Source of the DNA: Candidatus Methylomirabilota bacterium
GTDB lineage: Bacteria > Methylomirabilota > Methylomirabilia > Rokubacteriales > CSP1-6
Direction of reading: 5' to 3'
DNA length: 64,000 bases
NCBI GenBank assembly: GCA_036556905.1
Contig: DATBIM010000050.1
Span: 8,207 to 72,206, forward strand
Shown here: one piece after another, positions 1 to 64,000 of the stretch
Position numbering within the stretch: the first letter of the stretch is position 1
Layout of the letters: each line of letters opens with the position of its first letter
The notes under the pieces: generated by a model
What the model was told of the DNA's origin: nothing
What the model saw: the letters and a program-made list of their open reading frames with translations, nothing else
The model's database searches: none
Made by a program: the position numbers and the translations under genes

Positions 1-1
1 C

Positions 2-190
2 GTCGAGGTGCTCTATGACCTCGACGTGGAGGCGTGCGCCACCGCCCGCGCCGGGGGGCTCACCCTGCACCGCGCGCCGGCCGTCAACGACCATCCTGCG
101 TTCATCGCCGCGCTCGCCGAGATCGTTCGCCGTCACGTGAACGGCCGAGGTGTGACGCCGCTGGCCGGCCCCGGGGCGGGGCGGCGATGA
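2..190 (+). CDS. hemH: ferrochelatase, C-terminal fragment (5' end lies outside window)
   Basis: ORF runs off the 5' edge. Terminal peptide VEVLYDLDVEACATARAGGLTLHRAPAVNDHPAFIAALAEIV resembles ferrochelatase C-termini. Its TGA overlaps the hemY ATG (ATGA), as in hemH-hemY operons. Confidence 0.5.
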   Translation, partial: VEVLYDLDVEACATARAGGLTLHRAPAVNDHPAFIAALAEIVRRHVNGRGVTPLAGPGAGRR

Positions 191-1605
191 GGCTGGTTGT
201 AGTCGGCGGCGGCATCGCCGGACTCGCCGCCGCCCACCGGGCGGTAGAGCTCGCCCGCGAGCGAAGCTTCCCGCTCGACCTCACGGTCCTGGAGGCCCGC
301 GATCGGCTGGGCGGCACCATCGAGACCGAGCGCGCGGGCGGTTTTCTCATCGAGGCGGGCCCCGACTCGTTCCTGTCCGAGAAGCCCTGGGCCCTGGCCC
401 TCTGCCGCCGCCTCGGGCTCGAGCCGCGCCTCGTCGGCACCGACGACCGGTTCCGGCGCACGTTCGTCTGGTTCCGCGGCCGCCTGCACCCGCTGCCAGA
501 AGGGTTCCAGTTGCTGGCGCCGACCCGGCTCCGCCCCTTTCTGGCCTCACGCCTCCTGTCCTGGCCGGGGAAAGCGCGGATGGCCCTCGACGTGATCTTG
601 CCGCGCGGTGCGGCCGGTGGTGACGAGAGCCTGGGGGCGTTCGTGCGCCGCCGGCTGGGGCAGGAGGCGCTCGAGCGCGTGGCCCAGCCGCTCGTGGCCG
701 GCATCTACACCGCCGACCCCGAAGAGCTGAGCCTGCGAGCGACGATGCCCCGCTTCCTCGAGCTGGAGCGGGCGCAACGCAGTCTCATCATCGGGCTCTG
801 GCGAGCCAGCCGGGGCGGGCCGGCGGCGTCGGGCACGAGCGGGGCACGCTGGAGCCTCTTCGTCACGCTCAGCGGGGGGATGGGAGAGCTGGTGCAAGCG
901 CTGGCCGCGCGGCTGCCGGCCGGCGCCGTCCAGCTCAAGCGGCGCGTCACCGGCGTCGTTCGTCGCGCCGCGGCGTGGGCCGTCGATGGCGGGGGGCCCG
1001 GCGTCGAGGCCGACCGCGTGATCGTCGCGGTCGAGGCTCACGCGGCGAGCCGGCTGCTCCGCTACGTCGATCCCTCACTGGCCACCCTGCTGCAGGTGAT
1101 TCCCTATGCGTCGTCGGCGACCGTCTCGCTCGGCTACCCGCGCGCCGCCATCCGGCATCCGCTCGACGGCTTCGGTTTCGTGGTGCCGCGAGTGGAGGGC
1201 CGAGCGTTGCTGGCGTGCACGTTTTCGAGCGTGAAGTACCCGGGACGCGCTCCCGAGGGACACGTCCTGCTCCGCTGCTTCCTGGGCGGTGCGCTGAATC
1301 CGGGCGTCATCGAGCGCGACGACGATGAGCTGGTCCGCCTGGCCAGCCAGGAGCTGGCCGCCGCGCTCGGCCTCGCCGGCCAGCCCGTTCTGATTCGCGT
1401 GACCCGTCATCCCGCAGCGATGCCGCAGTACGTGATCGGCCATCTCGGGACGCTGGAGGCCATCGACCAGCGCCTGGCGGCGGCCCCCGGCCTCTTCCTG
1501 GCCGGCTCCGGCTATCGGGGCGTGGGTATCGCGGACTGCGTGAGGTCAGGCGAGGCCGCCGCCGAGCGGGCCCTCCTCGGGGACGCTGGTCCGGCCGGGC
1601 GATGA
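187..1605 (+). CDS. hemY: protoporphyrinogen/coproporphyrinogen III oxidase, FAD-dependent (HemY/PPOX family)
   Basis: N-terminal dinucleotide-binding motif MRLVVVGGGIAGLAAAHRA, about 470 aa, conserved blocks GGTIETERAGGFLIEAGPDSF and LFLAGSGYRGVGIADC. Internal ATG at 187 (52nd codon of the track ORF) is preferred over the Arg-rich in-frame upstream extension. Confidence 0.85.
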   Translation: MRLVVVGGGIAGLAAAHRAVELARERSFPLDLTVLEARDRLGGTIETERAGGFLIEAGPDSFLSEKPWALALCRRLGLEPRLVGTDDRFRRTFVWFRGRLHPLPEGFQLLAPTRLRPFLASRLLSWPGKARMALDVILPRGAAGGDESLGAFVRRRLGQEALERVAQPLVAGIYTADPEELSLRATMPRFLELERAQRSLIIGLWRASRGGPAASGTSGARWSLFVTLSGGMGELVQALAARLPAGAVQLKRRVTGVVRRAAAWAVDGGGPGVEADRVIVAVEAHAASRLLRYVDPSLATLLQVIPYASSATVSLGYPRAAIRHPLDGFGFVVPRVEGRALLACTFSSVKYPGRAPEGHVLLRCFLGGALNPGVIERDDDELVRLASQELAAALGLAGQPVLIRVTRHPAAMPQYVIGHLGTLEAIDQRLAAAPGLFLAGSGYRGVGIADCVRSGEAAAERALLGDAGPAGR

Positions 1606-1675
1606 GGGCCGGCCGGCGCCGCGGCCGACGCGTTGGGGCTCGATTTTCTCCGCCGGCTCGCATAGTGTAACAACC

Positions 1676-2155
1676 GTGCCCGAGCCCCTGAGTCCCAGCG
1701 CCCAGAAGGTCCAGGACGCGCTGACCGCCCTGGGCTTCGCCTGCCAGGTTGTGGAGTCGCCCCAGCCCACGCGCACCGCGGCCGATGCCGCCAGGCTCGT
1801 GGGCTGCCAGGTGGGCCAGATCGCCAAGTCGCTCGTGTTCCGCGGCCGGCAGTCGGCACGGCCGGTGCTGATCATCGCCAGCGGGGCCAACCAGGTCAAC
1901 GAGTGGCAGATCGGTGTCCTGCTGAAAGAGGCCCTCGACCGAGCGAAGCCGGCCTTCGTCCGCGAGCATACGGGATTCGCCATCGGCGGCGTGCCGCCCG
2001 TGGGTCACCCCAAGCCGATCGACACGTTCATCGATCAGGATCTCCTGAAGCATCAGGAGATCTGGGCGGCCGCCGGCACCCCCAACGCGCTCTTCCGGCT
2101 CGCTCCTCAGGACCTCGTCAGGATGACCGGCGGCCGCGTGGTGAAGGTCACCTAG
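1676..2155 (+). CDS. YbaK/ProX-type aminoacyl-tRNA deacylase (Cys-tRNA(Pro) editing domain protein)
   Basis: 159 aa. Motifs GCQVGQIAKSLVF, HTGFAIGGVPPVGH and EIWAAAGTPNALFRL are typical of the YbaK/ProX editing domain. GTG start. Confidence 0.7.
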   Translation: MPEPLSPSAQKVQDALTALGFACQVVESPQPTRTAADAARLVGCQVGQIAKSLVFRGRQSARPVLIIASGANQVNEWQIGVLLKEALDRAKPAFVREHTGFAIGGVPPVGHPKPIDTFIDQDLLKHQEIWAAAGTPNALFRLAPQDLVRMTGGRVVKVT

Positions 2156-2165
2156 GCTCCGAGCC

Positions 2166-2384
2166 ATGCTCGAGGTCGTCACCATGCGGGAGATCGACGC
2201 GATCTTCGCCATCACCGACGCGCTCGGCATCCACCGCGAGACGCTGGTGATCCCGCTGGGGCCGGACTCCCCCGGACGCGTGCGCCGGCTGCCCGGTGGC
2301 AAGCTGGAGATCACCGTGGAGGCCAACCGGCCCATCGAGGAGTGGGTCACGGAGCTGCCCGCGCTCATTGCCGCCGTGCGGTGA
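2166..2384 (+). CDS. hypothetical small protein (72 aa)
   Basis: Compact ORF. Its TGA overlaps the GTG start of the downstream permease (GTGA), which suggests translational coupling. No recognisable family. Confidence 0.35.
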   Translation: MLEVVTMREIDAIFAITDALGIHRETLVIPLGPDSPGRVRRLPGGKLEITVEANRPIEEWVTELPALIAAVR

Positions 2385-3736
2385 GCTCCCGGCTCAAGCG
2401 GGAGCTCGGCCTCCTGCCGCTGGCGGCGATCGTCTTCTTCAACGTGAGCGGGGGGCCCTACGGCATCGAGGACATGGTGCCGGCCTTCGGCCCCGGGCTC
2501 ACCCTGCTGTTGCTCGTCCTCACACCATTGCTCTGGAGCCTGCCCGTATCGCTCGTGATGTCGGAGCTCGCCTCGGCCATGCCCGACGAGGGCGGCTACG
2601 TCACGTGGACGACCCGCGCGTTCGGCCCGTTCTGGGGGTTCCAGGTCGGGTGGTGGTCCTGGGTCGATTCCTTTCTCGACGTGGCCGTCTACCCGGCGCT
2701 CTTCGTGGAGTACATGGGATTCTGGTACGGCGCGATGACGACGCCCGAGCGCTGGCTGCTCGCGCTCGGCTTCATCGTCGTGCTCACCGGGCTCAATGTG
2801 CTGGGGGTCCGCCCTGCCGGCCGCAGCGCGGTCGTGCTCGCCATCGGGGCGCTGCTGCCGGTGGCGGCGATGGTCGCTGTCGGGCTGGCCACGCCCCGGG
2901 GGGCGCCGTGGACACCCTTCGTCGCCGAGGGCCAGAGCCTGAGCGCCGGGCTGGGTTTGGGCCTGGCCGTCGTGATGTGGAATTTCTCCGGGTGGGACAC
3001 GCCGTCGACGTGCCTCGGCGAGACTCGAGCGCCCGAGCATGCCTTCCGCAAGGCGTTGCTCCTGACTTTGCCGATCATCGCCGCCGGCTACCTGCTGCCG
3101 ATGGGGGTCATGCTGGCCAGTGGCGGGGTAGCGTGGTCGGAGTGGACGACCGGCGCGCTGCCCCGCATCGCCGAGGCGATGGGTGGGTCCGGGCTCGGCC
3201 ACCTGGTGGCGGCCGGGGCCGTGGTGAGCACGGCGGGCCTCTTCCTGTCTCTGCTCCTCACGAATTCCCGGCTGCCCTATGTCCTGGCCCGGGACGGTTA
3301 CATGCCCCCCGCGCTGAGCCTGGTTCACCGGCGGTTCGGCACGCCATGGGTCGCCGTCACCGTATCGTCGGCGATCTACTCGCTCTTCGCCGTCTTTTCG
3401 TTCAAGGAGCTGATCGTCCTCAACATCTGGCTCTACTCGCTCAGCCTGATCGTGGAGCTGGCCGCCTTCCTCTGGTTGCGCCGGGTCGCGCCTGACCTGC
3501 CCCGACCCTGGCGGGTGCCGGGCGGGTGGGGTGCCGCCACCGTCGTGGCCGGCCTGCCGGCGCTCTTCGTCGCAGCCGCCATGGCCACCGCCGGGTGGAT
3601 GAACACGGGCGCCGGCGTGGCCGCGGCCCTCACCGGACCGCTGGCATGGATGGCGCTCCGCCGGCGCCGGCCGTCGGGTTTGGCCGCTTCCGCGGAGGCC
3701 TCGGAGTACTCTGGGGGACGGGAGGGCCGGTTATGA
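2381..3736 (+). CDS. APC-superfamily amino acid permease
   Basis: About 12 predicted TM segments. N-terminal LKRELGLLPLAAIVFFNVSGGPYGIEDMV is typical of APC transporters. GTG at 2381 is in frame and preferred over the ATG at 2342, which overlaps the preceding ORF. Confidence 0.8.
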   Translation: MSSRLKRELGLLPLAAIVFFNVSGGPYGIEDMVPAFGPGLTLLLLVLTPLLWSLPVSLVMSELASAMPDEGGYVTWTTRAFGPFWGFQVGWWSWVDSFLDVAVYPALFVEYMGFWYGAMTTPERWLLALGFIVVLTGLNVLGVRPAGRSAVVLAIGALLPVAAMVAVGLATPRGAPWTPFVAEGQSLSAGLGLGLAVVMWNFSGWDTPSTCLGETRAPEHAFRKALLLTLPIIAAGYLLPMGVMLASGGVAWSEWTTGALPRIAEAMGGSGLGHLVAAGAVVSTAGLFLSLLLTNSRLPYVLARDGYMPPALSLVHRRFGTPWVAVTVSSAIYSLFAVFSFKELIVLNIWLYSLSLIVELAAFLWLRRVAPDLPRPWRVPGGWGAATVVAGLPALFVAAAMATAGWMNTGAGVAAALTGPLAWMALRRRRPSGLAASAEASEYSGGREGRL

Positions 3737-4710
3737 GCGGGGTCGTCACGTGCGCCGCCTATGCCGGCGGTCGCCGCATCGCCGACGTCACGCTGGATGA
3801 CATCAGCGAAGTCTTGAAGCAGGACGACGAGCGATTCATCTGGATCGGGCTTCACGAGCCCGACGGACCGCTGCTCCGGAAGGTGCAGGCCGAATTCGGG
3901 CTGCACGACCTCGCCATCGAGGACGCGCTTCGAGCGCACCAGCGGCCCAAGCTCGAGCTCTATGACGGTTCCCTGTTCGTGGTGTTGCGCACGGTCCGGA
4001 TGGAGCCGGGCCGGCAGCTCGAGACCGGCGAGACGCACATCTTCGTGGGATCCCGCTACATCATCTCCGTTCGCCACGGGTCGTCTCTCTCGTATTCCGC
4101 CGTCCGCACCCGTTGCGAAGCCAATCCGGGGTTGCTGGCCCTGGGGCCCGGCTTCGTGCTCTATGCCCTGATGGACTTCATCGTCGACCAGTACTTCCCG
4201 GTCGTCGAGACACTGGAAGATCAGCTCGAGAGTCTGGAACAGGAGATCTTCGAGGAGCGCTTCGATCGGACCACCACGACGCGGATCTACCGCTTGAAGC
4301 GTGAGCTGCTCGAGCTCAAGCACGCCGCCTCGCCCCTGGTCGACATCGGCAACCGGCTGATGCGCGTCGACCTGGCCTCGATCCACGAGGCCACCCGGCC
4401 CTACTTCCGCGACGTCTATGACCACGTGGTGCGCATCAACGAGATGCTCGACACGCTGCGCGAGCTGCTGACCACGGCGCTGGAGGCCAACCTTTCGCTG
4501 ATCTCGGTCTCCCAGGCTGATGTGGTCAAACGACTCACGAGCTGGGGCGCCATCATCGCCGTCCCCACCCTGATCGCCAGCATCTACGGCATGAACTTTC
4601 ACGTCATGCCCGAGCTGCACTGGTGGTTCGGCTATCCGTTCGCCCTGACCCTCATGCTGAGTATCTGCGGGTTTCTCTACTACCGTTTTAAGCGCGCCGG
4701 CTGGCTCTGA
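3733..4710 (+). CDS. corA: magnesium/cobalt transporter CorA
   Basis: Cytoplasmic N-domain, two C-terminal TM helices and the diagnostic YGMNF (GMN) motif. ATGA overlap with the permease stop. Confidence 0.9.
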   Translation: MSGVVTCAAYAGGRRIADVTLDDISEVLKQDDERFIWIGLHEPDGPLLRKVQAEFGLHDLAIEDALRAHQRPKLELYDGSLFVVLRTVRMEPGRQLETGETHIFVGSRYIISVRHGSSLSYSAVRTRCEANPGLLALGPGFVLYALMDFIVDQYFPVVETLEDQLESLEQEIFEERFDRTTTTRIYRLKRELLELKHAASPLVDIGNRLMRVDLASIHEATRPYFRDVYDHVVRINEMLDTLRELLTTALEANLSLISVSQADVVKRLTSWGAIIAVPTLIASIYGMNFHVMPELHWWFGYPFALTLMLSICGFLYYRFKRAGWL

Positions 4711-4716
4711 TCCGGA

Positions 4717-4742
4717 GGGGACCTCGACGGCTCGAGAGCCCC
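4717..4742. terminator. GC-rich hairpin between convergent corA and minus-strand genes (possible bidirectional terminator, no U-tract)
   Basis: ggggACCtcgaCGGCtcgagAGcccc folds as 4 bp + 5 bp stems with a CGGC loop and lies exactly between two convergent stop codons. Confidence 0.25.
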
Positions 4743-4749
4743 GTCCGCG

Positions 4750-5115
4750 TTAGAGATTGTCGTCGATCACGGCGGCCAGGCAGTCCAGAGTGCCCAGCGA
4801 GTAGACGTAGGTCCGCCAGCCGATCGCGATCCCGTCGGGCGGCTCACCCGCTGGCGGTGTCGGGTAGATGGTGACACTCACGTTGGGTCCGCTCCCGCCA
4901 CAGCCGCCGGCGCAGGCCTCGCGCACACGGACCCGATCGCTCAGGCCCCGCGCCCGTATCAGCTCATCGAGGTGCTGTCGGATCACTCGGGCATCCATCG
5001 GCACGGCGCGGAGTCCCGACTTCACGGGTAGCCTGACGAGCCCGGTTTCCAGGGGGCACACGTTGATGACGAGCCGTCGCGATCGGCCGCCGCCCTGCCG
5101 TGACCGCCGGGTCAT
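4750..5115 (-). CDS. hypothetical Cys-motif protein (possible thioredoxin-like/[2Fe-2S] ferredoxin-like)
   Basis: 121 aa with four Cys (C-x40-CAGGC-x37-C). 4-nt overlap with the upstream BadF-type ATPase gene. Family assignment is uncertain. Confidence 0.4.
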   Translation of the reverse strand: MTRRSRQGGGRSRRLVINVCPLETGLVRLPVKSGLRAVPMDARVIRQHLDELIRARGLSDRVRVREACAGGCGGSGPNVSVTIYPTPPAGEPPDGIAIGWRTYVYSLGTLDCLAAVIDDNL

Positions 5116-6014
5116 CTCCGCGGCTCCTTACTCGCCCGATGTTCTCTCGTCGGACGGGTGGGTTCGTGTGCCGCGAGCCGTCCGGCCAGCCCGGCCGCGG
5201 CCGCCACCGGCTCGGCGCCCGGCGACTGCCAGCGAGCGGACAGCCCGACGAGCCTGACCGCCCGCTTGAGCCCGGCCCGGAACCATGCATCGGCGCACAC
5301 GCTGCCCGCCCAGCTCACCGACACAGGCTGGCGCAAGCGCAGCCGCTTTGCCACGTCGGCCGCCTGCGCGGCCAGGTGCGCTTGCCCGGCCCGGACGATG
5401 GCGCGAGCACGCGCGTCGCCCCGCCGAGCGCGTCGGATCACGGCGGGTGCCAGCGCAGCGACGCGCACGACGGCATCCGGACCCGTCACCAGGCGGCGCG
5501 CTGGACGGAAGTCCTCGCCGCGCGTTGTGACGCGCAGCCACTGCTGACCCAGCCAGAAGGCCGAGCCCTCGTCACCCAGCAGAGGTCCGAGTCCACCGGC
5601 TCGCGCCCAGCGGCCACGAGAGTCCCGGCCGATCACGATCGATCCGGTGCCGCTCAAGATCAGCACACCCGGGCGCCCTCCGAGCGCGCCCAGATGCGCC
5701 GCTTGCGCGTCGGAGAGGACGGAGACACGCCGGGCCAGGTGGCCGAGCCGGTCGGCGAGCGCGCGCCGCTCACCGGCGGTCCACACGCCACGCGCCGCCA
5801 CGACCAGGGCTCCCACGGTGCGCGCCGTCCAGCCGCGCCGTCGCCAGAACGCACGGAAGAGCGGGCCGACTTCCCGGATCGGCGTTGCCCGGACTGTGAA
5901 GCGCGCCACTGGTCTGTCGCCTTGCAGCGCCTGAGCGCGCAGCCACGTCGCGCCGAGGTCGGCGCCGACGGCGATCGCGGGGACGCGCTTCTTGCCCTGT
6001 CCAAGCGGGAACAT
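5112..6014 (-). CDS. BadF/BadG/BcrA/BcrD-family ATPase, sugar-kinase type (predicted N-acetylglucosamine/N-acetylmuramic acid kinase, MurK-like)
   Basis: N-terminal IAVGADLGATWLRA (ASKHA phosphate-1), LILSGTGSIVIG and LGDEGSAFWLG motifs. It lacks the Cys pair of HgdC-type dehydratase activators. Confidence 0.7.
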   Translation of the reverse strand: MFPLGQGKKRVPAIAVGADLGATWLRAQALQGDRPVARFTVRATPIREVGPLFRAFWRRRGWTARTVGALVVAARGVWTAGERRALADRLGHLARRVSVLSDAQAAHLGALGGRPGVLILSGTGSIVIGRDSRGRWARAGGLGPLLGDEGSAFWLGQQWLRVTTRGEDFRPARRLVTGPDAVVRVAALAPAVIRRARRGDARARAIVRAGQAHLAAQAADVAKRLRLRQPVSVSWAGSVCADAWFRAGLKRAVRLVGLSARWQSPGAEPVAAAAGLAGRLAAHEPTRPTREHRASKEPRR

Positions 6015-6153
6015 GAACGTGCCTTCCTGTCCGTATTGTCGGTCACCCGCGGGTTGGGGACGGCCGGGAAATCGAGCGCTTAGCCAGGTAGCGGCGTGGC
6101 ACGCCCAATGCTCCCATAGTCAAGCCGAAGGGATCGAACAAAGGGGAAAGAAA

Positions 6154-6774
6154 ATGGGCAGGGCATTGGCCACCTGGTTGTTGATCGCTACCGCCGGCGC
6201 GCAGGGCATGACGCCCCGCGACGTCGTGCAGTCTGCGGTGGCCCGCGTGGTCCAGACGATCGAGGCCGCGGCGAGCCGCCCCGAGCCCGTGCGGGCGGGA
6301 CGTCCTCAGGCGCCGGGGTCGCGGGCGGAGATCAGGCGCATTGCCGCTGAACTGTTCGACTTCGGCGAGGTCGGGCGGCGAGCCCTGGGCCGGCACTGGG
6401 CGGGCCGCAGCCCGGAGGAGCAAACGGAGTTCATCGCGCTGTTCACCGATCTCCTGGAGCGGGCCTACGTCGGCAAAATCGAGGCCTACTCGGGTGAGCA
6501 GATCGTCTATACGAACGAGATCGTCGACGGCGATTACGCGGTCGTGCGCTCCCGGGTCAACACCAGGCGGGGGGCCGAGGTCGCCCTCGACTACCGGCTG
6601 CATCGGACCGAGGGTGGGTGGAAAGTCTACGATGTTCTCATCGATGGTGTCAGCTTCGTCTCCACGTACCGGAGCGAGTTCAATCGGATCATTCAGCTTC
6701 ACTCCTGGAACGAGCTGATGGATCGGTTGCGCCAGAAGCAGATCCCCGCTCGCACGGTGACCGACCGCAGCTGA
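6154..6774 (+). CDS. mlaC: phospholipid-binding periplasmic protein MlaC (Tgt2/toluene-tolerance family)
   Basis: Signal peptide MGRALATWLLIATAGAQG. Conserved MlaC blocks (IAAELFDFGEVGRRALGRHW, EFIALFTDLLERAYVGKIEAY, GWKVYDVLIDGVSFVSTYRSEF). RBS AAAGGGGAAAG sits before the ATG. Confidence 0.75.
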   Translation: MGRALATWLLIATAGAQGMTPRDVVQSAVARVVQTIEAAASRPEPVRAGRPQAPGSRAEIRRIAAELFDFGEVGRRALGRHWAGRSPEEQTEFIALFTDLLERAYVGKIEAYSGEQIVYTNEIVDGDYAVVRSRVNTRRGAEVALDYRLHRTEGGWKVYDVLIDGVSFVSTYRSEFNRIIQLHSWNELMDRLRQKQIPARTVTDRS

Positions 6775-6802
6775 CGCTGGGTCCTCCGCAGTATGATGGG
6801 GC

Positions 6803-8296
6803 GTGCCCGCGGCCGCTCCCGGCCTCGCCTGGTCCGACTACGTGGTCCTCGCCCTCTGCCTCGCCCTGCTGCTCGTCATCGGCGCCGGCTTCAGCCGGCA
6901 GCGCGACACTGTCGACTTCTTCCTGGCCCGACGGCGCGTACCCTGGTGGGCGGTCTGCCTGAGCTTTCTGGCCACCGAGATCAGTGCCGTCACTATCATC
7001 TCGGTCCCGGCCACGGCCTATAGCGAGAACTGGGAATACCTGCAATTCTTCGTGGGGTCGAGCCTGGCCAAGTTCGCCGTGGCCTGGCTGTTCATCCCCG
7101 CCTTCTACCGGTACCAGGTCGTCACCATCTACGAGTTCCTGCTCCACCGATTCGGCCAGGCCAGCCAGGTGACGGCCGCGCTCTTCTTCTTCGTCACCCG
7201 GCTCCTCGGCTCCGGTGTCCGCTTGATGGCTGCGGCGCTGGCCGTCTCGATCCTGCTCGGCTGGCCGCTGCCCCCCACCATCGCCATCTTCGTTGCGATC
7301 TCGATCCTCTACATCGCCGCCGGCGGGGTGAAGGCGATCGTCTGGACCAACGTCTTCCAGGCGCTGGTGTTCCTGCTGGCGGGCGCGGCGACCCTGACGT
7401 GGGCGGTGGCGCAGGTAGCGGGCGGCCTGCCGGCTATCGTGGAGCTTGCCGGTCCCGCCGGCCGTCTCGACATCATCAACTGGGGGCCGGCCCCGGGTGC
7501 CTCCGACTTCTGGCGCCGGGTGCTCTCGGAACCCAATATCGTGTGGGTGGCGATCCTCAACGGCCTGGTAGGCTCGATGGCCGCGTTCGGCACCGACCAC
7601 GACCTCATGCAGCGATTGCTCACCGTCGAGACACGGCGCGAGAGCCAGATTACCCTGTCCCTCACCCCGCTCGGCACGCTCCTGACGCTCATCATCTACC
7701 TGGGGCTGGGCGCCGCCCTGTACGCCTTCTACGCTCAGCACCCGGAACTGCCGGTCTCCCGGCCCGACGAGATTCTGCCTCACTTCGTGCAGCAGACGAT
7801 GCCGTCGATGCTGCGTGGCCTCATGCTGAGCGCGATCGTGCTGGCGTCGATCGACTCGCCGCTCGGCTCCCTGTCCGCCTCTTTCGTGACCGACATCTAC
7901 CGTCCTCTCCTCGCCCCTCGACGGTCGGAACGGCACTATCTGCTCGTCTCACGGGTTGCCGTCGTCGTATTCGGTCTTGTCCTCGGGGGTATTGCCCACG
8001 CGTTTTCTGCCTTCAGCCAGATTCTCTGGCTGGCCTTCAAGATCGCGGGCGTGACGTTCGGGTCCCTGCTGGGGGTGTTCCTGCTGGGACTTGCCACCAA
8101 CCGTGCGGTGCGGGACTGGGCGAACGTCACAGCGATGCTGGTCATGGCCGCGGTGAACCTGACGCTGCTCGTGCTGTCTGAGACCGGCATCCTCGTCTTC
8201 GCCTGGTCGTGGCTCGTAATCATCGGGACGGCCGGCACCATCCTCCTCGCGGTCGTCACAACTCACGTCTCCCATTTGATCAATCGCCGACGGTGA
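6803..8296 (+). CDS. sodium:solute symporter (SSS family)
   Basis: 13-14 TM segments. N-terminal SDYVVLALCLALLLVIGAGFSRQRDTVDFFLARRRVPWW is typical of the SSS family. The last six codons and the TGA stop lie inside the first unit of the downstream tandem repeat. Confidence 0.85.
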   Translation: MPAAAPGLAWSDYVVLALCLALLLVIGAGFSRQRDTVDFFLARRRVPWWAVCLSFLATEISAVTIISVPATAYSENWEYLQFFVGSSLAKFAVAWLFIPAFYRYQVVTIYEFLLHRFGQASQVTAALFFFVTRLLGSGVRLMAAALAVSILLGWPLPPTIAIFVAISILYIAAGGVKAIVWTNVFQALVFLLAGAATLTWAVAQVAGGLPAIVELAGPAGRLDIINWGPAPGASDFWRRVLSEPNIVWVAILNGLVGSMAAFGTDHDLMQRLLTVETRRESQITLSLTPLGTLLTLIIYLGLGAALYAFYAQHPELPVSRPDEILPHFVQQTMPSMLRGLMLSAIVLASIDSPLGSLSASFVTDIYRPLLAPRRSERHYLLVSRVAVVVFGLVLGGIAHAFSAFSQILWLAFKIAGVTFGSLLGVFLLGLATNRAVRDWANVTAMLVMAAVNLTLLVLSETGILVFAWSWLVIIGTAGTILLAVVTTHVSHLINRRR

Positions 8297-8525
8297 TTCC
8301 GTGGGGGCATGGGCGTGCCGGAAGGCCGGGTGCCCATGCCCTGTTCAACAGATCAATCGCCGCCGGTGATTCCGGCGGGGCGCGGGCGTGGCGTGAGCCC
8401 GGGGGCCCGCGCCCTGTTCAACAGATCAATCGCCGCCGGTGATTCCGGCGGGGCGCGGGCGTGGCGTGAGCCCGGGGCCTGCGCCCTGTTCAACAGATCA
8501 ATCGCCGCCGGTGATTCCGGCGGGG
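8271..8525. repeat. tandem palindromic repeat array, 72-73 bp period, about 3.5 units
   Basis: Unit is ccctgttcaaca + gatcaatcgCCGCCGGtgattCCGGCGGgg + CGCGGGCgtggcgtgagcccggggGCCCGCG. Unit starts are 8339, 8412 and 8484, with a diverged first unit from about 8271. Each unit has two GC-rich hairpins. The first unit carries CATGGGC...GCCCATG in place of CGCGGGC...GCCCGCG, a compensatory change. Confidence 0.85.
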
Positions 8526-8529
8526 CCGC

Positions 8530-8574
8530 AGTGCGAGCCGAGACGCGTCACGCGGCGAGGCGAGCGGCGAAATG
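8530..8574. repeat. dispersed 45-nt hairpin motif, copy A (AGTGCGAGCCGAG-[palindrome]-GCGAGGCGAGCGG-CGAAATG)
   Basis: Immediately follows the tandem array. The same motif recurs at 15936-15980 with identical 13-nt flanks and a different but still palindromic 12-nt core (ACGCGTCACGCG here). Confidence 0.7.
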
Positions 8575-8607
8575 ACCGAAATGGCGTCAGCCCGGGTGCT
8601 GGTCGAC

Positions 8608-10128
8608 TCAGCAATTGCCCATACGAGCGATCACTGCGTCGAGCTGGCAACGCCGGAAGCCGTAGGCGGTGATTCCGAGCACCCCCGGCTTGAGGAGTGC
8701 AGCGTCATAGGGGTCGCGTAGCAGCACCACGGCGAGGGCGCGGGCCCGGGCCTGCAGGACATCGAGCAACGTTCGGTTCGAGGCGTACAGGCGAGCGTCG
8801 TACAGGAAGAGGATGGTGGCGTCCGCGGTGGCGGCCGCTTCCACCGCGGCCTCGATCTCCGAGGGCGACGGTTCAATTCCGACCAGCGTGGCGTCGGGCA
8901 CGATGCCGACGGTGGCAAAGGCCTGCGCCAGATATCCCTTTTCGTCGGTCAGCTCTGGCTCGATGGTAATGCGGGCGGCCAGATCGGACAGGCGCGGAAA
9001 TACCACGGCGACGCGTCCGTTCAGTCGTCGCGCGAAGCCAGTTGGAGCAGGTGCTACGAGAGTCACCGCACGCGTGGCCATCGCCATCGCGAGTGCTGGG
9101 CCGTCCGGTTCGGGGCGTGGCGAGCCGCCCTGGAAGCGTCGGGACCGGGCCTGGCGGAGCTGGCGGACCCGCTCGGCAGCGGTCACGAGCTCGTCCCGGG
9201 GCAGCGCTCCCGATCGATAGGCATCGGTCAAGGCCCGGGCCGCGGCACGCTGAGCGCCCTCGGTGTGACAGACGAGCAGCACGTCGTGGCCGGCCGCGGC
9301 CGCGCGCACGGTTGCCTCGGCGATGGGGCAAGTCTCGGCGATGGCCCCCATCTCCAGGTCGTCCGAGACCACCACGCCCGGGAAACCGACCTCTCCGCGC
9401 AGGTAGTCGGTCACGATCCTCCTGGAGAAGGTCGCCGGAACGCCGGACGAATCGAGGTTGGGGTACACGGGATGAGAGGTCATGACGCAGGCGACGTCGG
9501 CGGCGATCGCCTCCAGAAAAGGTACGAGGTGAACCGCACGCATCTCGTCCCAAGTGGAGTCGATGCGGGGCAGCCGCAGGTGAGCGTCGAGGGGTGAGTG
9601 TCCCTTCCCCGGAAAGTGCTTGGCGCAGGCGGCGAGCCCACCCTTGGCCATGCCTCGGATGCGCGCCGTCCCGTAGCGCGCCACACGCGTTGCGTCCTTG
9701 CCGTACGAGCGGATGCCGATGTTCGGGCTGTAGCGCTCTGTCAGCACGTCGAGCACGGGGCCCAGGTTGAGGTCGATGCCGAGCCGTCGCAGTTCGCGGC
9801 CTTCGCACAGGCCCTGCCGGTAGGCGAACGCCTCCTCCCCGGCAGTACCGACGGCGAGGTTGTCGGGGAAGATCGTCACACCCCGGCCGAGCATGATGAC
9901 CCGACCGCCTTCGTGATCGGTCGCCACGAGCAGTCGGCGCTCGAGGGCGCCCTCCAAATCGCTGATCAGGCGAATGAGCTGAGTCGGGCTTTCGAAGTTC
10001 CGGCGGTAGAGGATGAGACCGGCCGCGTGGGTGTCGCGAAAGAGGGCGACGTCGCCCTGGCCCAGCGTCGGGCCGGGCAGCCCGATCATGAGCCGCTCGC
10101 CTACGAGGTCGGCGAAGTCGACCACCAC
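8608..10128 (-). CDS. nagZ: beta-N-acetylhexosaminidase (glycoside hydrolase family 3, NagZ-like) with C-terminal extension
   Basis: GH3 N-domain motifs (KHFPGKGHSPLDAHL, VVVSDDLEMGAI). 506 aa, so longer than the roughly 340 aa of E. coli NagZ; the extra length is a C-terminal domain. Confidence 0.85.
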   Translation of the reverse strand: MVVDFADLVGERLMIGLPGPTLGQGDVALFRDTHAAGLILYRRNFESPTQLIRLISDLEGALERRLLVATDHEGGRVIMLGRGVTIFPDNLAVGTAGEEAFAYRQGLCEGRELRRLGIDLNLGPVLDVLTERYSPNIGIRSYGKDATRVARYGTARIRGMAKGGLAACAKHFPGKGHSPLDAHLRLPRIDSTWDEMRAVHLVPFLEAIAADVACVMTSHPVYPNLDSSGVPATFSRRIVTDYLRGEVGFPGVVVSDDLEMGAIAETCPIAEATVRAAAAGHDVLLVCHTEGAQRAAARALTDAYRSGALPRDELVTAAERVRQLRQARSRRFQGGSPRPEPDGPALAMAMATRAVTLVAPAPTGFARRLNGRVAVVFPRLSDLAARITIEPELTDEKGYLAQAFATVGIVPDATLVGIEPSPSEIEAAVEAAATADATILFLYDARLYASNRTLLDVLQARARALAVVLLRDPYDAALLKPGVLGITAYGFRRCQLDAVIARMGNC

Positions 10129-10422
10129 GAGATTTTATCCTTCCCGGCGCCAAACTTCGGTGCACTGGCGGCAGCAGTTGTCGATCAGATGACACATTGT
10201 CTGGCCCAGCCAGCCTCATCCACCCTGCGCAAGTGCCCACCGTTTCTGCCGTCCTGGACGTCCCGTGGACCTGGCATATCTGGTGCATCTGGCCATCACC
10301 ATGATCCAAAACATTGAGCTCAGGCGCTGGCTCATCCTCGGACTGATCGCCATCCTCATGCTGGCCGAGGTGCTTCTGGAAGCCACCGTCGCGCCGGTGT
10401 AGCTCACGCCAAGAGAGAGGAC

Positions 10423-10761
10423 ATGTCGGACGACCGGTGGGGCCTCGGGAAACTTACGGCGATGGGGCTGGCGCTCGTCATGATCGGGGCGGTCATCATC
10501 GGTTTGGTGGTGGCGAACTGGAGCGGTCCGGTCCCGATGGTGATGCTGCCGGCTTCAGTTCCCGAGACGATGCAGGCCCCGAGCAACTTGCAGTCACGGA
10601 GTGCGGTGCCGGTGACGGCCCGCGAGCCCGTCGCCGCGCCCCCGGCGATCGATGAGGCCTGCAACGAGTACGCGGCGAAGGAGATCGGTCCGTTGGATGA
10701 GTCGAAGAAGGTTTCCTACCGGGCCGCCTACGCCATCTGCGTGCGCGCCCGAGGGTATTAG
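10423..10761 (+). CDS. hypothetical membrane-anchored protein
   Basis: 112 aa with one N-terminal TM helix. A purine-rich sequence (GAGAGAGGA) precedes the ATG. No family recognised. Confidence 0.4.
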   Translation: MSDDRWGLGKLTAMGLALVMIGAVIIGLVVANWSGPVPMVMLPASVPETMQAPSNLQSRSAVPVTAREPVAAPPAIDEACNEYAAKEIGPLDESKKVSYRAAYAICVRARGY

Positions 10762-10768
10762 CGGCCCC

Positions 10769-11107
10769 GTGTCAGCGCGAACCTTCCTCACCGGGCTTTC
10801 CCTGGTCATGGCCGTCGTGTGGGTCCTTCCGAGCTGGGCCGTGGATGACCGCAAGGTCAAGGCGGCAACGGGACAGGTCGAGTCAGGGGCCAAGAAGATC
10901 GGCCAGGGGAAGATCGGTGAGGGTGTCGAGCAGACGGCCAAGGGGATCGGTAACACCGTCGTCGAGGGGGCCAAGTTCAGCGGTGACAAGCTGAAGGAGG
11001 CGGGGAAGGCGGCTGAGCCCAAGGCCAAGAGCACCTGGGGCCACGTCAAGGAGGGCGCCACGTCCTTCGGTCAGAGCGTCAAGGCGTTCTTCTCAGACCT
11101 CTTCTGA
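10769..11107 (+). CDS. hypothetical secreted Lys/Gly-rich protein (CsbD-like repeats?)
   Basis: Signal-peptide-like N-terminus from GTG 10769, then repetitive G-x-K/A-K-G segments (KKIGQGKIGEGVEQTAKGIGNTVVEGAKFSGDKLKEAGKAA). Confidence 0.4.
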   Translation: MSARTFLTGLSLVMAVVWVLPSWAVDDRKVKAATGQVESGAKKIGQGKIGEGVEQTAKGIGNTVVEGAKFSGDKLKEAGKAAEPKAKSTWGHVKEGATSFGQSVKAFFSDLF

Positions 11108-11143
11108 TGTAACCGATTCGCGCCGACCTCACCCGGCGTCGCC

Positions 11144-12334
11144 TCACCGATACATGAGGAAGGCGATCCGTTGTTTCTTCCAGCTCGTGAGTCCGCGTCG
11201 CCAACCGCGCTCCAGTGCGTCGAGGGCCGCGCCGTGCTCCAGGCCGCGTCGAATAACGTCCGTGCCCAGGAGGATGTCGATCGGCAGCCGCCGCGCCTCG
11301 AACTCGTAAGGCGGCCGCCGCCAGGCGAAGCGACGTGGCGCCTGCCGTCGGGCCACCGCCAGCAGGCCCAGACCTGTCAGGAACGGCTTGAACCGCCGGC
11401 GATCCTCCACGTGAATCTGCACACCTCCGCAGAGGCGGTTGGCCCACTTGTGAAACGTCGGCCTGAACCGGAGTGGCCGGAACCTGACGCCGGGCAACCC
11501 GAGGCGATCCAGCGCCGTCGCGTAACGGCGCGGGTCGAGGAAGGGCGCGCCGACCCACTCGAACGGTCGCGTCGTCCCCCGGCCCTCGGAGAGGTTCGTT
11601 CCCTCGATCAGGCATCCCCCGGGATAGACGCGCGCGGTGTCGGGCGTGGGCATGTTGGGCGAAGGGGTGACCCACGGCAGATCCGTGTCCTCCCAGAGCA
11701 TGCCGCGGCGCCAGCCCTGCATGGGCACTACCGTGAGATCGCAGCCGAGTCCATGCCGGCGATTGAGATACAGGGCCAGCTCTCCGATGGTCATGGCGTG
11801 CCGGGCGGGCAGCGGAAAGAGCCCGACGAACGATGCGAAGGCCGGATCGGGAAGGTTGCCCTCGACGATCTCACCGCCGAGGGGGTTGGGACGATCGAGC
11901 ACGATCACCGGCACACCCGACCGGGCGCACGCCCCCATCGCCAGCGCCATCGTCCACACGAAGGTGTAATAACGGGAGCCGACGTCCTGAAGATCGACGA
12001 TCAGGGCATCGAGCTGGCGCAGCATGGCGGGAGCCGGCGCCCGGCGTCGGCCGTAGAGGCTCAGCACCGGCAACCGGGTGATGGGCTCACGGGCGTGCGC
12101 GATCGGGGCATGGTCCTGGGCGGCCCCCCAGAGGCCGTGCTCGGGGGCGAAGAGCCGGACGAGCCGCACGCCGGGCGCTTCCCGGAGAAGGACGGCGGCG
12201 TGTTCGAGACGCGCATTCACCGAGGCCTGGTGGGCGAGAAGCGCGAGCCGCCGGCCACGGAGCAGGGCCCCGCGACCGGCCAGCAACACCTCTAGACCCG
12301 AGCGCACCCGGGGCATGCCGCGATAGTAGCCCAC
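11144..12334 (-). CDS. DUF1343-family protein (predicted exo-beta-N-acetylmuramidase, NamZ-like)
   Basis: 396 aa. DUF1343 architecture with conserved blocks LVRLFAPEHGL, ALIVDLQDVGSRYYTF and VPVIVLDRPNPLGG. Lies between nagZ and murQ. Confidence 0.75.
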   Translation of the reverse strand: MGYYRGMPRVRSGLEVLLAGRGALLRGRRLALLAHQASVNARLEHAAVLLREAPGVRLVRLFAPEHGLWGAAQDHAPIAHAREPITRLPVLSLYGRRRAPAPAMLRQLDALIVDLQDVGSRYYTFVWTMALAMGACARSGVPVIVLDRPNPLGGEIVEGNLPDPAFASFVGLFPLPARHAMTIGELALYLNRRHGLGCDLTVVPMQGWRRGMLWEDTDLPWVTPSPNMPTPDTARVYPGGCLIEGTNLSEGRGTTRPFEWVGAPFLDPRRYATALDRLGLPGVRFRPLRFRPTFHKWANRLCGGVQIHVEDRRRFKPFLTGLGLLAVARRQAPRRFAWRRPPYEFEARRLPIDILLGTDVIRRGLEHGAALDALERGWRRGLTSWKKQRIAFLMYR

Positions 12335-12388
12335 CCAGCACGGCCGGTGGCCGCCCGGCGGCGGAATCGGGGTAGGATGCGGCCCAGT

Positions 12389-13336
12389 ATGCGCCGCGGG
12401 TCCTGGGCCGGGCTGTCCACCGAGCGCGTCAACCCCGCCAGCCGCGCATTGGACCGCATGACGTCCCTCGACATCGCCCGGCTGATGAATCGCGAGGATC
12501 AGGCGGCCGTTCGCCGCGTTCGGCGCGCGCTGCCCGCGATCGGCCGAGCCGTGGATCTCATCGTGACGGCACTATCCCGCCGGGGCCGTCTCTTCTTCAT
12601 CGGCGCCGGCACGAGCGGACGCCTCGGGGTGCTGGAGGCGGCGGAGTGCCCGCCGACGTTCGGGACGCCGCCGGCCCTGGTGCAGGCCATCATGGCCGGC
12701 GGGCGGGCTTCTGTGTTTCGCTCGCGCGAGGGAGCTGAAGACGACGCCAGGGCGGCGGCGCGGGCCGTCCGGGCCCGGGTGCGGCGAGGGGACGTCCTCG
12801 TCGGCGTCTCGGCCAGCGGCGTCACTCCCTTTGTGCGCGCGGGTCTCGGTCAGGCCAGGCGGCTCGGGGCCCGCACGGTGCTGGTCGTGTGCAACCCTCG
12901 ACCGACACGCCTGGGCGAGGTGATCATTGCGCTCGATCCGGGACCGGAGGTCCTCACCGGCTCTACCCGCCTCAAGGCCGGGACCGTGACGAAGCTCGTC
13001 CTCAACACGTTGACGACGGCCAGCATGGCCCGCCTGGGCCGGGTGTACGGCAACCTCATGATCGATCTCCAGCCCCGGTCGGCCAAACTTCGAGCCCGGG
13101 CATCACGGCTCGTCCAGCAGGTCGGGCGGGTGCCGGCGCCGGCCGCCGCTCGCGCCTTGCGGGCTGCCGGCGGGCATGTGCGGCTGGCGCTGGTCATCGC
13201 GCGTACCGGGCTGGCGACGGGCCCCGCGCGGCGCCTCCTGCGTGACGCCGGTGGTTCGCTCAGCGTCGCGCTGGAGCGCTACGGCGGCGCGCGCCTCCAA
13301 GCCCGCTCTCGCGCCCGGCGTCGGCCAGCGCGGTGA
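12389..13336 (+). CDS. murQ: N-acetylmuramic acid 6-phosphate etherase
   Basis: SIS domain. N-terminus LSTERVNPASRALDRMTSLDIARLMNREDQAAV aligns with E. coli MurQ. Contains GRLFFIGAGTSGRLGVLEAAECPPTFG and GSTRLKAGT motifs. ATG at 12389 chosen over upstream GTG. Confidence 0.85.
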   Translation: MRRGSWAGLSTERVNPASRALDRMTSLDIARLMNREDQAAVRRVRRALPAIGRAVDLIVTALSRRGRLFFIGAGTSGRLGVLEAAECPPTFGTPPALVQAIMAGGRASVFRSREGAEDDARAAARAVRARVRRGDVLVGVSASGVTPFVRAGLGQARRLGARTVLVVCNPRPTRLGEVIIALDPGPEVLTGSTRLKAGTVTKLVLNTLTTASMARLGRVYGNLMIDLQPRSAKLRARASRLVQQVGRVPAPAAARALRAAGGHVRLALVIARTGLATGPARRLLRDAGGSLSVALERYGGARLQARSRARRRPAR

Positions 13337-13361
13337 AGCGTGACGGATTCGACCCTGACGA

Positions 13362-15095
13362 TCAGGTGTGCGAGGGACCGGCGGTGTCCTCGACCTGGAC
13401 CGGCGTCTGGCCACACAGGAAGTCGAAGTCGCACCCCTGATGAGCCTGCAGGACGTGGTCGAGGAAGAGCTTGCCGTAGCCACGCGTGAAGTGCGGGGGG
13501 CGAGGCCGCCAGGCGGCGCGCCGGCGGGCGAGCTCATCATCGCCGACTCGCAGGGTGAGCCGGCGCCCGGGCACGTCGAGCTCGATCTGGTCGCCATCGC
13601 GGACCAGCGCCAGCGGCCCGCCAACCGCCGACTCGGGCGCCACGTGGAGCACCACTGTGCCGTAGGAGGTCCCGCTCATCCGGGCATCCGAAACGCGTAC
13701 CATGTCTCGCACCCCTTGCCGCAGGAGCCGGGCGGGGATGGGGGCCGCTCCCCACTCGGGCATGCCCGGCGCCCCCTTGGGACCGACATGCTTCAGCACG
13801 AGGACGGAGCGCTCGTCGATCGGCAGCGAAGGATCGTCGATCCGGCGGTGCAAGTCGGCATGGTCTTCGAAGACCACCGCCCGGCCGCGGTGGGTGAGCA
13901 GTTCGGGTGACGCTGCCGATTGCTTGAGCACGGCGCCGTCGGGGCACAGATTGCCGGTGAGCACGACCGTACCGCCCTCCGGGGCCAGGGGAACCGCGAG
14001 CGGCCGAATGACGTCGTCGTTGTAACTCTTCGCGTCGCGAACGTTGTCCTTCAGCCTGGACCCGTTCACCGTCAAGGCGTCGCCGTGGAGCAGCGGGAGA
14101 AGCTCCTTGAGGACCACGGGCAGCCCGCCGGCGTAGAAGAAGTCTTCCATGAGGTACTTGCCGGAGGGGCGCACGTTGACCAGCAGGGGAGTGCTTCGGG
14201 AAAGGGCGTCGAACCGGGCGAGAGGCAGGGCGAGGCCCAGGCGGCCGGCGATCGCCACCAGATGGATGATCGCGTTCGTCGACCCTCCGATCGCCATGTC
14301 GGCACGGATGGCATTGTCAAAGGCGTCCGCGGTCATGATCCGGGAGGGCCTGGGTCCGCCGGCCAGGGCCAGCTCGACGGCCCGCCGACCGCTGAGCTCG
14401 GCGAGGATGAGTCGCCGCGAGTCGGGGGCAGGAATCGCGGCGTTGCCTGGCAGCGTCATGCCGAGCGCCTCGGCCATGGCCGCCATGGTGGACGCCGTGC
14501 CCATGACCATGCAGTGGCCGGATGACCGGGACATACAGGACTCGGCCTCGCACAGCTCCTCGTCGGTGAGTCGCCCGGCCCGCCGCTCGGCCCACAGCCG
14601 CCAGGCGTCGGTGCCCGACCCTAGCTCCTCGGTGCGCCACCGGCCACGCAACATCGGGCCCCCGGTCACCATGATGGCGGGGATGTCGGCTGAAGCTGCG
14701 CCCATCAGCATGGCCGGCGTCGTCTTGTCGCAGCCCGACAGGAGCACCACCGCGTCCAGGGGGTAGGCCCGCAGGCACTCCTCCACGTCCATGGCCATCA
14801 GGTTCCGAAAGAGCATCGTGGTGGGCTTCATGAGGACCTCGCCCAGCGAGATGGTGGGAAACTCCAGCGGGAATCCGCCGGCGCTCCACACTCCACGCTT
14901 CACGGCCTCGGCCACCTGGCGGAGGTGGGCGTTGCAGTTGGTGAGCTCGGACCAGGAGTTGGCGATGCCGACGACCGGGCGGCCGTCGAACAGGAGGTCG
15001 CTGAATCCCTCGGTCTTGAGCCACGAGCGGTGTACGAACCCGTCGAGGTCGCGGCGGCCGAACCAGTTGCGGCTTCTGAGCGGCTGTGCTGTCAT
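13362..15095 (-). CDS. IlvD/EDD-family dehydratase (dihydroxy-acid / sugar-acid dehydratase)
   Basis: 577 aa. CDKTTPAMLMGAA and SGHCMVMGTASTMA Fe-S ligand motifs, GGPIALV-like C-terminal block. Confidence 0.85.
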   Translation of the reverse strand: MTAQPLRSRNWFGRRDLDGFVHRSWLKTEGFSDLLFDGRPVVGIANSWSELTNCNAHLRQVAEAVKRGVWSAGGFPLEFPTISLGEVLMKPTTMLFRNLMAMDVEECLRAYPLDAVVLLSGCDKTTPAMLMGAASADIPAIMVTGGPMLRGRWRTEELGSGTDAWRLWAERRAGRLTDEELCEAESCMSRSSGHCMVMGTASTMAAMAEALGMTLPGNAAIPAPDSRRLILAELSGRRAVELALAGGPRPSRIMTADAFDNAIRADMAIGGSTNAIIHLVAIAGRLGLALPLARFDALSRSTPLLVNVRPSGKYLMEDFFYAGGLPVVLKELLPLLHGDALTVNGSRLKDNVRDAKSYNDDVIRPLAVPLAPEGGTVVLTGNLCPDGAVLKQSAASPELLTHRGRAVVFEDHADLHRRIDDPSLPIDERSVLVLKHVGPKGAPGMPEWGAAPIPARLLRQGVRDMVRVSDARMSGTSYGTVVLHVAPESAVGGPLALVRDGDQIELDVPGRRLTLRVGDDELARRRAAWRPRPPHFTRGYGKLFLDHVLQAHQGCDFDFLCGQTPVQVEDTAGPSHT

Positions 15096-15139
15096 GGGGC
15101 CTCCCGAAGGCTTGGATTATAGGAGATCGGAGGACGCGC

Positions 15140-15937
15140 ATGCGCTTGGCCGGCAAGGTCGCGATCGTCACGGGAGGAGGCAGTGGCATCGGGCGGGGGA
15201 TCGCCATGGCGCTGGCCCGCGAGGGTGCTGACGTGGCCATTCCCGACATTCAGGTTCTGAACGCGGAGAAGGTCTCCGACGAGATCAAGGGGCTGGGCCG
15301 AAAGGCGATGGCCATGAAGGCCGACGTCACCAGCTCCGCCGACGTCAAGACCATGGTCGACCGGACGCGGGAGTCCCTGGGCAAGATCGATATTCTCGTC
15401 AATAACGCCGGTATGGCGGCGCCCCCGGGCATGCCGTTCACCAACAACACCGAGGACGATTGGGATCGCGCCTTCGCCGTCAACACCAAGTCGGTGTTCC
15501 TCACCTGCAAGGCCGTCGCGCCCTACTTCATCGAGCGCAAGGCCGGGCGGATCATCAACATCGCGTCGATCGCAGGGCCCCTGGCGGCCGTCACCATGCC
15601 GGCCTACAGCGTGGCCAAGCAGGGGGTGATCACGTTCACTCGCGTGGTGGCCAAGGAGCTGGCGGCCCACCGGATCACCGTGAACGCGATCTGCCCCGGC
15701 GTCTTGTGGACGGATTTCTGGCAGAAGCTCGCGGCCCACATCGCGCAGACGAACCCGGCCTTCGCTGGACTGACGCCGCGACAGGTGTTCGACAAGCGGG
15801 TCAGTGACATCGTGCCGATGAAGTGTGAGCAGGAGCCCGAGGACATCGGCGCCGCCGCGGTCTTCCTGGCTTCAGACGAAGCGCGCTACATCACCGGCCA
15901 GGCCCTCATGGTCGACGGCGGGTGTGTGATGTGGTAG
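15140..15937 (+). CDS. SDR-family oxidoreductase (3-oxoacyl-ACP reductase-like)
   Basis: TGGGSGIGRG cofactor motif, NNAG, catalytic YSVAK, PG motif. Confidence 0.85.
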   Translation: MRLAGKVAIVTGGGSGIGRGIAMALAREGADVAIPDIQVLNAEKVSDEIKGLGRKAMAMKADVTSSADVKTMVDRTRESLGKIDILVNNAGMAAPPGMPFTNNTEDDWDRAFAVNTKSVFLTCKAVAPYFIERKAGRIINIASIAGPLAAVTMPAYSVAKQGVITFTRVVAKELAAHRITVNAICPGVLWTDFWQKLAAHIAQTNPAFAGLTPRQVFDKRVSDIVPMKCEQEPEDIGAAAVFLASDEARYITGQALMVDGGCVMW

Positions 15938-16026
15938 TGCGAGCCGAGGCGCCTTGGGCGGCGAGGCGAGCGGTGAGATGGGGGTGGTAGTGCGAGCCGC
16001 AGGACCTCGCGGGGAGGCCAGCGCGT
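15936..16026. repeat. dispersed 45-nt hairpin motif, copies B1 (15936-15980) and B2 (about 15989-16026) in tandem
   Basis: B1 is agtgcgagccgagGCGCCTTGGGCGgcgaggcgagcggtgagatg and is 38/45 identical to copy A, with a compensated palindromic core. B2 repeats tggtagtgcgagccg 52 nt downstream. The motif starts at the SDR stop codon and ends 10 nt before the ACAD start. Confidence 0.7.
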
Positions 16027-16036
16027 AGGGGACACT

Positions 16037-17215
16037 ATGGACTTCGATTTCACGCCAGAGCAGGAGGCGTTCCGCAAAGAGGTCCGGCAATGGCTGGAGC
16101 GGACCCTGCCCGACGACCTGCGCGGGCGTGGCTTCGCCGCATCCCGCGCCGATCAGGCGGAGGTCCGCAAGCTGCGGACCTGGCAGAAGACGATGTACGA
16201 GGCGGGCTACGTCGGAATCGACTGGCCGCGCGAGTTTGGCGGGCGCGGAGCCACGCTCGTCGAGCAGATCATCCTGTACCAGGAGATGGCCCGCGCCGAA
16301 TCACCCCAACCCGTCAACCGGGGCGGACTCTCGATGCTAGGTCCCACCCTGATGAAGTACGGCACCCCGGTCCAGCAACGGAGATTTTTGTCCCGAATCC
16401 TGACGGCGGATGACCTCTGGTGTCAGGGCTTCTCCGAGCCGAACTCGGGATCCGACCTGGCCAACCTCCAGACGCGGGCGGTGCGCGACGGGGATGCGTT
16501 CGTCGTCACTGGCCAGAAGGTCTGGACGAGCATGGCCCACGTGGCCGACTGGTGCTTCCTGCTCGTGCGGACCGACCCGCAAGCCGCCCGGCATAAGGGC
16601 ATCAGCTTCCTGCTGGTCGACATGCGATCACCGGGCATCACGGTGCGGCCCCTGCGTCAGATGACGGGGGAAGCCGAGTTCAACGAGGTGTTCTTCGACG
16701 GGGTGCGGGTCCCCGCCGAGAACCTGGTGGGCCGGCTCAATGAGGGGTGGTCGGTCGCCATCACCACGCTGGCTTACGAGCGCGACCTCCTCACCTTCAT
16801 TCGACACGTCTCGCTTCGCAGCGCCGTCCAGCGCCTGGTACGCCTCGTTCAGGAGCACGATCGGGCCGCCGAGCGGGCGCTCCGCCAGAAGATCGCGGGG
16901 ATCTGGATCGGTGAGCAGGCGCTGCAGCTCAACGCCTATCGCAGTCTGACGAAGATTCTGCGCGGGGGCCAGCCGGGACCGGAAGGCTCGACGTCCAAGC
17001 TCTACTGGAGCCAGGTGGACCAGGAGCTGGCCCAGGTGGCCACCGAGGTGCTCGGACCCTTTTCCCAGGTCGCCGGCGGCTCGCCCTGGGCGCTCGACGA
17101 CGGGCAGTGGGAGTTCTACGCGTTGCTCGCCCAGGCGAGCGGAATCCGAGCCGGCACATCGGAGATTCTCCGAAACATCCTGAGCGAGCGCGTGCTCGGG
17201 CTGCCCAAGGACTGA
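16037..17215 (+). CDS. acyl-CoA dehydrogenase family protein
   Basis: 392 aa. N-terminal MDFDFTPEQEAFRKEVRQW, middle and C-terminal ACAD domain blocks (CQGFSEPNSGSDLANL, YRSLTKILRGG). Confidence 0.85.
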   Translation: MDFDFTPEQEAFRKEVRQWLERTLPDDLRGRGFAASRADQAEVRKLRTWQKTMYEAGYVGIDWPREFGGRGATLVEQIILYQEMARAESPQPVNRGGLSMLGPTLMKYGTPVQQRRFLSRILTADDLWCQGFSEPNSGSDLANLQTRAVRDGDAFVVTGQKVWTSMAHVADWCFLLVRTDPQAARHKGISFLLVDMRSPGITVRPLRQMTGEAEFNEVFFDGVRVPAENLVGRLNEGWSVAITTLAYERDLLTFIRHVSLRSAVQRLVRLVQEHDRAAERALRQKIAGIWIGEQALQLNAYRSLTKILRGGQPGPEGSTSKLYWSQVDQELAQVATEVLGPFSQVAGGSPWALDDGQWEFYALLAQASGIRAGTSEILRNILSERVLGLPKD

Positions 17216-17232
17216 GCGGTGCGGAGGCGGGC

Positions 17233-18015
17233 ATGAGCGATCTGCTCTACGAGGTGAAGGATCGTATCGCGACCATCACGCTGAACCGGCCGGACAAGCT
17301 CAACGCCTTTACCGGTCCCATGATCGAGGCCTGGGCTCGCTCGCTGGGCGAAGCCCAGGTCGACAACGCCGTCCACGTCGTGGTCGTCACCGGTGCCGGC
17401 CGCGCCTTCTGCGCTGGCGGCGACGTGGGACGCATGGGTCAGGGAGCGCCCACCCCCCTGGAGCACAAGAACCAGCTCTGGGAAAACATCCACCGCGTGC
17501 CCCGGACTCTGGAAGCGATGGACAAGCCAGTCCTGGCCATGGTGAACGGCCTGGCCGTCGGCGCCGGGATGGGCATGTCCCTCATGTGCGACGTGCGGGT
17601 AGCTTCGGAGGAGGCGCGATTTTCGACGGGCTACGTCAAGGTCGGGCTCGTGCCCGGCGACGGCGACACCTTTTTCCTGCCCCGGCTGGTGGGGCCGGCC
17701 AAAGCCCTGGAGCTCTTGTGGACGGCGGATTTCATCGAGGCCGCCGATGCCCTGCGTCTGGGTATCGTCAATCGGGTGGTCCCCGCGGCGCAGCTGCACG
17801 AGACCACGTATGCGCTGGCGCGGCAGATCGCCGACGGCCCCCAGATCCCGATCCGGATGATCAAGCGCCTCGTCTACCAGAGCCTCCGCCTGGATCTGCG
17901 CACACACCTCGACCTGGTCTCGTCCCACATGGCGGTGGTGCGGCAAACAATTGACCACGCCGAGGGCGTTGCGGCATTCAAGGAGAAGCGGCCCCCGCGT
18001 TTTCAGGGTCGCTGA
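17233..18015 (+). CDS. enoyl-CoA hydratase/isomerase (crotonase family)
   Basis: ITLNRPDKLNAF and VVTGAGRAFCAGGDV oxyanion-hole motifs. Confidence 0.85.
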   Translation: MSDLLYEVKDRIATITLNRPDKLNAFTGPMIEAWARSLGEAQVDNAVHVVVVTGAGRAFCAGGDVGRMGQGAPTPLEHKNQLWENIHRVPRTLEAMDKPVLAMVNGLAVGAGMGMSLMCDVRVASEEARFSTGYVKVGLVPGDGDTFFLPRLVGPAKALELLWTADFIEAADALRLGIVNRVVPAAQLHETTYALARQIADGPQIPIRMIKRLVYQSLRLDLRTHLDLVSSHMAVVRQTIDHAEGVAAFKEKRPPRFQGR

Positions 18016-18146
18016 CAACCCTGTCGGCCGGCGATCGTAGCCTGCCAGGCTGACACCTCGTCGGCACAGATCTGCTGCTCAACTAGCTGAAAGGACGAGC
18101 GCAGATCGCTCGCGGCCCTGGCCCCCCTCTTGCTCTCTCCCATGGC

Positions 18147-18647
18147 GTGGACGTTACCGAAGCTAAGGACCGAATCGCGATGGCCCTGGTGGAATCGATC
18201 TTCCGCCGGGCCCGCTATCGGGTGACCGCGCTCCTTCCCGAGCGCGCACGATTTCGCTTCGTGCGCGACGACATCGTTCCGCGCCTGAGCATCAACGTGC
18301 CCGACGCCACGGGCGTGGAACGGGACGTGCCCATGGGCATCGCCTACAAGCCGTTCATCGAAGCGTTCATCGCACTGGAGAACCAGCGACGCGATTCCTC
18401 GCTGTTCGCGATTGCCCGGCGGCGGTGTCCGACGCTGCTGCTCATCCTGATCACCGATCATCCGGCGCCCGGGCGCTCGTGCTTTCAGGCCATGGCCCCG
18501 GCGGGCCTCGAGGGGCTACGCACCGTCGACCTGCTCACCCTCACTCAGCTGCGCCTGTTCCCCCACAACATCGCCGACCACGAGACGTTGCTGCGGCGGA
18601 TCTTCGCGCTGCTCTCCGACGAGCAGGTCGTCACTCGAGTCGGGTAG
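18147..18647 (+). CDS. hypothetical protein
   Basis: 166-aa ORF (GTG start) with protein-like composition. No family recognised. The overlapping antisense ORF looks like an artefact. Confidence 0.35.
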   Translation: MDVTEAKDRIAMALVESIFRRARYRVTALLPERARFRFVRDDIVPRLSINVPDATGVERDVPMGIAYKPFIEAFIALENQRRDSSLFAIARRRCPTLLLILITDHPAPGRSCFQAMAPAGLEGLRTVDLLTLTQLRLFPHNIADHETLLRRIFALLSDEQVVTRVG

Positions 18648-18674
18648 CGCGTCTGGCCGCTCGGGGGGCCGACC

Positions 18675-19367
18675 TCAGGTGATGGCCTGGGCGATGAGAA
18701 AGGCCACGCCGGCAGCGAGGCCGCCGATGAGCGCCGTCTGCAGCGCGCTGCGCCCGGGCGGGGCGCCGGTGAAGCGTCCCTTCACGTAACCAAAGACGAG
18801 CAGGGCGACGAGCGTGACCGCCGACGAGACAATCAGCGCCGTGGTCGCGCGCGGAATCAGCATGTACGGCCAGAGCGGGATGAGGCCTCCCAGGACGTAG
18901 GCCCCACCGATGGTGATGGCGCTGCGCAACGCGCGCCGAGGATCCGGGCGCTCCAGGCCGAGCTCGAAGCGCATCATGAAGTCGACCCAGCCCTCAAGGT
19001 TGCGCTGCAAGGCCTCCACCAGCGGGGCCGCGGCCTCCGCCTTCACCCCGTAGCCCTCCAGCACTTCGAACACCTCGGTGGCCTCGGCCTGGGGCTTCTC
19101 CCGGACCTCGCGCTGTTCGCGCCGGCGCTCGCTGGCGTAGTGCTCGGCGTCGCTCCGGGCTGCCAGGTAGCCTCCCAAGCCCATGGCGATGGCGCCGGCC
19201 CCGATCTCGGCGAGCCCGGCCACCACGATGATCCAGGTCGCGTCGATGGCGCCGGTGAGCCCGGCGGCCAGGGCGAAGGGCACGGTCAACCCATCGGCCA
19301 TGCCGAGCACGAGGTCGCGCACGGCCCGGTTCCCGGTGAAATGCCGCTCGGGATGGACCAGTGTCAT
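18675..19367 (-). CDS. VIT1/CCC1-family iron/manganese transporter
   Basis: N-terminal LVLGMADGLTVPFALAAGL, central acidic loop, then two or three TM helices; typical VIT architecture. Confidence 0.7.
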   Translation of the reverse strand: MTLVHPERHFTGNRAVRDLVLGMADGLTVPFALAAGLTGAIDATWIIVVAGLAEIGAGAIAMGLGGYLAARSDAEHYASERRREQREVREKPQAEATEVFEVLEGYGVKAEAAAPLVEALQRNLEGWVDFMMRFELGLERPDPRRALRSAITIGGAYVLGGLIPLWPYMLIPRATTALIVSSAVTLVALLVFGYVKGRFTGAPPGRSALQTALIGGLAAGVAFLIAQAIT

Positions 19368-19894
19368 GCGTCGACCGGACTGACGCCGATCTTGTGGCGC
19401 TGGGCCAACGCCTGGTAGCCGCTGGGGTTGGCCCGCACCCAGAATTCGGCCGGCGTTCCAGCCAGCGGTCCCTTGACCCGCGCCGGCGCGCCCACGGCCA
19501 GGACACCGGCGGGGATAGCGGTGCCCGGCGTCACCAGCGCCCCGGCCGCCACCATGGCTCGCGCGCCGATACGCGCGCCGTCCAGGACCGTAGCTCCGTT
19601 GCCGACCAGGGCCTCTTCCTCCAGCACGGCGCCGTGGACGACGCAGGTGTGGCCGATCGTCGCGCCGGCCCCGATCTCCACCGGATGCATGGGCGTCACG
19701 TGCACGACCGCACAGTCCTGGACGTTGGCGCCGCGCCGGATCACCACCGGTCCGAAGTCGGCGCGGACGACGGCGTTATACCACACCGACGCATTTTCCT
19801 CGACGGTCACGTCGCCGATCAACACGGCCGTCGGCGCGATGAAGGCGGAGGCGTGCACCGTGGGGCGTTTTCCCTCGAAGCTGAACAGTGGCAT
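19364..19894 (-). CDS. gamma-class carbonic anhydrase family protein (left-handed beta-helix, YrdA/PaaY-like)
   Basis: 176 aa. Hexapeptide repeats and the HVTPMHPVEIGAGATIGHTCVVHG His-ligand region. 4-nt overlap with the VIT gene. Confidence 0.8.
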   Translation of the reverse strand: MPLFSFEGKRPTVHASAFIAPTAVLIGDVTVEENASVWYNAVVRADFGPVVIRRGANVQDCAVVHVTPMHPVEIGAGATIGHTCVVHGAVLEEEALVGNGATVLDGARIGARAMVAAGALVTPGTAIPAGVLAVGAPARVKGPLAGTPAEFWVRANPSGYQALAQRHKIGVSPVDA

Positions 19895-19950
19895 AGGGCG
19901 GGCCCTCGCAGTATCCTCGGGTTCGTCGACCCAATCTTACGCGAACCCTC

Positions 19951-20994
19951 ATGTCGATAGAGACGCCGATTCGGTACCCTCGGATAGCCGCGGTGGCCAC
20001 CGCCTCGCCACCCCATCGCTTCAGCCAGGCCGACCTGCTGGCGCTGGCTGGCTACGGCGACTCCCAGCGTCGAGGCTTCTTCGAGCGCAGCGACATCGAG
20101 AGCCGCTTCCTCTGCATCGACCCCACACGTTTCCATCCTCCCGAGAGCGTGGACGAGATGCAGGCCCGGTTCAGCGAGGGAGCGCTGACGCTGGGGGAGG
20201 CAGCGGCGCGGCAGGGCCTGGCCCGGGCTGGCTGGATCGCCCCGGACCTCGACTTCCTCGTCACCACCACGTGTACCGGGCGTCTGACCCCGAGCCTGGA
20301 CGCCCACCTGATCGCCCGCCTGGGCTGCCGACCCGATATCCAGCGGGCGCACATCGGCGACACCGGCTGCGCGTCAGCCATGGTGGCGCTGCAGCAGGCG
20401 TGGAATCACCTGCGGGCCTTCCCCACTCACCGGGCGCTGGTGATCGCCGTAGAGATCTGCTCGGCGGCGTACTACCTGGACCATCGCCTGGAATCCGCGG
20501 TGGCCCACGCGATCTTCGCGGATGGGGCCGGCGCCGTGGCCCTGTCCCTCGAGGGATCGGGGCCGGCCATCGTGGCCCATCGGACACTGTTCCGCTCCGA
20601 GCACCTCGACGCCATGGGCTTCGAGTACCCGGGCGGGCGCCCTCGCGTGGTCCTCTCCAAGGACGTGCGGCGGATCGGACCCGCCATGCTGAAGGAGATG
20701 GCCCAGGTGCTGATGGACGCACAGGGGCTCAAGCGAGAGGACATTCGTCACTGGGTGCTGCATTCGGCGGGCCGCCGGGTGCTCGAGCGGGCGGCCGGCC
20801 TGCTCGGTCTGGGCGATGCGGAGATGGCGCACGCCCGCGCGGTGCTGCGCACGCACGGAAACATGTCCTCGGCAACGATCCTCTTCGTGCTCCAGCGGAC
20901 GTTGCAGGCCGGATCCCCGATGCCGGGCGAGTGGGGCCTCATGATCGGGCTCGGCCCCGGCTTCGCGGCCGAGGGCGCCCTGCTCTGCTGGTGA
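19951..20994 (+). CDS. type III polyketide synthase (chalcone/stilbene synthase superfamily)
   Basis: 347 aa. Active-site Cys context IGDTGCASAMVAL, C-terminal GLGPGFAAEGALL (the GFGPG signature) and a CHS-like N-terminus. Confidence 0.8.
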   Translation: MSIETPIRYPRIAAVATASPPHRFSQADLLALAGYGDSQRRGFFERSDIESRFLCIDPTRFHPPESVDEMQARFSEGALTLGEAAARQGLARAGWIAPDLDFLVTTTCTGRLTPSLDAHLIARLGCRPDIQRAHIGDTGCASAMVALQQAWNHLRAFPTHRALVIAVEICSAAYYLDHRLESAVAHAIFADGAGAVALSLEGSGPAIVAHRTLFRSEHLDAMGFEYPGGRPRVVLSKDVRRIGPAMLKEMAQVLMDAQGLKREDIRHWVLHSAGRRVLERAAGLLGLGDAEMAHARAVLRTHGNMSSATILFVLQRTLQAGSPMPGEWGLMIGLGPGFAAEGALLCW

Positions 20995-20995
20995 G

Positions 20996-21673
20996 GTGAT
21001 GCTGCCCCGCGCGGAAGGCGCGCGCGAATACCTGGACGGACCCGTCCCCGGGGTCGACCGCGAGGCCTCGCTGGCCGATATCCATCGCCTCAACGCCTGG
21101 TTCGGCGGCTACCGGCTCAGCGAACGAGCGATCGAGCGGCTGATGCGGGCGGCGCTGCGGGACGCCGCCTTGTGCATCGTGGACGTCGGGGGCGCTCGGG
21201 GCGACCTGGCTGCACGGCTGATGGCCCGGGCGCGCCGGCGGGGTCGCCGCCTGGTCGTGATCGTGGTCGACCGCGACGGCGCCGTGCGGCCCCGGCCGGG
21301 TGTGGTCGTGGTGCGGGCCGACGCCACCGCGCTGCCCTTTCGACCCGGCGCGGCCGACGTCGTGACGGCTTCGCTGCTGCTCCATCACCTCGAGCCCCCC
21401 GCCGCAGTCCGGAGCCTGGTCGAGATGCGGGCGACCGCCCGCCGGGGCGTCGTCATCAATGATCTGCTCCGGAGCCGGCTCACGCTCGCTCTCGTGTGGC
21501 TCGTCACCCGGCTGTTCACGCGCCATCGGTTCGCGCGTCACGACGGGCCCCTCTCGGTGCGCCGCGCCTACTCGCCCGCCGAGCTGTCCGCGCTTGCCGC
21601 GCGGGCTGGTCTGGCGCGCTTCGATGTGCGGCGCCACCCGTGGCTGGGGCGGATCGTAGCCGTGGCCGAATGA
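20996..21673 (+). CDS. class I SAM-dependent methyltransferase
   Basis: 225 aa. Motif I-like IVDVGGARGDLAARL, motif II/III around VVVVRADATALPF, then SLLLHHLEPP. Starts 2 nt after the PKS stop. Confidence 0.7.
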   Translation: MMLPRAEGAREYLDGPVPGVDREASLADIHRLNAWFGGYRLSERAIERLMRAALRDAALCIVDVGGARGDLAARLMARARRRGRRLVVIVVDRDGAVRPRPGVVVVRADATALPFRPGAADVVTASLLLHHLEPPAAVRSLVEMRATARRGVVINDLLRSRLTLALVWLVTRLFTRHRFARHDGPLSVRRAYSPAELSALAARAGLARFDVRRHPWLGRIVAVAE

Positions 21674-22869
21674 CGGCGCGCGCCGATGTCGTCGTCGTGG
21701 GAGCCGGGCCGGCCGGCGCCGCCACCGCCATCCTGCTCGCCGAGCGTGGCCTGGAGGTCGTGGTGCTCGATCGGGCTCGTTTCCCTCGGCCCAAGCTCTG
21801 CGGCGAGTATCTAAGTCCGGAGGCCACGCGGCTCCTCGACCGTCTCGGCGTGCTCAAGGCGGTGGATGCTGCCGGCGCCGCCCCTCTCCGGGGAATGCGC
21901 ATCACCGCCCCCGACGGCACGGTCGTGGGGGGCAGGTACCGTCCGGTCGGTTCCTGGCGGCCCTATCGTGATCACGCCCTCGGGGTCAGTCGCGCCACCC
22001 TCGACGCGGTGCTGGTGGATCGTCTGCGAAGCTTGCCCGTGGATTTCCGCGAACAGACGCGCGTCACCGAGCTGCGGTGGGAGGGCCAGCAGATCGTGGG
22101 CGTCAACACCGTCGATGCGTCGGGCCGGGCCCAGCCCGTTCGGGCCCGGCTGGTGATCGGCGCCGATGGTCGAAGCTCGGTGGTGGCTCACCAGCTCGGC
22201 TGTCGCCGACCCCACCGCCTCCGTCGCATGGCGCTGGTGACCTATGTGCGGTCCATCGCCGGCTGCCGGGACGTCGGCGAGATCTTCGTCGACCCGCCGG
22301 ACTACGCGATCCTCAACCCCCTGGCCCCCGATCGCGTGAACATGAGCCTGGTGGTGCCACTCGACCACGTGGCGCCCTGGAGCGACCGGCTAGAGGTGTT
22401 CTTCGACGCCCGGGTCAAACAGCTCCGCCACCTGGCCCGGCGCATCGCCGGCGCCGAGCGGATCACGCCCGTGCAGGCGATGGGGCCGCTGGCCTACACG
22501 GTGAGGCCGCCGGTGCAGGGCGGCGTGCTGCTGGTGGGTGATGCCGCGGGGTTTTACGACCCGCTCACCGGGGAGGGCGTGTTCAGCGCGTTGCGGGGGG
22601 CCGAACTGATCGCGGAGACGGCCACCCGCGCCTTCCACGCCGGCGACTGGTCGTGGGTCACGCTCGCCAGCTACGAGCGCGCCCGTCGCGCGGTGTTCGC
22701 CGGCAAGGAGCGCTTCACCCGTGCACTCCAGTTCGTGGTGCGACGGCGCCGGCTGGCCGATCTGACCGCCCACCTCCTGGCGCGGCATCCCGCCCGCGTC
22801 GACCTTCTCCTCGGCGTGGCCGGCGACTACGTGCCGCCGCGCGCGCTCCTGGGCGCCGATCGAGCATGA
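21670..22869 (+). CDS. FAD-dependent oxidoreductase (COG0644, geranylgeranyl-reductase/FixC-like family)
   Basis: VVVVGAGPAGAATA Rossmann motif and GDAAGFYDPLTGEGV signature. ATGA overlap with the methyltransferase stop. Confidence 0.8.
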   Translation: MTARADVVVVGAGPAGAATAILLAERGLEVVVLDRARFPRPKLCGEYLSPEATRLLDRLGVLKAVDAAGAAPLRGMRITAPDGTVVGGRYRPVGSWRPYRDHALGVSRATLDAVLVDRLRSLPVDFREQTRVTELRWEGQQIVGVNTVDASGRAQPVRARLVIGADGRSSVVAHQLGCRRPHRLRRMALVTYVRSIAGCRDVGEIFVDPPDYAILNPLAPDRVNMSLVVPLDHVAPWSDRLEVFFDARVKQLRHLARRIAGAERITPVQAMGPLAYTVRPPVQGGVLLVGDAAGFYDPLTGEGVFSALRGAELIAETATRAFHAGDWSWVTLASYERARRAVFAGKERFTRALQFVVRRRRLADLTAHLLARHPARVDLLLGVAGDYVPPRALLGADRA

Positions 22870-23531
22870 CGACCCGCGCCGACCCCCTGCCTCGTCGGTT
22901 CGCCAGGCTCTCCACGGCCGCCGTCACCGACGTGATGGATGAGATGGGTCTGCAACGCCAGACGTTGCCCTCGGCGATCCAGCCGCTGACTCCCGACATG
23001 CGCGTGGCCGGCTACGCCTTCACAGTCCGGGGCCGGGCCCGGCGCGGGAGTCCGCGCGAGCGCGACGCCACGCTGCGACGCTTCCTCGAAATGTTGACCG
23101 CGGTGCCCGCCGACTCGGTGCTGGTGCTGGCCAGCAATGACAGTTCCGCGGCCCACTTCGGCGAGCTGTCGGCGGCGTGGCTCCGCAGCCGGCGAGTGCG
23201 TGGTGTCGTCATCGACGGGGCCACCCGGGACAGCGCGATGATCAGTCGGCTGGGTTTTCCCACCTTCGTCCGCTATCGAACGCCTCAGGACTCGGTGCCG
23301 CGCTGGCGCGTCAGCGACTGGGGGTTGCCCGTCGTCATCGGAGGCGTCCGGGTGACGCTCGGCGACGTCATCGTGGCGGACCTCGACGGCGTCGTCATCG
23401 TCCCCCGACGCGCCGCCCACGAGGTGCTGGTCCGCTGCGAGCGCCTGGTGAACACGGAGCATCGGGTGCGGGCGGCGCTCCGACGGGGGATGTCCCCGCT
23501 CGACGCCTACAAGAAGTTCGGCAGCTTCTGA
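22866..23531 (+). CDS. RraA-family protein (ribonuclease E inhibitor / 4-hydroxy-4-methyl-2-oxoglutarate aldolase-like)
   Basis: 221 aa. Conserved AVTDVMDEMG, VVIDGATRD and DVIVADLDGVVIVP blocks. ATGA overlap with the upstream gene. Confidence 0.75.
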   Translation: MTTRADPLPRRFARLSTAAVTDVMDEMGLQRQTLPSAIQPLTPDMRVAGYAFTVRGRARRGSPRERDATLRRFLEMLTAVPADSVLVLASNDSSAAHFGELSAAWLRSRRVRGVVIDGATRDSAMISRLGFPTFVRYRTPQDSVPRWRVSDWGLPVVIGGVRVTLGDVIVADLDGVVIVPRRAAHEVLVRCERLVNTEHRVRAALRRGMSPLDAYKKFGSF

Positions 23532-23543
23532 GGTGAAGGGTCG

Positions 23544-24887
23544 CTACCGGGGTTTGGCAGGGACACGGCCGCCGGCGCTGGCCAGCGGTCCCTCGATCCG
23601 GTCGCGGACCCACTTGCCGTCCCACCACTCGAGCGGCGTCACCGAGACCCCCTGGATCAGGACCTCGTAGTGCAGGTGATCACCGGTGGCCAGGCCCGTG
23701 GTGCCGGTGCGACCGATCTCCTGTCCTCGGCTCACATGGTCGCCGACCTTCACGCGGATCCCCGAGAGGTGGCCGTAGAGCGTCATGAGCCCCAGGCCGT
23801 GGTCGATGATGATCGTGTTGCCATAGATGGTGAGCGGACCGGCGAAGACAACCGCGCCGTTGTTGGCGGCGGGCACCGGGGCCTGTTTGGTGGAGGCCAG
23901 GTCATAGCCGAAGTGAATCTGGGTGTCGATGTCGCGCCCCTGATAACGGTAGGTGCGGGTCTCGGCAAAGTTCGAGAAGACCTTGGTGTTCTTCGGTTGC
24001 ACGAAGGCGCCGTCCCAGAGGGGCCGGTCGGCGGTCTTCGCGGCCAGCCGTCGCTTCTCCTCCTCGGCCTGGCGACGCTGGTCGCGATTGATCGTCAGGA
24101 AGCCCTCCACCAGGGCCCGCCCGGGCGGGTGCTGGGGCAGAAGCTCCGCGACCTTCACCTGCAGCAAGGCATCCGTCACCTCGATCGTGTCGCGGCGGAA
24201 ACGCCGCGGCAGCACCTCGATTCCGACGCCGCGGGTCGCCGTGTTGCCGGCCTCATCCTGAGCGTTGACGGTCAGGGCGCTGCCCCGCGTGAAGTCATGG
24301 GGCAAGGCAAAGAGTCCGACCCGGAGGCCGCCACTCCCGAAGGCGAAGGTGGGAAAGCTCAGTGTCGCCACCCGGGTCTCGGCCCGGGTGGCATCACCAG
24401 CCCGTAGCACCACCAGCCCCGCGCCGCCCGGCGCCACATAGGGCGTGGCCGCCACGACCTCGAGCCGGGGCGGCGTGAAGTCGACGGCGATGGGGAAACT
24501 GGCGGCCGCGCGCTGGGCGCGGCCGAACGGCCGCCAGAAATCATCGGCGGCCCACACCTCCAGGGTGCCGGCACCCTCCCGGATACCACCGTCCGGTGTG
24601 AGCGTGGCCACGACCTCGACCCGTGACGTCGGGCGGCCCTCGTAGCGACCGACGACGGTGACGGCCTCGCCCTGCACAACCCGAACCTCGGCGCGGGAGA
24701 CGTTACCGCGCGCCGCCTCCACGACCAGGGTCACCGGCATGCGCGACCCGATCGCCCGCTTCGGCGCGCCGGTCACCTGGACGCCGGGAACGGACTGCCG
24801 CCAGGTGAGGTATGCGACGCTGCCGCCGATGACGATCAGAAGGAATACGACGATCAATGAGAGCTTCAAGCGAGACCGCCGAGGCAC
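23544..24887 (-). CDS. M23-family metallopeptidase (LytM/lysostaphin-like) with N-terminal TM anchor
   Basis: C-terminal M23 domain (HFGYDLAS, GLMTLYGHLS, GDHLHYEV). GTG at 24887 is preferred over the ATG at 24956, which would overlap the nuoL promoter. Confidence 0.75.
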   Translation of the reverse strand: MPRRSRLKLSLIVVFLLIVIGGSVAYLTWRQSVPGVQVTGAPKRAIGSRMPVTLVVEAARGNVSRAEVRVVQGEAVTVVGRYEGRPTSRVEVVATLTPDGGIREGAGTLEVWAADDFWRPFGRAQRAAASFPIAVDFTPPRLEVVAATPYVAPGGAGLVVLRAGDATRAETRVATLSFPTFAFGSGGLRVGLFALPHDFTRGSALTVNAQDEAGNTATRGVGIEVLPRRFRRDTIEVTDALLQVKVAELLPQHPPGRALVEGFLTINRDQRRQAEEEKRRLAAKTADRPLWDGAFVQPKNTKVFSNFAETRTYRYQGRDIDTQIHFGYDLASTKQAPVPAANNGAVVFAGPLTIYGNTIIIDHGLGLMTLYGHLSGIRVKVGDHVSRGQEIGRTGTTGLATGDHLHYEVLIQGVSVTPLEWWDGKWVRDRIEGPLASAGGRVPAKPR

Positions 24888-24949
24888 GAACGCATCATAG
24901 CACGCTGCTACGCTGGCGCCGTTGCAGTAGCATCGCACCGGCTCGTTGC

Positions 24950-24979
24950 TTGACACTGCTGCCGACCGTTGGCTAGAGT
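24950..24979 (+). promoter_or_regulatory. putative sigma70-type promoter of nuoLMN (TTGACA-N18-TAGAGT)
   Basis: TTGACA at 24950-24955 and TAGAGT at 24974-24979. The nuoL GTG follows at 24986, only 7 nt after the -10 element, so the mRNA would be leaderless or very short-leadered. Confidence 0.4.
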
Positions 24980-24985
24980 GACGCG

Positions 24986-26857
24986 GTGTCCACGGTCGTC
25001 TGGTTGGTCCCCGCCTTTCCGTTGCTCGGCGCGCTTTTCAACATCCTCGGAGGACGCTACATCGGTCGCCGTGCCCACTGGATCGCGGTGCCCGCGCTCG
25101 CCGCCTCCTGCGTGGCCGCGGGTGTCGTGTTCGCCGGCGTGCGCCAGGGCCAGGTCGTGACGACCGCGCTCTTTCCGTGGGTGATCGCGGGGGAGTTCGA
25201 GAGCTCGGTGAGCGCTCACGTCGACCCGCTGAGCGCGGTCATGCTGCTCGTCGTCACTGGCGTGGGCCTCCTCATCCACGTCTACTCGGTGGGCTACATG
25301 CACGCCGATGCCAGCTACGCCCGCTACTTCGGGTATCTGAACCTCTTCGTGTTCTCCATGACGATGCTCGTGCTAGCCGGTAACTTTCTCCTCCTCTACG
25401 TCTTCTGGGAGGCCGTCGGTCTCTGCTCGTATCTGTTGATCGGCTTCTGGTACACCCGCCCGGCGGCAGCCCAGGCGGGCAAGAAGGCGTTCGTCGTCAA
25501 CCGCGTGGGTGATTTCGGCTTCGGCCTGGCCGTGATGTGGCTGTGGCGGGAACTGGGCACGCTCGATTACGGCGAGGTGTTCGCCCGCGCCGGCGAGCTC
25601 ACGCCGCCCACGGCGACGGCCATCGCGCTGTTGCTGTTCATGGGCGCCTGCGGCAAATCGGCGCAACTCCCGCTCCACACCTGGCTCCCCGACGCGATGG
25701 AGGGCCCCACGCCGGTCTCGGCGCTGATCCACGCCGCGACCATGGTCACCGCCGGCGTGTACATGGTGGCCCGTAGCCACGCCGTGTTCGAGCGCTCGGA
25801 GGTGGCCCTGGAGGTGGTCGCCTGGGTGGGAGTGATCACGGCACTGTTCGCCGCGACCATCGCGATGGCCCAGACCGATATCAAGCGGGTGCTCGCCTAC
25901 TCCACGGTGAGCCAGCTCGGCTACATGTTCGCGGCGGTGGGGCTGGGGGCCTACGCGGCGGGGATCTTTCACCTGGTGACGCACGCGTTCTTCAAGGCCC
26001 TGCTCTTTCTCGGCGCCGGCAGCGTGATTCACAGCCTCAACGGCGAACAGGACCTGCGCCGGATGGGCGGCCTGGCGCCCAAGATGGTGGCCACGACCCT
26101 CACCATGACGGTGGGCGCGGCCGCGCTGGCCGGAGTTCCCCCCCTGGCCGGATTCTTCTCCAAGGACGAGATCCTGCACTCCGCCTTCACGCGCGCCCCG
26201 GTGATCTGGGTCCTGCTGCTGCTGGGCGCCTTTCTCACTGCCTTCTACACCTTCCGGTTGATCTTCCTGGCCTTCTTCGGCTCGCCGCGAATGTCGCGGG
26301 AGGTCGCCCACCACGTCCACGACTCGCCCGGCGTGATGACGCTGCCGCTCGGTGTGCTGGCCCTGCTCACGATCGTGGCCGGCTGGGCGATCGGCCTGCC
26401 CTCGGCGCACGGGACCCGCTTCGAGCGGTTCCTCAGCCCCGTGTTCCCGGCTCACGACGCCACCAGCAGCGGGGTGCTGACGCTCATGCTGGGTGTGCTC
26501 AGCGTGGTGGCGGCCGCCTCCGGTATCACCCTGGCCTGGTTCCGCTATCTGGCCACGCCGGTGCGGGCCGAGAGCATCGGACGGCCACGGTCCCTGGTCC
26601 ACGCGCTGCTGCTCAACGCCTACTATGTCGACCAGCTCTACGACCGCGCCATCGTGCGGCCCGGGCTGGCGCTGTCGGAGTTTTTGGCCCGGGCGATCGA
26701 TCTCAGCGTCATCGACGGCATCGTGAACGGGGTAGGACGGGCCGTCGTGAGCGGGGCGGCCGCGGCGCGGCGCTGGCAAACGGGGTACGTGGTGAACTAC
26801 GCGCTGACCATGCTGGTGGGCGCGGTGGTCCTGGTCGCCTTTTTCTTGACGCGATGA
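24986..26857 (+). CDS. nuoL: NADH-quinone oxidoreductase subunit L
   Basis: 623 aa, about 16 TM segments, NuoL/ND5 antiporter-like blocks and the lateral-helix region. Confidence 0.9.
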   Translation: MSTVVWLVPAFPLLGALFNILGGRYIGRRAHWIAVPALAASCVAAGVVFAGVRQGQVVTTALFPWVIAGEFESSVSAHVDPLSAVMLLVVTGVGLLIHVYSVGYMHADASYARYFGYLNLFVFSMTMLVLAGNFLLLYVFWEAVGLCSYLLIGFWYTRPAAAQAGKKAFVVNRVGDFGFGLAVMWLWRELGTLDYGEVFARAGELTPPTATAIALLLFMGACGKSAQLPLHTWLPDAMEGPTPVSALIHAATMVTAGVYMVARSHAVFERSEVALEVVAWVGVITALFAATIAMAQTDIKRVLAYSTVSQLGYMFAAVGLGAYAAGIFHLVTHAFFKALLFLGAGSVIHSLNGEQDLRRMGGLAPKMVATTLTMTVGAAALAGVPPLAGFFSKDEILHSAFTRAPVIWVLLLLGAFLTAFYTFRLIFLAFFGSPRMSREVAHHVHDSPGVMTLPLGVLALLTIVAGWAIGLPSAHGTRFERFLSPVFPAHDATSSGVLTLMLGVLSVVAAASGITLAWFRYLATPVRAESIGRPRSLVHALLLNAYYVDQLYDRAIVRPGLALSEFLARAIDLSVIDGIVNGVGRAVVSGAAAARRWQTGYVVNYALTMLVGAVVLVAFFLTR

Positions 26858-28371
26858 CCCTCGGGTGGCTGACGGCGGTGACCTTCCTGCCGGCCGTGGG
26901 GGCGCTCCTCCTGGCCTTCGTCCCCCGCCAGTACGAGGGCCTGCTGCGCGGCGGCGCCCTGGTCGTGGCCCTGGCTACCTTCGCGCTCTCGGTTCCGCTC
27001 TACGTCCTCTTCGACGGCACCTCCGCCGCCTACCAGTTCGTCGAGTACCTGCCCTGGATCCCCGCGCTGGGGGTCGGCTATCATCTGGGCCTCGACGGCA
27101 TCAGCCTGCTCCTCGTGCTCCTGACGACGTTCATCACGCCGCTGGCCCTCGGCTCGGCCTGGCACGCCATCGACGATCGGGTCAAGGAGTTCGTGGTGAC
27201 GATGCTCCTGCTGGAGACGGGGATGGTGGGCGTATTCGTGAGCCTGGACCTCTTCCTCTTCTACGTGTTCTGGGAAGCCATGCTCATTCCCATGTACGTC
27301 ATCATCGGCGTGTGGGGCGGGAGCGCGCGCATCTACGCGGCCGTGAAGTTCGTGCTGTACACGATGGTTGGCTCACTGCTGATGCTGGTGGCCATCCTCG
27401 TTCTCTATTTCCAGCACGGCGCGGCCACCGGCACGTACACCTTCGACGTGCCGGCGCTGGCCCGGTGGGTAGTGCCGCCGGGGCCGGCGCAGAACCTCAT
27501 GTTCGCCGCCTTTGCGCTGGCCTTCGCGATCAAGGTGCCGCTCTTCCCGTTCCACACCTGGCTCCCTGACGCCCACGTGGAAGCCCCCACGGCGGGGTCC
27601 GTCATCCTGGCCGCGGTGCTGCTCAAGATGGGGACCTACGGCTTCTTGCGCTTCTGCCTGCCGCTGTTCCCGGACGCCAGCCTGACCTTCGGACCGCTGA
27701 TGTTCGCCCTGGCGGTCATCGGCATCGTCTACGGTGCCTGGGTGTCCACGGTGCAACCCGACCTCAAGAAGCTCGTGGCCTACTCGAGCGTGAGCCACCT
27801 GGGCTTCGTGGTGCTCGGCATCTTCACGCTCAACGTGCAGGGCCTGACTGGCGGGCTGATCCAGATGGTCAACCACGGACTGTCTACCGGGGCGTTATTT
27901 CTGCTGGTGGGTATGCTCTACGAGCGGCGTCACACGCGCCGCATCGCCGACTTCGGCGGGCTCTGGAAGGTCGCGCCGGCCCTGTCCGCGGTCTTCCTGA
28001 TCGTGGCCCTGTCCTCGATGGGGCTGCCCGGCCTCAACGGCTTCGTGGGCGAATTCCTCGTCCTCGTCGGCGCCTTCCAGGTCAACCGCCTGCTCGGCGC
28101 GGTCGCCACCACGGCCATCATCTTCACCGCCGTCTACCTGCTGTGGATGTACCAGCGGGTCTTCTTCGGCGACCTCCGGCACGAGGACAACCGCCGGCTC
28201 CCCGATCTCACCCCGCGGGAGTGGGCACTCCTGGCGCCGGTGGTGGTGCTCATCGTCTGGATCGGCGTCTATCCGCTGGCCTTCACGGGACCCACCGAGG
28301 CCTCGCTTGAGGCGCTGATCACCCAGGTCGAGTCCAAAGCCGGCGTCGCCCGCGCGGCCGGGGTCCGATGA
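26854..28371 (+). CDS. nuoM: NADH-quinone oxidoreductase subunit M
   Basis: 505 aa. ND4 family. 4-nt overlap with nuoL. Confidence 0.9.
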   Translation: MTLGWLTAVTFLPAVGALLLAFVPRQYEGLLRGGALVVALATFALSVPLYVLFDGTSAAYQFVEYLPWIPALGVGYHLGLDGISLLLVLLTTFITPLALGSAWHAIDDRVKEFVVTMLLLETGMVGVFVSLDLFLFYVFWEAMLIPMYVIIGVWGGSARIYAAVKFVLYTMVGSLLMLVAILVLYFQHGAATGTYTFDVPALARWVVPPGPAQNLMFAAFALAFAIKVPLFPFHTWLPDAHVEAPTAGSVILAAVLLKMGTYGFLRFCLPLFPDASLTFGPLMFALAVIGIVYGAWVSTVQPDLKKLVAYSSVSHLGFVVLGIFTLNVQGLTGGLIQMVNHGLSTGALFLLVGMLYERRHTRRIADFGGLWKVAPALSAVFLIVALSSMGLPGLNGFVGEFLVLVGAFQVNRLLGAVATTAIIFTAVYLLWMYQRVFFGDLRHEDNRRLPDLTPREWALLAPVVVLIVWIGVYPLAFTGPTEASLEALITQVESKAGVARAAGVR

Positions 28372-29810
28372 GCCCGATCGCCGCGCCCCCGGTGGCGCTG
28401 GGCACACTGCTGCCGACGCTCATCGTGCTGGGCACGGCGCTGCTGGTGCTGCTCCTGGATCTCCTGCCCCCGCGGGGGCGGAAGGCGCATCTGGGTCTGC
28501 TGACCCTGGTGGGCCTGATCGGCGCACAGCTGGCGACGCTGGCGGTGTGGGGCGCCCCCGGGCGGGGCTTCAAGGACATGATCGTCCTCGACAACTATGC
28601 GCTGTTCTTTCACCTCGTGGTCATCTACGCGGCGGCCCTGGCCGTGCTGATGTCGATGGACTACCTGCGCCGGGCCGGCGCCGAGTCGGCCGAGTGTTAT
28701 GCGCTGCTGCTCTTCGCCGCGTCGGGAATGCTGCTGCTGGCCTCGGCCAACGACCTCATCGTCGCGTTCCTGGCCATCGAGCTCATGTCGCTCTCGCTCT
28801 ACGTGCTGTCCGGCCTCTTCAAGCGGCGGCCCGACGCCGGGGAGGCCTCCATGAAGTACTTCCTGCTGGGCGTCTTCGCCTCGACGTTCCTCCTCTACGG
28901 CATTGCCCTCCTGTACGGCGCCGCCGGCTCCACGAACTTCGATCGCGTGGCCGCCGCGCCCCGCAGCCCCCTCGTCCTGATCGGCCTGGGCCTGCTCCTG
29001 GTCGGCTTCGGCTTCAAGATCTCGTCGGTGCCGTTCCACATGTGGGCGCCCGACGTCTACCAGGGGGCGCCGACCAGCGTCACCGCCTTCATCGCCACCG
29101 GTTCCAAGGCTGCGGTGTTCGCGGTGCTCATCCGCCTGGTGGTGGCCGGGCTGCGCACGGTGCAGGCCGACGCCACCCCGGTGCTCTGGGCCCTGGCCGC
29201 CCTCACCATGACGGTGGGCAACGTCGTGGCCATCGCCCAGTCCAGCTTCAAGCGCATGCTGGCGTACTCCTCGGTGGCCCACGTGGGCTACATGCTCGTG
29301 GGGGTGGTGGCCGCCGGCCCGGCCGGCGCCAGCGCCGTCCTCTTCTATCTGTTGGCGTACACGTTCACCACCGCGGGCACGTTCGGGGTGATCGCGCTCT
29401 GCGAACGGGCCGGCGAGGAGGCGGTGGACGTCCGGGACTACGCGGGGCTCGGGCGGCGGCACCCGGCGCTGGCGCTGGTGCTCAGCCTGTTCTTGCTCTC
29501 GCTCGTCGGCATTCCGCCGCTCGCCGGGTTCGTGGGGAAGGTCTATCTGTTCGGGGCTGCCGTGCGCGCCGGGTTCGTGTGGCTCGCGGTGATCGCCGTG
29601 CTGAACTCGGCACTCGCCGCCTACTACTACCTGCGCGTGATCGTCTACATGTACATGCGGGACCCCGAGGGCGCTTCCGCCTCGCCCGTGCCCTCGTTCG
29701 CCGGCGCGCTGGCCCTGGCCATCGCGCTGGTCGGCATCGTGCTCCTCGGCGTCGCGCCGGCCCCGTTCGCCGACCTTGCGACGGCGGCGGTGGCCCCCTT
29801 GCTGCGCTAG
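28368..29810 (+). CDS. nuoN: NADH-quinone oxidoreductase subunit N
   Basis: 480 aa. ND2 family. 4-nt overlap with nuoM. Confidence 0.9.
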   Translation: MSPIAAPPVALGTLLPTLIVLGTALLVLLLDLLPPRGRKAHLGLLTLVGLIGAQLATLAVWGAPGRGFKDMIVLDNYALFFHLVVIYAAALAVLMSMDYLRRAGAESAECYALLLFAASGMLLLASANDLIVAFLAIELMSLSLYVLSGLFKRRPDAGEASMKYFLLGVFASTFLLYGIALLYGAAGSTNFDRVAAAPRSPLVLIGLGLLLVGFGFKISSVPFHMWAPDVYQGAPTSVTAFIATGSKAAVFAVLIRLVVAGLRTVQADATPVLWALAALTMTVGNVVAIAQSSFKRMLAYSSVAHVGYMLVGVVAAGPAGASAVLFYLLAYTFTTAGTFGVIALCERAGEEAVDVRDYAGLGRRHPALALVLSLFLLSLVGIPPLAGFVGKVYLFGAAVRAGFVWLAVIAVLNSALAAYYYLRVIVYMYMRDPEGASASPVPSFAGALALAIALVGIVLLGVAPAPFADLATAAVAPLLR

Positions 29811-29820
29811 CGGTCGCGGC

Positions 29821-30630
29821 GTGGGCCTGCGCCCCCTGCCACACGCCTACCGCGGCTGGCTATTCGACCTCGACGGCACCGTGTATCGCGGCGACGCCCT
29901 CATCTCCGGGGCGGCCGAGACGATCCGGGCTCTACGCCAGGCCGGGCGCCGCGTGGCGTTCCTGTCCAACAAGCCCTTGCAGACGCGGGGCGACTACGCG
30001 CGCAAGCTGACGATGCTGGGGATCCCCACCGAGGCCGAGGAGGTCATCACGGCCTCCCTGGTGCTGGCCCGTCACCTGCAGGCCCTGGATCCCCAGGCGC
30101 CCGTCTTCGTGATCGGCGAGCCCCCGCTCATAGCGGAACTGGCCGCCCACGGCCTCCAGGTGCGCCGCGACCACCATGTGCGCTGGGTGGTGATCGCCTT
30201 CGACCGCACCTTCGACTACGCCAAGCTGAACACGGCGCTGCAGGCCGTCCGGAGCGGGGCCCGGCTCATGGCCACCAACCCCGACCGCACCTGCCCGACC
30301 GAGGAGGGCGAGATCCCCGACTGCGCCGGTATGATCGCCGCGGTGGAGGCGGTCACCGCGCGCCCCGTCGACGTCGTCGTCGGCAAGCCCTCGCCGATCA
30401 TCCTCGAGGTCGCGCTGCGCGCGCTGGGGGTGCCGGCGGCGGAGTGCGTGATCGTCGGCGACCGGATCGAGACCGACATCGTGATGGGCAAGCGCGGAGG
30501 CCTGACCACCGTCCTCGTGCTCAGCGGTGTCACCCGCGCCGACGACCCTCGCATCGCCGAGGTCGGGCCGGACGCCGTGATACGATCGATTCGGGATCTC
30601 CTCGAGCCATGGCCCGAGCGATCGAGCTGA
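29821..30630 (+). CDS. HAD-IIA family hydrolase (NagD-like sugar/nucleotide phosphatase)
   Basis: LFDLDGTVY motif I, FLSNK motif II, GDRIETDI motif IV. GTG start 10 nt after the nuoN stop. Confidence 0.75.
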   Translation: MGLRPLPHAYRGWLFDLDGTVYRGDALISGAAETIRALRQAGRRVAFLSNKPLQTRGDYARKLTMLGIPTEAEEVITASLVLARHLQALDPQAPVFVIGEPPLIAELAAHGLQVRRDHHVRWVVIAFDRTFDYAKLNTALQAVRSGARLMATNPDRTCPTEEGEIPDCAGMIAAVEAVTARPVDVVVGKPSPIILEVALRALGVPAAECVIVGDRIETDIVMGKRGGLTTVLVLSGVTRADDPRIAEVGPDAVIRSIRDLLEPWPERSS

Positions 30631-32231
30631 CTGATGGCGACTACGACGTCGTCATTCTCGGCGGCGGCGTGGCCGGCGCTGGCGCGGCCCGTGACCTCGC
30701 GTTGCGCGGCGTATCGGTGGCCTTGCTTGACAAGGGCGACTTCGCCTCCGGCACCACGTCACGATCGTCGAAGCTGATTCATGGCGGCCTGCGGTACCTG
30801 GAGCTCTTCGACTTCGGGCTGGTGCGGGAGTCACTCCGCGAGCGGGAGACGCTGCGGCGGCTGGCGCCTCACCTCGTCCGACCCCTGCCCTTTCTGGTCC
30901 CTGTCTACCGGGAGTCCTCGCGCAGCCTCATCAAGGTGCGGATCGGGCTCACGCTGTACGACTGGCTGGCACCCCGCCGCGGCCGGGAGCGCTACCGGGT
31001 GCTGGCGCCGGTCGATGCGCTCAGCCTGGAACCTTCCCTGCGCGCCCACGACCTCAAAGGCGCCGGCTACTACTTCGACGATCTCCTGCTCTTCCCCGAG
31101 CGGCTCTGTCTGGAGAATGTCCTGTCGGCCTGCCGCCACGGTGCCCGCGCCTTCAACTACACGGAGGCCGAGGAGCTCCTGCGCGACCGCGGGGGTCGCC
31201 TGGTGGCCGTCAAGGCGCGCGACCTCCTCAGTGATCGGGTGGCGACCCTGCGGTGCCGGGTGGTGGTCAACGCCACCGGGCCGTGGGTCGATCTCGTCCG
31301 CGCCCGCGCGGGCATCGCCGAGCGGGGACGCCGGATCGTGCGGCGGACGAAGGGAATCCATTGCCTGTTGCCCCGGCTCACCGAGCGAGCCATCTACCAG
31401 AGCACCAGCGATGACCGCATGATCTTCGTGATTCCCTGGCGCGACTTTTCCCTGGTCGGTGCCACCGACACCGATTTCGACGGCGACCTCGACCGCCTGG
31501 CGGCGACCCGGGAGGAGGTCGCGTACCTGCTCGGCGAGGTGCGCAAGGTGGTGCCCGACGACCGGGTCACTCCCGAGCAGGTGGCGTACACGTACGCCGG
31601 CGTGCGGCCCCTCTCCTGGGAGGAGGACAAACGCGCCTCTGACGTGTCCCGCGCCCATCGGGTGGTGCCGGAGGCGGAGGGAACGCTGCTGTCGATCACG
31701 GGGACCAAGCTCACTTGCTACCGGAGCCTCGCCGCGGAGCTGGGTGATCGGGTGCTGCGGACGCTGGGACGTCAGACGGCCGGCCGGACGAATCGTCTGA
31801 TGCTCGACGGCGCCGACAGTGAGGTCGCGCACCTGGAGGCCCGGACCTGGCTCGATTTGGGTCCCGAGGCGGCGGCCTCCGGTCTGCGGCGGGATACCCT
31901 GCAGACTCTGGTCGAGACCTACGGTCGCGGGTACCAGCGGGTGCTGGAGCTGGCCGGCAAAGTGCCTGGCGGCACCGAGCTGCTGTGTCCGCAAAATCAC
32001 GAGATCGTGGCCCAGCTCTACACGGCGGTGCAGGAGGAGCAGGCCGTCTCGCTTCAGGATCTGCTGCTCCGCCGCACCGGAATCGGCACGAGCCGGTGCC
32101 AGGGACTCGACTGTGCCGAGGCGATCGGGCGCCGCATGGCCCAACTGTCCGGATGGACGCCGCGCCGCCTGGAGGCCGAGCTCGACGCCTATCACGCCTG
32201 CATCGCGCGCTCGCGCCGGTTCCGCGACTAG
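30609..32231 (+). CDS. glpD: FAD-dependent glycerol-3-phosphate dehydrogenase
   Basis: N-terminal DYDVVILGGGVAGAGAARDLALRG then GTTSRSSKLIHGGLRYLE, the GlpD signature. Confidence 0.85.
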   Translation: MARAIELTDGDYDVVILGGGVAGAGAARDLALRGVSVALLDKGDFASGTTSRSSKLIHGGLRYLELFDFGLVRESLRERETLRRLAPHLVRPLPFLVPVYRESSRSLIKVRIGLTLYDWLAPRRGRERYRVLAPVDALSLEPSLRAHDLKGAGYYFDDLLLFPERLCLENVLSACRHGARAFNYTEAEELLRDRGGRLVAVKARDLLSDRVATLRCRVVVNATGPWVDLVRARAGIAERGRRIVRRTKGIHCLLPRLTERAIYQSTSDDRMIFVIPWRDFSLVGATDTDFDGDLDRLAATREEVAYLLGEVRKVVPDDRVTPEQVAYTYAGVRPLSWEEDKRASDVSRAHRVVPEAEGTLLSITGTKLTCYRSLAAELGDRVLRTLGRQTAGRTNRLMLDGADSEVAHLEARTWLDLGPEAAASGLRRDTLQTLVETYGRGYQRVLELAGKVPGGTELLCPQNHEIVAQLYTAVQEEQAVSLQDLLLRRTGIGTSRCQGLDCAEAIGRRMAQLSGWTPRRLEAELDAYHACIARSRRFRD

Positions 32232-32234
32232 GCG

Positions 32235-33050
32235 GTGAGGACGGCCGCCACCCTCTACGTTCTGGCCCTCGCCGTCGCCGCCCTGCCCGCTGCCGGTGCC
32301 GGGCCGCGGGTGGCCGCTCACCGTGGTGGTGCGCTCCTGTGGGTGGAGAACAGCCTGGGGGCCTATCGGAAGGCGCTCGAGCTGGGGGTCGACTATGTCG
32401 AGGCCGACGTGCACCTGACTGCCGACGGCGAAGTGGTGGTGGTGCACGATGCCACGCTGGACCGCACGACCAGCGGGACGGGTACCGTCCGCGAGGCCCG
32501 CTGCGACGAGCTGAGCCGGTTGCGACTCCGGGCCCGCGATGGGAGCCTGACCGACGAGCCCCTGCCCACGCTGGGCGCGCTGCTTGATGTCGTCCGACCG
32601 AGCCGGGCGGAACTCCTGTTGGAAATCAAAGTGGATGAGCGGGGTCGGCGCTACCCGGGCATCGAAGAAAAGGTGCTGGCCCTCCTTCGGGAGGGCGCGC
32701 TCTCGACCCGGGTCCTGATCATGGCCTTCGAGCCCAACACCTTGCGCCGTGTGCGCCAGCTAGACCCGGCGGTGCGCACCGTGCTCCTGATCGATCGGGG
32801 CCGGGTCCAGCACGAACGGGTCTGGCCGGCGGCGGCCGTCGCGCGCACCGTCGAGCTGGGCGCGGCCGCGGTGGGCTTCAACCACCGGCTGCTGGATGCC
32901 GACGTGACGGCGGCTGCCCGCCGGGCCGGGCTGGTGCTCGCTACCTGGACGGTGAACGAGGAGGCCGACCTCCGCCGCGTGATCGCGCTGGGCGTGGACG
33001 TCGTCATCACCGATCGACCCGACCTGGCCCTGCGACTCACCGGGCGATGA
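32235..33050 (+). CDS. glpQ: glycerophosphodiester phosphodiesterase (GDPD family), secreted
   Basis: Signal peptide, then [29 protein letters not shown] and LLEIK motifs of GlpQ/UgpQ. Confidence 0.8.
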
Positions 33051-34546
33051 CGCGGCGCTTCGTCCTGGCGCTCGACCAGGGCACCTCGGGCTCCACGGCC
33101 CTGGTCCTGGATCCCGAAGGGCAGGTGCTGGCCCGCGGCTACGCCGAACTGCCCCAGTATTATCCCCAGCCGGGATGGGTGGAGCACGACCCCAAGGAGA
33201 TCTGGACCACCATCCAACAGGCGGCCCGGGTCGCGCTGGGGACGGCGGGCGTCGCCGGGGCCGAGGTGGCAGCGGTCGGCATCAGCAACCAGCGTGAAAC
33301 GACGCTGCTGTGGGAGCGGGCGAGTGGTCGGCCGGTGCACCGGGCGATCGTGTGGCAGTGCCGGCGGACGGCCGAGATGTGCGATCGCCTGCGGGCCGAC
33401 GGTCACGAGCCGCGCGTGCGCGAAATCACCGGGCTCGTGCTCGATGCCTACTTCTCCGGTACCAAGCTTCGCTGGCTGCTCGATCAGGTCCCGGGCGCGC
33501 GGGGGCGGGCCGAGCGGGGCGAGCTCGCCTTCGGCACCGTCGACAGCTGGCTGCTCTGGAAGCTCACGGGCGGCGCGGTCCACGCCACCGACGTGAGCAA
33601 TGCCTCGCGCACCTTGCTGCTCGACCTCCGCACGGGGGACTGGGATCCTCACCTGCTGGGGGTGCTGGGGGTGCCGGCCGCGGTCCTGCCGGCTGTGCAG
33701 CCGTCGTCCGGAGTCTTCGGCGAGAGCGTGGAGCTCGGCTGGCTTCCGCGCGGGATTCCCATCGCCGGGATCGCCGGTGATCAGCAGGCCGCGCTCTTCG
33801 GGCAGGCGTGCTACCAGCCCGGGACCGTCAAGAACACGTACGGGACGGGGTGCTTCCTCCTGCTCAACACCGGGCAGACACCGGTGACCTCCCGGCACGG
33901 CCTCCTCACCACGATCGCGTGGCGCATCGGAGGCGTCACGACGTATGCTCTCGAGGGCAGCGTCTTCATCGCCGGGGCGGCCGTGCAGTGGCTGCGGGAC
34001 GGACTCGGGCTCATCCGGTCGGCCGCCGAAAGCGAGGCCCTGGCCCGCTCGGTGAGCGAGACCGGCGGTGTCTACTTCGTGCCGGCCTTCGTCGGCCTGG
34101 GAGCGCCCTACTGGGACATGTACGCCCGGGGTACGATCGTGGGCCTGACTCGTGGCACGACGGCTGCCCACCTGGCGCGGGCGACGCTGGAAGCGATCGC
34201 GTACCAGAGTCGCGATGTCCTGGAGGCGATGGTGGCCGACGCCGGGATCGCCCCCCGGCGATTGAAGGTGGACGGCGGCGCGGCGGCCAATGACCTGCTG
34301 TGCCAGTTCCAGGCGGACATGCTGGATGTGCCGGTGCTGCGGCCGGCGGTGATCGAGACGACCGGGCTGGGCGCCGCCTATCTGGCCGGCCTGGGGGTCG
34401 GCGTTTGGGACTCGCTGCAGGTGCTGGCCGAGCGCGCGACGATCGAGCGCACCTTCGTCCCGGCGATGGACCCCGAGCAGCGGGCGCAGCGCTATGAAGG
34501 TTGGCGGCGGGCGGTCGAGCGGGCCCGCGCCTGGGCCCAGCCATAA
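33047..34546 (+). CDS. glpK: glycerol kinase
   Basis: 499 aa. [21 protein letters not shown] and [13 protein letters not shown]-kinase motifs. 4-nt overlap with glpQ. Confidence 0.9.
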
Positions 34547-34557
34547 GGAGACTGACG

Positions 34558-35667
34558 ATGCGACGATTCGGGATCTTCGTTCTCGTGACGTTCCTGGCGC
34601 TCGCGGCGGGCTCGGCGGCGGCCCAAGCCCCCATCGAGAGCGAGCTCGTGCTCATCACCCCGGTGTCGAAGTTCATTCACGACGCCGCCCTCAAGGCCTT
34701 CGCCGAGTACGCCAAAGAGCGATGGAACGTCAGCGTGAAGGTCAACGCCATCCCGGCCGGTACCCCGATCGCGTACGGTCGCATCGTGGAGTGGAAGGGC
34801 CGGCCCGAGGCCGACATCTTCTGGGGGGGCGAGTCCGCCCTCTTCGAGAAGCTCACCGAGCAGAAACTGCTGCAGAAGGTGGAGATCGGTCGCGAGGCGT
34901 GGGATTCGATCCCGGCCGCGATCGGCAAACCGAGGCCCATTCCCCTCAAAGACAAGGAGGGCTACTGGGTGGGCACGGCCCTGGAGCCGTATGGACTCGT
35001 CTACCACCCCCGGCGGCTGCAGCGGCTGGGTGTGCCCGCGCCCAAGGACTGGGAAGACCTGCTGCACCCCAAGCTCCGCGGCGAGGTCGCGCAATGCGCG
35101 CCGACCCGCTCCTCATCCTCGAACGCGACCTACGAAGTGATCCTGTCGATGCACGGGGAGAACAAGGGCTGGGAGTGGCTCAAGCGCCTGGCCGCCAATA
35201 CCGGACACTTCACCGCGCGCAGCCGTGATGTGCCGACCGTGGTGGCCAAGGGCGAGTACGCTGCCGGCTTCGCGGTGCCCTCGTACATGGCCTTCGAGGA
35301 GAAGCTGGCCGGCTTCGACATCAAGTTCGTGGCTCCCCGGAACGCCTTCGTGACCCCGGAGCCCATGGCGGTCCTGGCCGGAGCCCGCAATCCCCGGGCG
35401 GCCCGCGCGTTCATCGAGTTCCTGCTCACCGAGCGCGGCCAGAAGGTGTTCATGGAGCGAGGCCTGTTTCCCATCACCCCTCGCTTCCGGGTCCAGGGTC
35501 CGCCCGGCTCCACCGCGGAAATGGCCGTGGAGTTCACCGGCGGGGTGCGCTCCTATTTTGATGGCGAGGTCGCCAACGTCTATGACGACGCGGTTGCCGC
35601 TCGGCGTTCGGAGGCGCTGAAACAGCGATACCGCGCGGACATCGAGGCGGTCTGGAAGAAGCCCTGA
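34558..35667 (+). CDS. ABC transporter periplasmic substrate-binding protein (FbpA/ThiB/PotD-like, family 1)
   Basis: Signal peptide MRRFGIFVLVTFLALAAGSAAAQA. RBS AAGGAG sits 6 nt upstream. Substrate is not assignable from sequence. Confidence 0.7.
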   Translation: MRRFGIFVLVTFLALAAGSAAAQAPIESELVLITPVSKFIHDAALKAFAEYAKERWNVSVKVNAIPAGTPIAYGRIVEWKGRPEADIFWGGESALFEKLTEQKLLQKVEIGREAWDSIPAAIGKPRPIPLKDKEGYWVGTALEPYGLVYHPRRLQRLGVPAPKDWEDLLHPKLRGEVAQCAPTRSSSSNATYEVILSMHGENKGWEWLKRLAANTGHFTARSRDVPTVVAKGEYAAGFAVPSYMAFEEKLAGFDIKFVAPRNAFVTPEPMAVLAGARNPRAARAFIEFLLTERGQKVFMERGLFPITPRFRVQGPPGSTAEMAVEFTGGVRSYFDGEVANVYDDAVAARRSEALKQRYRADIEAVWKKP

Positions 35668-35691
35668 GGAGCCCGGCGGGCCGGGGGTGTA

Positions 35692-36756
35692 ATGGCCACC
35701 ATCTCCCTGCGCGGCGTCGTCAAGCGGTTCACCGGCGTCGTCGCGGTGGACGGCGCGAGCGTCGATGTCGGCGATGGCGAGCTGTTCACGCTGCTGGGGC
35801 CCTCGGGCTGCGGCAAGACGACGCTGCTCCGGCTGATCGCCGGGTTTTACGCGCCCGACGCCGGCGAGATCTGGTTCGGTGACCGCCGCGTGGACGGCGT
35901 GCCCGTCTACGCCCGCAACATCGGCATGGTGTTCCAGAACTATGCCCTCTGGCCCCACATGACGGTGCGGGCAAACATCACCTACGGTCTCCGGCTGCGC
36001 CGGCTGGCCGCCGCCGAGATCGAGCGCCGACTGGCCGAGGTGCTGGGCAAGGTCAACCTGGTGGGGCTGGAGGGACGCTACCCTGGCCAGCTCTCGGGGG
36101 GCCAGCAGCAGCGGGTAGCGCTGGCCCGCGCGCTCGTCCTCAATCCCGAGATCCTGCTCCTCGACGAGCCGCTCTCCAACCTGGACGCCAAGATCCGCGT
36201 GCAAGTTCGGACGGAAATCCGTCGCCTGCAGCGAGAGCTCGGGATCACCACGGTATACGTCACCCACGACCAGGAAGAGGCGTTGTCGCTATCCGATCGA
36301 GTGGCCGTCATGCGCCAGGGCCTTGTGTTGCAAACCGCCACCCCCAAGGAGCTTTACGAGCGCCCGGCCACACGCTTCGTGGCCGACTTCGTGGGGGTGA
36401 ACAATTTCATTGCGGGTGTCTGCCGCGAGGCGGGCAATGGCCGGGTCGTGGTGGAGACGGCGCTGGGGCCCCTGTGCGGGCGCCCGGGCGGCGCCATACA
36501 GGCCGGCGAGCGGTGTGTCCTGGCCATCCGCCCCGAGAACATCGCGCTGGGGCCGGGACCTGAGAATTCTTGCCCGGGTCGCGTCGTGCTCGCGTCGTAC
36601 CTGGGCAGCACCCTGCGGTACGACGTGGAGACGGCCGCGGGGCCCCTCCTGAAGGTCGACGTGCGCGACCCCTGGCACCACGAGGTGCTGGCTCCGGGGG
36701 CCCCGGTCATCCTCTCGTTTCCCTCGTCGACGGCGCTGACCCTGGCCGATGACTGA
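35692..36756 (+). CDS. ABC transporter ATP-binding protein (FbpC/PotA-type with C-terminal TOBE-like domain)
   Basis: Walker A GPSGCGKTT, Q-loop, signature LSGGQQQRVALARAL, Walker B LLLDEPLSNLD. Confidence 0.85.
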   Translation: MATISLRGVVKRFTGVVAVDGASVDVGDGELFTLLGPSGCGKTTLLRLIAGFYAPDAGEIWFGDRRVDGVPVYARNIGMVFQNYALWPHMTVRANITYGLRLRRLAAAEIERRLAEVLGKVNLVGLEGRYPGQLSGGQQQRVALARALVLNPEILLLDEPLSNLDAKIRVQVRTEIRRLQRELGITTVYVTHDQEEALSLSDRVAVMRQGLVLQTATPKELYERPATRFVADFVGVNNFIAGVCREAGNGRVVVETALGPLCGRPGGAIQAGERCVLAIRPENIALGPGPENSCPGRVVLASYLGSTLRYDVETAAGPLLKVDVRDPWHHEVLAPGAPVILSFPSSTALTLADD

Positions 36757-38458
36757 CGGCGTCGCCGCCCCGGCCGCGGCGCGGGCCCCCGGGGGCATCG
36801 CCGTGGCGCCGGCCCTCGGCGTCGCTGCCATCTGGCTCTTCCTGCTGGTGTTCCTGGTCTATCCGCTCCTGAGGATCTTCTGGGACGCCTTCACCGATGA
36901 GCTCGGTCGCTTCACCGTAGGCCACTTCCTCGAGTTCGCCAGCGACGCGTTCTACCGCCGCTCGCTGGTCAACTCGCTGCTGCTGGGCCTGGGAACCGTG
37001 GCTGCCACCTCGGTGCTGGGCTTCACGATCGCGATCCTGCTCGTCCGGTACGAGTTCGTCGGCCGGAGCCTGTTCAGCTACCTCACGCTGATTCCCATCA
37101 TCTCGCCCCCGCTGGTCGGGGTCCTGGGCTTCACGTTCATCCTGGGCCGGGCCGGCACCGTCAACGTGCTCCTGATGGACTGGCTGGACATCGCCCGCCC
37201 CGTCAACTTCATCTATGGCCTCCATGGCGTGCTGCTCGTCGAGGCGCTGCATCTGTTCCCGATGATCACGCTCAACGTGGTCGACGCCCTGGCCAAGATC
37301 GATCCGGCCCTGGAGGAGGCGGCCGAAAGCGTGGGGGCTCGTGGCTGGCGCAAGCTGCGCACGATCACGCTGCCCCTGACAACGCCCGGCTACATCGCCG
37401 GGGCCCTGCTGGTGTTCATCTGGACATTCTCGGACTTCGCCACGCCGCTCGTGCTGGGCGTCCACGACCTGCTAGCCGCGCAGGCCTATCTCAACATTGT
37501 GCAGTTCGTGGACCGGCGCCTGTTCCGCATGGGGATCGTGATCTCGGCCCTCATGGTGGTGCTGGCCGTGGTATTCCTCGTCGCGGCCCGGCGGTACGTC
37601 GCCATCAAGGACTACTCTTCGCTGGCGTACTCCCGTGTGGCCCGGCGCCGGCTCACCGGGGCCCGCCACGCCCTGGCCGTCGGGTTCCTGTCGCTGGTGA
37701 TGGTGGCCTCGTTCATCCCCTACGTGGGCGTGGCCCTGGCCTCGGTGGGGCGGGGCTGGTCGCTCACGCCGCTGCCGGTGCAGTACACGCTGCAGTACTT
37801 CGAGCGGGTGATCGTAGAGACGCCGAAGTACATCGTGAACACCTTTGTCTATGCCGGGCTGGCCGTCGGCATCTGCATCGTCGTGGGCCTGCCCATCGCC
37901 TGGCTGCTGGCCCGCACGCGGCTGCCCGGCCGCGACGTCCTGGACGGCCTCAACACGCTGATCCTGGCCATCCCGGGCACCGCCATCGGCATCGCCTACA
38001 TCCGAGCCTTCCACGTCCCCCTGCCCGGCCTCGACCGCGCCCTCACCAGTTTCTGGATCATCCTGCCGCTCGTCCTTGCGGTGCGGCGACTGCCGTATAC
38101 CGTGCGCGGCTCGTACGCCTCGCTGCTCCTCGTGCACCGCTCGATGGAGGAGGCCGCGGCCAGCGTGGGGGCCCGCGGCCCGCGGTCCTTCCGGGACATC
38201 ACCCTGCCGCTGATCTGGCGCGGCGTCCTGGTCGGGTCTCTCTTCTCGTTCATGACGTCGCTGCAGGAAGCCTCCGCCGTGCTGTTCCTCTCGCTCGGGG
38301 GCTGGGAGACGATGACCGTGGGAATCTTCTCCTTCTACATCGCCGGCAGCGCCAACGAGGCGGCCGCGCTGGGTGTGATCCTCATCGTCGTCGCGGCGGT
38401 GACGCTGGTCCTGATCAACCGTGTGGCCGGCGCCCGCATGGGCGGGATGTTCGGTTAG
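36749..38458 (+). CDS. ABC transporter permease, fused two-domain (FbpB/ThiP-like)
   Basis: 569 aa with two tandem six-TM permease domains, each with an EAA-like loop. 8-nt overlap with the ATPase gene. Confidence 0.8.
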   Translation: MTDGVAAPAAARAPGGIAVAPALGVAAIWLFLLVFLVYPLLRIFWDAFTDELGRFTVGHFLEFASDAFYRRSLVNSLLLGLGTVAATSVLGFTIAILLVRYEFVGRSLFSYLTLIPIISPPLVGVLGFTFILGRAGTVNVLLMDWLDIARPVNFIYGLHGVLLVEALHLFPMITLNVVDALAKIDPALEEAAESVGARGWRKLRTITLPLTTPGYIAGALLVFIWTFSDFATPLVLGVHDLLAAQAYLNIVQFVDRRLFRMGIVISALMVVLAVVFLVAARRYVAIKDYSSLAYSRVARRRLTGARHALAVGFLSLVMVASFIPYVGVALASVGRGWSLTPLPVQYTLQYFERVIVETPKYIVNTFVYAGLAVGICIVVGLPIAWLLARTRLPGRDVLDGLNTLILAIPGTAIGIAYIRAFHVPLPGLDRALTSFWIILPLVLAVRRLPYTVRGSYASLLLVHRSMEEAAASVGARGPRSFRDITLPLIWRGVLVGSLFSFMTSLQEASAVLFLSLGGWETMTVGIFSFYIAGSANEAAALGVILIVVAAVTLVLINRVAGARMGGMFG

Positions 38459-38526
38459 TCCTCTTGTGCTTCACTCCGCTCGGGACGCCCTCAGAAATCA
38501 ACGGGGAATCAGCTAGTTGAGCCGCC

Positions 38527-38555
38527 TTGTCCCGTTCGGTGCGATGTGCTAGTGT
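38527..38555 (+). promoter_or_regulatory. putative promoter of atpZ-atpI-atpB-atpE (TTGTCC-N17-TGcTAGTGT, extended -10)
   Basis: TTGTCC at 38527-38532 and TAGTGT at 38550-38555 with a preceding TG. The atpZ ATG at 38566 is only 10 nt downstream. The -10 element resembles that of the nuoL promoter (TAGAGT). Confidence 0.35.
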
Positions 38556-38565
38556 CCTTCTTCAC

Positions 38566-38799
38566 ATGACGCCGGGGCCCGAGCCCGCCTTCAAGTCTGT
38601 CGGCGAGCTGGCCTCGATCGGCGTGGCCCTGGTACTGGCGACCGTGATCGGCCTGGGCGCTGGTTACTACGCCGACCGCTGGCTGGGCACGAGCCCATGG
38701 TTGACCCTCGTTGGTCTCGGGCTCGGGATCGTGGCGGGCTTCGTCACCCTCTTTCGCTCGGTCAGGAGCGCGGAGCGGAACCTCAAGGACGATGCGTGA
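38566..38799 (+). CDS. atpZ: AtpZ/AtpR-like small membrane protein (ATPase_gene1 family)
   Basis: About 77 aa with two TM helices and Gly-rich GLGAGYYADRWLGT, typical of the small protein preceding F0 genes. Confidence 0.5.
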   Translation: MTPGPEPAFKSVGELASIGVALVLATVIGLGAGYYADRWLGTSPWLTLVGLGLGIVAGFVTLFRSVRSAERNLKDDA

Positions 38800-39160
38800 G
38801 CTGAGAGCGCGCGTCACGCTGGTCAGCGCGGCGACGGCTGCCGTGCTGGCGGGATTGGCCTACGGGCTGGCCGGCCCCGCCGCTGGGCTCGGGGTCGCGG
38901 CCGCGGGGGCCCTGACTTTGGCGAACTTCTGGTGGCTCGTGCACAACGCCGGTGCCGTCGCCGACGTCGTCCCCGCCTCGCGCCGGCTCGTCTGGGCCGT
39001 CGCCTCCGGGGTGCGACTCCTGGCGCTGGTGGCGGTGCTGGCCCTGCTACTCGCCTCCGGGCTCGTGCACCCCGTGGCGTTCGTCGTCGGGCTGGTGATC
39101 GTGCCCGGCGCGGTGATCGTGCTGGGACTGCGGGCCGCCTGTCGCGCCGGAGCCGGATGA
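38792..39160 (+). CDS. atpI: ATP synthase protein I
   Basis: About 122 aa hydrophobic protein with four predicted TM segments (NFWWLVHNAG... region). Overlaps the atpZ stop. Position immediately upstream of atpB. Confidence 0.5.
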   Translation: MRELRARVTLVSAATAAVLAGLAYGLAGPAAGLGVAAAGALTLANFWWLVHNAGAVADVVPASRRLVWAVASGVRLLALVAVLALLLASGLVHPVAFVVGLVIVPGAVIVLGLRAACRAGAG

Positions 39161-39942
39161 TGGGAGCGATCGAGCACCCTCCGATCCTTCAGCTGCCAAC
39201 CATTCCCGACCATGTCACGTATACGTGGCTGGTGATGATCCTGCTCGCCGCGCTGGCCTTCCTGGGCTCCCGCCACGTCGCGCTGGTCCCGCGGGGCCTG
39301 CAGAATGTCCTGGAAGTCGTGCTCGAGCAAATCCTGGGAATGATCGACGACGTGATCGGGCCCGGTGGGCGCCAGTACCTGCCCCTGATCGCCACCCTCG
39401 GGCTCTTCATCCTGACCGGCAACCTCATCTCGCTCGTGCCCGGCCTGGCCGGGCCGACGGCCAACCTCAACACCACGGCGGCGTGTGCCATCATCGTGTT
39501 CGTCTCCTACCATTACATCGGTATCAAGAATCAGGGTCTGGTGGCCTACCTGAACCACTTCACCGGTCCCATGCCCTGGTCGCTGGGAATGGCTCCCATC
39601 AAGCTCTTGATGATTCCCATCGAGCTCATCAGCCACCTGGCCCGGCCCCTGTCGCTGTCGCTCCGGCTCTTCGGTAACATGACGGGCGGCCACATCCTCT
39701 TGGCGATCATCTTCTTCCTCATGGGTCTGGACGGGCTGCTGGGGTGGGCGCTCTCGGGGAGCGGGCTCGCTGTCGTGCTGGGCGGACTGGGTAGCGTCAT
39801 CATGGTCGTCTTCACCGTCGGCTTCCTGTTCCCGCTGAAGATCCTGGTCTCGTTCCTGCAGGCCTTCATCTTCGTCATGCTGACCATGCTGTACATCGCC
39901 GGCGCGACCGAACACGCCGAGCATCACGCGGAGCACCACTAG
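39157..39942 (+). CDS. atpB: F0F1 ATP synthase subunit a, with His-rich C-terminal tail
   Basis: Conserved [15 protein letters not shown] (essential Arg) and helix-5 region. ATGA overlap with atpI. C-terminus ends [11 protein letters not shown]. Confidence 0.9.
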
Positions 39943-39961
39943 CCACAAGGAGGGCCGGTTC

Positions 39962-40291
39962 GTGCGACGTTCACTGGTTGCCGTGGGCATGATAGTGTTC
40001 GCGTTCCCGAGCCTGGCGCTGGCCCAGACGCCCGCCGGAGGAGGGGGTGGTGGCTGGGTCGGACCGTTCGCCGTCCTGGCCGCCGGTCTCGGCATGGCGT
40101 TCGCCGCCGGCCTCTGCGGCCTCGGGCAGGGGCGGGCGATCGCGTCTGCGGTCGAGGCCATGGCCCGCCAGCCCGGCGCGGCGGCGCGGATTCAGACCGC
40201 GATGATCATCGGTCTGGCGCTGATCGAGTCGCTGGCGATCTACACGCTGGTCATCGCGATCATCTTGTTGTTCGTTCAGCCGGTCAAGTAG
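39962..40291 (+). CDS. atpE: F0F1 ATP synthase subunit c with signal-peptide-like N-terminal extension
   Basis: C-terminal 70 aa are a canonical c-subunit hairpin ([22 protein letters not shown], proton-binding E in IESLAIY). Preceded by [41 protein letters not shown] is 8 nt before the GTG. Confidence 0.85.
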
Positions 40292-40344
40292 ACAGGCTCG
40301 CGGTGGCGGGCGCGGACGCCGTGCCCGCCACCCACGCACTGCTC

Positions 40345-40995
40345 ATGCCCCGGCGCACGGCCTACCGGCCTCCCAAGATCCCCGAGATGACGATCCGCCG
40401 GCTGTCCGTCTACACGCGCTGCCTGCTCCAGCTCGAGGAAGATGGGGTCAAGACCATCTCCTCGCAGGACCTGGCCGAGCGCTTCAACCTGAACTCCGCG
40501 CAGGTCCGCAAGGACCTCGCCTACTTCGGGGAGTTCGGTGTCCGGGGCATCGGCTACTACGTGTCGGGCCTCAAGGCCGAGTTGCAGCGGATCCTGGGCC
40601 TGGATCGCGAGTGGCCGGTGGCCCTGGTCGGCTTCGGCAACCTCGGCTCGGCCCTCTTCCACTACCGGGGGTTCGGCCGCCAGGGCTTCCGCATCGTGGC
40701 TGTCTTCGACGACGATCCGGCCAAGCACCACCGGGAGGTCGGCGGGGTCCCCGTGTTCCCCGCCCGTGAGCTCGCGCGCGAAGTGCGAGCCCGGTCGATC
40801 CAGATCGGGATCGTGGCGGTCCCGGCCGAATCCGCGCAGGCCGTGGCCGATCAGCTGGTGGCGGCCGGGATCAAGGCCGTCCTGAACTTCGCCCCGACCC
40901 GGATCCGTGTGCCGCGTGACGTTCGGCTCAAGGACGTGGACCTCTCGATCGAGCTGGAGACGCTGTCGTTTTACCTGGCCAAGGGATCACGATAG
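40345..40995 (+). CDS. rex: redox-sensing transcriptional repressor Rex
   Basis: N-terminal winged helix (TIRRLSVYTRCL, ISSQDLAERFNLNSAQVRKDLAYFGEFG) and a Rossmann NADH domain (VALVGFGNLGSAL). Confidence 0.85.
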   Translation: MPRRTAYRPPKIPEMTIRRLSVYTRCLLQLEEDGVKTISSQDLAERFNLNSAQVRKDLAYFGEFGVRGIGYYVSGLKAELQRILGLDREWPVALVGFGNLGSALFHYRGFGRQGFRIVAVFDDDPAKHHREVGGVPVFPARELAREVRARSIQIGIVAVPAESAQAVADQLVAAGIKAVLNFAPTRIRVPRDVRLKDVDLSIELETLSFYLAKGSR

Positions 40996-41019
40996 GGTAG
41001 TAGCCGTAGCCGTCGCTCC

Positions 41020-44000
41020 ATGCTGGAACAGTGGCCGCCGTTCGAAGCCCTGGCGAAAGCCTTCGCCGCGGGAGATCCCTGTCTACGCATCGCCGGCCTC
41101 ACCGGGGGGGGCCGGGCCCTGGTCATAGCCGAGCTCCTCCAGACCACTTCGCGCGCGGCCCTGGTCCTGGCCGCTTCACTCCCCGACGCGCGTTCCTGGG
41201 CTCAGGATCTGAGGTTCTTCGGTGCCCCGGCCGTGGAGTTTCCCGAGGGCGAGCCCCGGCTCTGGCGCGGTGGTCGCCAGCGCGAAGCCGATGCCGAGCG
41301 CGCGCTCATCTGCCGGCGGCTGCTCGCCGGGGAGCCCCTCATCGTCGTCGCCACCCGGTCCGCTCTCGGGGTGCCGCTGTCGGCCCCCGGCGCCTTCGGC
41401 GCCGGGACGCTGCGCTTGTCGGTCGGCGACAGCCTCGATCGCGAGCTGCTCCTGGAGGCGCTCGGCGCCGCCGGCTATGAGCGGGTCGACACGGTCGTCG
41501 AGGTGGGCCAGTGGAGCCTGCGCGGCGGCATCGTCGACATTTTCTCGCCCACGCACCCGGCCCCGGCCCGCCTCGAGTTCTTCGGGGATGAGATCGAGTC
41601 GATCCGCCTGTTCGATCCCACATCGCAGCGGTCGCAGACGGCCCTGGACGAGCTGATCGTGCTGCCGCTCGAGGCTCCTGCCCAGGGGGCGTCGGGGACC
41701 ACCGCCGACTTGCTCGCCTACCTGCCGGCAGCCGCGGCCGTCGTTGTCGACAATCCGCGGCTGCTCGACGAGGGGGTCGAGGAGGCGCCAGACCAGCCGC
41801 CACTGGGGAAGCGGCTGGAATCACGGCAGCGTCTGGAGCTTGAGCTTGTGACCGGAGCGTCCGGCTCGCCTGGATTCGCCCTGGAGACCCACGCGGTGGA
41901 CCGCTACTCGGGACGGTTCATCCAGCTCGCCGAGGAGATCGCCGGCTGGCGACGCGAGGGGTTTCGCGTCCGACTAGTGGCCGCCGACGTCCACCAGGCC
42001 GAGCATCTGCGGCAGATCCTCCGCGAGCACGGGCTGGAGGCAGCGGACGCGCCTGGTCTGGGGACGGCCGACGGTCTGGCGGTGGTCGTGGGAGAGTGCT
42101 CGACCGGCTTCACGATCCCGGCGCTGGGGCTCATCGTGCTGACCGAGGGGGAGATGTTCGGGGCCCGGCGCCGTACCCTCCGGAGGCCCAAATACCAGCG
42201 GGGCTCCCCCGTCACCGCCTTCACAGATCTGGCCGTCGGCGACCTGGTCGTCCACGATGACCACGGGATCGGGCGCTACCTCGGCCTGCGCACCATGCAC
42301 GTGGGAGACCGCGACGGCGACTACCTGCTCCTGGAGTACGCCGAGAGCAACCAGCTCTACCTCCCCGTCGAGCGGCTCGATCTCATCTCCAAGTATCTCG
42401 GTGGAGACGCGACGGCAGCTCGTCTCGATCGTCTGGGCGGGGCCTCTTGGCAACGCGTCAAAGAGTCGGTGCGGGCCGCCCTTCGCGAGATGGCCGAGGA
42501 GTTGCTCAAGCTCTACGCTCGCCGCGCCGTCGCCGAGGGCCACGCCTTCGCCACCGACACCGCCTGGCAGCGGGAGTTCGAAGCCGCCTTCCGCTTCGAG
42601 GAGACGCCGGACCAGCTTCGGGCGATCGCCGACGTCAAGCAGGATATGGAAGCGGCCCGCCCCATGGACCGTCTGGTCGCCGGGGACGTAGGCTACGGCA
42701 AGACGGAAGTGGCGCTTCGGGCCGCCTTTAAGACGGTCGCCGACGGCATGCAGGTGGCGGTGCTGGTCCCCACGACGGTGCTCGCCCAGCAGCACTGGGC
42801 CACGTTCGCCGAGCGTTTTGCCGCGTTTCCGGTTCGGGTCGAGCTGCTCTCGCGGTTCCGATCACCGGCTGAGCAGAAGGCCGTGGTGGACGGGCTCCGG
42901 GCGGGGACGGTGGACGTGGTGATCGGCACCCACCGCCTTCTGTCGCGCGACGTCGGCTTCAAGAACCTGGGATTGCTGATCGTCGACGAGGAGCACCGGT
43001 TCGGCGTCGCCCACAAGGAGCGCCTCAAGCAGTTTCGAACGGCGGTGGACGTGCTGGCGCTGACCGCCACGCCCATCCCCCGTACGCTCTACATGTCCCT
43101 CTCCGGGGTGCGGGACATGTCGGTGATCGAGACGCCGCCGCTGGATCGGCTGCCGGTGGAGACGGTGATCCGTCGCTTCGGCAAGGCGGTGATCCGAGAG
43201 GCCCTGGAGCGTGAGCTCCGGCGCGGCGGTCAGGTCTTCTTCGTCCACAACCGGGTCCAGTCGCTTCCTTCGATGGTGCGCATGCTCGGCGAGTTGGTGC
43301 CCGATGCACGCCTGGTGATGGCGCACGGGCAGATGCGCGAGCGGGAGCTGGAGGCGGCCATGGTCAAGTTCGTCAGCGGTCAGGCCGACGTGCTGGTCTC
43401 GACCGCCATCATCGAGTCGGGGCTGGACATCCCAGCGTCCAACACCATCGTCGTGAACCGGGCGGATCGTCTGGGGCTGGCCCAGCTCTACCAGTTGCGG
43501 GGGCGGGTGGGCCGCGAACGCCAGCAGGCCTTCTGCTATCTGCTCATCCCGGCGGACGGGCGGGTCGATGAGCAGGCCCAGCGGCGGCTCCGGGTGCTGC
43601 AGGAGCTCACGGACCTGGGCTCGGGGTTCAAGCTGGCTCTCCGCGACCTCGAGATCAGGGGCGCTGGCAACCTGCTGGGCGCCCAGCAGCACGGCCACAT
43701 CGCTGCGGTCGGCTTCGATCTTTATTCGAAACTCCTGGCGGAAGCCGTGCGAGAATTGAAGGGCGAAGCGACCGCTGCCAGTGTCGAGCCGGTCGTGAGC
43801 GTGAACGTCGAAGGCTTCTTACCAGAAGACTATGTCTCCGAGGTCAACCAGCGTCTCGCGCTCTACAAGCGCCTCGCCGGAGCTCGCACCGCGGGCGAGG
43901 TGGTGGACCTTCGCGCGGAGCTGGTCGACCGCTTCGGCCCCTTGCCGCTCCCGGCCGAGCAGTTGCTCGACATCGTCCGGATCCGGGTGGCGGCCCGCGA

Positions 44001-44223
44001 CCTCGGCGTGGAACGCATCGAGGCGGGCGACGGCCGCGCCCTCCTCACCTTCGCGCCTTCGACCACGCTGGACCCCCAGCGGCTCATCGGCACCATCCAA
44101 CGGAGCCGGGGCCGGCTGCAGATGAAGCGCGAGTTCACGCTCGAGGCTTCGATCGGCGGGGGGGAGTGGCCGAGCGTCCGGGACTCGCTGCTGGCCCTGC
44201 TCGACGACCTGGGCCACGTATGA
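41020..44223 (+). CDS. mfd: transcription-repair coupling factor
   Basis: 1067 aa. UvrB-homology N-domains, RNAP-interacting domain, superfamily-2 translocase motifs ([23 protein letters not shown]) and TRG motif. Confidence 0.9.
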
Positions 44224-45260
44224 CGGCCGCGCTGGCCCTGGCCATGGTCGCGCTGCTCCTCGCGGGCTGCGGCTCGGCTACCAGCAGTCCCTCCCCGGAG
44301 GTGACGGGCCGCCCCCCGGCGGCGGCGCCGGCCCGGGAACCCGAGCGCTCGCCGACCCGGGCCGTCAGCGCCCCCGACGTGGTCGATCGCATCGTGGCGG
44401 TCGTCAACAACGATGCGATCACGCTCGGGGAAGTGCAAGAGACCGTACTGTCCTTTCGGCAGGAGAACCGGGGCCGGGCGACAGGTTCCGACGAAGAGCT
44501 GGCCCGGCAGTTCCTGACGCGCCTCATCGAAACGCGGTTGCAGCTCCAGGAGGCTGACCGGGAAAAGATCTTCGTCGACGACAGCGAAGTTGACGAGGAG
44601 CTGGCCGAGCGGATGAAGCGCTTCGGGGCCAAGAACAAGGATCAGATCGCCGCCATGCTCAAGGAGCAGGGGTTCACCATCGAAGCCGTCCGCAAGCGTG
44701 TTCGCGAGACCGTGCGCATCGCCAAGGTGGTCCGCCGGAAAGTGACCTTGCGAGTCTCGGTCACCGAAGAGGACATCGACCGGTATATGGCCGACAACCG
44801 GAGCAAGCTGGAAACCGGGCTCAGCTATCACGCCCGCCACATCCTCATCACCCCGGCCGGCAGCTCCGACGCGGCGTGGGAGACGGCCCGCATCCAAGCC
44901 GAGATGATCCGAGACCAGCTCGCCGCCGGCGCCGATTTCGCCGAACTGGCCCGGCAGCATTCGCGCGACGCCAGCGCCAAAGCCGGCGGGGATCTGGGCA
45001 CCCTCAAGCGGGGGGAGCTGGCGGCCGAGATCGAAGCCCGCATCCTCGCGTTGGGGGAGGGGGAGGATTCTCTCCCGTACCGGTCCGCGCTGGGCTTGCA
45101 CCTGTTTCGGCTGGAGAGCAAGGAGACCCTGGAGGGGGATGCCTTGCGGCGGGCCCGACAACAGGTCCGCGAGATCCTGTTCCGGCAGAAGTACGAGTCG
45201 AGACTCGAGGCCTGGCTCAAGGAAATCAAGCAGCGCGCCGTCGTCGAGGTCCGCATGTGA
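44220..45260 (+). CDS. peptidyl-prolyl cis-trans isomerase, SurA-like lipoprotein (SurA N-domain + parvulin/PpiC domain)
   Basis: Lipobox LLAGC, SurA-N-like region and a PpiC domain (YHARHILITPA..., GGDLGTLKRGELAAEIE). ATGA overlap with the mfd stop. Confidence 0.75.
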   Translation: MTAALALAMVALLLAGCGSATSSPSPEVTGRPPAAAPAREPERSPTRAVSAPDVVDRIVAVVNNDAITLGEVQETVLSFRQENRGRATGSDEELARQFLTRLIETRLQLQEADREKIFVDDSEVDEELAERMKRFGAKNKDQIAAMLKEQGFTIEAVRKRVRETVRIAKVVRRKVTLRVSVTEEDIDRYMADNRSKLETGLSYHARHILITPAGSSDAAWETARIQAEMIRDQLAAGADFAELARQHSRDASAKAGGDLGTLKRGELAAEIEARILALGEGEDSLPYRSALGLHLFRLESKETLEGDALRRARQQVREILFRQKYESRLEAWLKEIKQRAVVEVRM

Positions 45261-45281
45261 GGCGATCCAGGAAGAAATTCG

Positions 45282-45310
45282 TTGACAGCATGGCGCAGCG
45301 GTGGCAGGAT
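45282..45310 (+). promoter_or_regulatory. possible rho promoter (TTGACA-N17-CAGGAT, weak -10) ahead of a roughly 100-nt leader
   Basis: Perfect -35 hexamer at 45282-45287 but a weak -10. A second TTGACG lies at 45371. Confidence 0.25.
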
Positions 45311-45405
45311 CATGGGGTAAGTGCCGTCCAGCCCAGCGGAAATCTGCGTCACATTCAACCACTAACGTCATTGACGGCAGCGAACGCCGTCCCCGGAGCC
45401 GTTTG

Positions 45406-46725
45406 ATGAGCGCCCGCCGAGACCGAGTTCAGGGAAACGCGACGACCGAAGCAACCCAGACGAGTGGTGGCCTGAATCTCTCCGAGCTGAAGGAGAAGAC
45501 CATCGCCGATCTGAACACGATCGCTCGCGAAATGAACGTGCAGAACATGGGCGGTCTGCGCAAGCAGGAGCTCATCTTCAAGATCCTGCAGGCCCAGGCG
45601 GAGAAGGATGGCCTGATCTACGCCGAGGGAGTCCTGGAGGTCCTGCCCGACGGCTTCGGATTCCTCCGCGCGCCCGACTACAACTACCTGCCGGGCCCCG
45701 ACGATATCTACGTCTCACCCTCGCAGATCCGGCGGTTCGATCTGCGGACCGGGGATACGGTGTCGGGCCAGGTGCGCCCGCCCAAGGACTCCGAGCGCTA
45801 CTTCGCGCTGCTCAAGGTGGAGGCGATCAACTTCGAGGGGCCGGAGCAGGCCCGGGACAAGATCTTCTTCGACAACCTCACTCCGCTCTATCCGATGGAG
45901 CGGTTGCGACTGGAGCACGATCCCGAGAACCTGACCACCCGGGTCATGGACCTGCTCACGCCGATCGGGAAGGGTCAGCGCGGACTGATCGTGGCCGCGC
46001 CCCGGACCGGCAAGACAATGATGCTGCAGTCGATCGCCCATGCCATCGCCAAGAACCATCCGGAGGTCTACCTCATCGTGCTGCTCATCGACGAGCGGCC
46101 CGAGGAGGTGACGGACATGCAGCGGACCGTGAAGGGCGAGGTCATCTCCTCGACCTTCGACGAGCCCCCTCAGCGCCACATCCAGGTGGCCGACATGGTC
46201 ATCGAGAAGGCCAAGCGGCTGGTGGAGCACAAGCGTGACGTGGTGATCCTGCTCGACTCTCTCACGCGCTTCGCCCGCGCTCACAACGCGATTATCCCCT
46301 CCTCGGGTAAGGTGCTCTCCGGGGGTCTCGACGCCAACGCCCTGCAGCGACCGCGTCGCTTCTTCGCCACCGCGCGGAACATCGAAGAAGGAGGCTCCCT
46401 GACCATCATGGCCACGGCCATCGTGGACACCGGGAGCCGGATGGACGACGTAATTTTCGAGGAGTTCAAGGGTACCGGCAACATGGAGGTGCACCTGGAC
46501 CGTCGGTTGATGGACAAGCGAATCTTTCCGACCATCAACATCGAGCAATCGGGCACCCGCAAGGAAGAGCTGCTGTTGGAGAAGGACGAGCTGCAGAAGG
46601 TCTGGCTGCTCCGCAAGGCGCTCTCCCAACTCAACCCCGTGGAGGGAATGGAGCTTCTGCTGGATAAGCTCAAGCTCACCCGCAGCAACAAGGAGTTCCT
46701 CGCCTCGATGCACTCGATGGGGTAA
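45406..46725 (+). CDS. rho: transcription termination factor Rho
   Basis: N-terminal RNA-binding domain ([23 protein letters not shown]; cold-shock-like fold), Walker [14 protein letters not shown] and R loops. Confidence 0.9.
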
Positions 46726-46765
46726 GGCCTTCCGGCCGCGCATCGGCCTGGCTTTTGGCGATTTT
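46725..46765 (+). terminator. putative intrinsic terminator downstream of rho
   Basis: GC hairpin (ggccg-cgcat-cggcc, extendable with aggcc/ggcct) followed by the T-rich tract tggcttttggcgatttt. Confidence 0.35.
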
Positions 46766-46805
46766 CCCGGGCGGTGGTATCCTTGGTCGTTCAAGGAGGT
46801 AGGCC

Positions 46806-47021
46806 GTGAAGGCTGGCATTCATCCGGAGTACGTCGAGACCACGATCACGTGTGCCTGCGGGGAGGTCATCCAGACCCGTTCTACCAGGCCCGACATTCG
46901 CGTGGAGATTTGCTCCAAGTGCCATCCCTTCTACACCGGCAAGCAGAAGATCGTCGATACGGCGGGCCGGGTCGAGCGCTTCCAGCGCAAGTACAAGCGA
47001 CAAGCGGCTCCGACCAGCTGA
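46806..47021 (+). CDS. rpmE: 50S ribosomal protein L31
   Basis: 71 aa, [21 protein letters not shown]...[10 protein letters not shown] with a C-x-C...C-x-x-C zinc ribbon. RBS AAGGAGG precedes the GTG. Confidence 0.9.
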
Positions 47022-47059
47022 GCGCTCCGCCGGGCCGGCACCGGGCCGGGTGAGCCACG

Positions 47060-48133
47060 ATGCTGTTTGACAAGCTCCGTCAGATCGAGGAGCGCTGGGA
47101 GGAGTTGGGCCGCGCCCTGGCCGATCCCCGCGTCTACGGCAATCCCCCCGAGCTGGCTCGCCTCCGCAAGGAACACGCCGAGACCGCCGAGATCGTGGAG
47201 CGCTTCCAGGAGTATCGCGAGGTCCTGCGTCGGCTGGGCGAGGCCCGGCACCTGCTCGGCGAGGATGGTGACCGCGAGCTTCAGGAACTGGCCCAGGCCG
47301 AGATCGAGGAGCTGAGTCGGAAGCAGACCGATCTCGAAACCGAGCTCACGCGGCTCCTCGTCCCCCGTGACCCCAACGACGACAAGAACGTGTTCCTGGA
47401 AATCCGCGCCGGAGCCGGCGGTGACGAGGCCGCGCTATTCGCTGCCGATTTGGCCCGGATGTACACGAAGTACGCCGAGCGCCAGCGCTGGAAGGTCGAG
47501 GTCATGGACTCGAGCGCCACCGGTGTCGGCGGTCTCAAGGAGATGATCCTCTTCGTCCAGGGGCGGGGCGCCTGGAGCCGGCTCAAGTACGAGCGCGGCG
47601 TCCACCGGGTACAACGCGTGCCGGTCACCGAGTCGTCCGGCCGGATCCACACCTCCACCGTGACGGTCGCAGTGCTGTTGGAGGCGGAGGATGTCGAGAT
47701 CAGGGTGGACGAGAAGGATCTGAAGGTCGACGTCTACCGTTCCTCCGGCCCCGGGGGCCAGGGGGTCAACACCACCGACTCCGCCGTGCGCATCACCCAC
47801 CTGCCCACCGGATTGGTGGTCACCTGTCAGGACGAGCGTTCGCAGATCAAGAACCGGGCGAAGGCGCTCCGCGTCCTGAAGGCCCGGCTGCTCGAGCGCG
47901 CCCAACAGGAGCAGCAGGCGGCGATCGCCGCCGACCGGCGAAGTCAGGTGGGTACGGGTGAACGCAGCGAGCGCATCCGTACGTACAACTTCCCCCAGAC
48001 CCGGGTGACGGACCACCGGATCGGGCTGACCGTGCATCGGCTGGGTGACGTGCTGGAGGGCGACCTCGACGAGATCATTGACGCCCTGGCGGCGGCCGAG
48101 CATGCTGAGCGGCTCGAGCGGGTGACGCCGTGA
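47060..48133 (+). CDS. prfA: peptide chain release factor 1
   Basis: PxT-type tripeptide region, [23 protein letters not shown] (GGQ motif). 357 aa. Confidence 0.92.
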
Positions 48134-49083
48134 AGGCGCCGGCGACGGTGGCGCGGTTGCTGGAGGTGGCCTCGGCCCGGCTGGCGGCGGCGGGTATCGA
48201 CACGCCACGAGTGGAGGCCGAGTGGCTGCTGGCCGGCCTGCTCGGGGCCCGCCGCGGCGATCTCGGGTTGCTCCTTGCCCAGGCCCCGGATGTGGGGCTC
48301 GTCGCGCGATACGAGGCGGCGATCGAGCGTCGCTGGAGCCGTGAGCCGCTGCAACGCATCCTCGGCTGGGAAGGCTTTCGGGGGCTGCGTCTGGGCCTCA
48401 GCCCCGACGTGCTCGTGCCCCGGCCGGAGACCGAAGTCCTCGTGGACCTGGCCCTGGCCCTGCTCCCCATTCCTCGCGGGGGGCGCCACCCGGTCGTCGT
48501 CGACGTTGGCACCGGCTCGGGGTGCGTCGCCTGCGCCATTGCCGCCGAGCACCCCGACGTCCAGGTGATCGCGACCGACAGGGTGGTCGGCGCGCTACTC
48601 GTCGCGCGGGACAATGCCGTTCGGCTGGGGCTGAGCCGAATCCACTTCGTCGCCGCCGACCTGCTGACCGCGGCGGGGCCGGGGGCCGCCGATCTGATCG
48701 TCTCCAACCCTCCATACCTGCCCACGTCTCTGCTCGGGAGCCTGGAACCGGAAGTGCGAGACCATGAGCCCCGGGGGGCACTGGATGGTGGCCACGACGG
48801 ACTGCGCGCGCTGGCCGGTCTGGTCGGGGACTCCACGCGGGTCCTCCGCCCCGGGGGGGCTCTGGTCGTGGAGTCAGCCGGGGGTCCTCAGGCCGACGCC
48901 GTGGTGAAGCTCATGCGCGACGCAGGCTTTGTCGACGCGGCAGTGCATCGAGACCTCGCCGGGATTGATCGCTTCGTTTCCGGAACGGTGGTTGACGCGA
49001 GCCGTGGGCAGAGCGCGGGTTGCATCACACGCAAATGGGGAGGTTTGGCGAGGGTGGTCGCTGCTCCCGCCAAAACCACGTAA
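48130..49083 (+). CDS. prmC: release factor glutamine N5-methyltransferase PrmC (HemK), with C-terminal extension
   Basis: [15 protein letters not shown] motif and NPPY catalytic motif. 4-nt overlap with prfA. Roughly 35 extra residues beyond the usual end. Confidence 0.85.
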
Positions 49084-50336
49084 TGCCGGCCCGTCTGCTC
49101 ATCGAGGGAGGCGTGCCGCTCAGGGGCTCGGTCACCGTCAGCGCCGCGAAGAATGCCGCGCTGCCCGCGCTGGCGGCGGGGCTACTGACCTCGGAGCCGC
49201 TCACGTTCCCGAACGTCCCCGATCTCCAGGACGTTCACACCATGGTTCGGCTGCTGCAAACGCTGGGGGCTTCGGTCGATCGCCTGGGGGCGCGGGCCCG
49301 CGTCCGGGTCGAACGTGTTGCCGGCGACGTGGCCGCCTACGAGCTGGTGTCGACGATGCGCGCCTCCGTGCTCGTGCTGGGACCGCTGGTGGCCCGGCAT
49401 GGCTCGGCGCGCGTCGCGTTGCCTGGAGGATGCGCGATCGGCGTCCGTCCCATCGATCAACACCTCAAGGGGCTGGCCAAGCTGGGGGCTGAGATCGCCA
49501 TCGAGAACGGCTACGTGGTGGCCCGGGCCAGCCGGCTCAAAGCCGCGCGTATCGCCACTGATCTGGTGACCGTAACGGGCACCGAGAACCTCATGATGGC
49601 GGCAACGCTGGCCCAGGGTACGACCGTCATCGAGAACGCCGCCCGGGAGCCCGAAGTCGTCGACCTCGCTCGCCTTCTCCAGGCGATGGGGGCGCACATC
49701 GAGGGCGCGGGAACGCCGCGCATCGAGATCGAGGGCGTGTCGGACCTGGGCGGGGCCCGGCACACGATCGTCCCCGATCGTGTCGAGGCGGGAACGCTGC
49801 TCGTGGCTGGGGCGATCACCCGGGGCGATGTGTTCGTGACGGGACTTGTCCCCGACCACATCACTGCCGTGCTGGCCAAGCTCGAGGAGTGCGGGGTGAG
49901 CCTGGAGGTCGGGCCCGACCGCGTGCGGGTGCGAGGCCCGGAGCGACCACGGCCCGCCGACGTCACCACGAGCCCGTTCCCGGGCTTCCCCACCGACATG
50001 CAGGCGCAGCTGATGACGCTGCTCGGCCTGGCCGACGGCCAGTCGCGGGTGACCGAGACCATTTTCGAGAACCGCTTCATGCACGCGGCCGAGCTGGTGC
50101 GTATGGGGGCCCGGATCGAGACGGAGGGGTCCACGGCCATCATTCGTGGCGTGCCCTCGTACCAGGGGGCGCCGGTGATGGCCTCGGACCTGCGCGCGTC
50201 GGCGGCGCTCGTCCTGGCCGGGCTGGCCGCCGGCGGCCGGACGGAGATCTCCCGCGTCTATCACCTCGATCGCGGCTACGAGCGGCTGGAGGTGAAGCTG
50301 CGCGGGCTGGGCGCCCGCATCGAGCGTTTGCCGTGA
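49083..50336 (+). CDS. murA: UDP-N-acetylglucosamine 1-carboxyvinyltransferase
   Basis: [25 protein letters not shown]-terminus, catalytic-loop Cys in [19 protein letters not shown] overlap with prmC. Confidence 0.9.
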
Positions 50337-51001
50337 AAGAGCGCCTCACCCTGGCCCTGCCCAAGGGGCGCCTGCTCGACGGTGCCCTCGCGCTGCTTCG
50401 CGAGATCGGGGTCGACGGGGTCGAAGCGGAATCGCGCCGACTGATCTTCACCGATCCCCGGCGCGGCCTCCGGATGCTCTTCCTCAAGCCGGCCGACATT
50501 CCCGCCTACGTCACCTACGGGGCCGCCGACCTCGGCATCGTCGGCAAGGACATCCTGCTCGAGCAGGAGCCCGACGTGTACGAGCCGCTCGACCTCGGGT
50601 TCGGATTCTGCCGGCTGGTGGTAGCCGAGCCCCGCGAGCTCTGGGAGCGCGACGATCCCTCCAAGTGGTCCTGGGTCCGGGTTGCCACCAAATATCCGCG
50701 GATGGCCGAGCGGTACTTCTCCGACCGTGGCGTCCAGGTGGAGATCGTGCGTCTGGACGGCTCCATCGAGCTGGCCCCCCTGGTCGGGCTGGCCGAGCGC
50801 ATCGTGGACCTCGTGCAGTCGGGGGAGACCTTGAGGGCCAACGGGCTGGTGGAGGTCGCCGAGATCGCTCGCTCCACGGCCCGGGTGATCGTCAACCGGG
50901 CTTCGATGAAGACGGAGTACGCTGCGGTGACCGAGCTGATCGATGAGCTACGCCGCCGGTGCACGGTGCCGGTGCCGGCCTCTCCGGGCTCCCGGCCATG
51001 A
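50333..51001 (+). CDS. hisG: ATP phosphoribosyltransferase, short form
   Basis: 222 aa (GTG start overlapping the murA stop). [10 protein letters not shown] and PRPP-binding blocks. Lacks the C-terminal regulatory domain of long-form HisG. Confidence 0.85.
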
Positions 51002-52305
51002 TTCGCAGCCTCGACGCCCGTCACCTCGGCCTCACCGCCGTGGTTCGGGAGCTGGCCCGCCCCCCGGCGGCGATCGATCCCCAGATCCCGCGCGTCGTCG
51101 ACGAAATCCTGCGCGCCGTGCGCGAGCGGGGAGACACCGCGCTCCTGGAGCTCACCGCGCGCTTCGACGGGCTGACGGTACCCGCGGTGACCGCGCTGGC
51201 GATCCCTCGTGGTGACCTCGAGGCGGCCGAACGGGCCGTCGCCCCCTCCGTGCGTGCCGCCCTCGCGTACGCGGCCGAGCGCATCGACCGCTACCATGCC
51301 GCCGCCTTGCCAAAGACCTGGCGTATCACGGACGAGCACGGCTCGATCCTGGGGCAGGAGGTACGCGCGCTGGAGCGTGTTGGAATCTACGTGCCCGGCG
51401 GCCGCGCCGCCTATCCTTCGACGGTCCTGATGACCGCCGTGCCTGCCCGTGTCGCCGGCGTACCCGAGATCGTCCTGGTGACGCCGCCGGGGCGGGACGG
51501 GCGCATCGATCCAACCGTGCTGGCGGCGGCGCGCATCGCGGGGGTGACCGAGGCTTGGCGTCTGGGCGGAGCCCAGGCCATCGCGGCTCTGGCTTACGGT
51601 ACGGCGACGATCCGGAAGGTCGACAAGGTCGTGGGACCCGGCAACATCTACGTGGCGTTGGCCAAGAGCCGCGTGTTTGGAGACGTGGGCATCGACATGG
51701 TGGCGGGGCCCAGCGAGGTGCTGGTCATCGCGGACGGTGAGGCCGATCCGGAGTGGATCGCCGCCGACCTGCTGGCTCAGGCCGAGCACGACCCGATGGC
51801 CCGAGCCGTGCTCGTCACTGACGCCCCCGGCCTGGTCCCTCGAGTGGCTCGGGCGCTCGCCTCCCAGCTCGGCCGTCTGACCCGCAAGGACATCGCCGCC
51901 CAGTCCCTGCAGACGAATGGCGCCCTCGTCCTTGTCGGGTCGCTCGAGGAGGCCGCCGAACTGGCCAACCGGCTGGCCCCCGAGCATCTCGAGCTGCTCG
52001 TGCGCGTGCCCCAGGCGCTGCTGCCTCGTGTTCGCCACGCCGGAGCGATCTTCGTCGGCGGCCGGACTCCGGAGGTGGTCGGCGACTACGTGGCCGGTCC
52101 CAGTCACGTGCTGCCGACGGCGGGCACCGCGCGCTTCTCGTCACCGCTGGGGGTGGAGGACTTCGTCAAGCGGTCGAGCGTGATCGAGTACTCGAGCGCA
52201 GGCCTGCAGGCTGCGCTGGGCCATCTGAGAACGCTGGCCGACATCGAGGGCCTGGGCGGGCACCGAGCGGCTGCCGACGTCCGGGCCGGGGGAGAGGGTA
52301 GATGA
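50998..52305 (+). CDS. hisD: histidinol dehydrogenase
   Basis: Conserved AGPSEVLVIADGEADPEWIAADLLAQAEHD zinc-site region. ATGA overlap with hisG. Confidence 0.9.
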   Translation: MIRSLDARHLGLTAVVRELARPPAAIDPQIPRVVDEILRAVRERGDTALLELTARFDGLTVPAVTALAIPRGDLEAAERAVAPSVRAALAYAAERIDRYHAAALPKTWRITDEHGSILGQEVRALERVGIYVPGGRAAYPSTVLMTAVPARVAGVPEIVLVTPPGRDGRIDPTVLAAARIAGVTEAWRLGGAQAIAALAYGTATIRKVDKVVGPGNIYVALAKSRVFGDVGIDMVAGPSEVLVIADGEADPEWIAADLLAQAEHDPMARAVLVTDAPGLVPRVARALASQLGRLTRKDIAAQSLQTNGALVLVGSLEEAAELANRLAPEHLELLVRVPQALLPRVRHAGAIFVGGRTPEVVGDYVAGPSHVLPTAGTARFSSPLGVEDFVKRSSVIEYSSAGLQAALGHLRTLADIEGLGGHRAAADVRAGGEGR

Positions 52306-52901
52306 GCCGAGCGCTGCGGCAGGCCCGCGTGGAACGCAAGACGAAGGAGACCGAGGTGGCGATTAGCCTCAACCTCGACGGCACCGGTGCCGCCAAGGTG
52401 GGCACCCCGATCCCCTTCTTCAGCCACATGCTGGAGGCGTGGGCGAAGCACGGCCTCATGGATCTCACGGTGGAGGCGAGCGGGGACGTCGAGGTGGACA
52501 TCCACCACACCGTCGAGGATGTCGGCATCGTGCTGGGACAGGCCCTCCGCGAGGCCGTCGGCGACAAGCGGGGCATCGTTCGCTACGGGACCGCCTTCGT
52601 GCCCATGGACGAGGCCCTCGTCGCGGCCGCCGTCGACATCTCGGGGCGCCCGTACCTCGTGTTCAACGTTCCGGTGGCCCGAACCCGGGTGGCCAACTTC
52701 GATCTCGACATGCTCCAGGAGTTTTTCCGGGCGTTCGCTTTCAAAGCCGAGATCACGCTGCACGTGACCATGCACTACGGTCACAACTTGCACCACATCA
52801 CGGAGGCCGTATTCAAGGCTGTGGGGCGCGCGCTGGCCGAGGCCAGTCGGATCAACCCTCGTATCGCCGACGTTCTACCCTCGACCAAGGGACGCCTGTG
52901 A
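52302..52901 (+). CDS. hisB: imidazoleglycerol-phosphate dehydratase
   Basis: RKTKETEVAISLNLDG, HHTVEDVGIVLG and HNLHHITEA metal-binding motifs. Confidence 0.9.
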   Translation: MSRALRQARVERKTKETEVAISLNLDGTGAAKVGTPIPFFSHMLEAWAKHGLMDLTVEASGDVEVDIHHTVEDVGIVLGQALREAVGDKRGIVRYGTAFVPMDEALVAAAVDISGRPYLVFNVPVARTRVANFDLDMLQEFFRAFAFKAEITLHVTMHYGHNLHHITEAVFKAVGRALAEASRINPRIADVLPSTKGRL

Positions 52902-52926
52902 TCATGGCCGAAGGCGAGGCGCGCCG

Positions 52927-53664
52927 GTGATCGCCATCATCGATTACGGCCGCGGCAACCTGGGCTCGGTGGAAAAGGCCTTCCAGCGCGTCGGTGTGCC
53001 GGCGACGGTCACCCAGGATCCGCGCGTGGTCGAGGACGCCGAGGCGGTGGTGCTCCCTGGAGACGGGGCATTTCACGACGCGATGGCGAATCTGGATCAA
53101 CTGGGGTTGCGGGCGCCGCTGGTGCGCGCCCTGGACGGACGCCGGCCTTTCCTGGGAATCTGCCTGGGCTATCAGCTCCTGTTCTCGAGCAGTGAGGAGT
53201 TCGGCCAGGGCCGCGGGCTGGACGTCATCCCCGGTGTGGTGCGGCGCTTCCCGCCCGGCCGGAAGGTCCCGCACATGGGTTGGAATCGCGTCCACCACGG
53301 CGGCGGGCTCCGGCTGTTCGAGGGGATCCCCGACGGCGCGCACTTCTACTTCGTCCACTCTTACTATCCTGTTGTAGCGGGGGCCGAGAGCCCGGGTACG
53401 ACCGAGGGTGGCCTGTCTCCGGTGGCCGGGGCTCCGGACGCCCGGTCGACCGCTGGCCTGTCTCCGGTGGCCGGGGCTCCGGACGCCCGGTCGACGGGCT
53501 CGAGTGCTTCACTCCGGGTGGCATGGTGCGAATACGGCGTGCGGTTCGCGGCGGCCCTGGAGCGTGGGCGGATCTTCGCGACGCAGTTCCATCCCGAGAA
53601 GAGCCAGCGCTGGGGGTTGCGGCTCCTCGAGAACTTCGCCGCATTCGTGAAGAGCGGCGGATGA
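52927..53664 (+). CDS. hisH: imidazole glycerol phosphate synthase, glutamine amidotransferase subunit, with a roughly 35-aa insertion containing a tandem repeat
   Basis: IAIIDYGRGNLGSV, catalytic GICLGYQLL and FHPEKS motifs. 245 aa against the usual 200 or so. The extra residues lie between YFVHSYY and the C-terminal FHPEKS block. Confidence 0.85.
   Translation: MIAIIDYGRGNLGSVEKAFQRVGVPATVTQDPRVVEDAEAVVLPGDGAFHDAMANLDQLGLRAPLVRALDGRRPFLGICLGYQLLFSSSEEFGQGRGLDVIPGVVRRFPPGRKVPHMGWNRVHHGGGLRLFEGIPDGAHFYFVHSYYPVVAGAESPGTTEGGLSPVAGAPDARSTAGLSPVAGAPDARSTGSSASLRVAWCEYGVRFAAALERGRIFATQFHPEKSQRWGLRLLENFAAFVKSGG
53409..53495 (+). repeat. 45-bp in-frame tandem duplication inside hisH (two copies)
   Basis: tggcctgtctccggtggccggggctccggacgcccggtcgac occurs at 53409-53450 and again at 53454-53495, separated by cgc. 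It encodes GLSPVAGAPDARST twice in the hisH reading frame. Confidence 0.85.
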
Positions 53665-54371
53665 TCGTCATTCCGGCCATCGATATCCGCGGGGGCTTCT
53701 GCGTGCGCCTGCGCGAGGGTCGGGCTGATCAGGAAACCGTGTTCTCCGAGGATCCGGTGGCCGTGGCCCGGCGCTGGGTGGACCTCGGCGCCGAACGCCT
53801 GCATGTGGTCGATCTCGACGGGGCCCTGGGAAAGCCCCGGCAGACGGACATGGTGCGCCGGGTCATCGAGGCCGCCGGGCCGGTCCCGGTGCAGGTGGGT
53901 GGAGGGCTCCGCGACGATGGGGCGGTGGCCGCGATGTTCAAAGCCGGGGCGCGCTGGGTGGTGCTCGGGACCCGGGCCGTCGATGCCACGTTCCTGACCG
54001 GGACCTGCCAGAGGCACCCGGAGGGCATCATCGTCGCCGTTGACGGGCGCGGCTCGCGCGTGGCCGTGAAGGGCTGGACCGAAGTCGCCGAGGTGACGGT
54101 GGTCGAGCTGGGCCGGCAGGCCCGGGACGCGGGAGCGGCCGCGCTTCTGTACACGGACGTCGGCCGGGATGGGACCGAGCAGGGGCCCAACGTGAAGGAC
54201 ACGGCGACCCTGGCCGGGGCCGTGGGCATGCCGATTCTCGCCTCGGGCGGTGTGTCGAGCGTCAACGATCTCAGGGCGCTCGCCGCCATTCCCGGGGTCC
54301 AGGGGGTGGTCGTCGGCCGCGCGCTGTACACCGGGGCCATCGATCTCCGCCAGGCCCTGGAAGCCGTCTAG
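53661..54371 (+). CDS. hisA: 1-(5-phosphoribosyl)-5-[(5-phosphoribosylamino)methylideneamino]imidazole-4-carboxamide isomerase
   Basis: MIVIPAIDIRGG, VVDLDGA and LASGGVSSVNDL (beta/alpha)8 motifs. ATGA overlap with hisH. Confidence 0.88.
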   Translation: MIVIPAIDIRGGFCVRLREGRADQETVFSEDPVAVARRWVDLGAERLHVVDLDGALGKPRQTDMVRRVIEAAGPVPVQVGGGLRDDGAVAAMFKAGARWVVLGTRAVDATFLTGTCQRHPEGIIVAVDGRGSRVAVKGWTEVAEVTVVELGRQARDAGAAALLYTDVGRDGTEQGPNVKDTATLAGAVGMPILASGGVSSVNDLRALAAIPGVQGVVVGRALYTGAIDLRQALEAV

Positions 54372-55145
54372 ATGCTGGCCAAGCGTCTCGTTCCCTGTCT
54401 GGACGTCAAGGACGGTCGTGTCGTCAAAGGGGTACGCTTCGTCGATCTTCGCGACGCCGGCGATCCGGTGGAGGCCGCGTTAGCCTACGACGCCCAGGGT
54501 GCCGACGAGCTCGTCTTCCTGGACATCACGGCCTCCCACGAGAATCGGAAGATCATGCTCGACGTCGTCGCCCGCACGGCCGAGGGCATCTACATGCCGC
54601 TGACGGTCGGCGGCGGCATCCGGGGGATCGCTGACGTCCGGGCATTGCTGCGCGCCGGCGCCGACAAGGTGTCGCTGAACACCGCAGCCCTGGAAAGCCC
54701 GGAGCTCATCACGGAAGCGGCCGAGCGATTCGGAAGCCAATGCATCGTGGTAGCGATAGATGCGCGCCGGGCGCCGGGCCCCGGCTCCGGCCGCTGGGGC
54801 GTCTACACCCATGGCGGGCGGCGGGCGGCCGGGCGTGATGCCGTGGAGTGGGCCCGGACGGCAGCGGCCCTGGGCGCCGGAGAGATCCTCTTGACGAGCA
54901 TGGACCGGGACGGCACCAAGGACGGCTACGACCTCGAGCTGACCCGTGCGGTGGCCGAGGCGGTCGAGGTCCCGGTGATCGCCTCGGGCGGTGCCGGTTC
55001 TCTGGAGCACCTCGCCGAAGGCCTGATCGAGGGGCGCGCCGACGCGGCCTTGGCCGCGTCGATCTTCCACTTCGGTATCCATACGATCGCCGAGGCGAAG
55101 CGGTATCTCCGCGAGCGCGGCGTGGAGGTGCGGCTGGAGCCGTGA
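54372..55145 (+). CDS. hisF: imidazole glycerol phosphate synthase, cyclase subunit
   Basis: [30 protein letters not shown] and VIASGGAG motifs. Confidence 0.9.
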
Positions 55146-55774
55146 AGCTGGACGACCTGAAGTTCGATGACCGTGGCCTCATCCCGGCGGTGGTCCAGGA
55201 GGCGGACACCGGGGAGGTCCTCATGGTCGCGTGGATGGATCGGCGGGCGCTGGAGGCGACCCTGGCGACCGGACTCACCCACTTCTGGTCCCGCTCGCGG
55301 CAGCAGTCCTGGCGAAAGGGCGAGACTTCGGGCCACACGCAGCACGTCCGCGCGCTCTACACCGATTGCGATGCCGACACCCTGCTCGTCCAGGTGCATC
55401 AGGAGGGCGTCGCCTGCCATACCGGCAACCGCACGTGCTTCTTCACGGCGCTGCGGGAGGGCCCGCAAGCCGCCAACATGTTGGAGCGGCTGGAGCGGGT
55501 CGTGGAAAGCCGCAAAGCGACCCCCCAGGCGGGTTCCTACGTGAGCGGCCTCCTGGCCAAAGGCGAGGCGACGATCGCCCGAAAAATCGGCGAGGAGGCG
55601 AGCGAGGTGATTACGGCCGCCCTGGGTGGCGAGGGCGATCGGCGCGTGGTCGAGGAGGTCGCTGATCTCTGGTTTCACACACTGGTCCTGCTAGGAGCCC
55701 GGGGGCTCCGGTTGCGCGAGGTGCTGGAGGAGCTGGCCCGGCGCCACCAGGCTCGGACGACGCCGAGCGCCTGA
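55142..55774 (+). CDS. hisIE: bifunctional phosphoribosyl-AMP cyclohydrolase / phosphoribosyl-ATP pyrophosphatase
   Basis: N-terminal HisI block ([31 protein letters not shown]...CHTGNRTCF) and C-terminal HisE MazG-like block ([22 protein letters not shown]). GTG overlaps the hisF stop. Confidence 0.85.
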
Positions 55775-55783
55775 GCTGCCAGG

Positions 55784-56308
55784 GTGCGCCCACTCTGCGC
55801 CGGGGTGGTGAGGGTCGGCCTCCTGGGCGCGATGCTCGCCTTCCTGGTGGCCGGCTGTGCCGGGCGTCGAATCGAGGACGGCGTCTTCTACTCGACGAAG
55901 GGTTATTGGATACGGATCCCGGGACCGGAGTGGATGGTCGTCAACGAGAGCCGCGCTGACCTGGAGCTGAAGGCCCGTGACGGGCGGGCGGGGATGCTGG
56001 CGAACGCCACCTGCGAGGCCCACGTCGCCCGGCGCCCGCCCACTGTCCTCCAGCGGCAGTTGCTCCTGGGGCTCTCGAACCCGCACGTCGTCGAGCGGGG
56101 TGAGGTGACCGTCGCGGGTCGGCCCGCCCCGCGCACCGTGCTGGAGGCGGGGGTCGCTGACGGCGGCGGGCGGGTCCGCATCGACGCGGTCACGGTGACT
56201 GACTCCCGCTGTGTGTACGACCTCATTTTCGTCGCCCCCCTCGCCGTCTTTGCCGAGCGGCAGGCCGACTTCGCGGCGTTCGTGGCGAGCTTCACGGCAG
56301 GGCGGTGA
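55784..56308 (+). CDS. hypothetical lipoprotein
   Basis: Lipobox AFLVAGC after a signal peptide. 4-nt overlap with mlaE suggests co-transcription with mlaEFD. No family recognised. Confidence 0.5.
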   Translation: MRPLCAGVVRVGLLGAMLAFLVAGCAGRRIEDGVFYSTKGYWIRIPGPEWMVVNESRADLELKARDGRAGMLANATCEAHVARRPPTVLQRQLLLGLSNPHVVERGEVTVAGRPAPRTVLEAGVADGGGRVRIDAVTVTDSRCVYDLIFVAPLAVFAERQADFAAFVASFTAGR

Positions 56309-57069
56309 TGACCCTCTATTTGAGACGAACCGCGATGTGGTACGGGGGGTTGGGCCTGCTCGGCGGTGCCGTCTTGCGCAACCTGGCGCTGCCGCCCGCC
56401 TACGTGCGGCATATCGTGGCCGAGATGGAGACGATGGGCGTCCGCTCGCTGGGGGTCGCCCTGACCGCGGCGATCTTCACCGGCATGGTGTTTGCCATTC
56501 AGAGCGCCGTGAACATGGCCCGCTTCGGCGCCGAGAACTACGTGGGCCCCCTCACCGCCCTGGCCATCCTCCGCGAGCTGGGGCCCGTGCTCACGGCGGT
56601 CCTGGTCGGCGGCAAGGTGGCCTCGGGCATCACCGCTGAGCTGGGATCGATGAAGGTCACCGAGCAGATCGACGCGCTGCGCATGCTGGGGGTCAACTAC
56701 GTCAAGCGCCTCATCGTCCCGCGCATCCTGGCCGCCCTCGTGGTGTTTCCCCTCCTTACCGTGCTGGCCGACGCGCTGGGCGTGCTCGGGGGCCTGGCCG
56801 TGATGGTGTTCGAGCGAAGCGCCGACCCCTATGCCTACTGGAACACGACGACCTACTGGGTGGTGCCGAAAGACTTCCTCATGGGAATCGGCAAGAGCGT
56901 CTTTTTCGGGATCATCATCACCCTCATCGGTTGCTACAACGGTCTGGCGACGGAGGGCGGGACGGAGGGGCTGGGGCGGGCCACGACGGGCACCGTCGTC
57001 CACGTCACTATGGGGGTCATCGTGTCGGACTTCTTCCTGACCAAGCTTTTCCTCAGCCTGTTCTGGTGA
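56305..57069 (+). CDS. mlaE: phospholipid ABC transporter permease MlaE
   Basis: 254 aa. Conserved MlaE/YrbE blocks (GVRSLGVALTAAIFTGMVFAIQ, TEQIDALRMLGV). Confidence 0.85.
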   Translation: MMTLYLRRTAMWYGGLGLLGGAVLRNLALPPAYVRHIVAEMETMGVRSLGVALTAAIFTGMVFAIQSAVNMARFGAENYVGPLTALAILRELGPVLTAVLVGGKVASGITAELGSMKVTEQIDALRMLGVNYVKRLIVPRILAALVVFPLLTVLADALGVLGGLAVMVFERSADPYAYWNTTTYWVVPKDFLMGIGKSVFFGIIITLIGCYNGLATEGGTEGLGRATTGTVVHVTMGVIVSDFFLTKLFLSLFW

Positions 57070-57815
57070 GCGTCTCGGGGCCGCTGGTCGAGGTCGTCGA
57101 TGTCTGGAAGGCGTTCGATGCCCTCCAGGTGCTGGCCGGGGTGTCGTTGGAGGCGACCCGGGGAGAGACGCTGGTGGTGATGGGGGGAAGCGGATCGGGC
57201 AAGACGGTGCTGCTCCGACTCATCGCTGGCCTGCTCCGTCCCGACCGGGGGCGCATCCGTCTGCTCGGCCAACCGATCGAGCGCCTGTCCGAGGAGCAGT
57301 TGCTCTCCATTCGCCGGAGGATCGGGTACGTGTTCCAGGGCGCGGCGCTTTTCGACTCGCTCTCCGTTCTCGAAAATGTCGCCTACCCTCTACGTGAGCA
57401 CACCCGGCTCAGCGAGTCGGAGATCCACGAGCGGGTCGTGCATTTCCTGTCACTGGTCGGACTCAACGGTAACGTGCTGTCGCTGCTGCCGGCCGAGCTC
57501 TCCGGAGGCATGCGCAAGCGCGTCGGCATCGCCCGGGCCCTGGTGAATGAGCCCGAGCTCATGCTCTTCGACGAGCCGACGGCGGGGCTCGATCCCACCA
57601 ACTCGCGGCTCGTCGCCGAGCTGATCTCGCAGGTGAGGACCGGGGTGTGCGACACTGCGATCGTGGTGACGCACGATCTCGAGCTCACTCGCACCGTCGC
57701 CGATCGTGTTGCCGTCCTCATCGGTGGGCGATTCGCCGCATCGGGGCCCCGGAATGCTGTGCTGGAGTCGACGGATTCCGCGGTGCAGGCGTTTCTGGCC
57801 GGCCAGGCGAGGTGA
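57066..57815 (+). CDS. mlaF: phospholipid ABC transporter ATP-binding protein MlaF
   Basis: Walker A GGSGSGKT, signature LSGGMRKRVGIARAL, Walker B LMLFDEPTAGLD. GTGA overlap with mlaE. Confidence 0.85.
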   Translation: MSVSGPLVEVVDVWKAFDALQVLAGVSLEATRGETLVVMGGSGSGKTVLLRLIAGLLRPDRGRIRLLGQPIERLSEEQLLSIRRRIGYVFQGAALFDSLSVLENVAYPLREHTRLSESEIHERVVHFLSLVGLNGNVLSLLPAELSGGMRKRVGIARALVNEPELMLFDEPTAGLDPTNSRLVAELISQVRTGVCDTAIVVTHDLELTRTVADRVAVLIGGRFAASGPRNAVLESTDSAVQAFLAGQAR

Positions 57816-57819
57816 GGAC

Positions 57820-59004
57820 GTGAACGAGGGGCCGAGCGAGCGGGCGAGCCGCCTCCGGGTCGGCATCTTCGTCCTAGTCGCGGTCGTGGCGTTCCTGGGG
57901 ATGATCTATGCCCTGGGGGCGCGAACACGGCTCTTCGAGCCCCGCTACAGCATCCACGCCGAGTTCACGGAGGTGGCCGGGCTCGCCGAGGGGGCGACAG
58001 TGCGGCTGGCCGGAGTGCAGATCGGCCGGGTGGCGGATGTGCACCTGCCCTCCCAGCCCGGCGGCAAAGTGCGGGTCGAGCTCAACATCGCCAGAAGGTA
58101 CGCCGATCGCATCCGACGTGACTCCATCGCCCGCATCGAGACGCAGGGGCTCCTGGGAGACAAGATCGTCGAGATCACCGTGGGCAGCGCCGGAGCCCCG
58201 CCGCTGCGCGCGGGCGAAACCATCACCACTCGTGAACCCACGAACATCGCCGAAGCCATCAACAGCGGGGCCGAGACGATGAGGAACGTGGCGGCGGTTG
58301 CCGAAAGCCTCCGCCAGGCGGCGGAAAGCTTCAACCAGGCCACGATCGTCGAGGATATCGCGGCAGCCTCGGCCACGGCGCGGAGAGCCACCGAGCAGTT
58401 CGCCCGCATCGGGGCGGAAGTGGAGAAGGGCCGGGGGTGGGCCCACGCCCTGATCTACGAGGAGCCCCAGGCCCTACGCCGGCTCAACCAGCTCCTGGCG
58501 GCCACCCAGAGCCTGCTCGATCGGGTCGAGCGTGGGGAGGGGGTCGTCGGCGTGCTCGCCTCCCCGCGGTCCACGGAGGCGGCCCGGAAGTTCGTCCAGG
58601 CGATGGAGCGGATCGCTCGGATGTCCGAGCACGGAGAGGAAGGACTCCTGCCCGCGCTCCTGTTCGACCCCCAGTACCGGGGTGTGCTCGAGGATCTGCG
58701 CGTGACGGCGCGGAATTTTCGTGATGTCTCGGATCGGATCGTGAGCGGCCGGGGCACCCTGGGGAGCCTGGTCAAAGATGCTCCTGGGGACGGCGACCTC
58801 CGCCTGGCGCTCGAGGACCTGCAGGTCGCCTCGGCCAACCTCCGGGCCATCACCACGAAGATCAACGAGGGGGAGGGCACCCTGGGGGCGCTCATTGCGG
58901 ATCCCACCGTGTACGACCGCCTGGTGACGATCCTGGACGGTGTCCAGCGGAGCCTCCTGCTTCGCTCGCTCATCCGGGGCCTCGACAAGGACCGCGAGCA
59001 ATAG
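57820..59004 (+). CDS. mlaD: MCE-family protein MlaD with extended C-terminal coiled-coil region
   Basis: N-terminal TM helix, MCE domain (YSIHAEFTEVAGLAEGATVRLAGVQIGRV) and about 250 aa of helical C-terminal extension. Confidence 0.8.
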   Translation: MNEGPSERASRLRVGIFVLVAVVAFLGMIYALGARTRLFEPRYSIHAEFTEVAGLAEGATVRLAGVQIGRVADVHLPSQPGGKVRVELNIARRYADRIRRDSIARIETQGLLGDKIVEITVGSAGAPPLRAGETITTREPTNIAEAINSGAETMRNVAAVAESLRQAAESFNQATIVEDIAAASATARRATEQFARIGAEVEKGRGWAHALIYEEPQALRRLNQLLAATQSLLDRVERGEGVVGVLASPRSTEAARKFVQAMERIARMSEHGEEGLLPALLFDPQYRGVLEDLRVTARNFRDVSDRIVSGRGTLGSLVKDAPGDGDLRLALEDLQVASANLRAITTKINEGEGTLGALIADPTVYDRLVTILDGVQRSLLLRSLIRGLDKDREQ

Positions 59005-59006
59005 GA

Positions 59007-60368
59007 ATGAGAGACCGGAGCGTCTGGCGCTGCCAGCAGTGCGGGTTCGCGAGCCCCAAGCCGGGCACCTGCCCAGACTGCAAGCGCACGACCGGCGAGC
59101 TCGCCGCCCTCGTGGAGGAGCGGCACGGGGGCCCATCCACCGGCCGACGGCCGGTGACCGCGACGAGCCGGCCCCGTCCGCTCGTGGACATCGCCACGGA
59201 GCGTGTCGAGCGCGTCCGGACCCAGATTGGGGAGTTGGATCGCGTGCTGGGCGGCGGCGTGGTGCCGGGCTCCCTGGTGCTCATCGGGGGGGATCCCGGC
59301 ATCGGCAAGTCGACACTGCTGCTTCAGGCGGCCCGGGCCCTGGCCGCTGCCGCCGCCCCGGTGCTCTACGTCTCCGGCGAGGAATCGACGGCCCAGGTGC
59401 GGCTTCGCGCCCAGCGCCTGGGGATCGGAGGTGACGGTCTGCTGCTGTGGGCCGAGAACGACCTGGCTGTGGTCCAGGCCGAACTCGACACGGTCAAACC
59501 GCAGGCCCTGGTCATCGACTCGATCCAAACCGTCTTCCTGCCCGAGCTGGAGTCGGCGCCCGGGAGCGTGACCCAGGTTCGCGAGTGCGGAGCCCGCCTC
59601 ATGTCGCTGGCCAAGGGGCGGGGGATGGCGACGTTTCTCGTCGGGCACGTGACGAAGGAAGGGGCGCTAGCCGGGCCCCGGGTGCTCGAGCATCTCGTGG
59701 ACACTGTGCTCTACTTCGAGGGGGAGCAGCACCACGCCTACCGAATCCTACGAGCTGTCAAGAACCGCTTCGGGTCGACGAATGAAATCGGCGTGTTCCA
59801 GATGGCCGAGGGCGGCCTGCTCGAAGTCCCCAACCCATCGGGCTTCTTCCTGGCCGAACGTCCCAAGGACGCTCCCGGCTCCGTCATTGTCCCGGGGCTC
59901 GAGGGTACGCGGCCGCTGTTGTTCGAGCTGCAGGCGCTGGTCAGCTCGGCCTCGTTCGGGACACCGCGGCGCACGGTGCTCGGCACCGACTACAACCGCG
60001 TCTGCCTGCTCCTTGCCGTCCTTGAGAAGCGTGCGGGCGTGCCGCTGGGCACCCAGGACGTCTTTGTCAACGTCGCCGGTGGCGGGCGTGTCGTAGAGCC
60101 TGCCGCCGACCTTGGCATCGTCCTGGCCGCCGCCTCGAGTTTCTTCGACCGCGCCGTCCGGGGCGAGCTCGTGGTGGTGGGCGAGGTGGGTCTCACGGGT
60201 GAGGTTCGGGCCGTGACCGGGCTCGAGACCCGGCTGCGCGAGGCAGCGGCGCTCGGATTCAAGGAGGCGGTGGTTCCCCAGACGAATCTGGCCGAGCATC
60301 CGCGGCTTCCGCTCGACGTTCACGGTGTCGCCACGGTCCAGGCCGCGCTGGACCTGGTCCTCGGGTGA
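59007..60368 (+). CDS. radA: DNA repair protein RadA/Sms
   Basis: N-terminal C4 zinc finger (CQQCGFASPKPGTCPDC), RecA-like Walker A GDPGIGKSTLLLQ, KNRFG motif and a Lon-protease-like C-domain. Confidence 0.9.
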   Translation: MRDRSVWRCQQCGFASPKPGTCPDCKRTTGELAALVEERHGGPSTGRRPVTATSRPRPLVDIATERVERVRTQIGELDRVLGGGVVPGSLVLIGGDPGIGKSTLLLQAARALAAAAAPVLYVSGEESTAQVRLRAQRLGIGGDGLLLWAENDLAVVQAELDTVKPQALVIDSIQTVFLPELESAPGSVTQVRECGARLMSLAKGRGMATFLVGHVTKEGALAGPRVLEHLVDTVLYFEGEQHHAYRILRAVKNRFGSTNEIGVFQMAEGGLLEVPNPSGFFLAERPKDAPGSVIVPGLEGTRPLLFELQALVSSASFGTPRRTVLGTDYNRVCLLLAVLEKRAGVPLGTQDVFVNVAGGGRVVEPAADLGIVLAAASSFFDRAVRGELVVVGEVGLTGEVRAVTGLETRLREAAALGFKEAVVPQTNLAEHPRLPLDVHGVATVQAALDLVLG

Positions 60369-61078
60369 GCCCGATGCCGGCAGCGGCGCGAGGGCACCGC
60401 GGTGACGTGGCGGTTGTCATTCCGGCGGGAGGGTTGGGAACCCGGTTGGCGCGCCGCACGCCCAAGCAGCTCCTGACCCTCGGGCGCACGCCGATCCTGG
60501 TTGTCACCGTGCGACACTTCGTCGAGCATCCCCGGACGGCCGCCGTCGTGGTCGCGGCGCCCACCCACTACCTCAAGCGGATCCGGCGGCTCCTCGCGCC
60601 ATTCGCGAGGCGGTGTCAGCTGACCGTGGTGGAGGGCGGTTCCACACGCCAGGAGTCCGTGTGGCGGGCGCTGCAGGCCACCCCCAGCCACGCCGAGCTG
60701 ATCGTGGTGCACGATGCCGTCCGGCCGTTCATCACGCGCACGCTCATCGACGCCGTGCTTCAGGCGGCCCGGGCCCACGGGGCCGCCCTCTGCGCCCTGC
60801 CCATCGCCGAGACGGTGAAGCGGGTTAGTGGGGAGTACGTGGAGGCGACGCTCGATCGGTCGGCGCTGTGGGCCGCCCAGACCCCCCAGGCCTTTCGGGC
60901 GGCGCTGCTGCGCGAGGCCCATGAGAAATCACACCGTGACGGGATTTCCGGAACCGACGAAGCGGCGCTCGTCGAGCGCCTGGGCGTCCCTGTGCACATC
61001 GTGCGCGGCCTGGAGGCAAACCTCAAAATCACGACCCCCGATGATCTCCGGCGCGCGCGAGCCTGGGCCAAGCGGTGA
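60365..61078 (+). CDS. ispD: 2-C-methyl-D-erythritol 4-phosphate cytidylyltransferase
   Basis: VVIPAGGLGTR nucleotide-binding loop and VHDAVRPF motif. GTG overlaps the radA stop. Confidence 0.85.
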   Translation: MSPMPAAARGHRGDVAVVIPAGGLGTRLARRTPKQLLTLGRTPILVVTVRHFVEHPRTAAVVVAAPTHYLKRIRRLLAPFARRCQLTVVEGGSTRQESVWRALQATPSHAELIVVHDAVRPFITRTLIDAVLQAARAHGAALCALPIAETVKRVSGEYVEATLDRSALWAAQTPQAFRAALLREAHEKSHRDGISGTDEAALVERLGVPVHIVRGLEANLKITTPDDLRRARAWAKR

Positions 61079-61546
61079 CACGAGTCGGCTTCGGTTTCGA
61101 CCTCCACCCGCTCGTGCGCAATCGCGCGCTCGTCCTGGGCGGCGTGACGATTCCCTCCGAGGTCGGGCTCGGCGGGCACTCCGACGCCGACGTCCTCGCC
61201 CACGCGGTGGCCGAGGCGCTCCTCGGTGCCCTGGCCCTGGGCGACCTGGGCCGGCACTTTCCCGACAGCGATCCGCGCTGGGCCGGGGCCTCGAGCCTCC
61301 ATCTGCTGGCGGAGGTCATGGGGCTGGTCCGTCGGCAGGGCGGACACCTGATCAATCTCGACGCCACGGTCCTGGCCGAGGCGCCACGACTGGCGCCCCA
61401 CCTCGACGAGATGGCCAAGCGGCTCGCCGACGTCCTCGGTGTGACAGTGGGCGCGGTGAGCGTGAAGGCCAAGAGCCCGGAAGGGTTGGGACTCTTGGGC
61501 CGTCGGGAAGGCATCGCCGCCATGGCCGTGGTGAGCGTCGAGGTGG

Positions 61547-61554
<8 letters not shown>
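61075..61554 (+). CDS. ispF: 2-C-methyl-D-erythritol 2,4-cyclodiphosphate synthase
   Basis: RVGFGFDLHPL, GHSDADVLAHAV and GDLGRHFP zinc-site motifs. A separate gene, not an ispDF fusion. Confidence 0.88.
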
Positions 61555-62967
<1,413 letters not shown>

Positions 62968-62971
<4 letters not shown>

Positions 62972-63747
62972 CGGCGCTGCGGGAACCAGGCGCAAACGGC
63001 GAAGTCGTGTACGGGCGCAACCCCGTGCTCGCCCTGCTGCGGGGCCCGGAGCGGAGAACGGACGAGGTGGCCGTCCTTGCCGGCGCCTCCGGCCCGCTGA
63101 CGGAGGTCGTGGCGCTGGCGCGCCGGGCTGGGGTGAAGGTCTCATTCCGGACGCGTGACCAGCTGACGGCGATCGCAGGATCGCCCCGGCATCAGGGGGT
63201 CGTGGCCAGGGTCGCGGCCGCACCCTACGCCGACGTCGAGAAACTCCTCGGGATCCCAAAGGAGCGGGGTGAGCCGGCGTTCTTCCTTGCCGTCGATCAG
63301 ATCCAGGACCCGAGGAACCTGGGGGCGATACTGAGGAGCGCGGACGCCTTCGGCGTCCACGGTGTCATTGTTCCCAAGCACCACCAGGTCGGCCTCACAG
63401 GAGCCGTAGCCAGAACTGCCATGGGAGCGCTGGGGACGGTGCCCGTTGCCCGGGAGACAAACCTGGTGGCCTCATTGGAAAAGCTAAAAAAATCAGGCAT
63501 CTGGATTTATGGTGGCTCGATCGAAGGCGGCGTCCCTCCGTGGAACGCCGATCTGAGCGGAGCCATCTGCCTCGTGATGGGGAGCGAAGGCCAGGGGCTC
63601 AGACCGCTCGTGGCCCGAACCTGCGACGCCATCGTGACCATTCCCATAGCCGGCCGGGTGGGGTCCCTCAACGTCGCCGCGGCAGCGGCCGTTCTCTGTT
63701 ACGAGGCAAGCCGCCAGAGGCGGGCCCGGACGCCGAAAAGACCTTGA
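62968..63747 (+). CDS. rlmB: 23S rRNA (guanosine-2'-O-)-methyltransferase RlmB (SpoU/TrmH family)
   Basis: N-terminal substrate-binding domain (VYGRNPVLALL) and SpoU domain with motifs (DQIQDPRNLGAILRSADAFG, GSEGQGL, VGSLNVAAAAAVLCYE). Confidence 0.85.
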
Positions 63748-63772
63748 CTATTCAAGGACTCGAAACTAAAGT
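63744..63772 (+). promoter_or_regulatory. putative strong sigma70 promoter of the tRNA operon (TTGACT-N17-TAAAGT) in an AT-rich island
   Basis: The -35 hexamer overlaps the rlmB stop codon and the -10 hexamer lies 15 nt before tRNA-Thr. Local AT-richness contrasts with the roughly 70% GC surroundings. Confidence 0.4.
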
Positions 63773-63786
63773 GAAGTTTTGTCTGT

Positions 63787-63858
63787 GCTGGCGTAGCTCA
63801 GGGGAAGAGCAACTGCCTTGTAAGCAGTGGGTCGGGGGTTCAAATCCTCCCGCCAGCG
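63787..63858 (+). tRNA. tRNA-Thr (anticodon TGT)
   Basis: Cloverleaf folded by hand. Acceptor gctggcg/cgccagc, D-stem gctc/gagc, anticodon stem actgc/gcagt with loop cTTGTaa, T-arm gggggTTCAAATcctcc, discriminator G. CCA is encoded at 63859-63861. Confidence 0.85.
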
Positions 63859-63901
63859 CCAGCAGCTCCGGGGAGTCCGCATATCACATGCCGGCAGGTT
63901 C

Positions 63902-63984
63902 GGGGAGGTACCCAAGTGGCCAAAGGGGGCAGACTGTAAATCTGCTGGCGTACGCCTTCGGGGGTTCAAATCCTCCCCTCCCCA
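63902..63984 (+). tRNA. tRNA-Tyr (anticodon GTA)
   Basis: Acceptor ggggagg/cctcccc, 3-bp D-stem, anticodon stem gcaga/tctgc with loop cTGTAaa, long variable arm (ggcg-ta-cgcc), the same T-arm as tRNA-Thr, discriminator A. CCA is encoded at 63985-63987. Confidence 0.85.
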
Positions 63985-64000
63985 CCACTCTCGCAGGTGC

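Follow-up and report, generated by a model that had tools for sequence, protein, structure and literature searches.

A tandem array of palindromic spacer units between convergent SSF and GH3 genes in Methylomirabilota, with a conserved candidate 3′-end hairpin

A tandem array of palindromic units occupies the spacer between two convergent genes in a 64,000-nucleotide stretch of Methylomirabilota DNA (hereafter, the window), and is best read, from comparison with related sequences, as a tandem duplication of the native spacer at this junction. We observed directly the anatomy of the array, its conservation and covariation, the variation in copy number and orientation among relatives, and the restriction of the unit to one locus. 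For function and mechanism, we infer with a probability of roughly 0.5 that the array is a spacer minisatellite, the second hairpin of which (hp2) acts as a 3′-end RNA hairpin.

The array was delimited at positions 8278–8526 (period 73, 3.4 copies as assembled, 91% matches, score 396; Tandem Repeats Finder), bearing out the report of tandem units between convergent genes in an earlier sequence-only reading of this DNA, and a 30-nt motif of the unit occurs 4 times against 0 expected from shuffled sequences. On one side lies a gene for a sodium:solute symporter family protein (SSF; the SSS transporter of that reading) and on the other a gene for a NagZ-like beta-N-acetylhexosaminidase of glycoside hydrolase family 3 (GH3) (Table 1). 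Both proteins have their closest homologues in soil metagenomes and in metagenome-assembled genomes (MAGs) named Methylomirabilota or Candidatus Rokubacteria; a look-up of the SSF protein of the window itself returned no record. The two genes sit in a conserved neighbourhood with NamZ, a SIS-domain protein and a BadF/BcrA-family ATPase.

Table 1. Positions of the array units, the flanking genes and the adjoining repeat in the window
Feature	Position	Strand	Remarks
SSF gene	6803..8296	+	Pfam PF00474, E=1.4e-39
Unit 1 (U1), diverged copy	8278..8350	+	hp1 8287-8305, imperfect; hp2 8305-8341
Unit 2 (U2), canonical copy	8351..8423	+	hp1 8360-8378; hp2 8378-8414
Unit 3 (U3), 72 nt	8424..8495	+	near-copy of unit 2
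Unit 4 (U4), partial	8496..8526	+	linker and hp1 alone
R53, 53-nt repeat, one copy closing the array	8526..8574	+	different from the 73-nt unit
GH3 gene	8608..10128	-	Pfam PF00933, E=2.4e-66

Each unit had been described as carrying two perfect hairpins. This holds for U2, in which the first hairpin (hp1) is a perfect CCGCCGG-tgatt-CCGGCGG and hp2 comprises an outer stem GGGCGCGGGC/GCCCGCGCCC, an inner stem GGC/GCC, a GTGA loop at 8393–8396 and a 3′ bulge CGGGG, but not for the others: hp1 of U1 is imperfect (CCGACGG/CCGTGGG, with one A–T pair compensated and one G–G mismatch), hp2 of U3 contains a G–T pair, and U4, which is identical to positions 1–31 of U2, lacks hp2. U3 differs from U2 at 2 positions in all, the bulge being 1 nt shorter and a C-to-T change in the outer stem of hp2 creating the G–T pair (GCCTGCGCC). 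The hp2 of U1 has a CATG-type outer stem, an inner stem GCC/GGC and a GGAA loop; complementarity is kept on both sides of the swap from CGCGGGC/GCCCGCG in U2 to CATGGGC/GCCCATG in U1, as the sequence-only reading had stated. U1 folds as DNA at −22.2 kcal/mol (z = −3.4). Every unit has a stop codon in one frame, and the 88-amino-acid open reading frame (ORF) that runs through the array had no match in a set of 5.8 billion proteins, so that no similar long arrays have been gene-called elsewhere. The entire 73-nt period repeats and hence leaves no unique spacers, in agreement with the earlier view that this is not a CRISPR array. An integron attC site, for which we required paired R″ (RYYYAAC) and R′ (GTTRRRY) core sites in one element within a cassette array, was also rejected: GTTCAAC occurs once per unit in a single orientation, and the cassette and integrase context is absent.

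The orthologous junction was taken from 12 other contigs, with groups defined by gene identity. Clade A consists of the window and its counterpart L003 together with L038, L039 and L040 (85–92% DNA identity within the clade), clade B of L001 and L002 (about 95% to each other) and clade C of L041–44 (99.8–100% to each other); identity between the three clades is about 79–86%, and L004 and L005 are outgroups. The unit is found at the same SSF/GH3 convergent junction in all three of these related Methylomirabilota clades.

In relatives with a single copy, the unit fills nearly the whole spacer, from stop codon to stop codon. The one unit of L040 abuts the GH3 stop and extends from the last SSF codons to the base preceding that stop. 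Each clade C contig also has one unit; there, a TAG ends the SSF gene about 45 nt before GGTGATT and leaves the left-hand part of the unit outside the coding sequence, and the GH3 stop (TCA on the array strand) lies inside the right end of the unit, CCCTGTTCAATAAT. In clade A and L001, the SSF ORF extends into the spacer as far as the TGA of GGTGATT, which gives these proteins a common tail, TH..Q.I.RR*. The SSF translation in the window ends ...THVSHLINRRR*, and its last six codons (LINRRR) and stop do fall in U1, with the TGA (8294–8296) within the TGATT loop. The sequence-only reading took this end of the SSF gene to be made from unit 1; the position of both stops in clade C speaks against an inserted repeat and reverses this relationship. 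The unit appears instead to be the native spacer plus both gene ends, and its duplication would explain why every unit holds SSF tail codons and a TGA. The duplication junction in the window reads ...GTTCAACA|GATCAATCG..., and the single-copy spacer is, as far as these sequences indicate, an old and conserved feature of this junction in a subgroup of Methylomirabilota.

The junction is also variable. L038, an independent NCBI MAG, carries 2 tandem units; L001 has one unit in inverted orientation; and L002 has none in its 15-nt spacer. In L039 the core is absent, with GGTGATTCCGGCG kept and unrelated GC hairpins in the place of hp2. The outgroups L004 and L005 have the same gene order; their spacers (9 and 52 nt) lack the unit, and scans of contig collections (see below) gave no real match, in keeping with the earlier suggestion that the unit is lineage-specific. 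When the clade C spacer is reverse-complemented, the L001 spacer aligns to it along about 117 nt (score 138, versus 23 in direct orientation), and L002 keeps just the distal part of this inverted spacer. These alignments suggest that inversion or inverted duplication took place locally at the junction, along with deletion and tandem duplication; such rearrangements are to be expected because the site is rich in palindromes. We considered and dropped a fresh insertion in L001 relative to an ancestral state in L002, given that both of their spacers match the clade C spacer in reverse-complemented form; deletion in L002 is the more likely direction of change. As both L002 and L039 are close relatives without the core, the core is dispensable.

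Across all copies, hp2 emerges as the truly conserved element of the unit and the putative functional core of the spacer. Over about 37 nt, a 10-bp stem and an inner stem are separated by a bulge, and a C(GNNA)G loop caps the structure. Folding of each unit, as the sequence-only reading had proposed, places the units below their shuffles (z about −3) and hp2 among the most stable 45-nt folds. On the + strand, the RNA folds of hp2 have energies of −35.5 (U2, the lowest in the window), −33.8 and −31.9 kcal/mol, compared with a mean of −14.4 (sd 4.5) for 45-nt folds across the window, where values of −33.7 and −33.5 also occur elsewhere.

Pairing was scored in 10 copies from 6 lineages. The outer helix of hp2 is paired in 98% of cases and the inner helix in 100%, and three pairs have changed on both sides with no unpaired intermediate: 32–60 (AU in 6 copies, GC in 4), 33–59 (CG in 7, UA in 3) and 41–48 (GC in 8, CG in 2). 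Pairing amounts to 92.5%, compared with at most 50% when the partners are slid, and RNAalifold finds hp2 unaided. The CACG/CGTG stem form of clades B and C is an intermediate, one pair change away from CGCG and one from CATG. The CATG stem probably arose twice, as the two units that carry it (U1 of the window and the second unit of L038) differ at 11 of 56 core positions. By our count, the changes amount to about 3–5 independent compensatory events, a number that is suggestive but thin.

Selection on structure, for which that reading had argued, is supported by these comparisons for hp2 but not for hp1. As a conserved hairpin hp1 was rejected: it is 78% paired, half of its base pairs (3 of 6) are disrupted in several lineages, and it is perfect only in window units 2–4. 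An alternative pairing in this region, AATCGCC-NNN-GGTGATT, is possible. The first G and last A of the hp2 tetraloop are invariant and its closing pair is C–G, whereas the middle two positions take 6 forms (TG, GA, AA, AC, TA and CT). This GNNA pattern points to the + strand of the unit as the strand that folds; the wobble cells on the + strand comprise one G–U and two A–C, and favour neither strand.

Conservation extends to sequence. Among the 10 copies, 42 of the 75 alignment columns are invariant, and the conserved unpaired parts are GGUGAUUCC, the bulge CGGG and CCCUGUUCAA; hp2 is flanked by the motifs GGTGATTCCGG and CCCTGTTCAA. Between lineages, the 56-column core is 84–95% identical, compared with 63–82% at third codon positions of the SSF gene (binomial P = 2e-6 to 0.015). 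For example, U2 of the window and L041 share 91% of the core and 63% of third positions (P = 2e-6), the first unit of L038 and L001 share 93% and 66% (P = 2.5e-6), and L041 and L001 share 95% and 69% (P = 2e-6). The cores of L041 and L042 are identical and their genes 99.8–99.9% identical, with 4 changes in the 36 nt directly upstream. Within arrays, canonical units (U2 and U3 of the window and the first unit of L038) can be distinguished from drifting ones (U1 and the second unit of L038), and the drifters keep hp2. The U2 core differs from the first unit of L038 at 3 of 56 positions and from clade C at 5, whereas U1 differs from all other copies at 8–12; the exception, with 2 differences, is the U1 counterpart from the same population in L003, an independent metagenome contig that reproduces U1.

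The role most likely to account for these features is that of a 3′-end RNA hairpin common to the convergent transcripts, as suggested by the position of hp2 between two stops, its high stability, its formation in both orientations and its replacement by other hairpins in L039. The piece that was duplicated would have carried the last SSF codons and TGA at its left and the former GH3 stop region (TTCAAyA) at its right, and the short ends that contain TCAA may have given rise to extra copies through slippage or unequal recombination. Extra copies would be redundant, so that one unit could remain canonical while another drifted, yet with hp2 still paired. The hairpin may pause or stop RNA polymerase, and the lack of a U-tract after it makes assistance by Rho or NusG probable; it may block 3′–5′ exonucleases; and it may limit read-through into the opposing gene. 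As the stem is palindromic, it would form on both transcripts and would still function when inverted, as in L001. We give equal weight to termination and to exonuclease protection or insulation.

Any termination at the array would be non-canonical or factor-assisted. A search of positions 7800–9000 on both strands found 0 terminator-like sites (a hairpin plus a U-tract), and canonical terminators of this type are not enriched in the window as a whole (18 found versus 18.5 expected), which makes non-canonical 3′ structures plausible here. With no U-tract behind the hairpins, stacked terminators, one of the earlier suggestions, are plausible only if the term is taken loosely. Hairpins that lack a U-tract are reported to be poor terminators in the high-GC system studied best (PMC3993855). 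The degree of sequence conservation exceeds the needs of a generic terminator and hints at a specific partner. Counting against the 3′-hairpin reading itself, patchy presence, a flip in orientation and a core identity above that of the flanks are also hallmarks of mobile elements.

A small, non-autonomous mobile palindromic element of the MITE or REP type, present at low copy or site-specific, which lands at gene 3′ ends, donates a stop codon, flips and amplifies, is accordingly the strongest of the alternatives, although we consider it unlikely. It would fit the difference in presence between lineages that are 95% identical (L001 and L002), the opposite orientation in L001, the range of 1 to 3.4 copies and the greater similarity of the core than of the flanking genes between clades. 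It would also be in keeping with R53, another repeat of this genome, which is truly interspersed and likewise begins on a stop codon: the 45-nt motif that had been noted at the end of the array does recur, positions 8530–8574 being 84–87% identical to 15936–15980. R53 is absent from the SSF/GH3 spacer in L001, L038, L040 and L041, and was rejected as a palindromic REP because it has no significant fold. Against mobility, the L001 spacer is colinear with the entire clade C spacer, reverse-complemented, along the alignment described above, which fits a rearrangement in place (inversion or inverted duplication) better than a new insertion; the unit has neither clear terminal inverted repeats nor target-site duplications; no adjacent transposase or RAYT gene was seen among 14 window ORFs (Pfam); and the search of the 5.8-billion-protein set revealed no ORF across such arrays.

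The distribution of copies also counts against mobility, and against the REP/BIME-like family that the sequence-only reading had envisaged. All 10 copies lie at the SSF/GH3 junction. In 174.5 kb (the 64-kb window plus relatives totalling about 110 kb), blastn detected the unit nowhere else; a covariance model derived from 8 copies and run over 156.6 kb of window and relatives likewise gave no match beyond this junction, the next-best scores (18 bits or less) being apparent chance matches. The pattern GTGATTCCG-N30-45-CCCTGTTCAAC returned 31 matches from diverse taxa in a genome-contig collection, all attributable to chance (local alignment scores of 11–27, versus 47–50 for true copies); a stricter pattern returned 1 match in a metagenome-contig collection, located in a coding region and hence due to chance, and there were 0 matches in a viral-contig collection. 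These exact patterns fit only 5 of the 10 known copies, so the scans oppose a high-copy family rather than rare copies. They also show the genome of the window to be absent from these collections.

Somewhat less probable again is a specific structured RNA, either a 3′-untranslated region (UTR) cis-regulatory element or a small RNA derived from the 3′ UTR, tied to the cell-wall sugar recycling cluster and with the conserved single-stranded motifs as recognition sites. The strong sequence conservation of the unpaired parts, the covariation and GNNA loop, and the conserved gene neighbourhood are in its favour. However, no Rfam family matches the array even at E ≤ 10 (over the window, Rfam identifies only 2 tRNAs, and the best score in 8150–8700 is mir-8993 with 15.6 bits against a gathering score of 99); the unit is missing from the close relatives L002 and L039 and from the outgroups L004 and L005 with the same gene order; it would have to be functional in either orientation relative to the genes; and tandem duplication is unusual for regulatory RNAs.

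We regard as improbable a DNA-level element, namely a palindrome prone to form cruciforms, at which recombination or protein binding would take place, with arms kept complementary by palindrome-templated repair (template switching) rather than by selection. Inversion, inverted duplication, deletion and tandem duplication across lineages would be natural for such a site, and compensatory transitions at CGCG/CACG/CATG recur in units as unrelated as U1 and the second unit of L038. Template switching, however, would not be expected to maintain the asymmetric bulge, or the strand-specific G..A loop ends around a variable middle; core conservation also takes in non-palindromic flanks. Expansion or collapse of the copy number by the assembler is very improbable: independent short-read contigs do break in the array (L003 stops with the final base of unit 1 and, in sample 3300043331, contig P0002 ends 54 nt past the SSF stop and contig P0123 149 nt past the GH3 stop), but L003 reproduces unit 1, the assembly of the independent MAG L038 contains two units, and the 2 differences between U2 and U3 show that one is not a trivial duplicate of the other.

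REP (repetitive extragenic palindrome) and BIME (bacterial interspersed mosaic element) sequences of enterobacteria and pseudomonads are extragenic, GC-rich imperfect palindromes, often at gene 3′ ends or between convergent genes, that can form tandem clusters of variable copy number and stabilize upstream mRNA. REPs have tens to hundreds of dispersed copies, a GTAG or GTGG head, alternating orientation within BIMEs and a link to RAYT (REP-associated tyrosine) transposases. The array resembles them in its GC-rich palindromes between convergent genes and in its tandem arrangement and variable copy number, but it is confined to one locus, runs head to tail, has two unlike hairpins per unit and contains gene stops inside the unit; the GTAG/GTGG head that is a hallmark of REPs is absent beside hp1 and hp2.

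Mycobacterial interspersed repetitive units (MIRUs) are found at many loci between co-directional genes, and an internal ORF couples translation. Our array is similar to MIRU-VNTR loci in that intergenic head-to-tail units of 40–100 nt (here with period 73) occur in a high-GC genome in a variable number of copies (here 1, 2 or 3.4 in relatives); it differs in being single-locus, between convergent genes and strongly palindromic, with a period that is not a multiple of 3. MIRUs have been described as inserting at start codons, and the unit ends of MIRU-VNTR loci overlap codons of the adjoining genes (PMC12548453). Bidirectional intrinsic terminators share with the array the position between convergent genes, a GC-rich stem and a stable tetraloop, but the array lacks a U-tract or A-tract and has unusually strong sequence conservation and tandem units.

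The nearest analogue would be the mycobacterial TRIT (Tuberculosis Rho-independent terminator) motif, the terminator role of which is itself doubtful. Confined to Mycobacterium, TRIT occurs as 147 dispersed, non-tandem copies per genome; it is palindromic and hence bidirectional, and is placed either at the stop codon or across part of it (around −8), the host being poor in canonical terminators (Gardner et al. 2011, PMC3152330). TRIT motifs seldom coincide with mapped 3′ ends, and Term-seq questions their role as terminators (bioRxiv 10.1101/2022.06.01.494293). By description, the two have in common a palindromic hairpin conserved in both sequence and structure, at a stop codon in a high-GC genome, whereas our array is tandem and confined to one junction.

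Overall, the array is a real, lineage-specific case of a familiar class of feature, the structured intergenic minisatellite or 3′ hairpin, rather than a new system, and is a local, dispensable feature. There is only a slim chance that the 59–73-nt core is a new and narrowly distributed Methylomirabilota element, either a low-copy or site-specific mobile palindrome that rewrites gene 3′ ends by stop donation, flipping and amplification, or a 3′-UTR RNA motif that is linked to the cell-wall sugar recycling cluster and recognized by a specific protein. A search for work on repeats in Rokubacteria found no relevant literature and, to our knowledge, the transcript ends and small repeats of these uncultivated Methylomirabilota/Rokubacteria are almost uncharted. 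Short-read assemblies break precisely at the array, which serves as a warning, and the array is a tractable VNTR marker for strain typing in soil metagenomes. The SSF/GH3 junction provides a natural series for one 3′ hairpin, in which it is absent, single, inverted, doubled or present in 3.4 copies, and hp2 is a candidate for delimiting convergent transcripts in a high-GC lineage without U-tract terminators.

The 73-nt hairpin array lies within a conserved cell-wall amino-sugar recycling neighbourhood that spans window 5112–15095; its genes encode a BadF/BcrA-family ATPase, MlaC, an SSF transporter, a NagZ-like GH3 enzyme, the exo-muramidase NamZ and a SIS-domain (MurQ/GKRP-like) protein. This gene order is kept in L038, an independent MAG with two 73-nt units, and in the outgroup loci L004 and L005.

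The array is closed by a copy of a second repeat family, R53, which has a unit of 53 nt (GTGGTAGTGCGAGCCGAGGCGC..GGCGGCGAGGCGAGCGGTGAGATGG) and, in contrast to the 73-nt unit, is interspersed. Two further R53 units, which start on the SDR stop (TGGTAG), occupy the whole stretch separating the SDR gene from the acyl-CoA dehydrogenase gene, and the family also occurs in L038. Both outgroup loci are devoid of R53, and their SDR/acyl-CoA dehydrogenase spacer is 10 nt long. No significant fold was found for R53.

Features in the window and in L038.
Feature	Locus	Position	Strand	Score or energy	Remark
R53, one copy	window	8526–8574			end of the 73-nt array
R53, two units	window	15931–16036			SDR/acyl-CoA dehydrogenase spacer
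R53, 2.3 units	L038	4102–4205			
Hairpin AAACTGGCGGCCGCG...CGGCCGCCAGAAA	window	24496–24540		−29.4 kcal/mol	very stable, local
Hairpin	window	40294–40338		−33.5 kcal/mol	very stable, local; just beyond ORF 38860..40161 (−)
45-nt tandem duplication	window	53409–53495			1.9 copies, 100% identical
tRNA gene	window	63787–63858	+	68.7 bits	Rfam RF00005
tRNA gene	window	63902–63984	+	57.2 bits	Rfam RF00005

Hairpin-plus-U-tract sites resembling terminators were not enriched in window 1–60000 relative to shuffled sequence (18 found, 18.5 expected), and canonical intrinsic terminators may be rarely used by this lineage. Two very stable local hairpins are present elsewhere in the window. The 45-nt duplication lies in frame within a HisH-like glutamine amidotransferase ORF (52927..53664), to which it adds 15 residues; it may have arisen recently or come from the assembly. 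Both tRNA genes are close to the window end.

The clade C strains L041 and L042, each with one 73-nt unit, have identical hairpin cores and GH3 and SSF genes that are 99.8–99.9% identical. The 36 nt directly 5′ of the GGTGATT motif (L041 4072–4107; same offset in L042) differ at four positions, including two indels; one change is a CCG(A/C)CG toggle at the same position as the difference between units 1 and 2 of the window.

The interior or edge of the array is a break point in independent short-read assemblies, namely L003 (1696–1769), a contig from the same population as the window, and contigs P0002 and P0123 (JGI sample 3300043331). These breaks suggest that multi-unit arrays are present in other populations and that the locus fragments Rokubacteria assemblies.

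Follow-up and report, generated by a model that had tools for sequence, protein, structure and literature searches.

The window, i.e. the whole stretch of 64,000 nucleotides that was analysed, contains units of a short hairpin element at two sites on the + strand. Site A adjoins a 73-nt tandem array, and site B lies between an SDR gene and an acyl-CoA dehydrogenase (ACAD) gene. The features are as follows (coordinates, strand, description):

8278..8530, +, 73-nt tandem array adjoining site A; a separate repeat family, the last unit of which carries the G·A element
8525..8532, +, 5' box of site A, GCCGCAGT; GCAG-tag variant of the consensus GTGG(C/T)AGT
8532..8566, +, hairpin of site A; covariance-model match 8521-8580, 70 bits, E = 3e-14
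8565..8580, +, 3' tail of site A, CGGCGAAATGACCGAA; consensus GGTGA(A/G)ATGG(Y)CGGA(A/G)
15140..15937, +, SDR gene upstream of site B; 265 aa, Pfam adh_short, terminates in the element
15931..15938, +, 5' box of site B unit 1, GTGGTAGT; box TAG 15935-15937 is the SDR stop
15938..15972, +, hairpin of site B unit 1; covariance-model match 15927-15979, 56.9 bits
15971..15983, +, tail/linker of site B unit 1, CGGTGAGATGGGG
15984..16036, +, degenerate second unit of site B; ends at the ACAD start ATG 16037
16037..17215, +, ACAD gene downstream of site B; co-directional with the SDR gene

The two full motif copies that the first-pass annotation had placed at 8530-8574 and 15936-15980 are both present exactly as described there, and the latter copy does begin on the SDR stop codon (TAG, 15935-15937). 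The pattern AGTGCGAGCCGAG-N12-GCGAGGCGAGCGG, with 3 mismatches tolerated, matched the window only at 8530-8567 and 15936-15973 (+ strand), and had no match in 100 shuffled versions of the window; a covariance-model scan of the window found no copies beyond sites A and B. A chance match as the origin of the motif is ruled out (0 expected by chance; hundreds of family members).

The 13-nt flanks of the motif are identical, as had been reported, but rather than simple direct repeats they represent the paired arms of a 35-nt hairpin. The 12-nt core differs between the copies in the compensatory manner that had been proposed; it is not a full palindrome, however, but consists of N, a 4-bp stem and a 3-nt loop, with the pairs C2-G12, G3-C11, C4-G10 and N5-N9, of which exactly one differs between sites A and B (G-C vs. 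C-G).

At site A, the hairpin is closed by T8532·G8566, with the left arm GCGAGCCGAG at 8533-8542, the right arm G+CGAGGCGAGC at 8555-8565, and a tip at 8543-8554 with a 4-bp stem (CGCG/CGCG) and the loop TCA. It holds two tandem G·A mismatches, the same arm pairing is obtained in the ViennaRNA fold, and its pairs covary across 87 and 57 units; the 3' tail is unchanged in 6 related contigs. The neighbouring 73-nt array has two fewer units in contigs L001 and L004, its junction sequences with the G·A element are common to L058, L065 and L066, and the entire block of array and element is missing from L208.

At site B, unit 1 has its left arm at 15939-15948, a tip at 15949-15960 (stem CGCC/GGCG, loop TTG) and its right arm at 15961-15971. 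Its minimum free energy structure is exactly this hairpin under both RNA and DNA parameters (-20.9 kcal/mol on the + strand vs. -12.4 on the - strand), and a TGA in its tail (15974-15976) shares the frame of the TAG at 15935. The second copy downstream does form the direct repeat that had been noted, but at an offset of 53 nt (15931 vs. 15984) and not 52 nt, and is no partial copy but a degenerate complete unit (15980-16037; covariance model, 24.4 bits, E = 0.0055). It comprises the box GTGGTAGT at 15984-15991, followed by GCGAGCCGCAG...GGGAGGCCAGCG and a TAG at 16026-16028, and resembles a short 44-nt subfamily and a remnant in L206. Orthologs of the SDR gene are 84-98% identical in metagenome-assembled genomes (MAGs) of Rokubacteria/Methylomirabilota.

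Unit anatomy and predicted fold

A unit of about 53-56 nt is composed of a 5' box (GTGG(T/C)AGT), the 35-nt hairpin and a 3' tail (GGTGA(A/G)ATGG(Y)CGGA), the box and tail consensus being drawn from 171 unique sites among the matches listed. The arm 5'-GCGAGCCGAG pairs with CGAGGCGAGC-3' via Watson-Crick pairs and two tandem G·A mismatches. From the base upward, the stem reads U·G, G-C, C-G, tandem G·A/A·G, G-C, C-G and C-G (or U·G), and continues towards the tip with tandem G·A/A·G, G-C and N·G, followed by a sequence-variable 4-bp tip and a loop of 3-5 nt. Tips of 10, 13 and 14 nt were also found, and 61 distinct tips keep their pairing. The tag (positions -5 to -2) of 71 first units reads GTAG in 26 (37%), GCAG in 24 (34%), GCCG in 8 and otherwise in 13, with G at -2 and T at -1 preset by the search patterns.

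The hairpin was predicted de novo by ViennaRNA. In 87 units, 92.8% of the pairing cells are paired vs. 73.8% after shuffling (none of 500 shuffles attained the observed value), and at most 56% of the cells pair when the partners are slid. Covariation was found in eight of the 12 pairs; the arm pairs L6-R5 (CG 52, GC 26, UA 3), L7-R4 (UG 48, CG 35, GC 3, UA 1) and L10-R1 (GC 78, AU 5) illustrate the exchanges in these 87 units, and the tip pairs covary too. The GA dinucleotides are near-invariant, and the pairs adjacent to them covary. Inside a single array (L023), compensatory steps lead from CGG/CCG through CGG/CUG to CAG/CUG. For 143 of 144 units, the predicted fold of the top strand is the more stable one (about -18 vs. 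-13 kcal/mol for the bottom strand), and the hairpin is predicted to form on the + (gene-sense) strand only.

The mismatch 5'CGAG3'/3'GAGC5' is a frequent and stabilising tandem mismatch in RNA (PMC2724281). The outer arm helix of the element (5'-GCGAGCC/GGCGAGC-3') presents the same context as the duplex (rGGCGAGCC)2 (SantaLucia & Turner 1993, cited in PMC2724281); this duplex, as it is described in the citing paper, is a model oligonucleotide and no genomic element, and it speaks only to the physical plausibility of the pairing in RNA. The combination of invariant tandem G·A with covarying Watson-Crick pairs is a signature of specific recognition and points to a putative trans-acting protein.

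Distribution, gene context and variation

Pattern scans, of the kind that the first-pass annotation had proposed for the genome, located about 170 unique sites of the element, in soil metagenomes as well as in at least 38 MAGs of Rokubacteria/Methylomirabilota, and the covariance model that was likewise proposed and then built also recovers the degenerate unit of site B. An exact-pattern scan of one genome per species yielded 76 stretches: 66 in MAGs labelled Rokubacteria, Rokuibacteriota or Methylomirabil*, three further genuine stretches under other labels, and seven chance-like matches in other taxa that have no flanks. A metagenome scan in which every Watson-Crick arm position was free to vary gave at least 120 matches. 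Among the matches listed, there are at least 196 sites (at least 171 unique), i.e. 50 arrays of 2-6 units (modal period 53-56 nt) and 146 units that stand alone; at least 48 different settings of flanking genes are represented, and at least 38 genomes contribute. At one locus (L143), an inverted pair of arrays flanks ferredoxin-like and IlvD-like genes, with no transposase. Copies per genome are apparently low (at most four exact-arm loci per MAG, one in a 1-Mb contig, two sites in the 64-kb window). Identical cores were shared by 7 of 49 pairs within genomes vs. 77 of 2436 pairs between genomes (p = 0.001); genome specificity applies to cores and tails alike, and to the tails even at orthologous sites.

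Viral contigs yielded only two chance matches to the element. At the Rfam gathering score, two tRNAs alone were detected in the window and the element matched no family; at E <= 5, nothing was found over 15850-16100, and two chance-level matches (E = 2-3) fell in the 73-nt array. Literature searches on the motif sequence and on REPs of Rokubacteria returned nothing relevant. The Rokubacteria are abundant, uncultured bacteria of soil and groundwater with large genomes, and we know of no repeat family described for them. The element is a previously undescribed family restricted to this one phylum of uncultured bacteria. The first-pass annotation had overlooked this restriction as well as the extended G·A hairpin, the tandem arrays and the copy-number polymorphism.

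The orientation of the copies relative to genes is strongly biased, with 97 sites in sense to both flanking genes vs. 10 in antisense among the matches listed. For co-directional neighbours, the counts are 46 sense vs. 4 antisense in the genome set and 51 vs. 6 in the metagenome set (among the matches listed); they are approximate, as flanking genes were called by a GC1/GC2/GC3 ORF filter and not by a gene finder, and are consistent across the two independent sets. Intact antisense copies are represented by L061, L062, L073 and L076. Among the matches listed, all 91 pairs of adjacent units less than 300 nt apart share a strand (none is in opposite orientation), i.e. they are strictly head-to-tail.

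Upstream ORFs (n = 68) end at the box TAG (29), at an arm TGA (11), at the tail TGA (6) or at most 16 nt upstream of the element (12), so that about two-thirds (46 of 68) terminate within it. The arm TGA, at L7-L9, is found in 49 of the 87 units, and RTGGTAGTG represents overlapping stop and start codons. The tail provides the SD or start for rpmC, trpB and pdxT: in L074, a tail GTG is the pdxT start, and in L069 the PdxT reading frame takes in the element as an N-terminal extension. In its empty state, the pdxS/pdxT junction (TGGTAGCGTGCGG) is similar to the 5' end of the element. As judged from these reading frames, units give stop codons to the upstream ORF and, at some loci, the SD or start of the downstream gene. 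A coding explanation for the element itself was rejected: the window copies lie in different frames relative to the flanking ORFs, and neither the periods nor the lengths of the tips keep to multiples of 3 (array periods of 53, 56 and 55 are as common as 48 and 54).

The spacer between SDR and ACAD genes measures 99 nt in the window vs. 4 nt in L207 and 7 nt in L208, i.e. ACAD begins 4-7 nt past the SDR stop in the empty-site relatives, and the SSF/GH3 spacer measures 311 nt in the window vs. 13 nt in L208. No element was found in the syntenic relatives L205-L208. Since these relatives have empty sites with spacers of 4-13 nt, both window copies represent insertions, and on this comparative evidence units have been inserted where genes end or cistrons meet, into spacers that were very short. 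The 53-nt unit at 15931-15983 is present once in the window, L001 and L004 and twice in L002, L003 and L006 (near-identical metagenome contigs); it has evidently been gained or lost between these contigs, and the copy number of arrays differs between natural populations. Apart from the window lineage, an element at the SDR-ACAD junction occurs only in L077. The rplP-rpmC junction of the ribosomal-protein operon carries the element in four species (with 1, 1, 2 and 6 units).

Interpretation and alternatives

The motif is probably a unit of a lineage-specific family of small non-coding repeats of the REP type in Candidatus Rokubacteria (Rokuibacteriota / GTDB Methylomirabilota), and a new REP-type (GTAG/GCAG-tagged) family of unusual architecture is the reading that we favour, with reasonable though not high confidence. 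Three options had been offered before. The mobile REP-like element fits best: copies are dispersed over at least 48 contexts and at least 38 genomes, empty sites exist, the tag is GTAG/GCAG, and TAG often serves as stop. The data also agree with a structured 3'-UTR motif, given the sense orientation of the hairpin and its restriction to the top strand. The third, a protein-binding site with GCGAG direct repeats, found no support, as the repeats pair and covary and the U·G pair would be A·C on the other strand. Like REPs, the element is a short imperfect palindrome with a stem-loop (the 35-nt hairpin), is extragenic and mostly downstream of ORFs, and often supplies a tag TAG as stop; inverted doublets of the REPIN/BIME kind were seen in 0 of 91 neighbouring unit pairs among the matches listed.

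For a REP-type family, the hairpin and 5' tag would be the recognition features for copying of the element to new sites, probably as single-stranded top-strand DNA by a putative REP/RAYT-like or IS200-like HUH enzyme. Slippage, or unequal recombination between the identical 15-16-nt ends of units, may expand or shrink the arrays, and only sense insertions might persist, because they terminate the upstream ORF and keep the downstream translation signals. The stable, presumably co-transcribed hairpin would sit in the mRNA and could bar 3' exonucleases or modulate translation termination, like classical REPs. Classical REP families usually flank their RAYT gene. A phmmer search (--max) with the single query E. 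coli RayT (NC_000913), of limited sensitivity and confined to loci around copies, gave no RAYT/Y1-transposase below E = 2 in 6043 + 1460 ORFs (window and about 190 loci, about 1.4 Mb); the RayT homolog search returned only close enterobacterial homologs. Clusters of neighbour ORFs were either syntenic sets (ribosomal-protein operon, pdxST, trpB) or large enzyme families, with no transposase candidate among them.

There is a modest chance that the element is a host-beneficial, cis-acting RNA, i.e. an intercistronic/3'-end 'punctuation' hairpin that stabilises or processes mRNA or organises termination and re-initiation; the invariant tandem G·A pairs would then serve recognition by a protein or the ribosome, with mobility secondary or extinct. 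The bias towards sense (97 vs. 10 sites, among the matches listed), the fold of the top strand only with its U·G pair in 48 of 87 units, and the near-invariant GA dinucleotides beside covarying pairs point in this direction, as do the persistence of the element at the rplP-rpmC junction in four species and the tail that gives an SD or start to rpmC, trpB and pdxT. Also, the 61 paired tips and the compensatory changes within one array (L023) look more like in-situ structural selection than a master-copy cloud, a pattern that favours a putative host-level RNA role. However, the element is dispensable, because relatives that lack it at the same junctions (4-13-nt spacers) keep intact genes; furthermore, intact antisense copies and copies within coding sequence (pdxT) occur, copy number differs between populations, tails are genome-specific at orthologous sites, as expected of a proliferating family, and no Rfam family matches.

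More doubtful is a 'punctuation cassette' for operons other than a classical REP, composed of a three-frame stop, a G·A hairpin bound by a putative Rokubacteria-specific RNA- or ssDNA-binding protein, and an SD/start, which would spread without RAYT or inverted pairs and target stop/start junctions in sense. Example routes for such a cassette are transcription/translation-coupled insertion, or microhomology copying between TGGTAG/GGTGA-like gene ends.

It is improbable that the element is a MIRU-like minisatellite or translational-coupling cassette, in which embedded stops, SD-like tail and starts would relay ribosomes, the hairpin would be incidental, and tandem duplication at a locus, together with recombination among gene junctions that are alike, would account for the spread. 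Such a cassette would be consistent with head-to-tail arrays of variable copy number inside operons and in gene orientation, with sense-strand stops in up to three frames (box TAG, arm TGA, tail TGA) that are used by 46 of 68 upstream ORFs, with the overlapping stop and start in RTGGTAGTG, with the PdxT extension in L069 and the pdxT start at the tail GTG in L074, and with the likeness of the empty pdxS/pdxT junction to the element's 5' end. However, the periods and the tip lengths of 10, 13 and 14 nt leave no conserved reading frame, conservation and covariation are strongest in the hairpin and not in codons, and local duplication alone cannot account for at least 48 unrelated contexts.

A double-stranded DNA site for a regulator that recognises GCGAG direct repeats two helical turns apart is very unlikely, even though GCGAGSCGAG is highly conserved and occurs twice per unit, 22 nt apart: these 'repeats' covary as antiparallel partners (C-G to G-C to U-A), in opposite senses and not in parallel, both the U·G pair (48 of 87 units) and the tandem G·A are meaningful on a single strand only, and sites are mostly found within operons or where genes end and not in promoter regions, with no promoter-like motif nearby. 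Least credible is a recoding signal, i.e. a hairpin 3' of UAG (PYLIS/readthrough-like) or of UGA (SECIS-like) with a 12-residue extension to the tail TGA; a TAG does stand 1 nt ahead of the hairpin at 29 of 68 sites and shares its frame with the tail TGA where the tip is 12 nt long, but the host genes are unrelated housekeeping genes (L16, PdxS, SDR) with normal C-termini whose empty-site orthologs end at the same residue, about half of the copies have CAG or CCG in place of TAG, tips of 10, 13 and 14 nt disrupt the frame, and many copies adjoin no stop codon.

Several established classes were rejected. There are no Rho-independent terminator-like sites at either locus, the tail reads GGTGARATG, and arrays lie inside a ribosomal-protein operon; no promoter was found at either locus. 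A CRISPR array would not have whole 48-56-nt units that are near-identical and no unique spacers, and an integron attC does not fit the anatomy, with no RYYYAAC/GTTRRRY motif.

The family provides a phylum-specific sequence marker and ready-made VNTR loci for strain typing in metagenomes, e.g. the 53-nt unit between SDR and ACAD genes, and is a likely cause of contig breaks in MAGs. In element-bearing genomes, gene calling is affected (C-terminal Trp-stop, N-terminal extensions), because the element ends two-thirds of the upstream ORFs and sometimes starts the next gene. The family is also a natural test case for REP-like proliferation without inverted pairing and with a nearly exclusive sense orientation.

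Comparison with known repeat families

GTAG-tagged REPs (E. coli REP/BIME, Pseudomonas, Stenotrophomonas) likewise consist of a short imperfect palindrome with a 5' tetranucleotide tag; they follow closely on ORFs where neighbouring genes are unidirectional or convergent, the tag often contributes its TAG as a stop codon, some copies are intragenic and in frame, stems contain G-T(U) pairs, and subfamilies differ by stem, loop and tail, with copy numbers that differ between strains (PMC3733652), all of which is shared with the Rokubacteria element. In contrast, its units are arranged only head-to-tail (91:0), whereas head-to-tail dimers are rare in known REPs (PMC3733652). It is strongly sense-biased (97:10), its stem is built on two invariant tandem G·A mismatches, and it has a conserved 16-nt 3' tail with SD- and start-like signals. 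Also unlike GTAG-REPs, it has a low apparent number of copies per genome, a tag that is GCAG as often as GTAG, and no RAYT gene seen around its copies (about 190 loci).

With the REPIN/RAYT systems (PMC3116915, PMC3337134, PMC3479197), the element shares a hairpin-based, non-autonomous nature without terminal inverted repeats or target-site duplications, and genome-specific sequence types that suggest within-genome proliferation. A REPIN is by definition an inverted REP doublet; none was found for the Rokubacteria element, nor a RAYT in the 1.4 Mb around its copies. MITEs derived from IS200/IS605 (PATE) are characterised by distinct subterminal hairpins at the left and right ends and by a TnpA in the genome; the Rokubacteria element has one conserved hairpin per unit, and its tail forms at most a weak second stem.

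The MIRU of Mycobacterium are reportedly units of 40-100 bp that are arranged head-to-tail in operons, with ends that overlap stop and start codons. Head-to-tail units in operons, in the direction of the genes and with variable copy number, are found for the Rokubacteria element too, a likeness by description and not by sequences. As for the small-ORF trait of MIRU, stop and start codons of the element are used at many loci, but periods and tips are not multiples of 3 and there is no frame conservation; MIRU are said not to be defined by a hairpin.

The Rickettsia palindromic elements (RPE), ERIC and Correia elements, all MITE-like repeats, are 100-150 bp long with terminal inverted repeats. 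They share with the Rokubacteria element that they are palindromic and can sit in frame within genes (pdxT in the present case), and their co-transcription with neighbouring genes would apply to it as well, whereas the Rokubacteria element is a single 35-nt hairpin with asymmetric flanks.

Motif copies in the window

The 38-nt motif AGTGCGAGCCGAG-N12-GCGAGGCGAGCGG matches the window only at 8530-8567 (site A) and 15936-15973 (site B), both on the + strand, even with three mismatches allowed, and not at all in 100 dinucleotide-preserving shuffles, which bears out the two copies at 8530 and 15936 reported in the first-pass annotation. Site A lies in a convergent 311-nt spacer, with a sodium:solute symporter gene on one side and a GH3 glycosidase gene on the other, directly 3' of a 73-nt tandem array; site B starts, as described earlier, on the stop codon of an SDR gene (TAG, 15935-15937). 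Neither promoter-like nor intrinsic-terminator-like motifs were found at the two sites. The window looks rokubacterial, and its SDR protein has orthologs of 84-98% identity in MAGs named Rokubacteria and Methylomirabilota. Features of the window are:

6803-8296, + strand: sodium:solute symporter gene, left of site A
8278-8530: 73-nt tandem array, ~3.5 units with two hairpins per unit, directly after the symporter stop codon
8608-10128, - strand: GH3 glycosidase gene, right of site A
16037-17215, + strand: acyl-CoA dehydrogenase (ACAD) gene, 99 nt downstream of the SDR stop at site B
63787-63858 and 63902-63984, + strand: two tRNA genes (Rfam), close to the window end

The 13-nt flanks are identical in both copies, as first noted, and are more than plain repeats, i.e. 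they form the two arms of a longer hairpin. The 12-nt core, taken for a palindrome, comprises one nucleotide, a 4-bp stem and a 3-nt loop, of which only the stem is palindromic; the compensatory difference proposed for the core holds, with one base pair differing between the two tips. Downstream of site B a second copy does follow as a direct repeat, at 53 nt and not 52; it had been called partial, and is a decayed complete unit (15980-16037; covariance model, E = 0.0055).

A hairpin under selection on one strand

Both copies belong to a ~55-nt repeat unit, the G·A element. Its left arm, 5'-GCGAGCCGAG-3', pairs antiparallel with the right arm, 5'-CGAGGCGAGC-3', in the order G-C, C-G, G·A, A·G, G-C, C-G, C-G, G·A, A·G, G-C; at its base the stem is closed by a U·G pair, and it ends in a variable tip. 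At site B the minimum-energy and centroid folds (ViennaRNA) are exactly this hairpin with RNA and DNA parameters alike, at -20.9 kcal/mol for the + strand versus -12.4 for the - strand, and in 143 of 144 family members the top (gene-sense) strand folds more stably than the complementary one (means ~-18 versus ~-13 kcal/mol). Few tandem mismatches stabilise RNA; 5'CGAG3'/3'GAGC5' is one of them and, in natural RNA, one of the most frequent (PMC2724281). The outer arm helix shares its sequence context with the model duplex (rGGCGAGCC)2 cited there. Two structural subfamilies occur (L041 3498-3778; L009 4500-4800; L007 array; L074 3952-4006; L020 915-969): a long form with a 73-nt period, whose tip holds a third nested CCGAG/CGAGG module (variant in L041), and a short form with a 44-nt period (GTGCGAGCCGCAGCCGGAGGCGAGGCGAGC), which the degenerate window unit at 15980-16037 and a remnant in contig L206 resemble.

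The arms of the genome data set were fixed by the search pattern, so covariation was read from the tip stem: the 61 distinct tips are 82% Watson-Crick in register versus 41% when shuffled, and show 58 double-change cells versus 25 in shuffles (0 of 500 shuffles reach 58). In the metagenome set, where every Watson-Crick arm position was left free, the 87 distinct units among the matches listed pair in 92.8% of cells, versus 73.8% when shuffled and at most 56% with slid partners. Among these units the arm pair L6-R5 is C-G in 52, G-C in 26 and U-A in 3; L7-R4 is U·G in 48, C-G in 35, G-C in 3 and U-A in 1, i.e. never unpaired; and L10-R1 is G-C in 78 and A-U in 5. In L007 the outermost pair has changed on both sides, from G-C to A-U. 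Among 144 units of defined structure, 131 carry the GA dinucleotides as GA/GA, a count biased by the choice of at least one unit per locus for GA, with the rest at background level.

On the other strand each U·G pair would turn into an A·C mismatch and each G·A pair into C·U/U·C; the selected structure is therefore the single-stranded top strand (RNA or ssDNA), and not the duplex. The element forms an extended top-strand hairpin in which Watson-Crick pairs covary, tandem G·A pairs are conserved, and selection acts on one strand. A protein-binding site with GCGAG direct repeats, one of the options raised at first, is disfavoured, since this pairing fits a single top strand and not duplex DNA.

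A phylum-restricted repeat family and its coding signals

A pattern search like that suggested earlier was run with GTGCGAGCCGAG-N10-14-GCGAGGCGAG on one genome per prokaryotic species and yielded 76 stretches: 66 from MAGs that bear the label Candidatus Rokubacteria, Rokuibacteriota or Methylomirabil*, three from otherwise-labelled MAGs, yet with the complete family signature, and seven isolated matches in other taxa without the flanks. An independent scan of metagenome contigs, in which only the 5' box, four GA dinucleotides and GGTGA were fixed, gave at least 120 matches. Pooled, the scans provide at least 196 sites (at least 171 unique by flanks) in at least 48 different flanking-gene contexts; the matches listed comprise 146 single units and 50 arrays, the latter with 2-6 units each and a modal period of 53-56 nt. 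The conserved span, from GTGG(C/T)AGT, 8 nt before the left arm, to GGTGA(A/G)ATGG(Y)CGGA, ~16 nt past the right arm, equals the array period, hence arrays are units joined head-to-tail without spacers. No Rfam family matches the element, no mention of the motif was found in a literature search, and IMG/VR viral contigs gave two matches only, both by chance. The G·A element is a real, widespread and phylum-restricted repeat family.

A check of orientation, also suggested earlier, revealed a strong bias: between co-directional neighbours the element is sense at 46 and antisense at 4 sites in genomes, and 51 and 6 among the metagenome matches listed, counts that are approximate as genes were called with a GC1/2/3 ORF filter. 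All 91 pairs of neighbouring units share a strand, and none is an inverted REPIN/BIME-type pair.

The element frequently donates stop codons and occasionally Shine-Dalgarno (SD) or start signals. Among 68 upstream coding-like ORFs, 29 end at the 5'-box TAG, 11 at the TGA arising when L7 = T, six at the tail TGA, and 12 end at most 16 nt upstream. The 3' tail holds an SD-like sequence (GGTGA, GGAG or AAGGA) and ATG or GTG. For example, at the rplP-rpmC (L16-L29) junction of a ribosomal-protein operon the element is found in four species (L016, two units; L018, one; L023, six; L033, one), and in all four its tail, which varies in sequence by genome, provides the SD of rpmC. The tail also supplies the likely start of trpB in L021/L040 and, as its GTG, the pdxT start codon at the pdxS-pdxT junction in L074; in L069 it stands in place of the pdxT start region, so that PdxT there must carry the translated element as an N-terminal extension. 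One unit lies in frame inside pdxT in three MAGs, L007, L030 and L042 (...ALARC-RSASRDRSTGEASPPVD-VEAVLVRKPEEL), and the empty junction in L042 (TGGTAG-C-GTGCGGATC) looks like the 5' end of the element. The main rival explanation, which we consider less likely, takes the element to be chiefly an RNA punctuation signal selected by the host.

L7 is T in 49 of the 87 metagenome units (alignment A5, column 14), giving the U·G pair together with a TGA in an otherwise open frame, and thereby a stop in every sense-strand frame; these units show few other wobble-compatible transitions. Either selection for a third-frame stop or simply a subfamily founder effect could account for this. In L082 (3929-4200) an array of four units is followed immediately, on the same strand, by a tRNA-like sequence.

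Insertion, array instability and relation to known repeats

The window copies are insertions relative to empty orthologous sites, and head-to-tail arrays vary in copy number at the population level. Six near-identical metagenome contigs with the genes of the window (L001-L006) were compared: the SDR-ACAD spacer is 99 nt in the window, L001 and L004, 152 nt in L002, L003 and L006 (one extra 53-nt unit), and 94 nt in L005 (a variant unit). Empty SDR-ACAD sites have spacers of 4 nt in L207 (...ATG TAC TGA cgcc ATG...) and 7 nt in L208, a syntenic 5.6-Mb contig (...ACC TGG TGA ttgccgc ATG...), and in L208 just 13 nt separate the symporter and GH3 genes; in L206 a remnant of 31 nt is left, starting TAG TGCGAGCCGCAG. 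A filter-free covariance-model search of distant ortholog loci, including these three, found no element.

SDR orthologs (P0121-P0240) all end at the same position, with W (84), Y (15), Q (14) or H (7) as C-terminal residue. Among the examples inspected, the Y form (L207), the H form (L205) and one W form (L208) end at a native TGA without the element, and the Q form (L206) ends CAG TAG, followed by the element remnant.

At site A, L001 and L004 have the 73-nt array with two units fewer than the window, and L208 lacks it altogether, as it does the G·A element, which in the window sits within the last 73-nt unit. L058, L065 and L066 have the array's module CGGTGATTCCGGCGGGGC and the array's 3' half (...GCCCGGGTGCCCATGCCCTGTTCAAC) beside G·A elements, with the same junction sequences; the two repeat families thus appear nested or travel together. 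Elsewhere, at 53409-53495, the window holds a perfect tandem duplication (TGGCCTGTCTCCGGTGGCCGGGGCTCCGGACGCCCGGTCGAC) of two 42-nt copies, 100% identical and 45 nt apart.

Two sites of one genome share an identical core in 7 of 49 pairs, and sites of different genomes in 77 of 2436 (p = 0.001). All four loci of AR7 (QHRU01) have the tail CGGTGAAATG and three share the core CCGGTGCCTCCG, and every JBGPZN locus has a CCTGTGA tail. Such genome-specific cores and tails hold even at orthologous junctions and indicate recent within-genome spread or concerted evolution.

The element would be mobilised as a single-stranded hairpin plus tag by a putative HUH-type enzyme, and arrays would grow and shrink by slippage or unequal recombination; the sense bias may be an orientation filter through selection, and the hairpin may act in mRNA with REP-like effects. 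The mobile REP-like element first proposed is the more probable reading and agrees with the insertions and with REP traits; neighbouring units form no inverted pairs, and single-query phmmer on the loci around ~190 sites found no RAYT.

By analogy, the family fits among the REP-like intergenic repeats. In GTAG-tagged REPs (PMC3733652) a terminal GTAG adjoins a palindrome, copies lie 3' of ORFs in unidirectional or convergent gene pairs, the stop codon is often the tag's TAG, some copies lie inside ORFs, G-T pairs are read as a sign of RNA function, and subfamilies differ in stems, loops and tails; these traits recur in the G·A family, the GTAG tag only in part. It differs in its tag (first units have GTAG in 37% and GCAG in 34%), strong sense bias, two invariant tandem G·A pairs in the stem, conserved 3' tail and apparently low copy number, and its in-frame intragenic copies resemble RPEs.

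Follow-up and report, generated by a model that had tools for sequence, protein, structure and literature searches.

A phylum-wide Rokubacteria operon with a probable role in making a tailored aromatic polyketide

In Rokubacteria (Methylomirabilota), an uncultured soil phylum, almost every relative of the organism considered here carries the same chromosomal operon as a block conserved at the level of the phylum. Its first three genes encode a type III polyketide synthase (PKS), a methyltransferase (MT), and a flavoprotein. Taken as a whole, the evidence is best explained, in our judgment and with somewhat better than even confidence, by a vertically inherited Rokubacteria operon for a tailored aromatic polyketide in which PKS, MT, and flavoprotein act in that order.

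The operon was found in a 64,000-nt stretch of DNA (the window), where the ORF listing and junction sequences reveal four co-directional genes on the plus strand. These encode the type III PKS (19951-20994, 347 aa), a class I SAM methyltransferase (20996-21673, 224-225 aa, starting at GTG 20996 or ATG 20999), an FAD-dependent oxidoreductase (21670-22869, 399 aa), and an RraA-fold protein (22866-23531, 221 aa). An earlier note, made from the sequence alone, had described such a four-gene block, and its gene order and families are borne out by the ORFs and by Pfam and NCBIfam matches. The two ATGA overlaps it reported are also seen, one joining the MT stop to the flavoprotein start and the other joining the flavoprotein stop to the RraA-like start. 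However, the 2-nt spacing it gave between the PKS and MT genes is actually 1 nt if the MT begins at GTG, or 4 nt if it begins at ATG. The flavoprotein gene begins at the ATG within the overlap and not with the longer ORF from 21496.

On the left flank lie the VIT1 (18675-19367) and gamma-carbonic anhydrase (gCA; 19364-19894) genes named in the same note, both on the minus strand. On the right is an M23 peptidase gene (23544-24956, minus strand), with nuoL, nuoM, and nuoN beyond it. The operon promoter presumably resides in the 56-bp divergent region, read from the sequence, between gCA (-) and PKS (+) (19895-19950), where a consensus scan found no sigma-70-like site. Within the window, the block comprises the only specialized-metabolism genes amid housekeeping genes.

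Of 59 related species, 58 carry the PKS and MT genes, and they do so in the same frame, with gCA on one side and the M23 peptidase and nuoLMN genes on the other. The conserved arrangement reads ILVD/SDR/ACAD/ECH/hyp/VIT1/gCA, then PKS-MT-FAD and in some cases RraA, then M23/nuoLMN, and the gCA(-)|PKS(+) adjacency holds in 54 of 55 related species loci. Chance is excluded because order, orientation, and start/stop overlap are conserved across 58 species representatives. A lack of synteny in related genomes had been named as grounds for abandoning the original proposal; instead, the PKS-MT-flavoprotein order recurs in many genomes. Median identity across the related species is 73% for the PKS (58 species), 74% for NuoL, and 76% for gCA, and for the other operon members it is 52% (MT), 67% (flavoprotein), and 77% (RraA-like protein). 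That the PKS occurs across the phylum and is about as well conserved as NuoL points to a physiological function, such as a membrane lipid or redox carrier, more than to a sporadic antibiotic.

The PKS contains the Pfam domains Chal_sti_synt_N/C and FAE1_CUT1_RppA, holds AHIGDTGCASAMV and GLGPGFAAEG, and carries the clade motifs GDTGCAS and LHSAGR. In the PDB it comes closest to Pks11 (E 2.8e-40), and each of the best 60 matches listed there is a type III PKS. Because the catalytic triad (Cys140, His271, and Asn304) is intact, and indeed invariant in two family alignments, the enzyme should be active. The NCBIfam FabH model scores 94 bits, and in a FabH-rooted tree the protein falls inside the type III PKSs, not with FabH/KAS III. 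Thus triad, structure matches, and tree agree on the chalcone-synthase-superfamily assignment made earlier. Its clade groups as the sister of DpgA (93% bootstrap) in what is a small neighbor-joining tree of limited sampling, with SrsA, ArsB/C, and HidC absent, and it lies apart from the trio and alkylresorcinol PKSs. The PKS is no ortholog of the planctomycetal PKSs, which share 31-33% identity with it and occupy separate clades in this tree, and probably none of HidC. In the alignment, Phe224 occupies the Trp/Tyr specificity column where alkylresorcinol synthases carry a diagnostic Trp, the residue tied to resorcinol formation. With a DpgA-sister clade and Phe in place of this Trp, any assignment of product and starter is tentative.

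DpgA, the 3,5-dihydroxyphenylacetyl-CoA synthase of glycopeptide and NRP clusters, is the nearest characterized PKS by HMM, BLAST, and tree. A malonyl-CoA-primed enzyme of this kind would make a small 3,5-dihydroxyphenylacetyl-type aromatic, which after methylation and hydroxylation would serve as a soluble metabolite or cofactor precursor and not as a phenolic lipid. The NCBIfam DpgA score of 217.8 bits, compared with 164-166 bits for the other trio PKSs, is consistent with this route, as is a tblastn match of 203 bits at ~36% identity. Both proteins also have a compact N-terminus and carry H-S-x-G instead of HPGG, and the residue at the RppA Tyr224 column is aromatic but is not Trp. Mutagenesis of RppA reportedly indicates that an aromatic residue at this position supports malonyl-CoA priming.

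Despite these likenesses, we consider a DpgA-like pathway unlikely. The score is only half of the DpgA cut-off of 425, and the identity is modest. The operon has no DpgB/C/D-like partners, and no dpgB/C/D genes or aminotransferase gene were found near it. The ECH gene located 2 kb upstream is part of a distinct SDR-ACAD-ECH unit, and no such gene accompanies the trio in Methylomirabilales and Bryobacteraceae. Moreover, the MT and flavoprotein partners are those of alkylresorcinol-type PKSs. The comparison does affect how the product of our preferred aromatic polyketide operon is described: because DpgA uses only malonyl-CoA and yields a CoA ester of a small aromatic acid, it is uncertain whether the product here is a lipid, and the term "phenolic lipid" is not secure.

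Trios that combine a PKS with homologs of this MT and flavoprotein occur in Planctomycetota, Alphaproteobacteria, Bacillota, and Deinococcota. Homologs of all three proteins are adjacent in Paludisphaera, in the order MT-FAD-PKS, and in Roseomonas, Paenibacillus, and Deinococcus, in the order PKS-MT-FAD. The MT has Methyltransf_23/11/25 domains (Pfam), and its sole strong NCBIfam family is NF004851 PRK06202 (128 bits), and the MTs encoded at the loci in Paludisphaera, Roseomonas, Deinococcus, and Chloroflexota likewise match this one family alone. Identity to the trio MTs of Paludisphaera (L090), Roseomonas, and Paenibacillus is 35-38%, and residues D63, H130, H131, D156, R159, D183, and S187 are invariant in the family alignment. 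No ICMT/PEMT domain was detected in the protein, and a sequence search returned no PDB relative. Judged by these family matches, it is a soluble class I (Rossmann), PRK06202-like SAM-dependent methyltransferase.

The flavoprotein matches PF01494 FAD_binding_3 (1.7e-32), and its best NCBIfam models are TIGR02032 GG-red-SF (142.9 bits, cut-off 158.8) and QhpG (120.5 bits). The same two models are best for the FAD proteins of Paludisphaera and Roseomonas, and identity to the Paludisphaera (L090), Roseomonas, and Paenibacillus homologs is 27-35%. The best PDB matches by sequence are ChlB4, FasV (8zop), and CmlS, and the AF2 model (pLDDT 91.6) gives Mpy16, ChlB4, and PltA as top Foldseek matches. 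Together these matches bear out the earlier description of a GGR/COG0644-like protein that is not UbiH-like.

Among characterized enzymes, the phenolic/pyrrolic halogenases PltA, Mpy16, ChlB4, CmlS, and Bmp2 are the best sequence and structure matches (TM about 0.8). The flavoprotein retains the GxGxxG and GDAAxFxDP motifs common to flavin-dependent halogenases, but has DYAILNPL in place of WxWxIP and Pro-Leu in place of the catalytic Lys that PltA and ChlB4 carry in their FPKK segment. A halogenase function was rejected, since both WxWxIP and the catalytic Lys are missing. A GGR-superfamily sequence with a phenolic-halogenase-like fold that lacks these two features is probably an aromatic hydroxylase, as predicted from the model, although the retained GGR/FixC-like K-x-C-G-E motif means that it could alternatively be a reductase.

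The fourth protein matches PF03737 (4e-32) but falls below every curated cut-off: PRK08245 scores 118.6 bits, PRK09262 101.7 bits (cut-off 179), TIGR02798 88.7 bits (cut-off 304.5), and the model for RraA proper merely 33.6 bits (cut-off 136). Its R121/D122 aligns to the catalytic R123/D124 of 3noj, the Arg-Asp pair of aldolases and decarboxylases. On this sequence evidence it belongs to the HMG/CHA-aldolase/oxaloacetate-decarboxylase-like subfamily of RraA-fold class II aldolases, with which it shares the fold, the Arg and metal-binding Asp, and a length of ~220 aa. It is probably an active divalent-metal lyase or beta-decarboxylase. Unlike those aldolases, it is not found in a genomic context of aromatic catabolism. 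The gene had been noted as an appendage to the operon, and it is indeed present here, but it is no constant member: it follows the flavoprotein gene in 30 related species and is absent in 18. It is thus a clade-specific accessory, gained in one Rokubacteria sub-clade, and its putative tie to the pathway is only positional.

These distributions could also mean that two units have been joined, with PKS and MT (with or without the flavoprotein) forming a polyketide module and with FAD-RraA forming a separate pair whose ATGA coupling is incidental here. Such a pair might consist, for example, of a hydroxylase and a class II aldolase/decarboxylase whose substrate is a different aromatic compound or keto acid; aromatic catabolism is the home of HMG/CHA aldolases. 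Four relatives (L007, L119, L125, and L149) retain FAD-RraA without PKS or MT in the same frame after gCA, and the flavoprotein may therefore be PKS-independent. Close RraA homologs also sit directly 3' of the flavoprotein gene in nearly all metagenome loci with enough upstream sequence, the exception being L131, where ~2 kb of upstream sequence contains no FAD gene, and median RraA identity far exceeds that of the MT. We nevertheless find this division doubtful. Across phyla, Chloroflexota included, it is MT and FAD that stay linked, whereas the flavoprotein occurs without RraA in the 18 Rokubacteria species and in all non-Rokubacteria loci. An opposite-strand ORF separates FAD from RraA in L020 and L071, and a pair of genes is not by itself a recognized catabolic route.

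Under the preferred reading of a single operon for a tailored aromatic polyketide, the type III PKS would add malonyl-CoA units to a CoA- or ACP-bound starter to form what may be a resorcinol-type ring. The PRK06202-like MT would then methylate the ring, by analogy with its homologs HidA (O-methylation) and Gimesia maris Mtr (probably C-methylation). The flavoprotein would hydroxylate the phenol to a hydroquinone that could be oxidized to a quinone. This last step draws on the role proposed for HidB and on the class A (UbiH/PHBH-type) monooxygenase that fills the FAD slot of the Deinococcus trio.

The earlier note had likened the locus to srsABC and ars-type phenolic-lipid loci. A strict srsABC/pkqABC-type operon would pair a long-chain alkylresorcinol synthase with an O-methyltransferase and a hydroxylase to make alkyl-methoxy-benzoquinones (polyketide quinones) that carry electrons in the membrane, a role that would account for the conserved site next to nuoLMN. 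The PKS-MT-flavoprotein order does match both operons, and polyketide quinones are alternate electron carriers in mycobacteria and are present in Streptomyces spores (PMC9927152, PMC5916927). Furthermore, nuoL lies <1.5 kb from the locus in most Rokubacteria, and the PKS shows the degree of conservation expected of a housekeeping protein. Beyond gene order, however, the likeness fails. SrsB is an isoprenylcysteine-carboxyl-methyltransferase (ICMT)-type membrane enzyme (PMC6669644) unrelated to the class I MT, and the PKS groups with DpgA and does not have the Trp that SrsA, PKS10, PKS11, FtpA, and ArsB all share. An opposite-strand M23 peptidase gene always separates the operon from nuoL, with further genes inserted in some relatives. 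Because Methylomirabilales and Bryobacteraceae carry the trio in unrelated gene contexts, the nuo adjacency looks like inherited synteny. We therefore regard a strict operon of this type as quite improbable.

That the block was acquired horizontally as a secondary-metabolite island, as its first label implied, is scarcely credible: its isolation among housekeeping genes and the plasmid-borne similar cassettes of other phyla are outweighed by a GC content (0.70-0.73) that matches the whole window, a skew no different from the surroundings, the lack of mobility genes at the block, a neighborhood syntenic in dozens of related species, and a position and orientation kept in 54-58 species representatives with NuoL-like divergence.

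Among known systems, srsABC of Streptomyces griseus and pkqABC (the pks10 operon of Mycobacterium smegmatis), whose products are methylated alkylresorcinols and alkylquinones, are analogs of this locus in order and logic, and the locus is not a member of their family. SrsC, moreover, is described as a usual-type monooxygenase/hydroxylase, in contrast to the GGR/halogenase-like flavoprotein here. The homologous cassette type is hidABC/planctomycetal MT-FAD-T3PKS, represented by the hierridin cluster of picocyanobacteria and the mtr-fdo-t3pks operon of planctomycetes. It is a contiguous set of type III PKS, soluble SAM MT, and FAD-dependent oxidoreductase genes for which a PKS>MT>FAD order, hidC>hidA>hidB, has also been described (PMC8086630). 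This link runs via the planctomycete homolog in Paludisphaera, with HidA, HidB, and HidC compared by description. Recombinant HidA methylates 5-pentadecylresorcinol, and hydroxylation is assigned to HidB (PMC6836626). PKSs of planctomycetal cassettes produce alkylresorcinols, to which co-expressed Mtr and Fdo add one methyl group; no hydroxylation was detectable on this co-expression, and the role of Fdo was left open by its authors (PMC10896814). The hydroxylase role of the FAD enzyme is thus putative even in the planctomycete reference system. Compared with these cassettes, the Rokubacteria PKS is a DpgA sister with Phe for Trp, HSAG for HPGG, and no N-terminal insertion, an RraA-like gene has been added in a sub-clade, and the locus is fixed in a phylum-wide housekeeping neighborhood. 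The MT-flavoprotein pair would then be a portable tailoring module, homologous to the hidABC/planctomycetal pair and coupled here to a PKS of the DpgA-sister clade, which makes the operon, as far as homology indicates, a new version of a known cyanobacterial and planctomycete cassette.

The type III polyketide synthase (PKS) gene that opens the operon (19951-20994, + strand; Pfam Chal_sti_synt_N/C, FAE1_CUT1_RppA) ends with TGA at 20992-20994 and is followed on the same strand by a methyltransferase (MT) gene that starts with GTG at 20996 or with ATG at 20999 (Pfam Methyltransf_23/11/25; NCBIfam PRK06202, 128 bits). Two ATGA sequences, at 21670-21673 and 22866-22869, supply the start codons of the other two + strand genes, which code respectively for a flavoprotein (FAD_binding_3, 1.7e-32; TIGR02032 GG-red-SF, 142.9 bits; QhpG, 120.5 bits) and an RraA-like protein (RraA-like Pfam, 4e-32). 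To the left lie genes for a gamma-carbonic anhydrase (gCA) and a VIT-family protein (VIT1), both on the - strand, and to the right an M23 peptidase gene (- strand) followed by nuoL, nuoM and nuoN. This agrees with an earlier note that described four co-directional genes, their families and their flanks, except that the PKS and MT genes are separated by 1 or 4 nt rather than by 2. Scanning the operon for promoters and terminators gave nothing above chance.

The remainder of the window reads as housekeeping genes, and the operon is indeed its only non-housekeeping block, as had been claimed. Upstream are genes for permeases, MlaC, a GH3 enzyme, NamZ and IlvD, and downstream are glpD, a GDPD-family phosphodiesterase gene, glpK, an ABC transporter gene, atpB, and genes for Rex and Mfd. 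The nuoL, nuoM and nuoN genes (24986-29810) lack the remaining nuo genes upstream and are preceded by the opposite-strand M23 peptidase gene. The sole sigma-70-like site of the scanned region (10 of 12 matches) is located at 24950-24979, directly upstream of nuoL. A gene for a Rex-type redox-sensing repressor (Put_DNA-bind_N + CoA_binding) lies immediately past that for the ATP synthase a-subunit and ahead of mfd (window 40303-40995 and 38932-39942). The repressor is ordinary, but it adds a respiratory flavour to the surroundings of the operon.

The operon is vertically inherited and phylum-wide, and it serves a predicted tailored aromatic polyketide. The names of homologues assign the contig to Methylomirabilota / Candidatus Rokuibacteriota, and identical PKS and flavoprotein sequences occur on one public metagenome-derived contig of 72.6 kb. 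Contigs with PKS or RraA homologues share a common frame, in which ILVD, SDR, ACAD, ECH, hypothetical, sometimes DJ-1, VIT1 and gCA genes precede PKS, MT, flavoprotein and sometimes RraA-like genes, with M23 and nuoLMN beyond. Scanning one genome per species with a 15-sequence MT alignment and mapping the loci by tblastn yielded 59 Rokubacteria-type species loci. PKS and MT genes are present in 58 of them, the remaining contig being truncated, and gCA is directly upstream in 54 of 55. Median identity to the window is 73% for the PKS, 74% for NuoL, 76% for gCA, 67% for the flavoprotein, 52% for the MT and 58% for the M23 peptidase. The pace of PKS evolution thus matches that of a complex I subunit.

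The earlier note had called the locus an island. Horizontal acquisition of a genomic island would be expected to leave atypical composition, mobility genes or patchy presence in close relatives, and we found none of these: GC content and skew of the operon are the same as in the rest of the window. Composition and synteny in related species therefore refute the island claim. A role for the upstream SDR, ACAD and ECH genes as starter suppliers was also considered. These genes are absent beside the adjacent PKS, MT and flavoprotein genes (hereafter the trio) in Methylomirabilales and Bryobacteraceae, so we left them out of the operon. Literature searches returned no paper on the operon in Rokubacteria/Methylomirabilota, and none on the quinones of these bacteria.

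Several further observations concern the neighborhood in relatives. The ECH gene and VIT1 are separated by a 166-aa ORF without a Pfam match (18147-18647, +), and ORFs of 168-182 aa, likewise without a Pfam match, are found at the equivalent position in eight related contigs (L001-L006, L008-L009). The stretch from the RraA-like gene to nuoL is an insertion hotspot in relatives (L008/L009:9193-14497, L004:12052-15549 and L007:7816-11586). Examples there include a CHAT/TPR protein with a CHASE2-guanylate cyclase, a GT9 glycosyltransferase with an 810-aa protein, and an 880-aa spermine-synthase-like/TPR protein. Four contigs labelled Acidoferrum, Binatia, Nitrosotalea (an archaeon) and Verrucomicrobiia (L021, L036, L044, L052) carry Rokubacteria-type genes with PKS identities of 65-75%. 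The gCA gene is followed by PKS, MT and flavoprotein genes in L036, L044 and L052, and only PKS and MT genes are present in L021. These contigs are probably mis-binned in their metagenome-assembled genomes.

The PKS is certainly a type III PKS, as the earlier note held, and not a FabH/KAS III enzyme. C140, H271 and N304 form a catalytic triad that never varies when the enzyme is aligned with the trio PKSs, Pks11, DpgA and RppA, and both Chal_sti_synt_N/C and FAE1_CUT1_RppA score above their Pfam cut-offs. Among NCBIfam models, DpgA gives 217.8 bits and FabH 94 bits, and the best 60 PDB matches listed are all type III PKSs. In a neighbor-joining tree (338 columns, 200 bootstraps, HidC not included) rooted on E. 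coli FabH, the window PKS nests inside the type III PKSs.

Within that family, the window PKS belongs to a clade (100% bootstrap) whose sister group (93%) comprises Streptomyces DpgA and DpgA-like enzymes, and the PKSs of the other trios form a separate clade (98%). DpgA is also its best BLAST match (36% identity, 203 bits) and its top HMM at 218 bits, with other trio PKSs scoring 164-166 bits, all below the cut-off of 425. The PKSs of Rokubacteria, Methylomirabilales and Bryobacteraceae have in common a short N-terminus and the motifs GDTGCAS and LHSAGR, the latter replacing HPGG. Despite its kinship with DpgA, the window enzyme falls short of the DpgA equivalog cut-off (217.8 against 425 bits). 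Its operon also differs from DpgA loci such as the Streptomyces dpgABC locus (L099) in having no dpgB, dpgC or dpgD; instead, MT, flavoprotein and RraA-like genes come after the PKS gene. In one species without the RraA-like gene (L033), an enoyl-CoA hydratase family gene is located downstream of the flavoprotein gene on the same strand (8582-9421, +). DpgB and DpgD are crotonase-fold enzymes, which makes this gene noteworthy beside a DpgA-like PKS, although its placement may be a coincidence.

Residue W281 of ArsB determines resorcinol formation, and the Trp is conserved in FtpA, SrsA, PKS10 and PKS11 (PMC5916927). The column of ArsB-W281 and Pks11-W230 holds Phe (F224) in the window PKS and throughout its clade, Trp in Pks11 (Trp230) and in the Paludisphaera, Roseomonas and Deinococcus PKSs, and Tyr in an RppA-type enzyme. 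Candidate products are long-chain alkylresorcinols, pyrones and small malonyl-primed aromatics.

The MT matches only class I Methyltransf_23/11/25 in Pfam and PRK06202 in NCBIfam. The latter model (NF004851) is its sole strong NCBIfam family at 128 bits, and is the single family matched by the corresponding MTs of Paludisphaera (232 bits), Deinococcus (307 bits, which exceeds the cut-off), Roseomonas (136 bits) and Chloroflexota (140 bits). In a cluster look-up, distant homologues carry only generic UbiE/UbiG-type names. Searching plasmids by tblastn with the window MT recovered trios in Paludisphaera borealis (MT-FAD-PKS), Roseomonas (PKS-MT-FAD) and Paenibacillus, where tblastn identities to the window proteins are 31-33% for the PKS, 35-38% for the MT and 27-35% for the flavoprotein. 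A PKS search added the PKS-MT-FAD arrangement of Deinococcus proteolyticus, in which a PKS, a PRK06202 methyltransferase and a flavoprotein are encoded on plasmid pDEIPR01 (L095:3983-6952).

Chloroflexota carry the MT-FAD pair (MT 41-47%, FAD 31-37% identity) with no type III PKS within 7 kb. In 13 of 16 such loci, the pair is followed by genes for an SRPBCC polyketide cyclase (Polyketide_cyc2) and a FabF-like ketosynthase. The occurrence of the pair beside a cyclase and ketosynthase rather than a type III PKS points to a portable aromatic-polyketide tailoring module. The Chloroflexota set (L068-L089; e.g., L084:7001-10709 and L081:7001-9586) looks like an undescribed small aromatic-polyketide cluster.

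By analogy with HidB, for which hydroxylation has been proposed (PMC6836626), the flavoprotein is most likely a hydroxylase of the phenolic product. The GG-red-SF and QhpG models rank first for the flavoproteins of the window, Paludisphaera and Roseomonas. The Deinococcus trio instead has a UbiH/PHBH-type monooxygenase (PRK08244, 158 bits) that is not GGR-like. This is a non-orthologous replacement, which argues that the job of the flavoprotein slot is aromatic hydroxylation. When a planctomycete MT and FAD enzyme were co-expressed, one methylation was observed and hydroxylation went undetected, and the authors left the role of the FAD enzyme open (PMC10896814). The window flavoprotein may alternatively be a reductase.

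A halogenase was suggested by PDB and Foldseek matches. The closest solved relatives by sequence are ChlB4 (2e-28), then FasV (8zop), CmlS, Mpy16, Bmp2 and PltA, with FixC, geranylgeranyl reductase (GGR) and UbiH-type hydroxylases ranking below. An AlphaFold model built from an input alignment of 34 homologues (pLDDT 91.6, pTM 0.91) retrieves the same halogenases first with Foldseek (TM about 0.8), followed by flavin monooxygenases and GGR (0.68-0.77). However, the WxWxIP position reads DYAILNPL, invariant in 34 Rokubacteria homologues, and the ChlB4 segment FPKKYGAAW aligns with AAPLRGMRI in the window protein. The equivalent FPKK segment of PltA contains the Lys that we take to be catalytic. 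The halogenase assignment is rejected because both the WxWxIP motif and this Lys are missing. The unexplained chlorination step of hierridin C had made the idea attractive (PMC6836626).

Membership in the GGR family proper fares little better, with a TIGR02032 score of 142.9 bits, slightly below the cut-off of 158.8. GGRs carry the motif YxWxFP, and a K-x-C-G-E segment is typical of GGR and FixC. The window flavoprotein keeps the latter, but reads Y-A-I-L-N-P where YxWxFP is expected. The automatic JGI name 'menaquinone-9 beta-reductase' (MenJ) can be dismissed at 71 bits against a cut-off of 700.

In 30 of the 59 species loci, the flavoprotein gene is followed by an RraA-like gene, which is absent from 18 others, with 11 not judgeable. 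PKS identity to the window is 68-92% in species with the gene and 65-72% in those without it, which indicates that the gene marks a sub-clade. None was found in the trio loci examined outside Rokubacteria. The gap between the two genes is usually 12-140 nt, but reaches 292-1308 nt in six species, and an opposite-strand ORF intervenes in two loci (L020, L071). Using the RraA protein as anchor, a metagenome scan brought up 34 loci in which gCA could be seen; 31 have gCA followed by all four genes, and three have only the flavoprotein and RraA-like genes, without PKS or MT. Only these two genes stand between gCA and M23 or nuoL in L007:5804-7669 (an 806-kb contig), L119, L125 and L149. Either the PKS and MT genes were lost or moved in these four, or the flavoprotein and RraA-like protein are able to work alone.

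The protein is not RraA proper, given its 33.6 bits against the NF006875 cut-off of 136 and its length of 221 aa rather than about 160 aa. Its residues R121/D122 align with R123/D124 of PDB 3noj, and E100 with D102. In the 3noj study, Arg123 is reportedly catalytic and Asp124 metal-binding. The protein scores below the cut-offs of both PRK09262 (101.7 bits; cut-off 179) and TIGR02798 (88.7 bits; cut-off 304.5). Judged by sequence, it is a member of the HMG/CHA-aldolase-like subfamily, and is probably active as a metal-dependent lyase or decarboxylase. Its tie to the polyketide is positional only.

What is new here is the combination of a DpgA-sister PKS clade carrying Phe at the specificity position, a clade-specific RraA-fold enzyme, a fixed place by nuoLMN and conservation at the level of housekeeping genes. 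Because the operon occurs in essentially every sampled species and its PKS is as slow to change as a complex I subunit, it is a candidate core trait rather than a mere antiSMASH 'T3PKS' hit. A far-reaching proposal, which we consider improbable, is that Rokubacteria/Methylomirabilota universally make a novel aromatic polyketide with an uncharacterised DpgA-sister PKS, tailored by a portable module of MT and halogenase-fold hydroxylase and, in a sub-clade, by an RraA-fold decarboxylase or aldolase. The product would then be a core physiological molecule, such as a membrane or respiratory polyketide quinone or hydroquinone, and not a dispensable secondary metabolite.

To our knowledge, no member of the DpgA-sister clade has ever been characterised and no role in polyketide biosynthesis has been described for RraA-fold enzymes. 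Likewise, we know of no cultured representative of Rokubacteria, which are abundant in soil and whose physiology is understood from genomes alone. The worth of the operon is that it offers well-defined enzymes for testing. These are a PKS clade between DpgA and alkylresorcinol synthases in which Phe naturally replaces Trp at a position known to govern specificity, a tailoring pair found with three different kinds of polyketide-forming enzymes, and an RraA-fold enzyme in a possible first role beside a polyketide pathway. Should the product be a quinone, the use of polyketide quinones as electron carriers would reach beyond Actinobacteria; should it be an ordinary methylated alkylresorcinol, the operon would be a routine addition to a known cassette.

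Two operon families that combine a type III PKS, a methyltransferase and a flavoprotein are described in the literature, namely srsABC/pkqABC and the hidABC/planctomycetal cassettes. The earlier note had matched the locus to srsABC. The likeness in gene order stands, since type III PKS, methyltransferase and flavoprotein follow one another in a single operon in both, an order that 58 of the 59 related species retain. The methyltransferase family does not match: the SrsB homologue of srsABC/pkqABC is an isoprenylcysteine carboxyl methyltransferase (ICMT)-type protein (PMC6669644; PMC9927152; PMC5916927), set apart by its family description from the class I enzyme of the window operon, which has no ICMT-family member. 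The alkylresorcinol-synthase Trp is also replaced, by F224. No srs-type cluster was found on Streptomyces plasmids, where the loci examined hold dpg-like, rppA-like or solitary PKS genes.

Cyanobacterial hidABC and the three-gene operon seen at 58 planctomycete PKS loci join the PKS to a SAM methyltransferase and an FAD-dependent oxidoreductase, and hid-type cassettes have been described in the order A>B>C as well as C>A>B (PMC10896814, PMC8086630, PMC6836626). In the window too, a PRK06202-like class I MT adjoins the PKS, a likeness tested via Paludisphaera and other trios, and a GGR-superfamily FAD oxidoreductase adjoins the MT. The PKSs, however, are not orthologous, as the trio enzymes form their own clade (98%) and the window clade is sister to DpgA (93%) in the tree, which was built without HidC. 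The observation in the earlier note is thus confirmed and its interpretation is partly right. On sequence grounds, the operon is analogous to srsABC/pkqABC, with a non-homologous MT, and shares a homologous tailoring pair with the hid/planctomycetal alkylresorcinol cassette.
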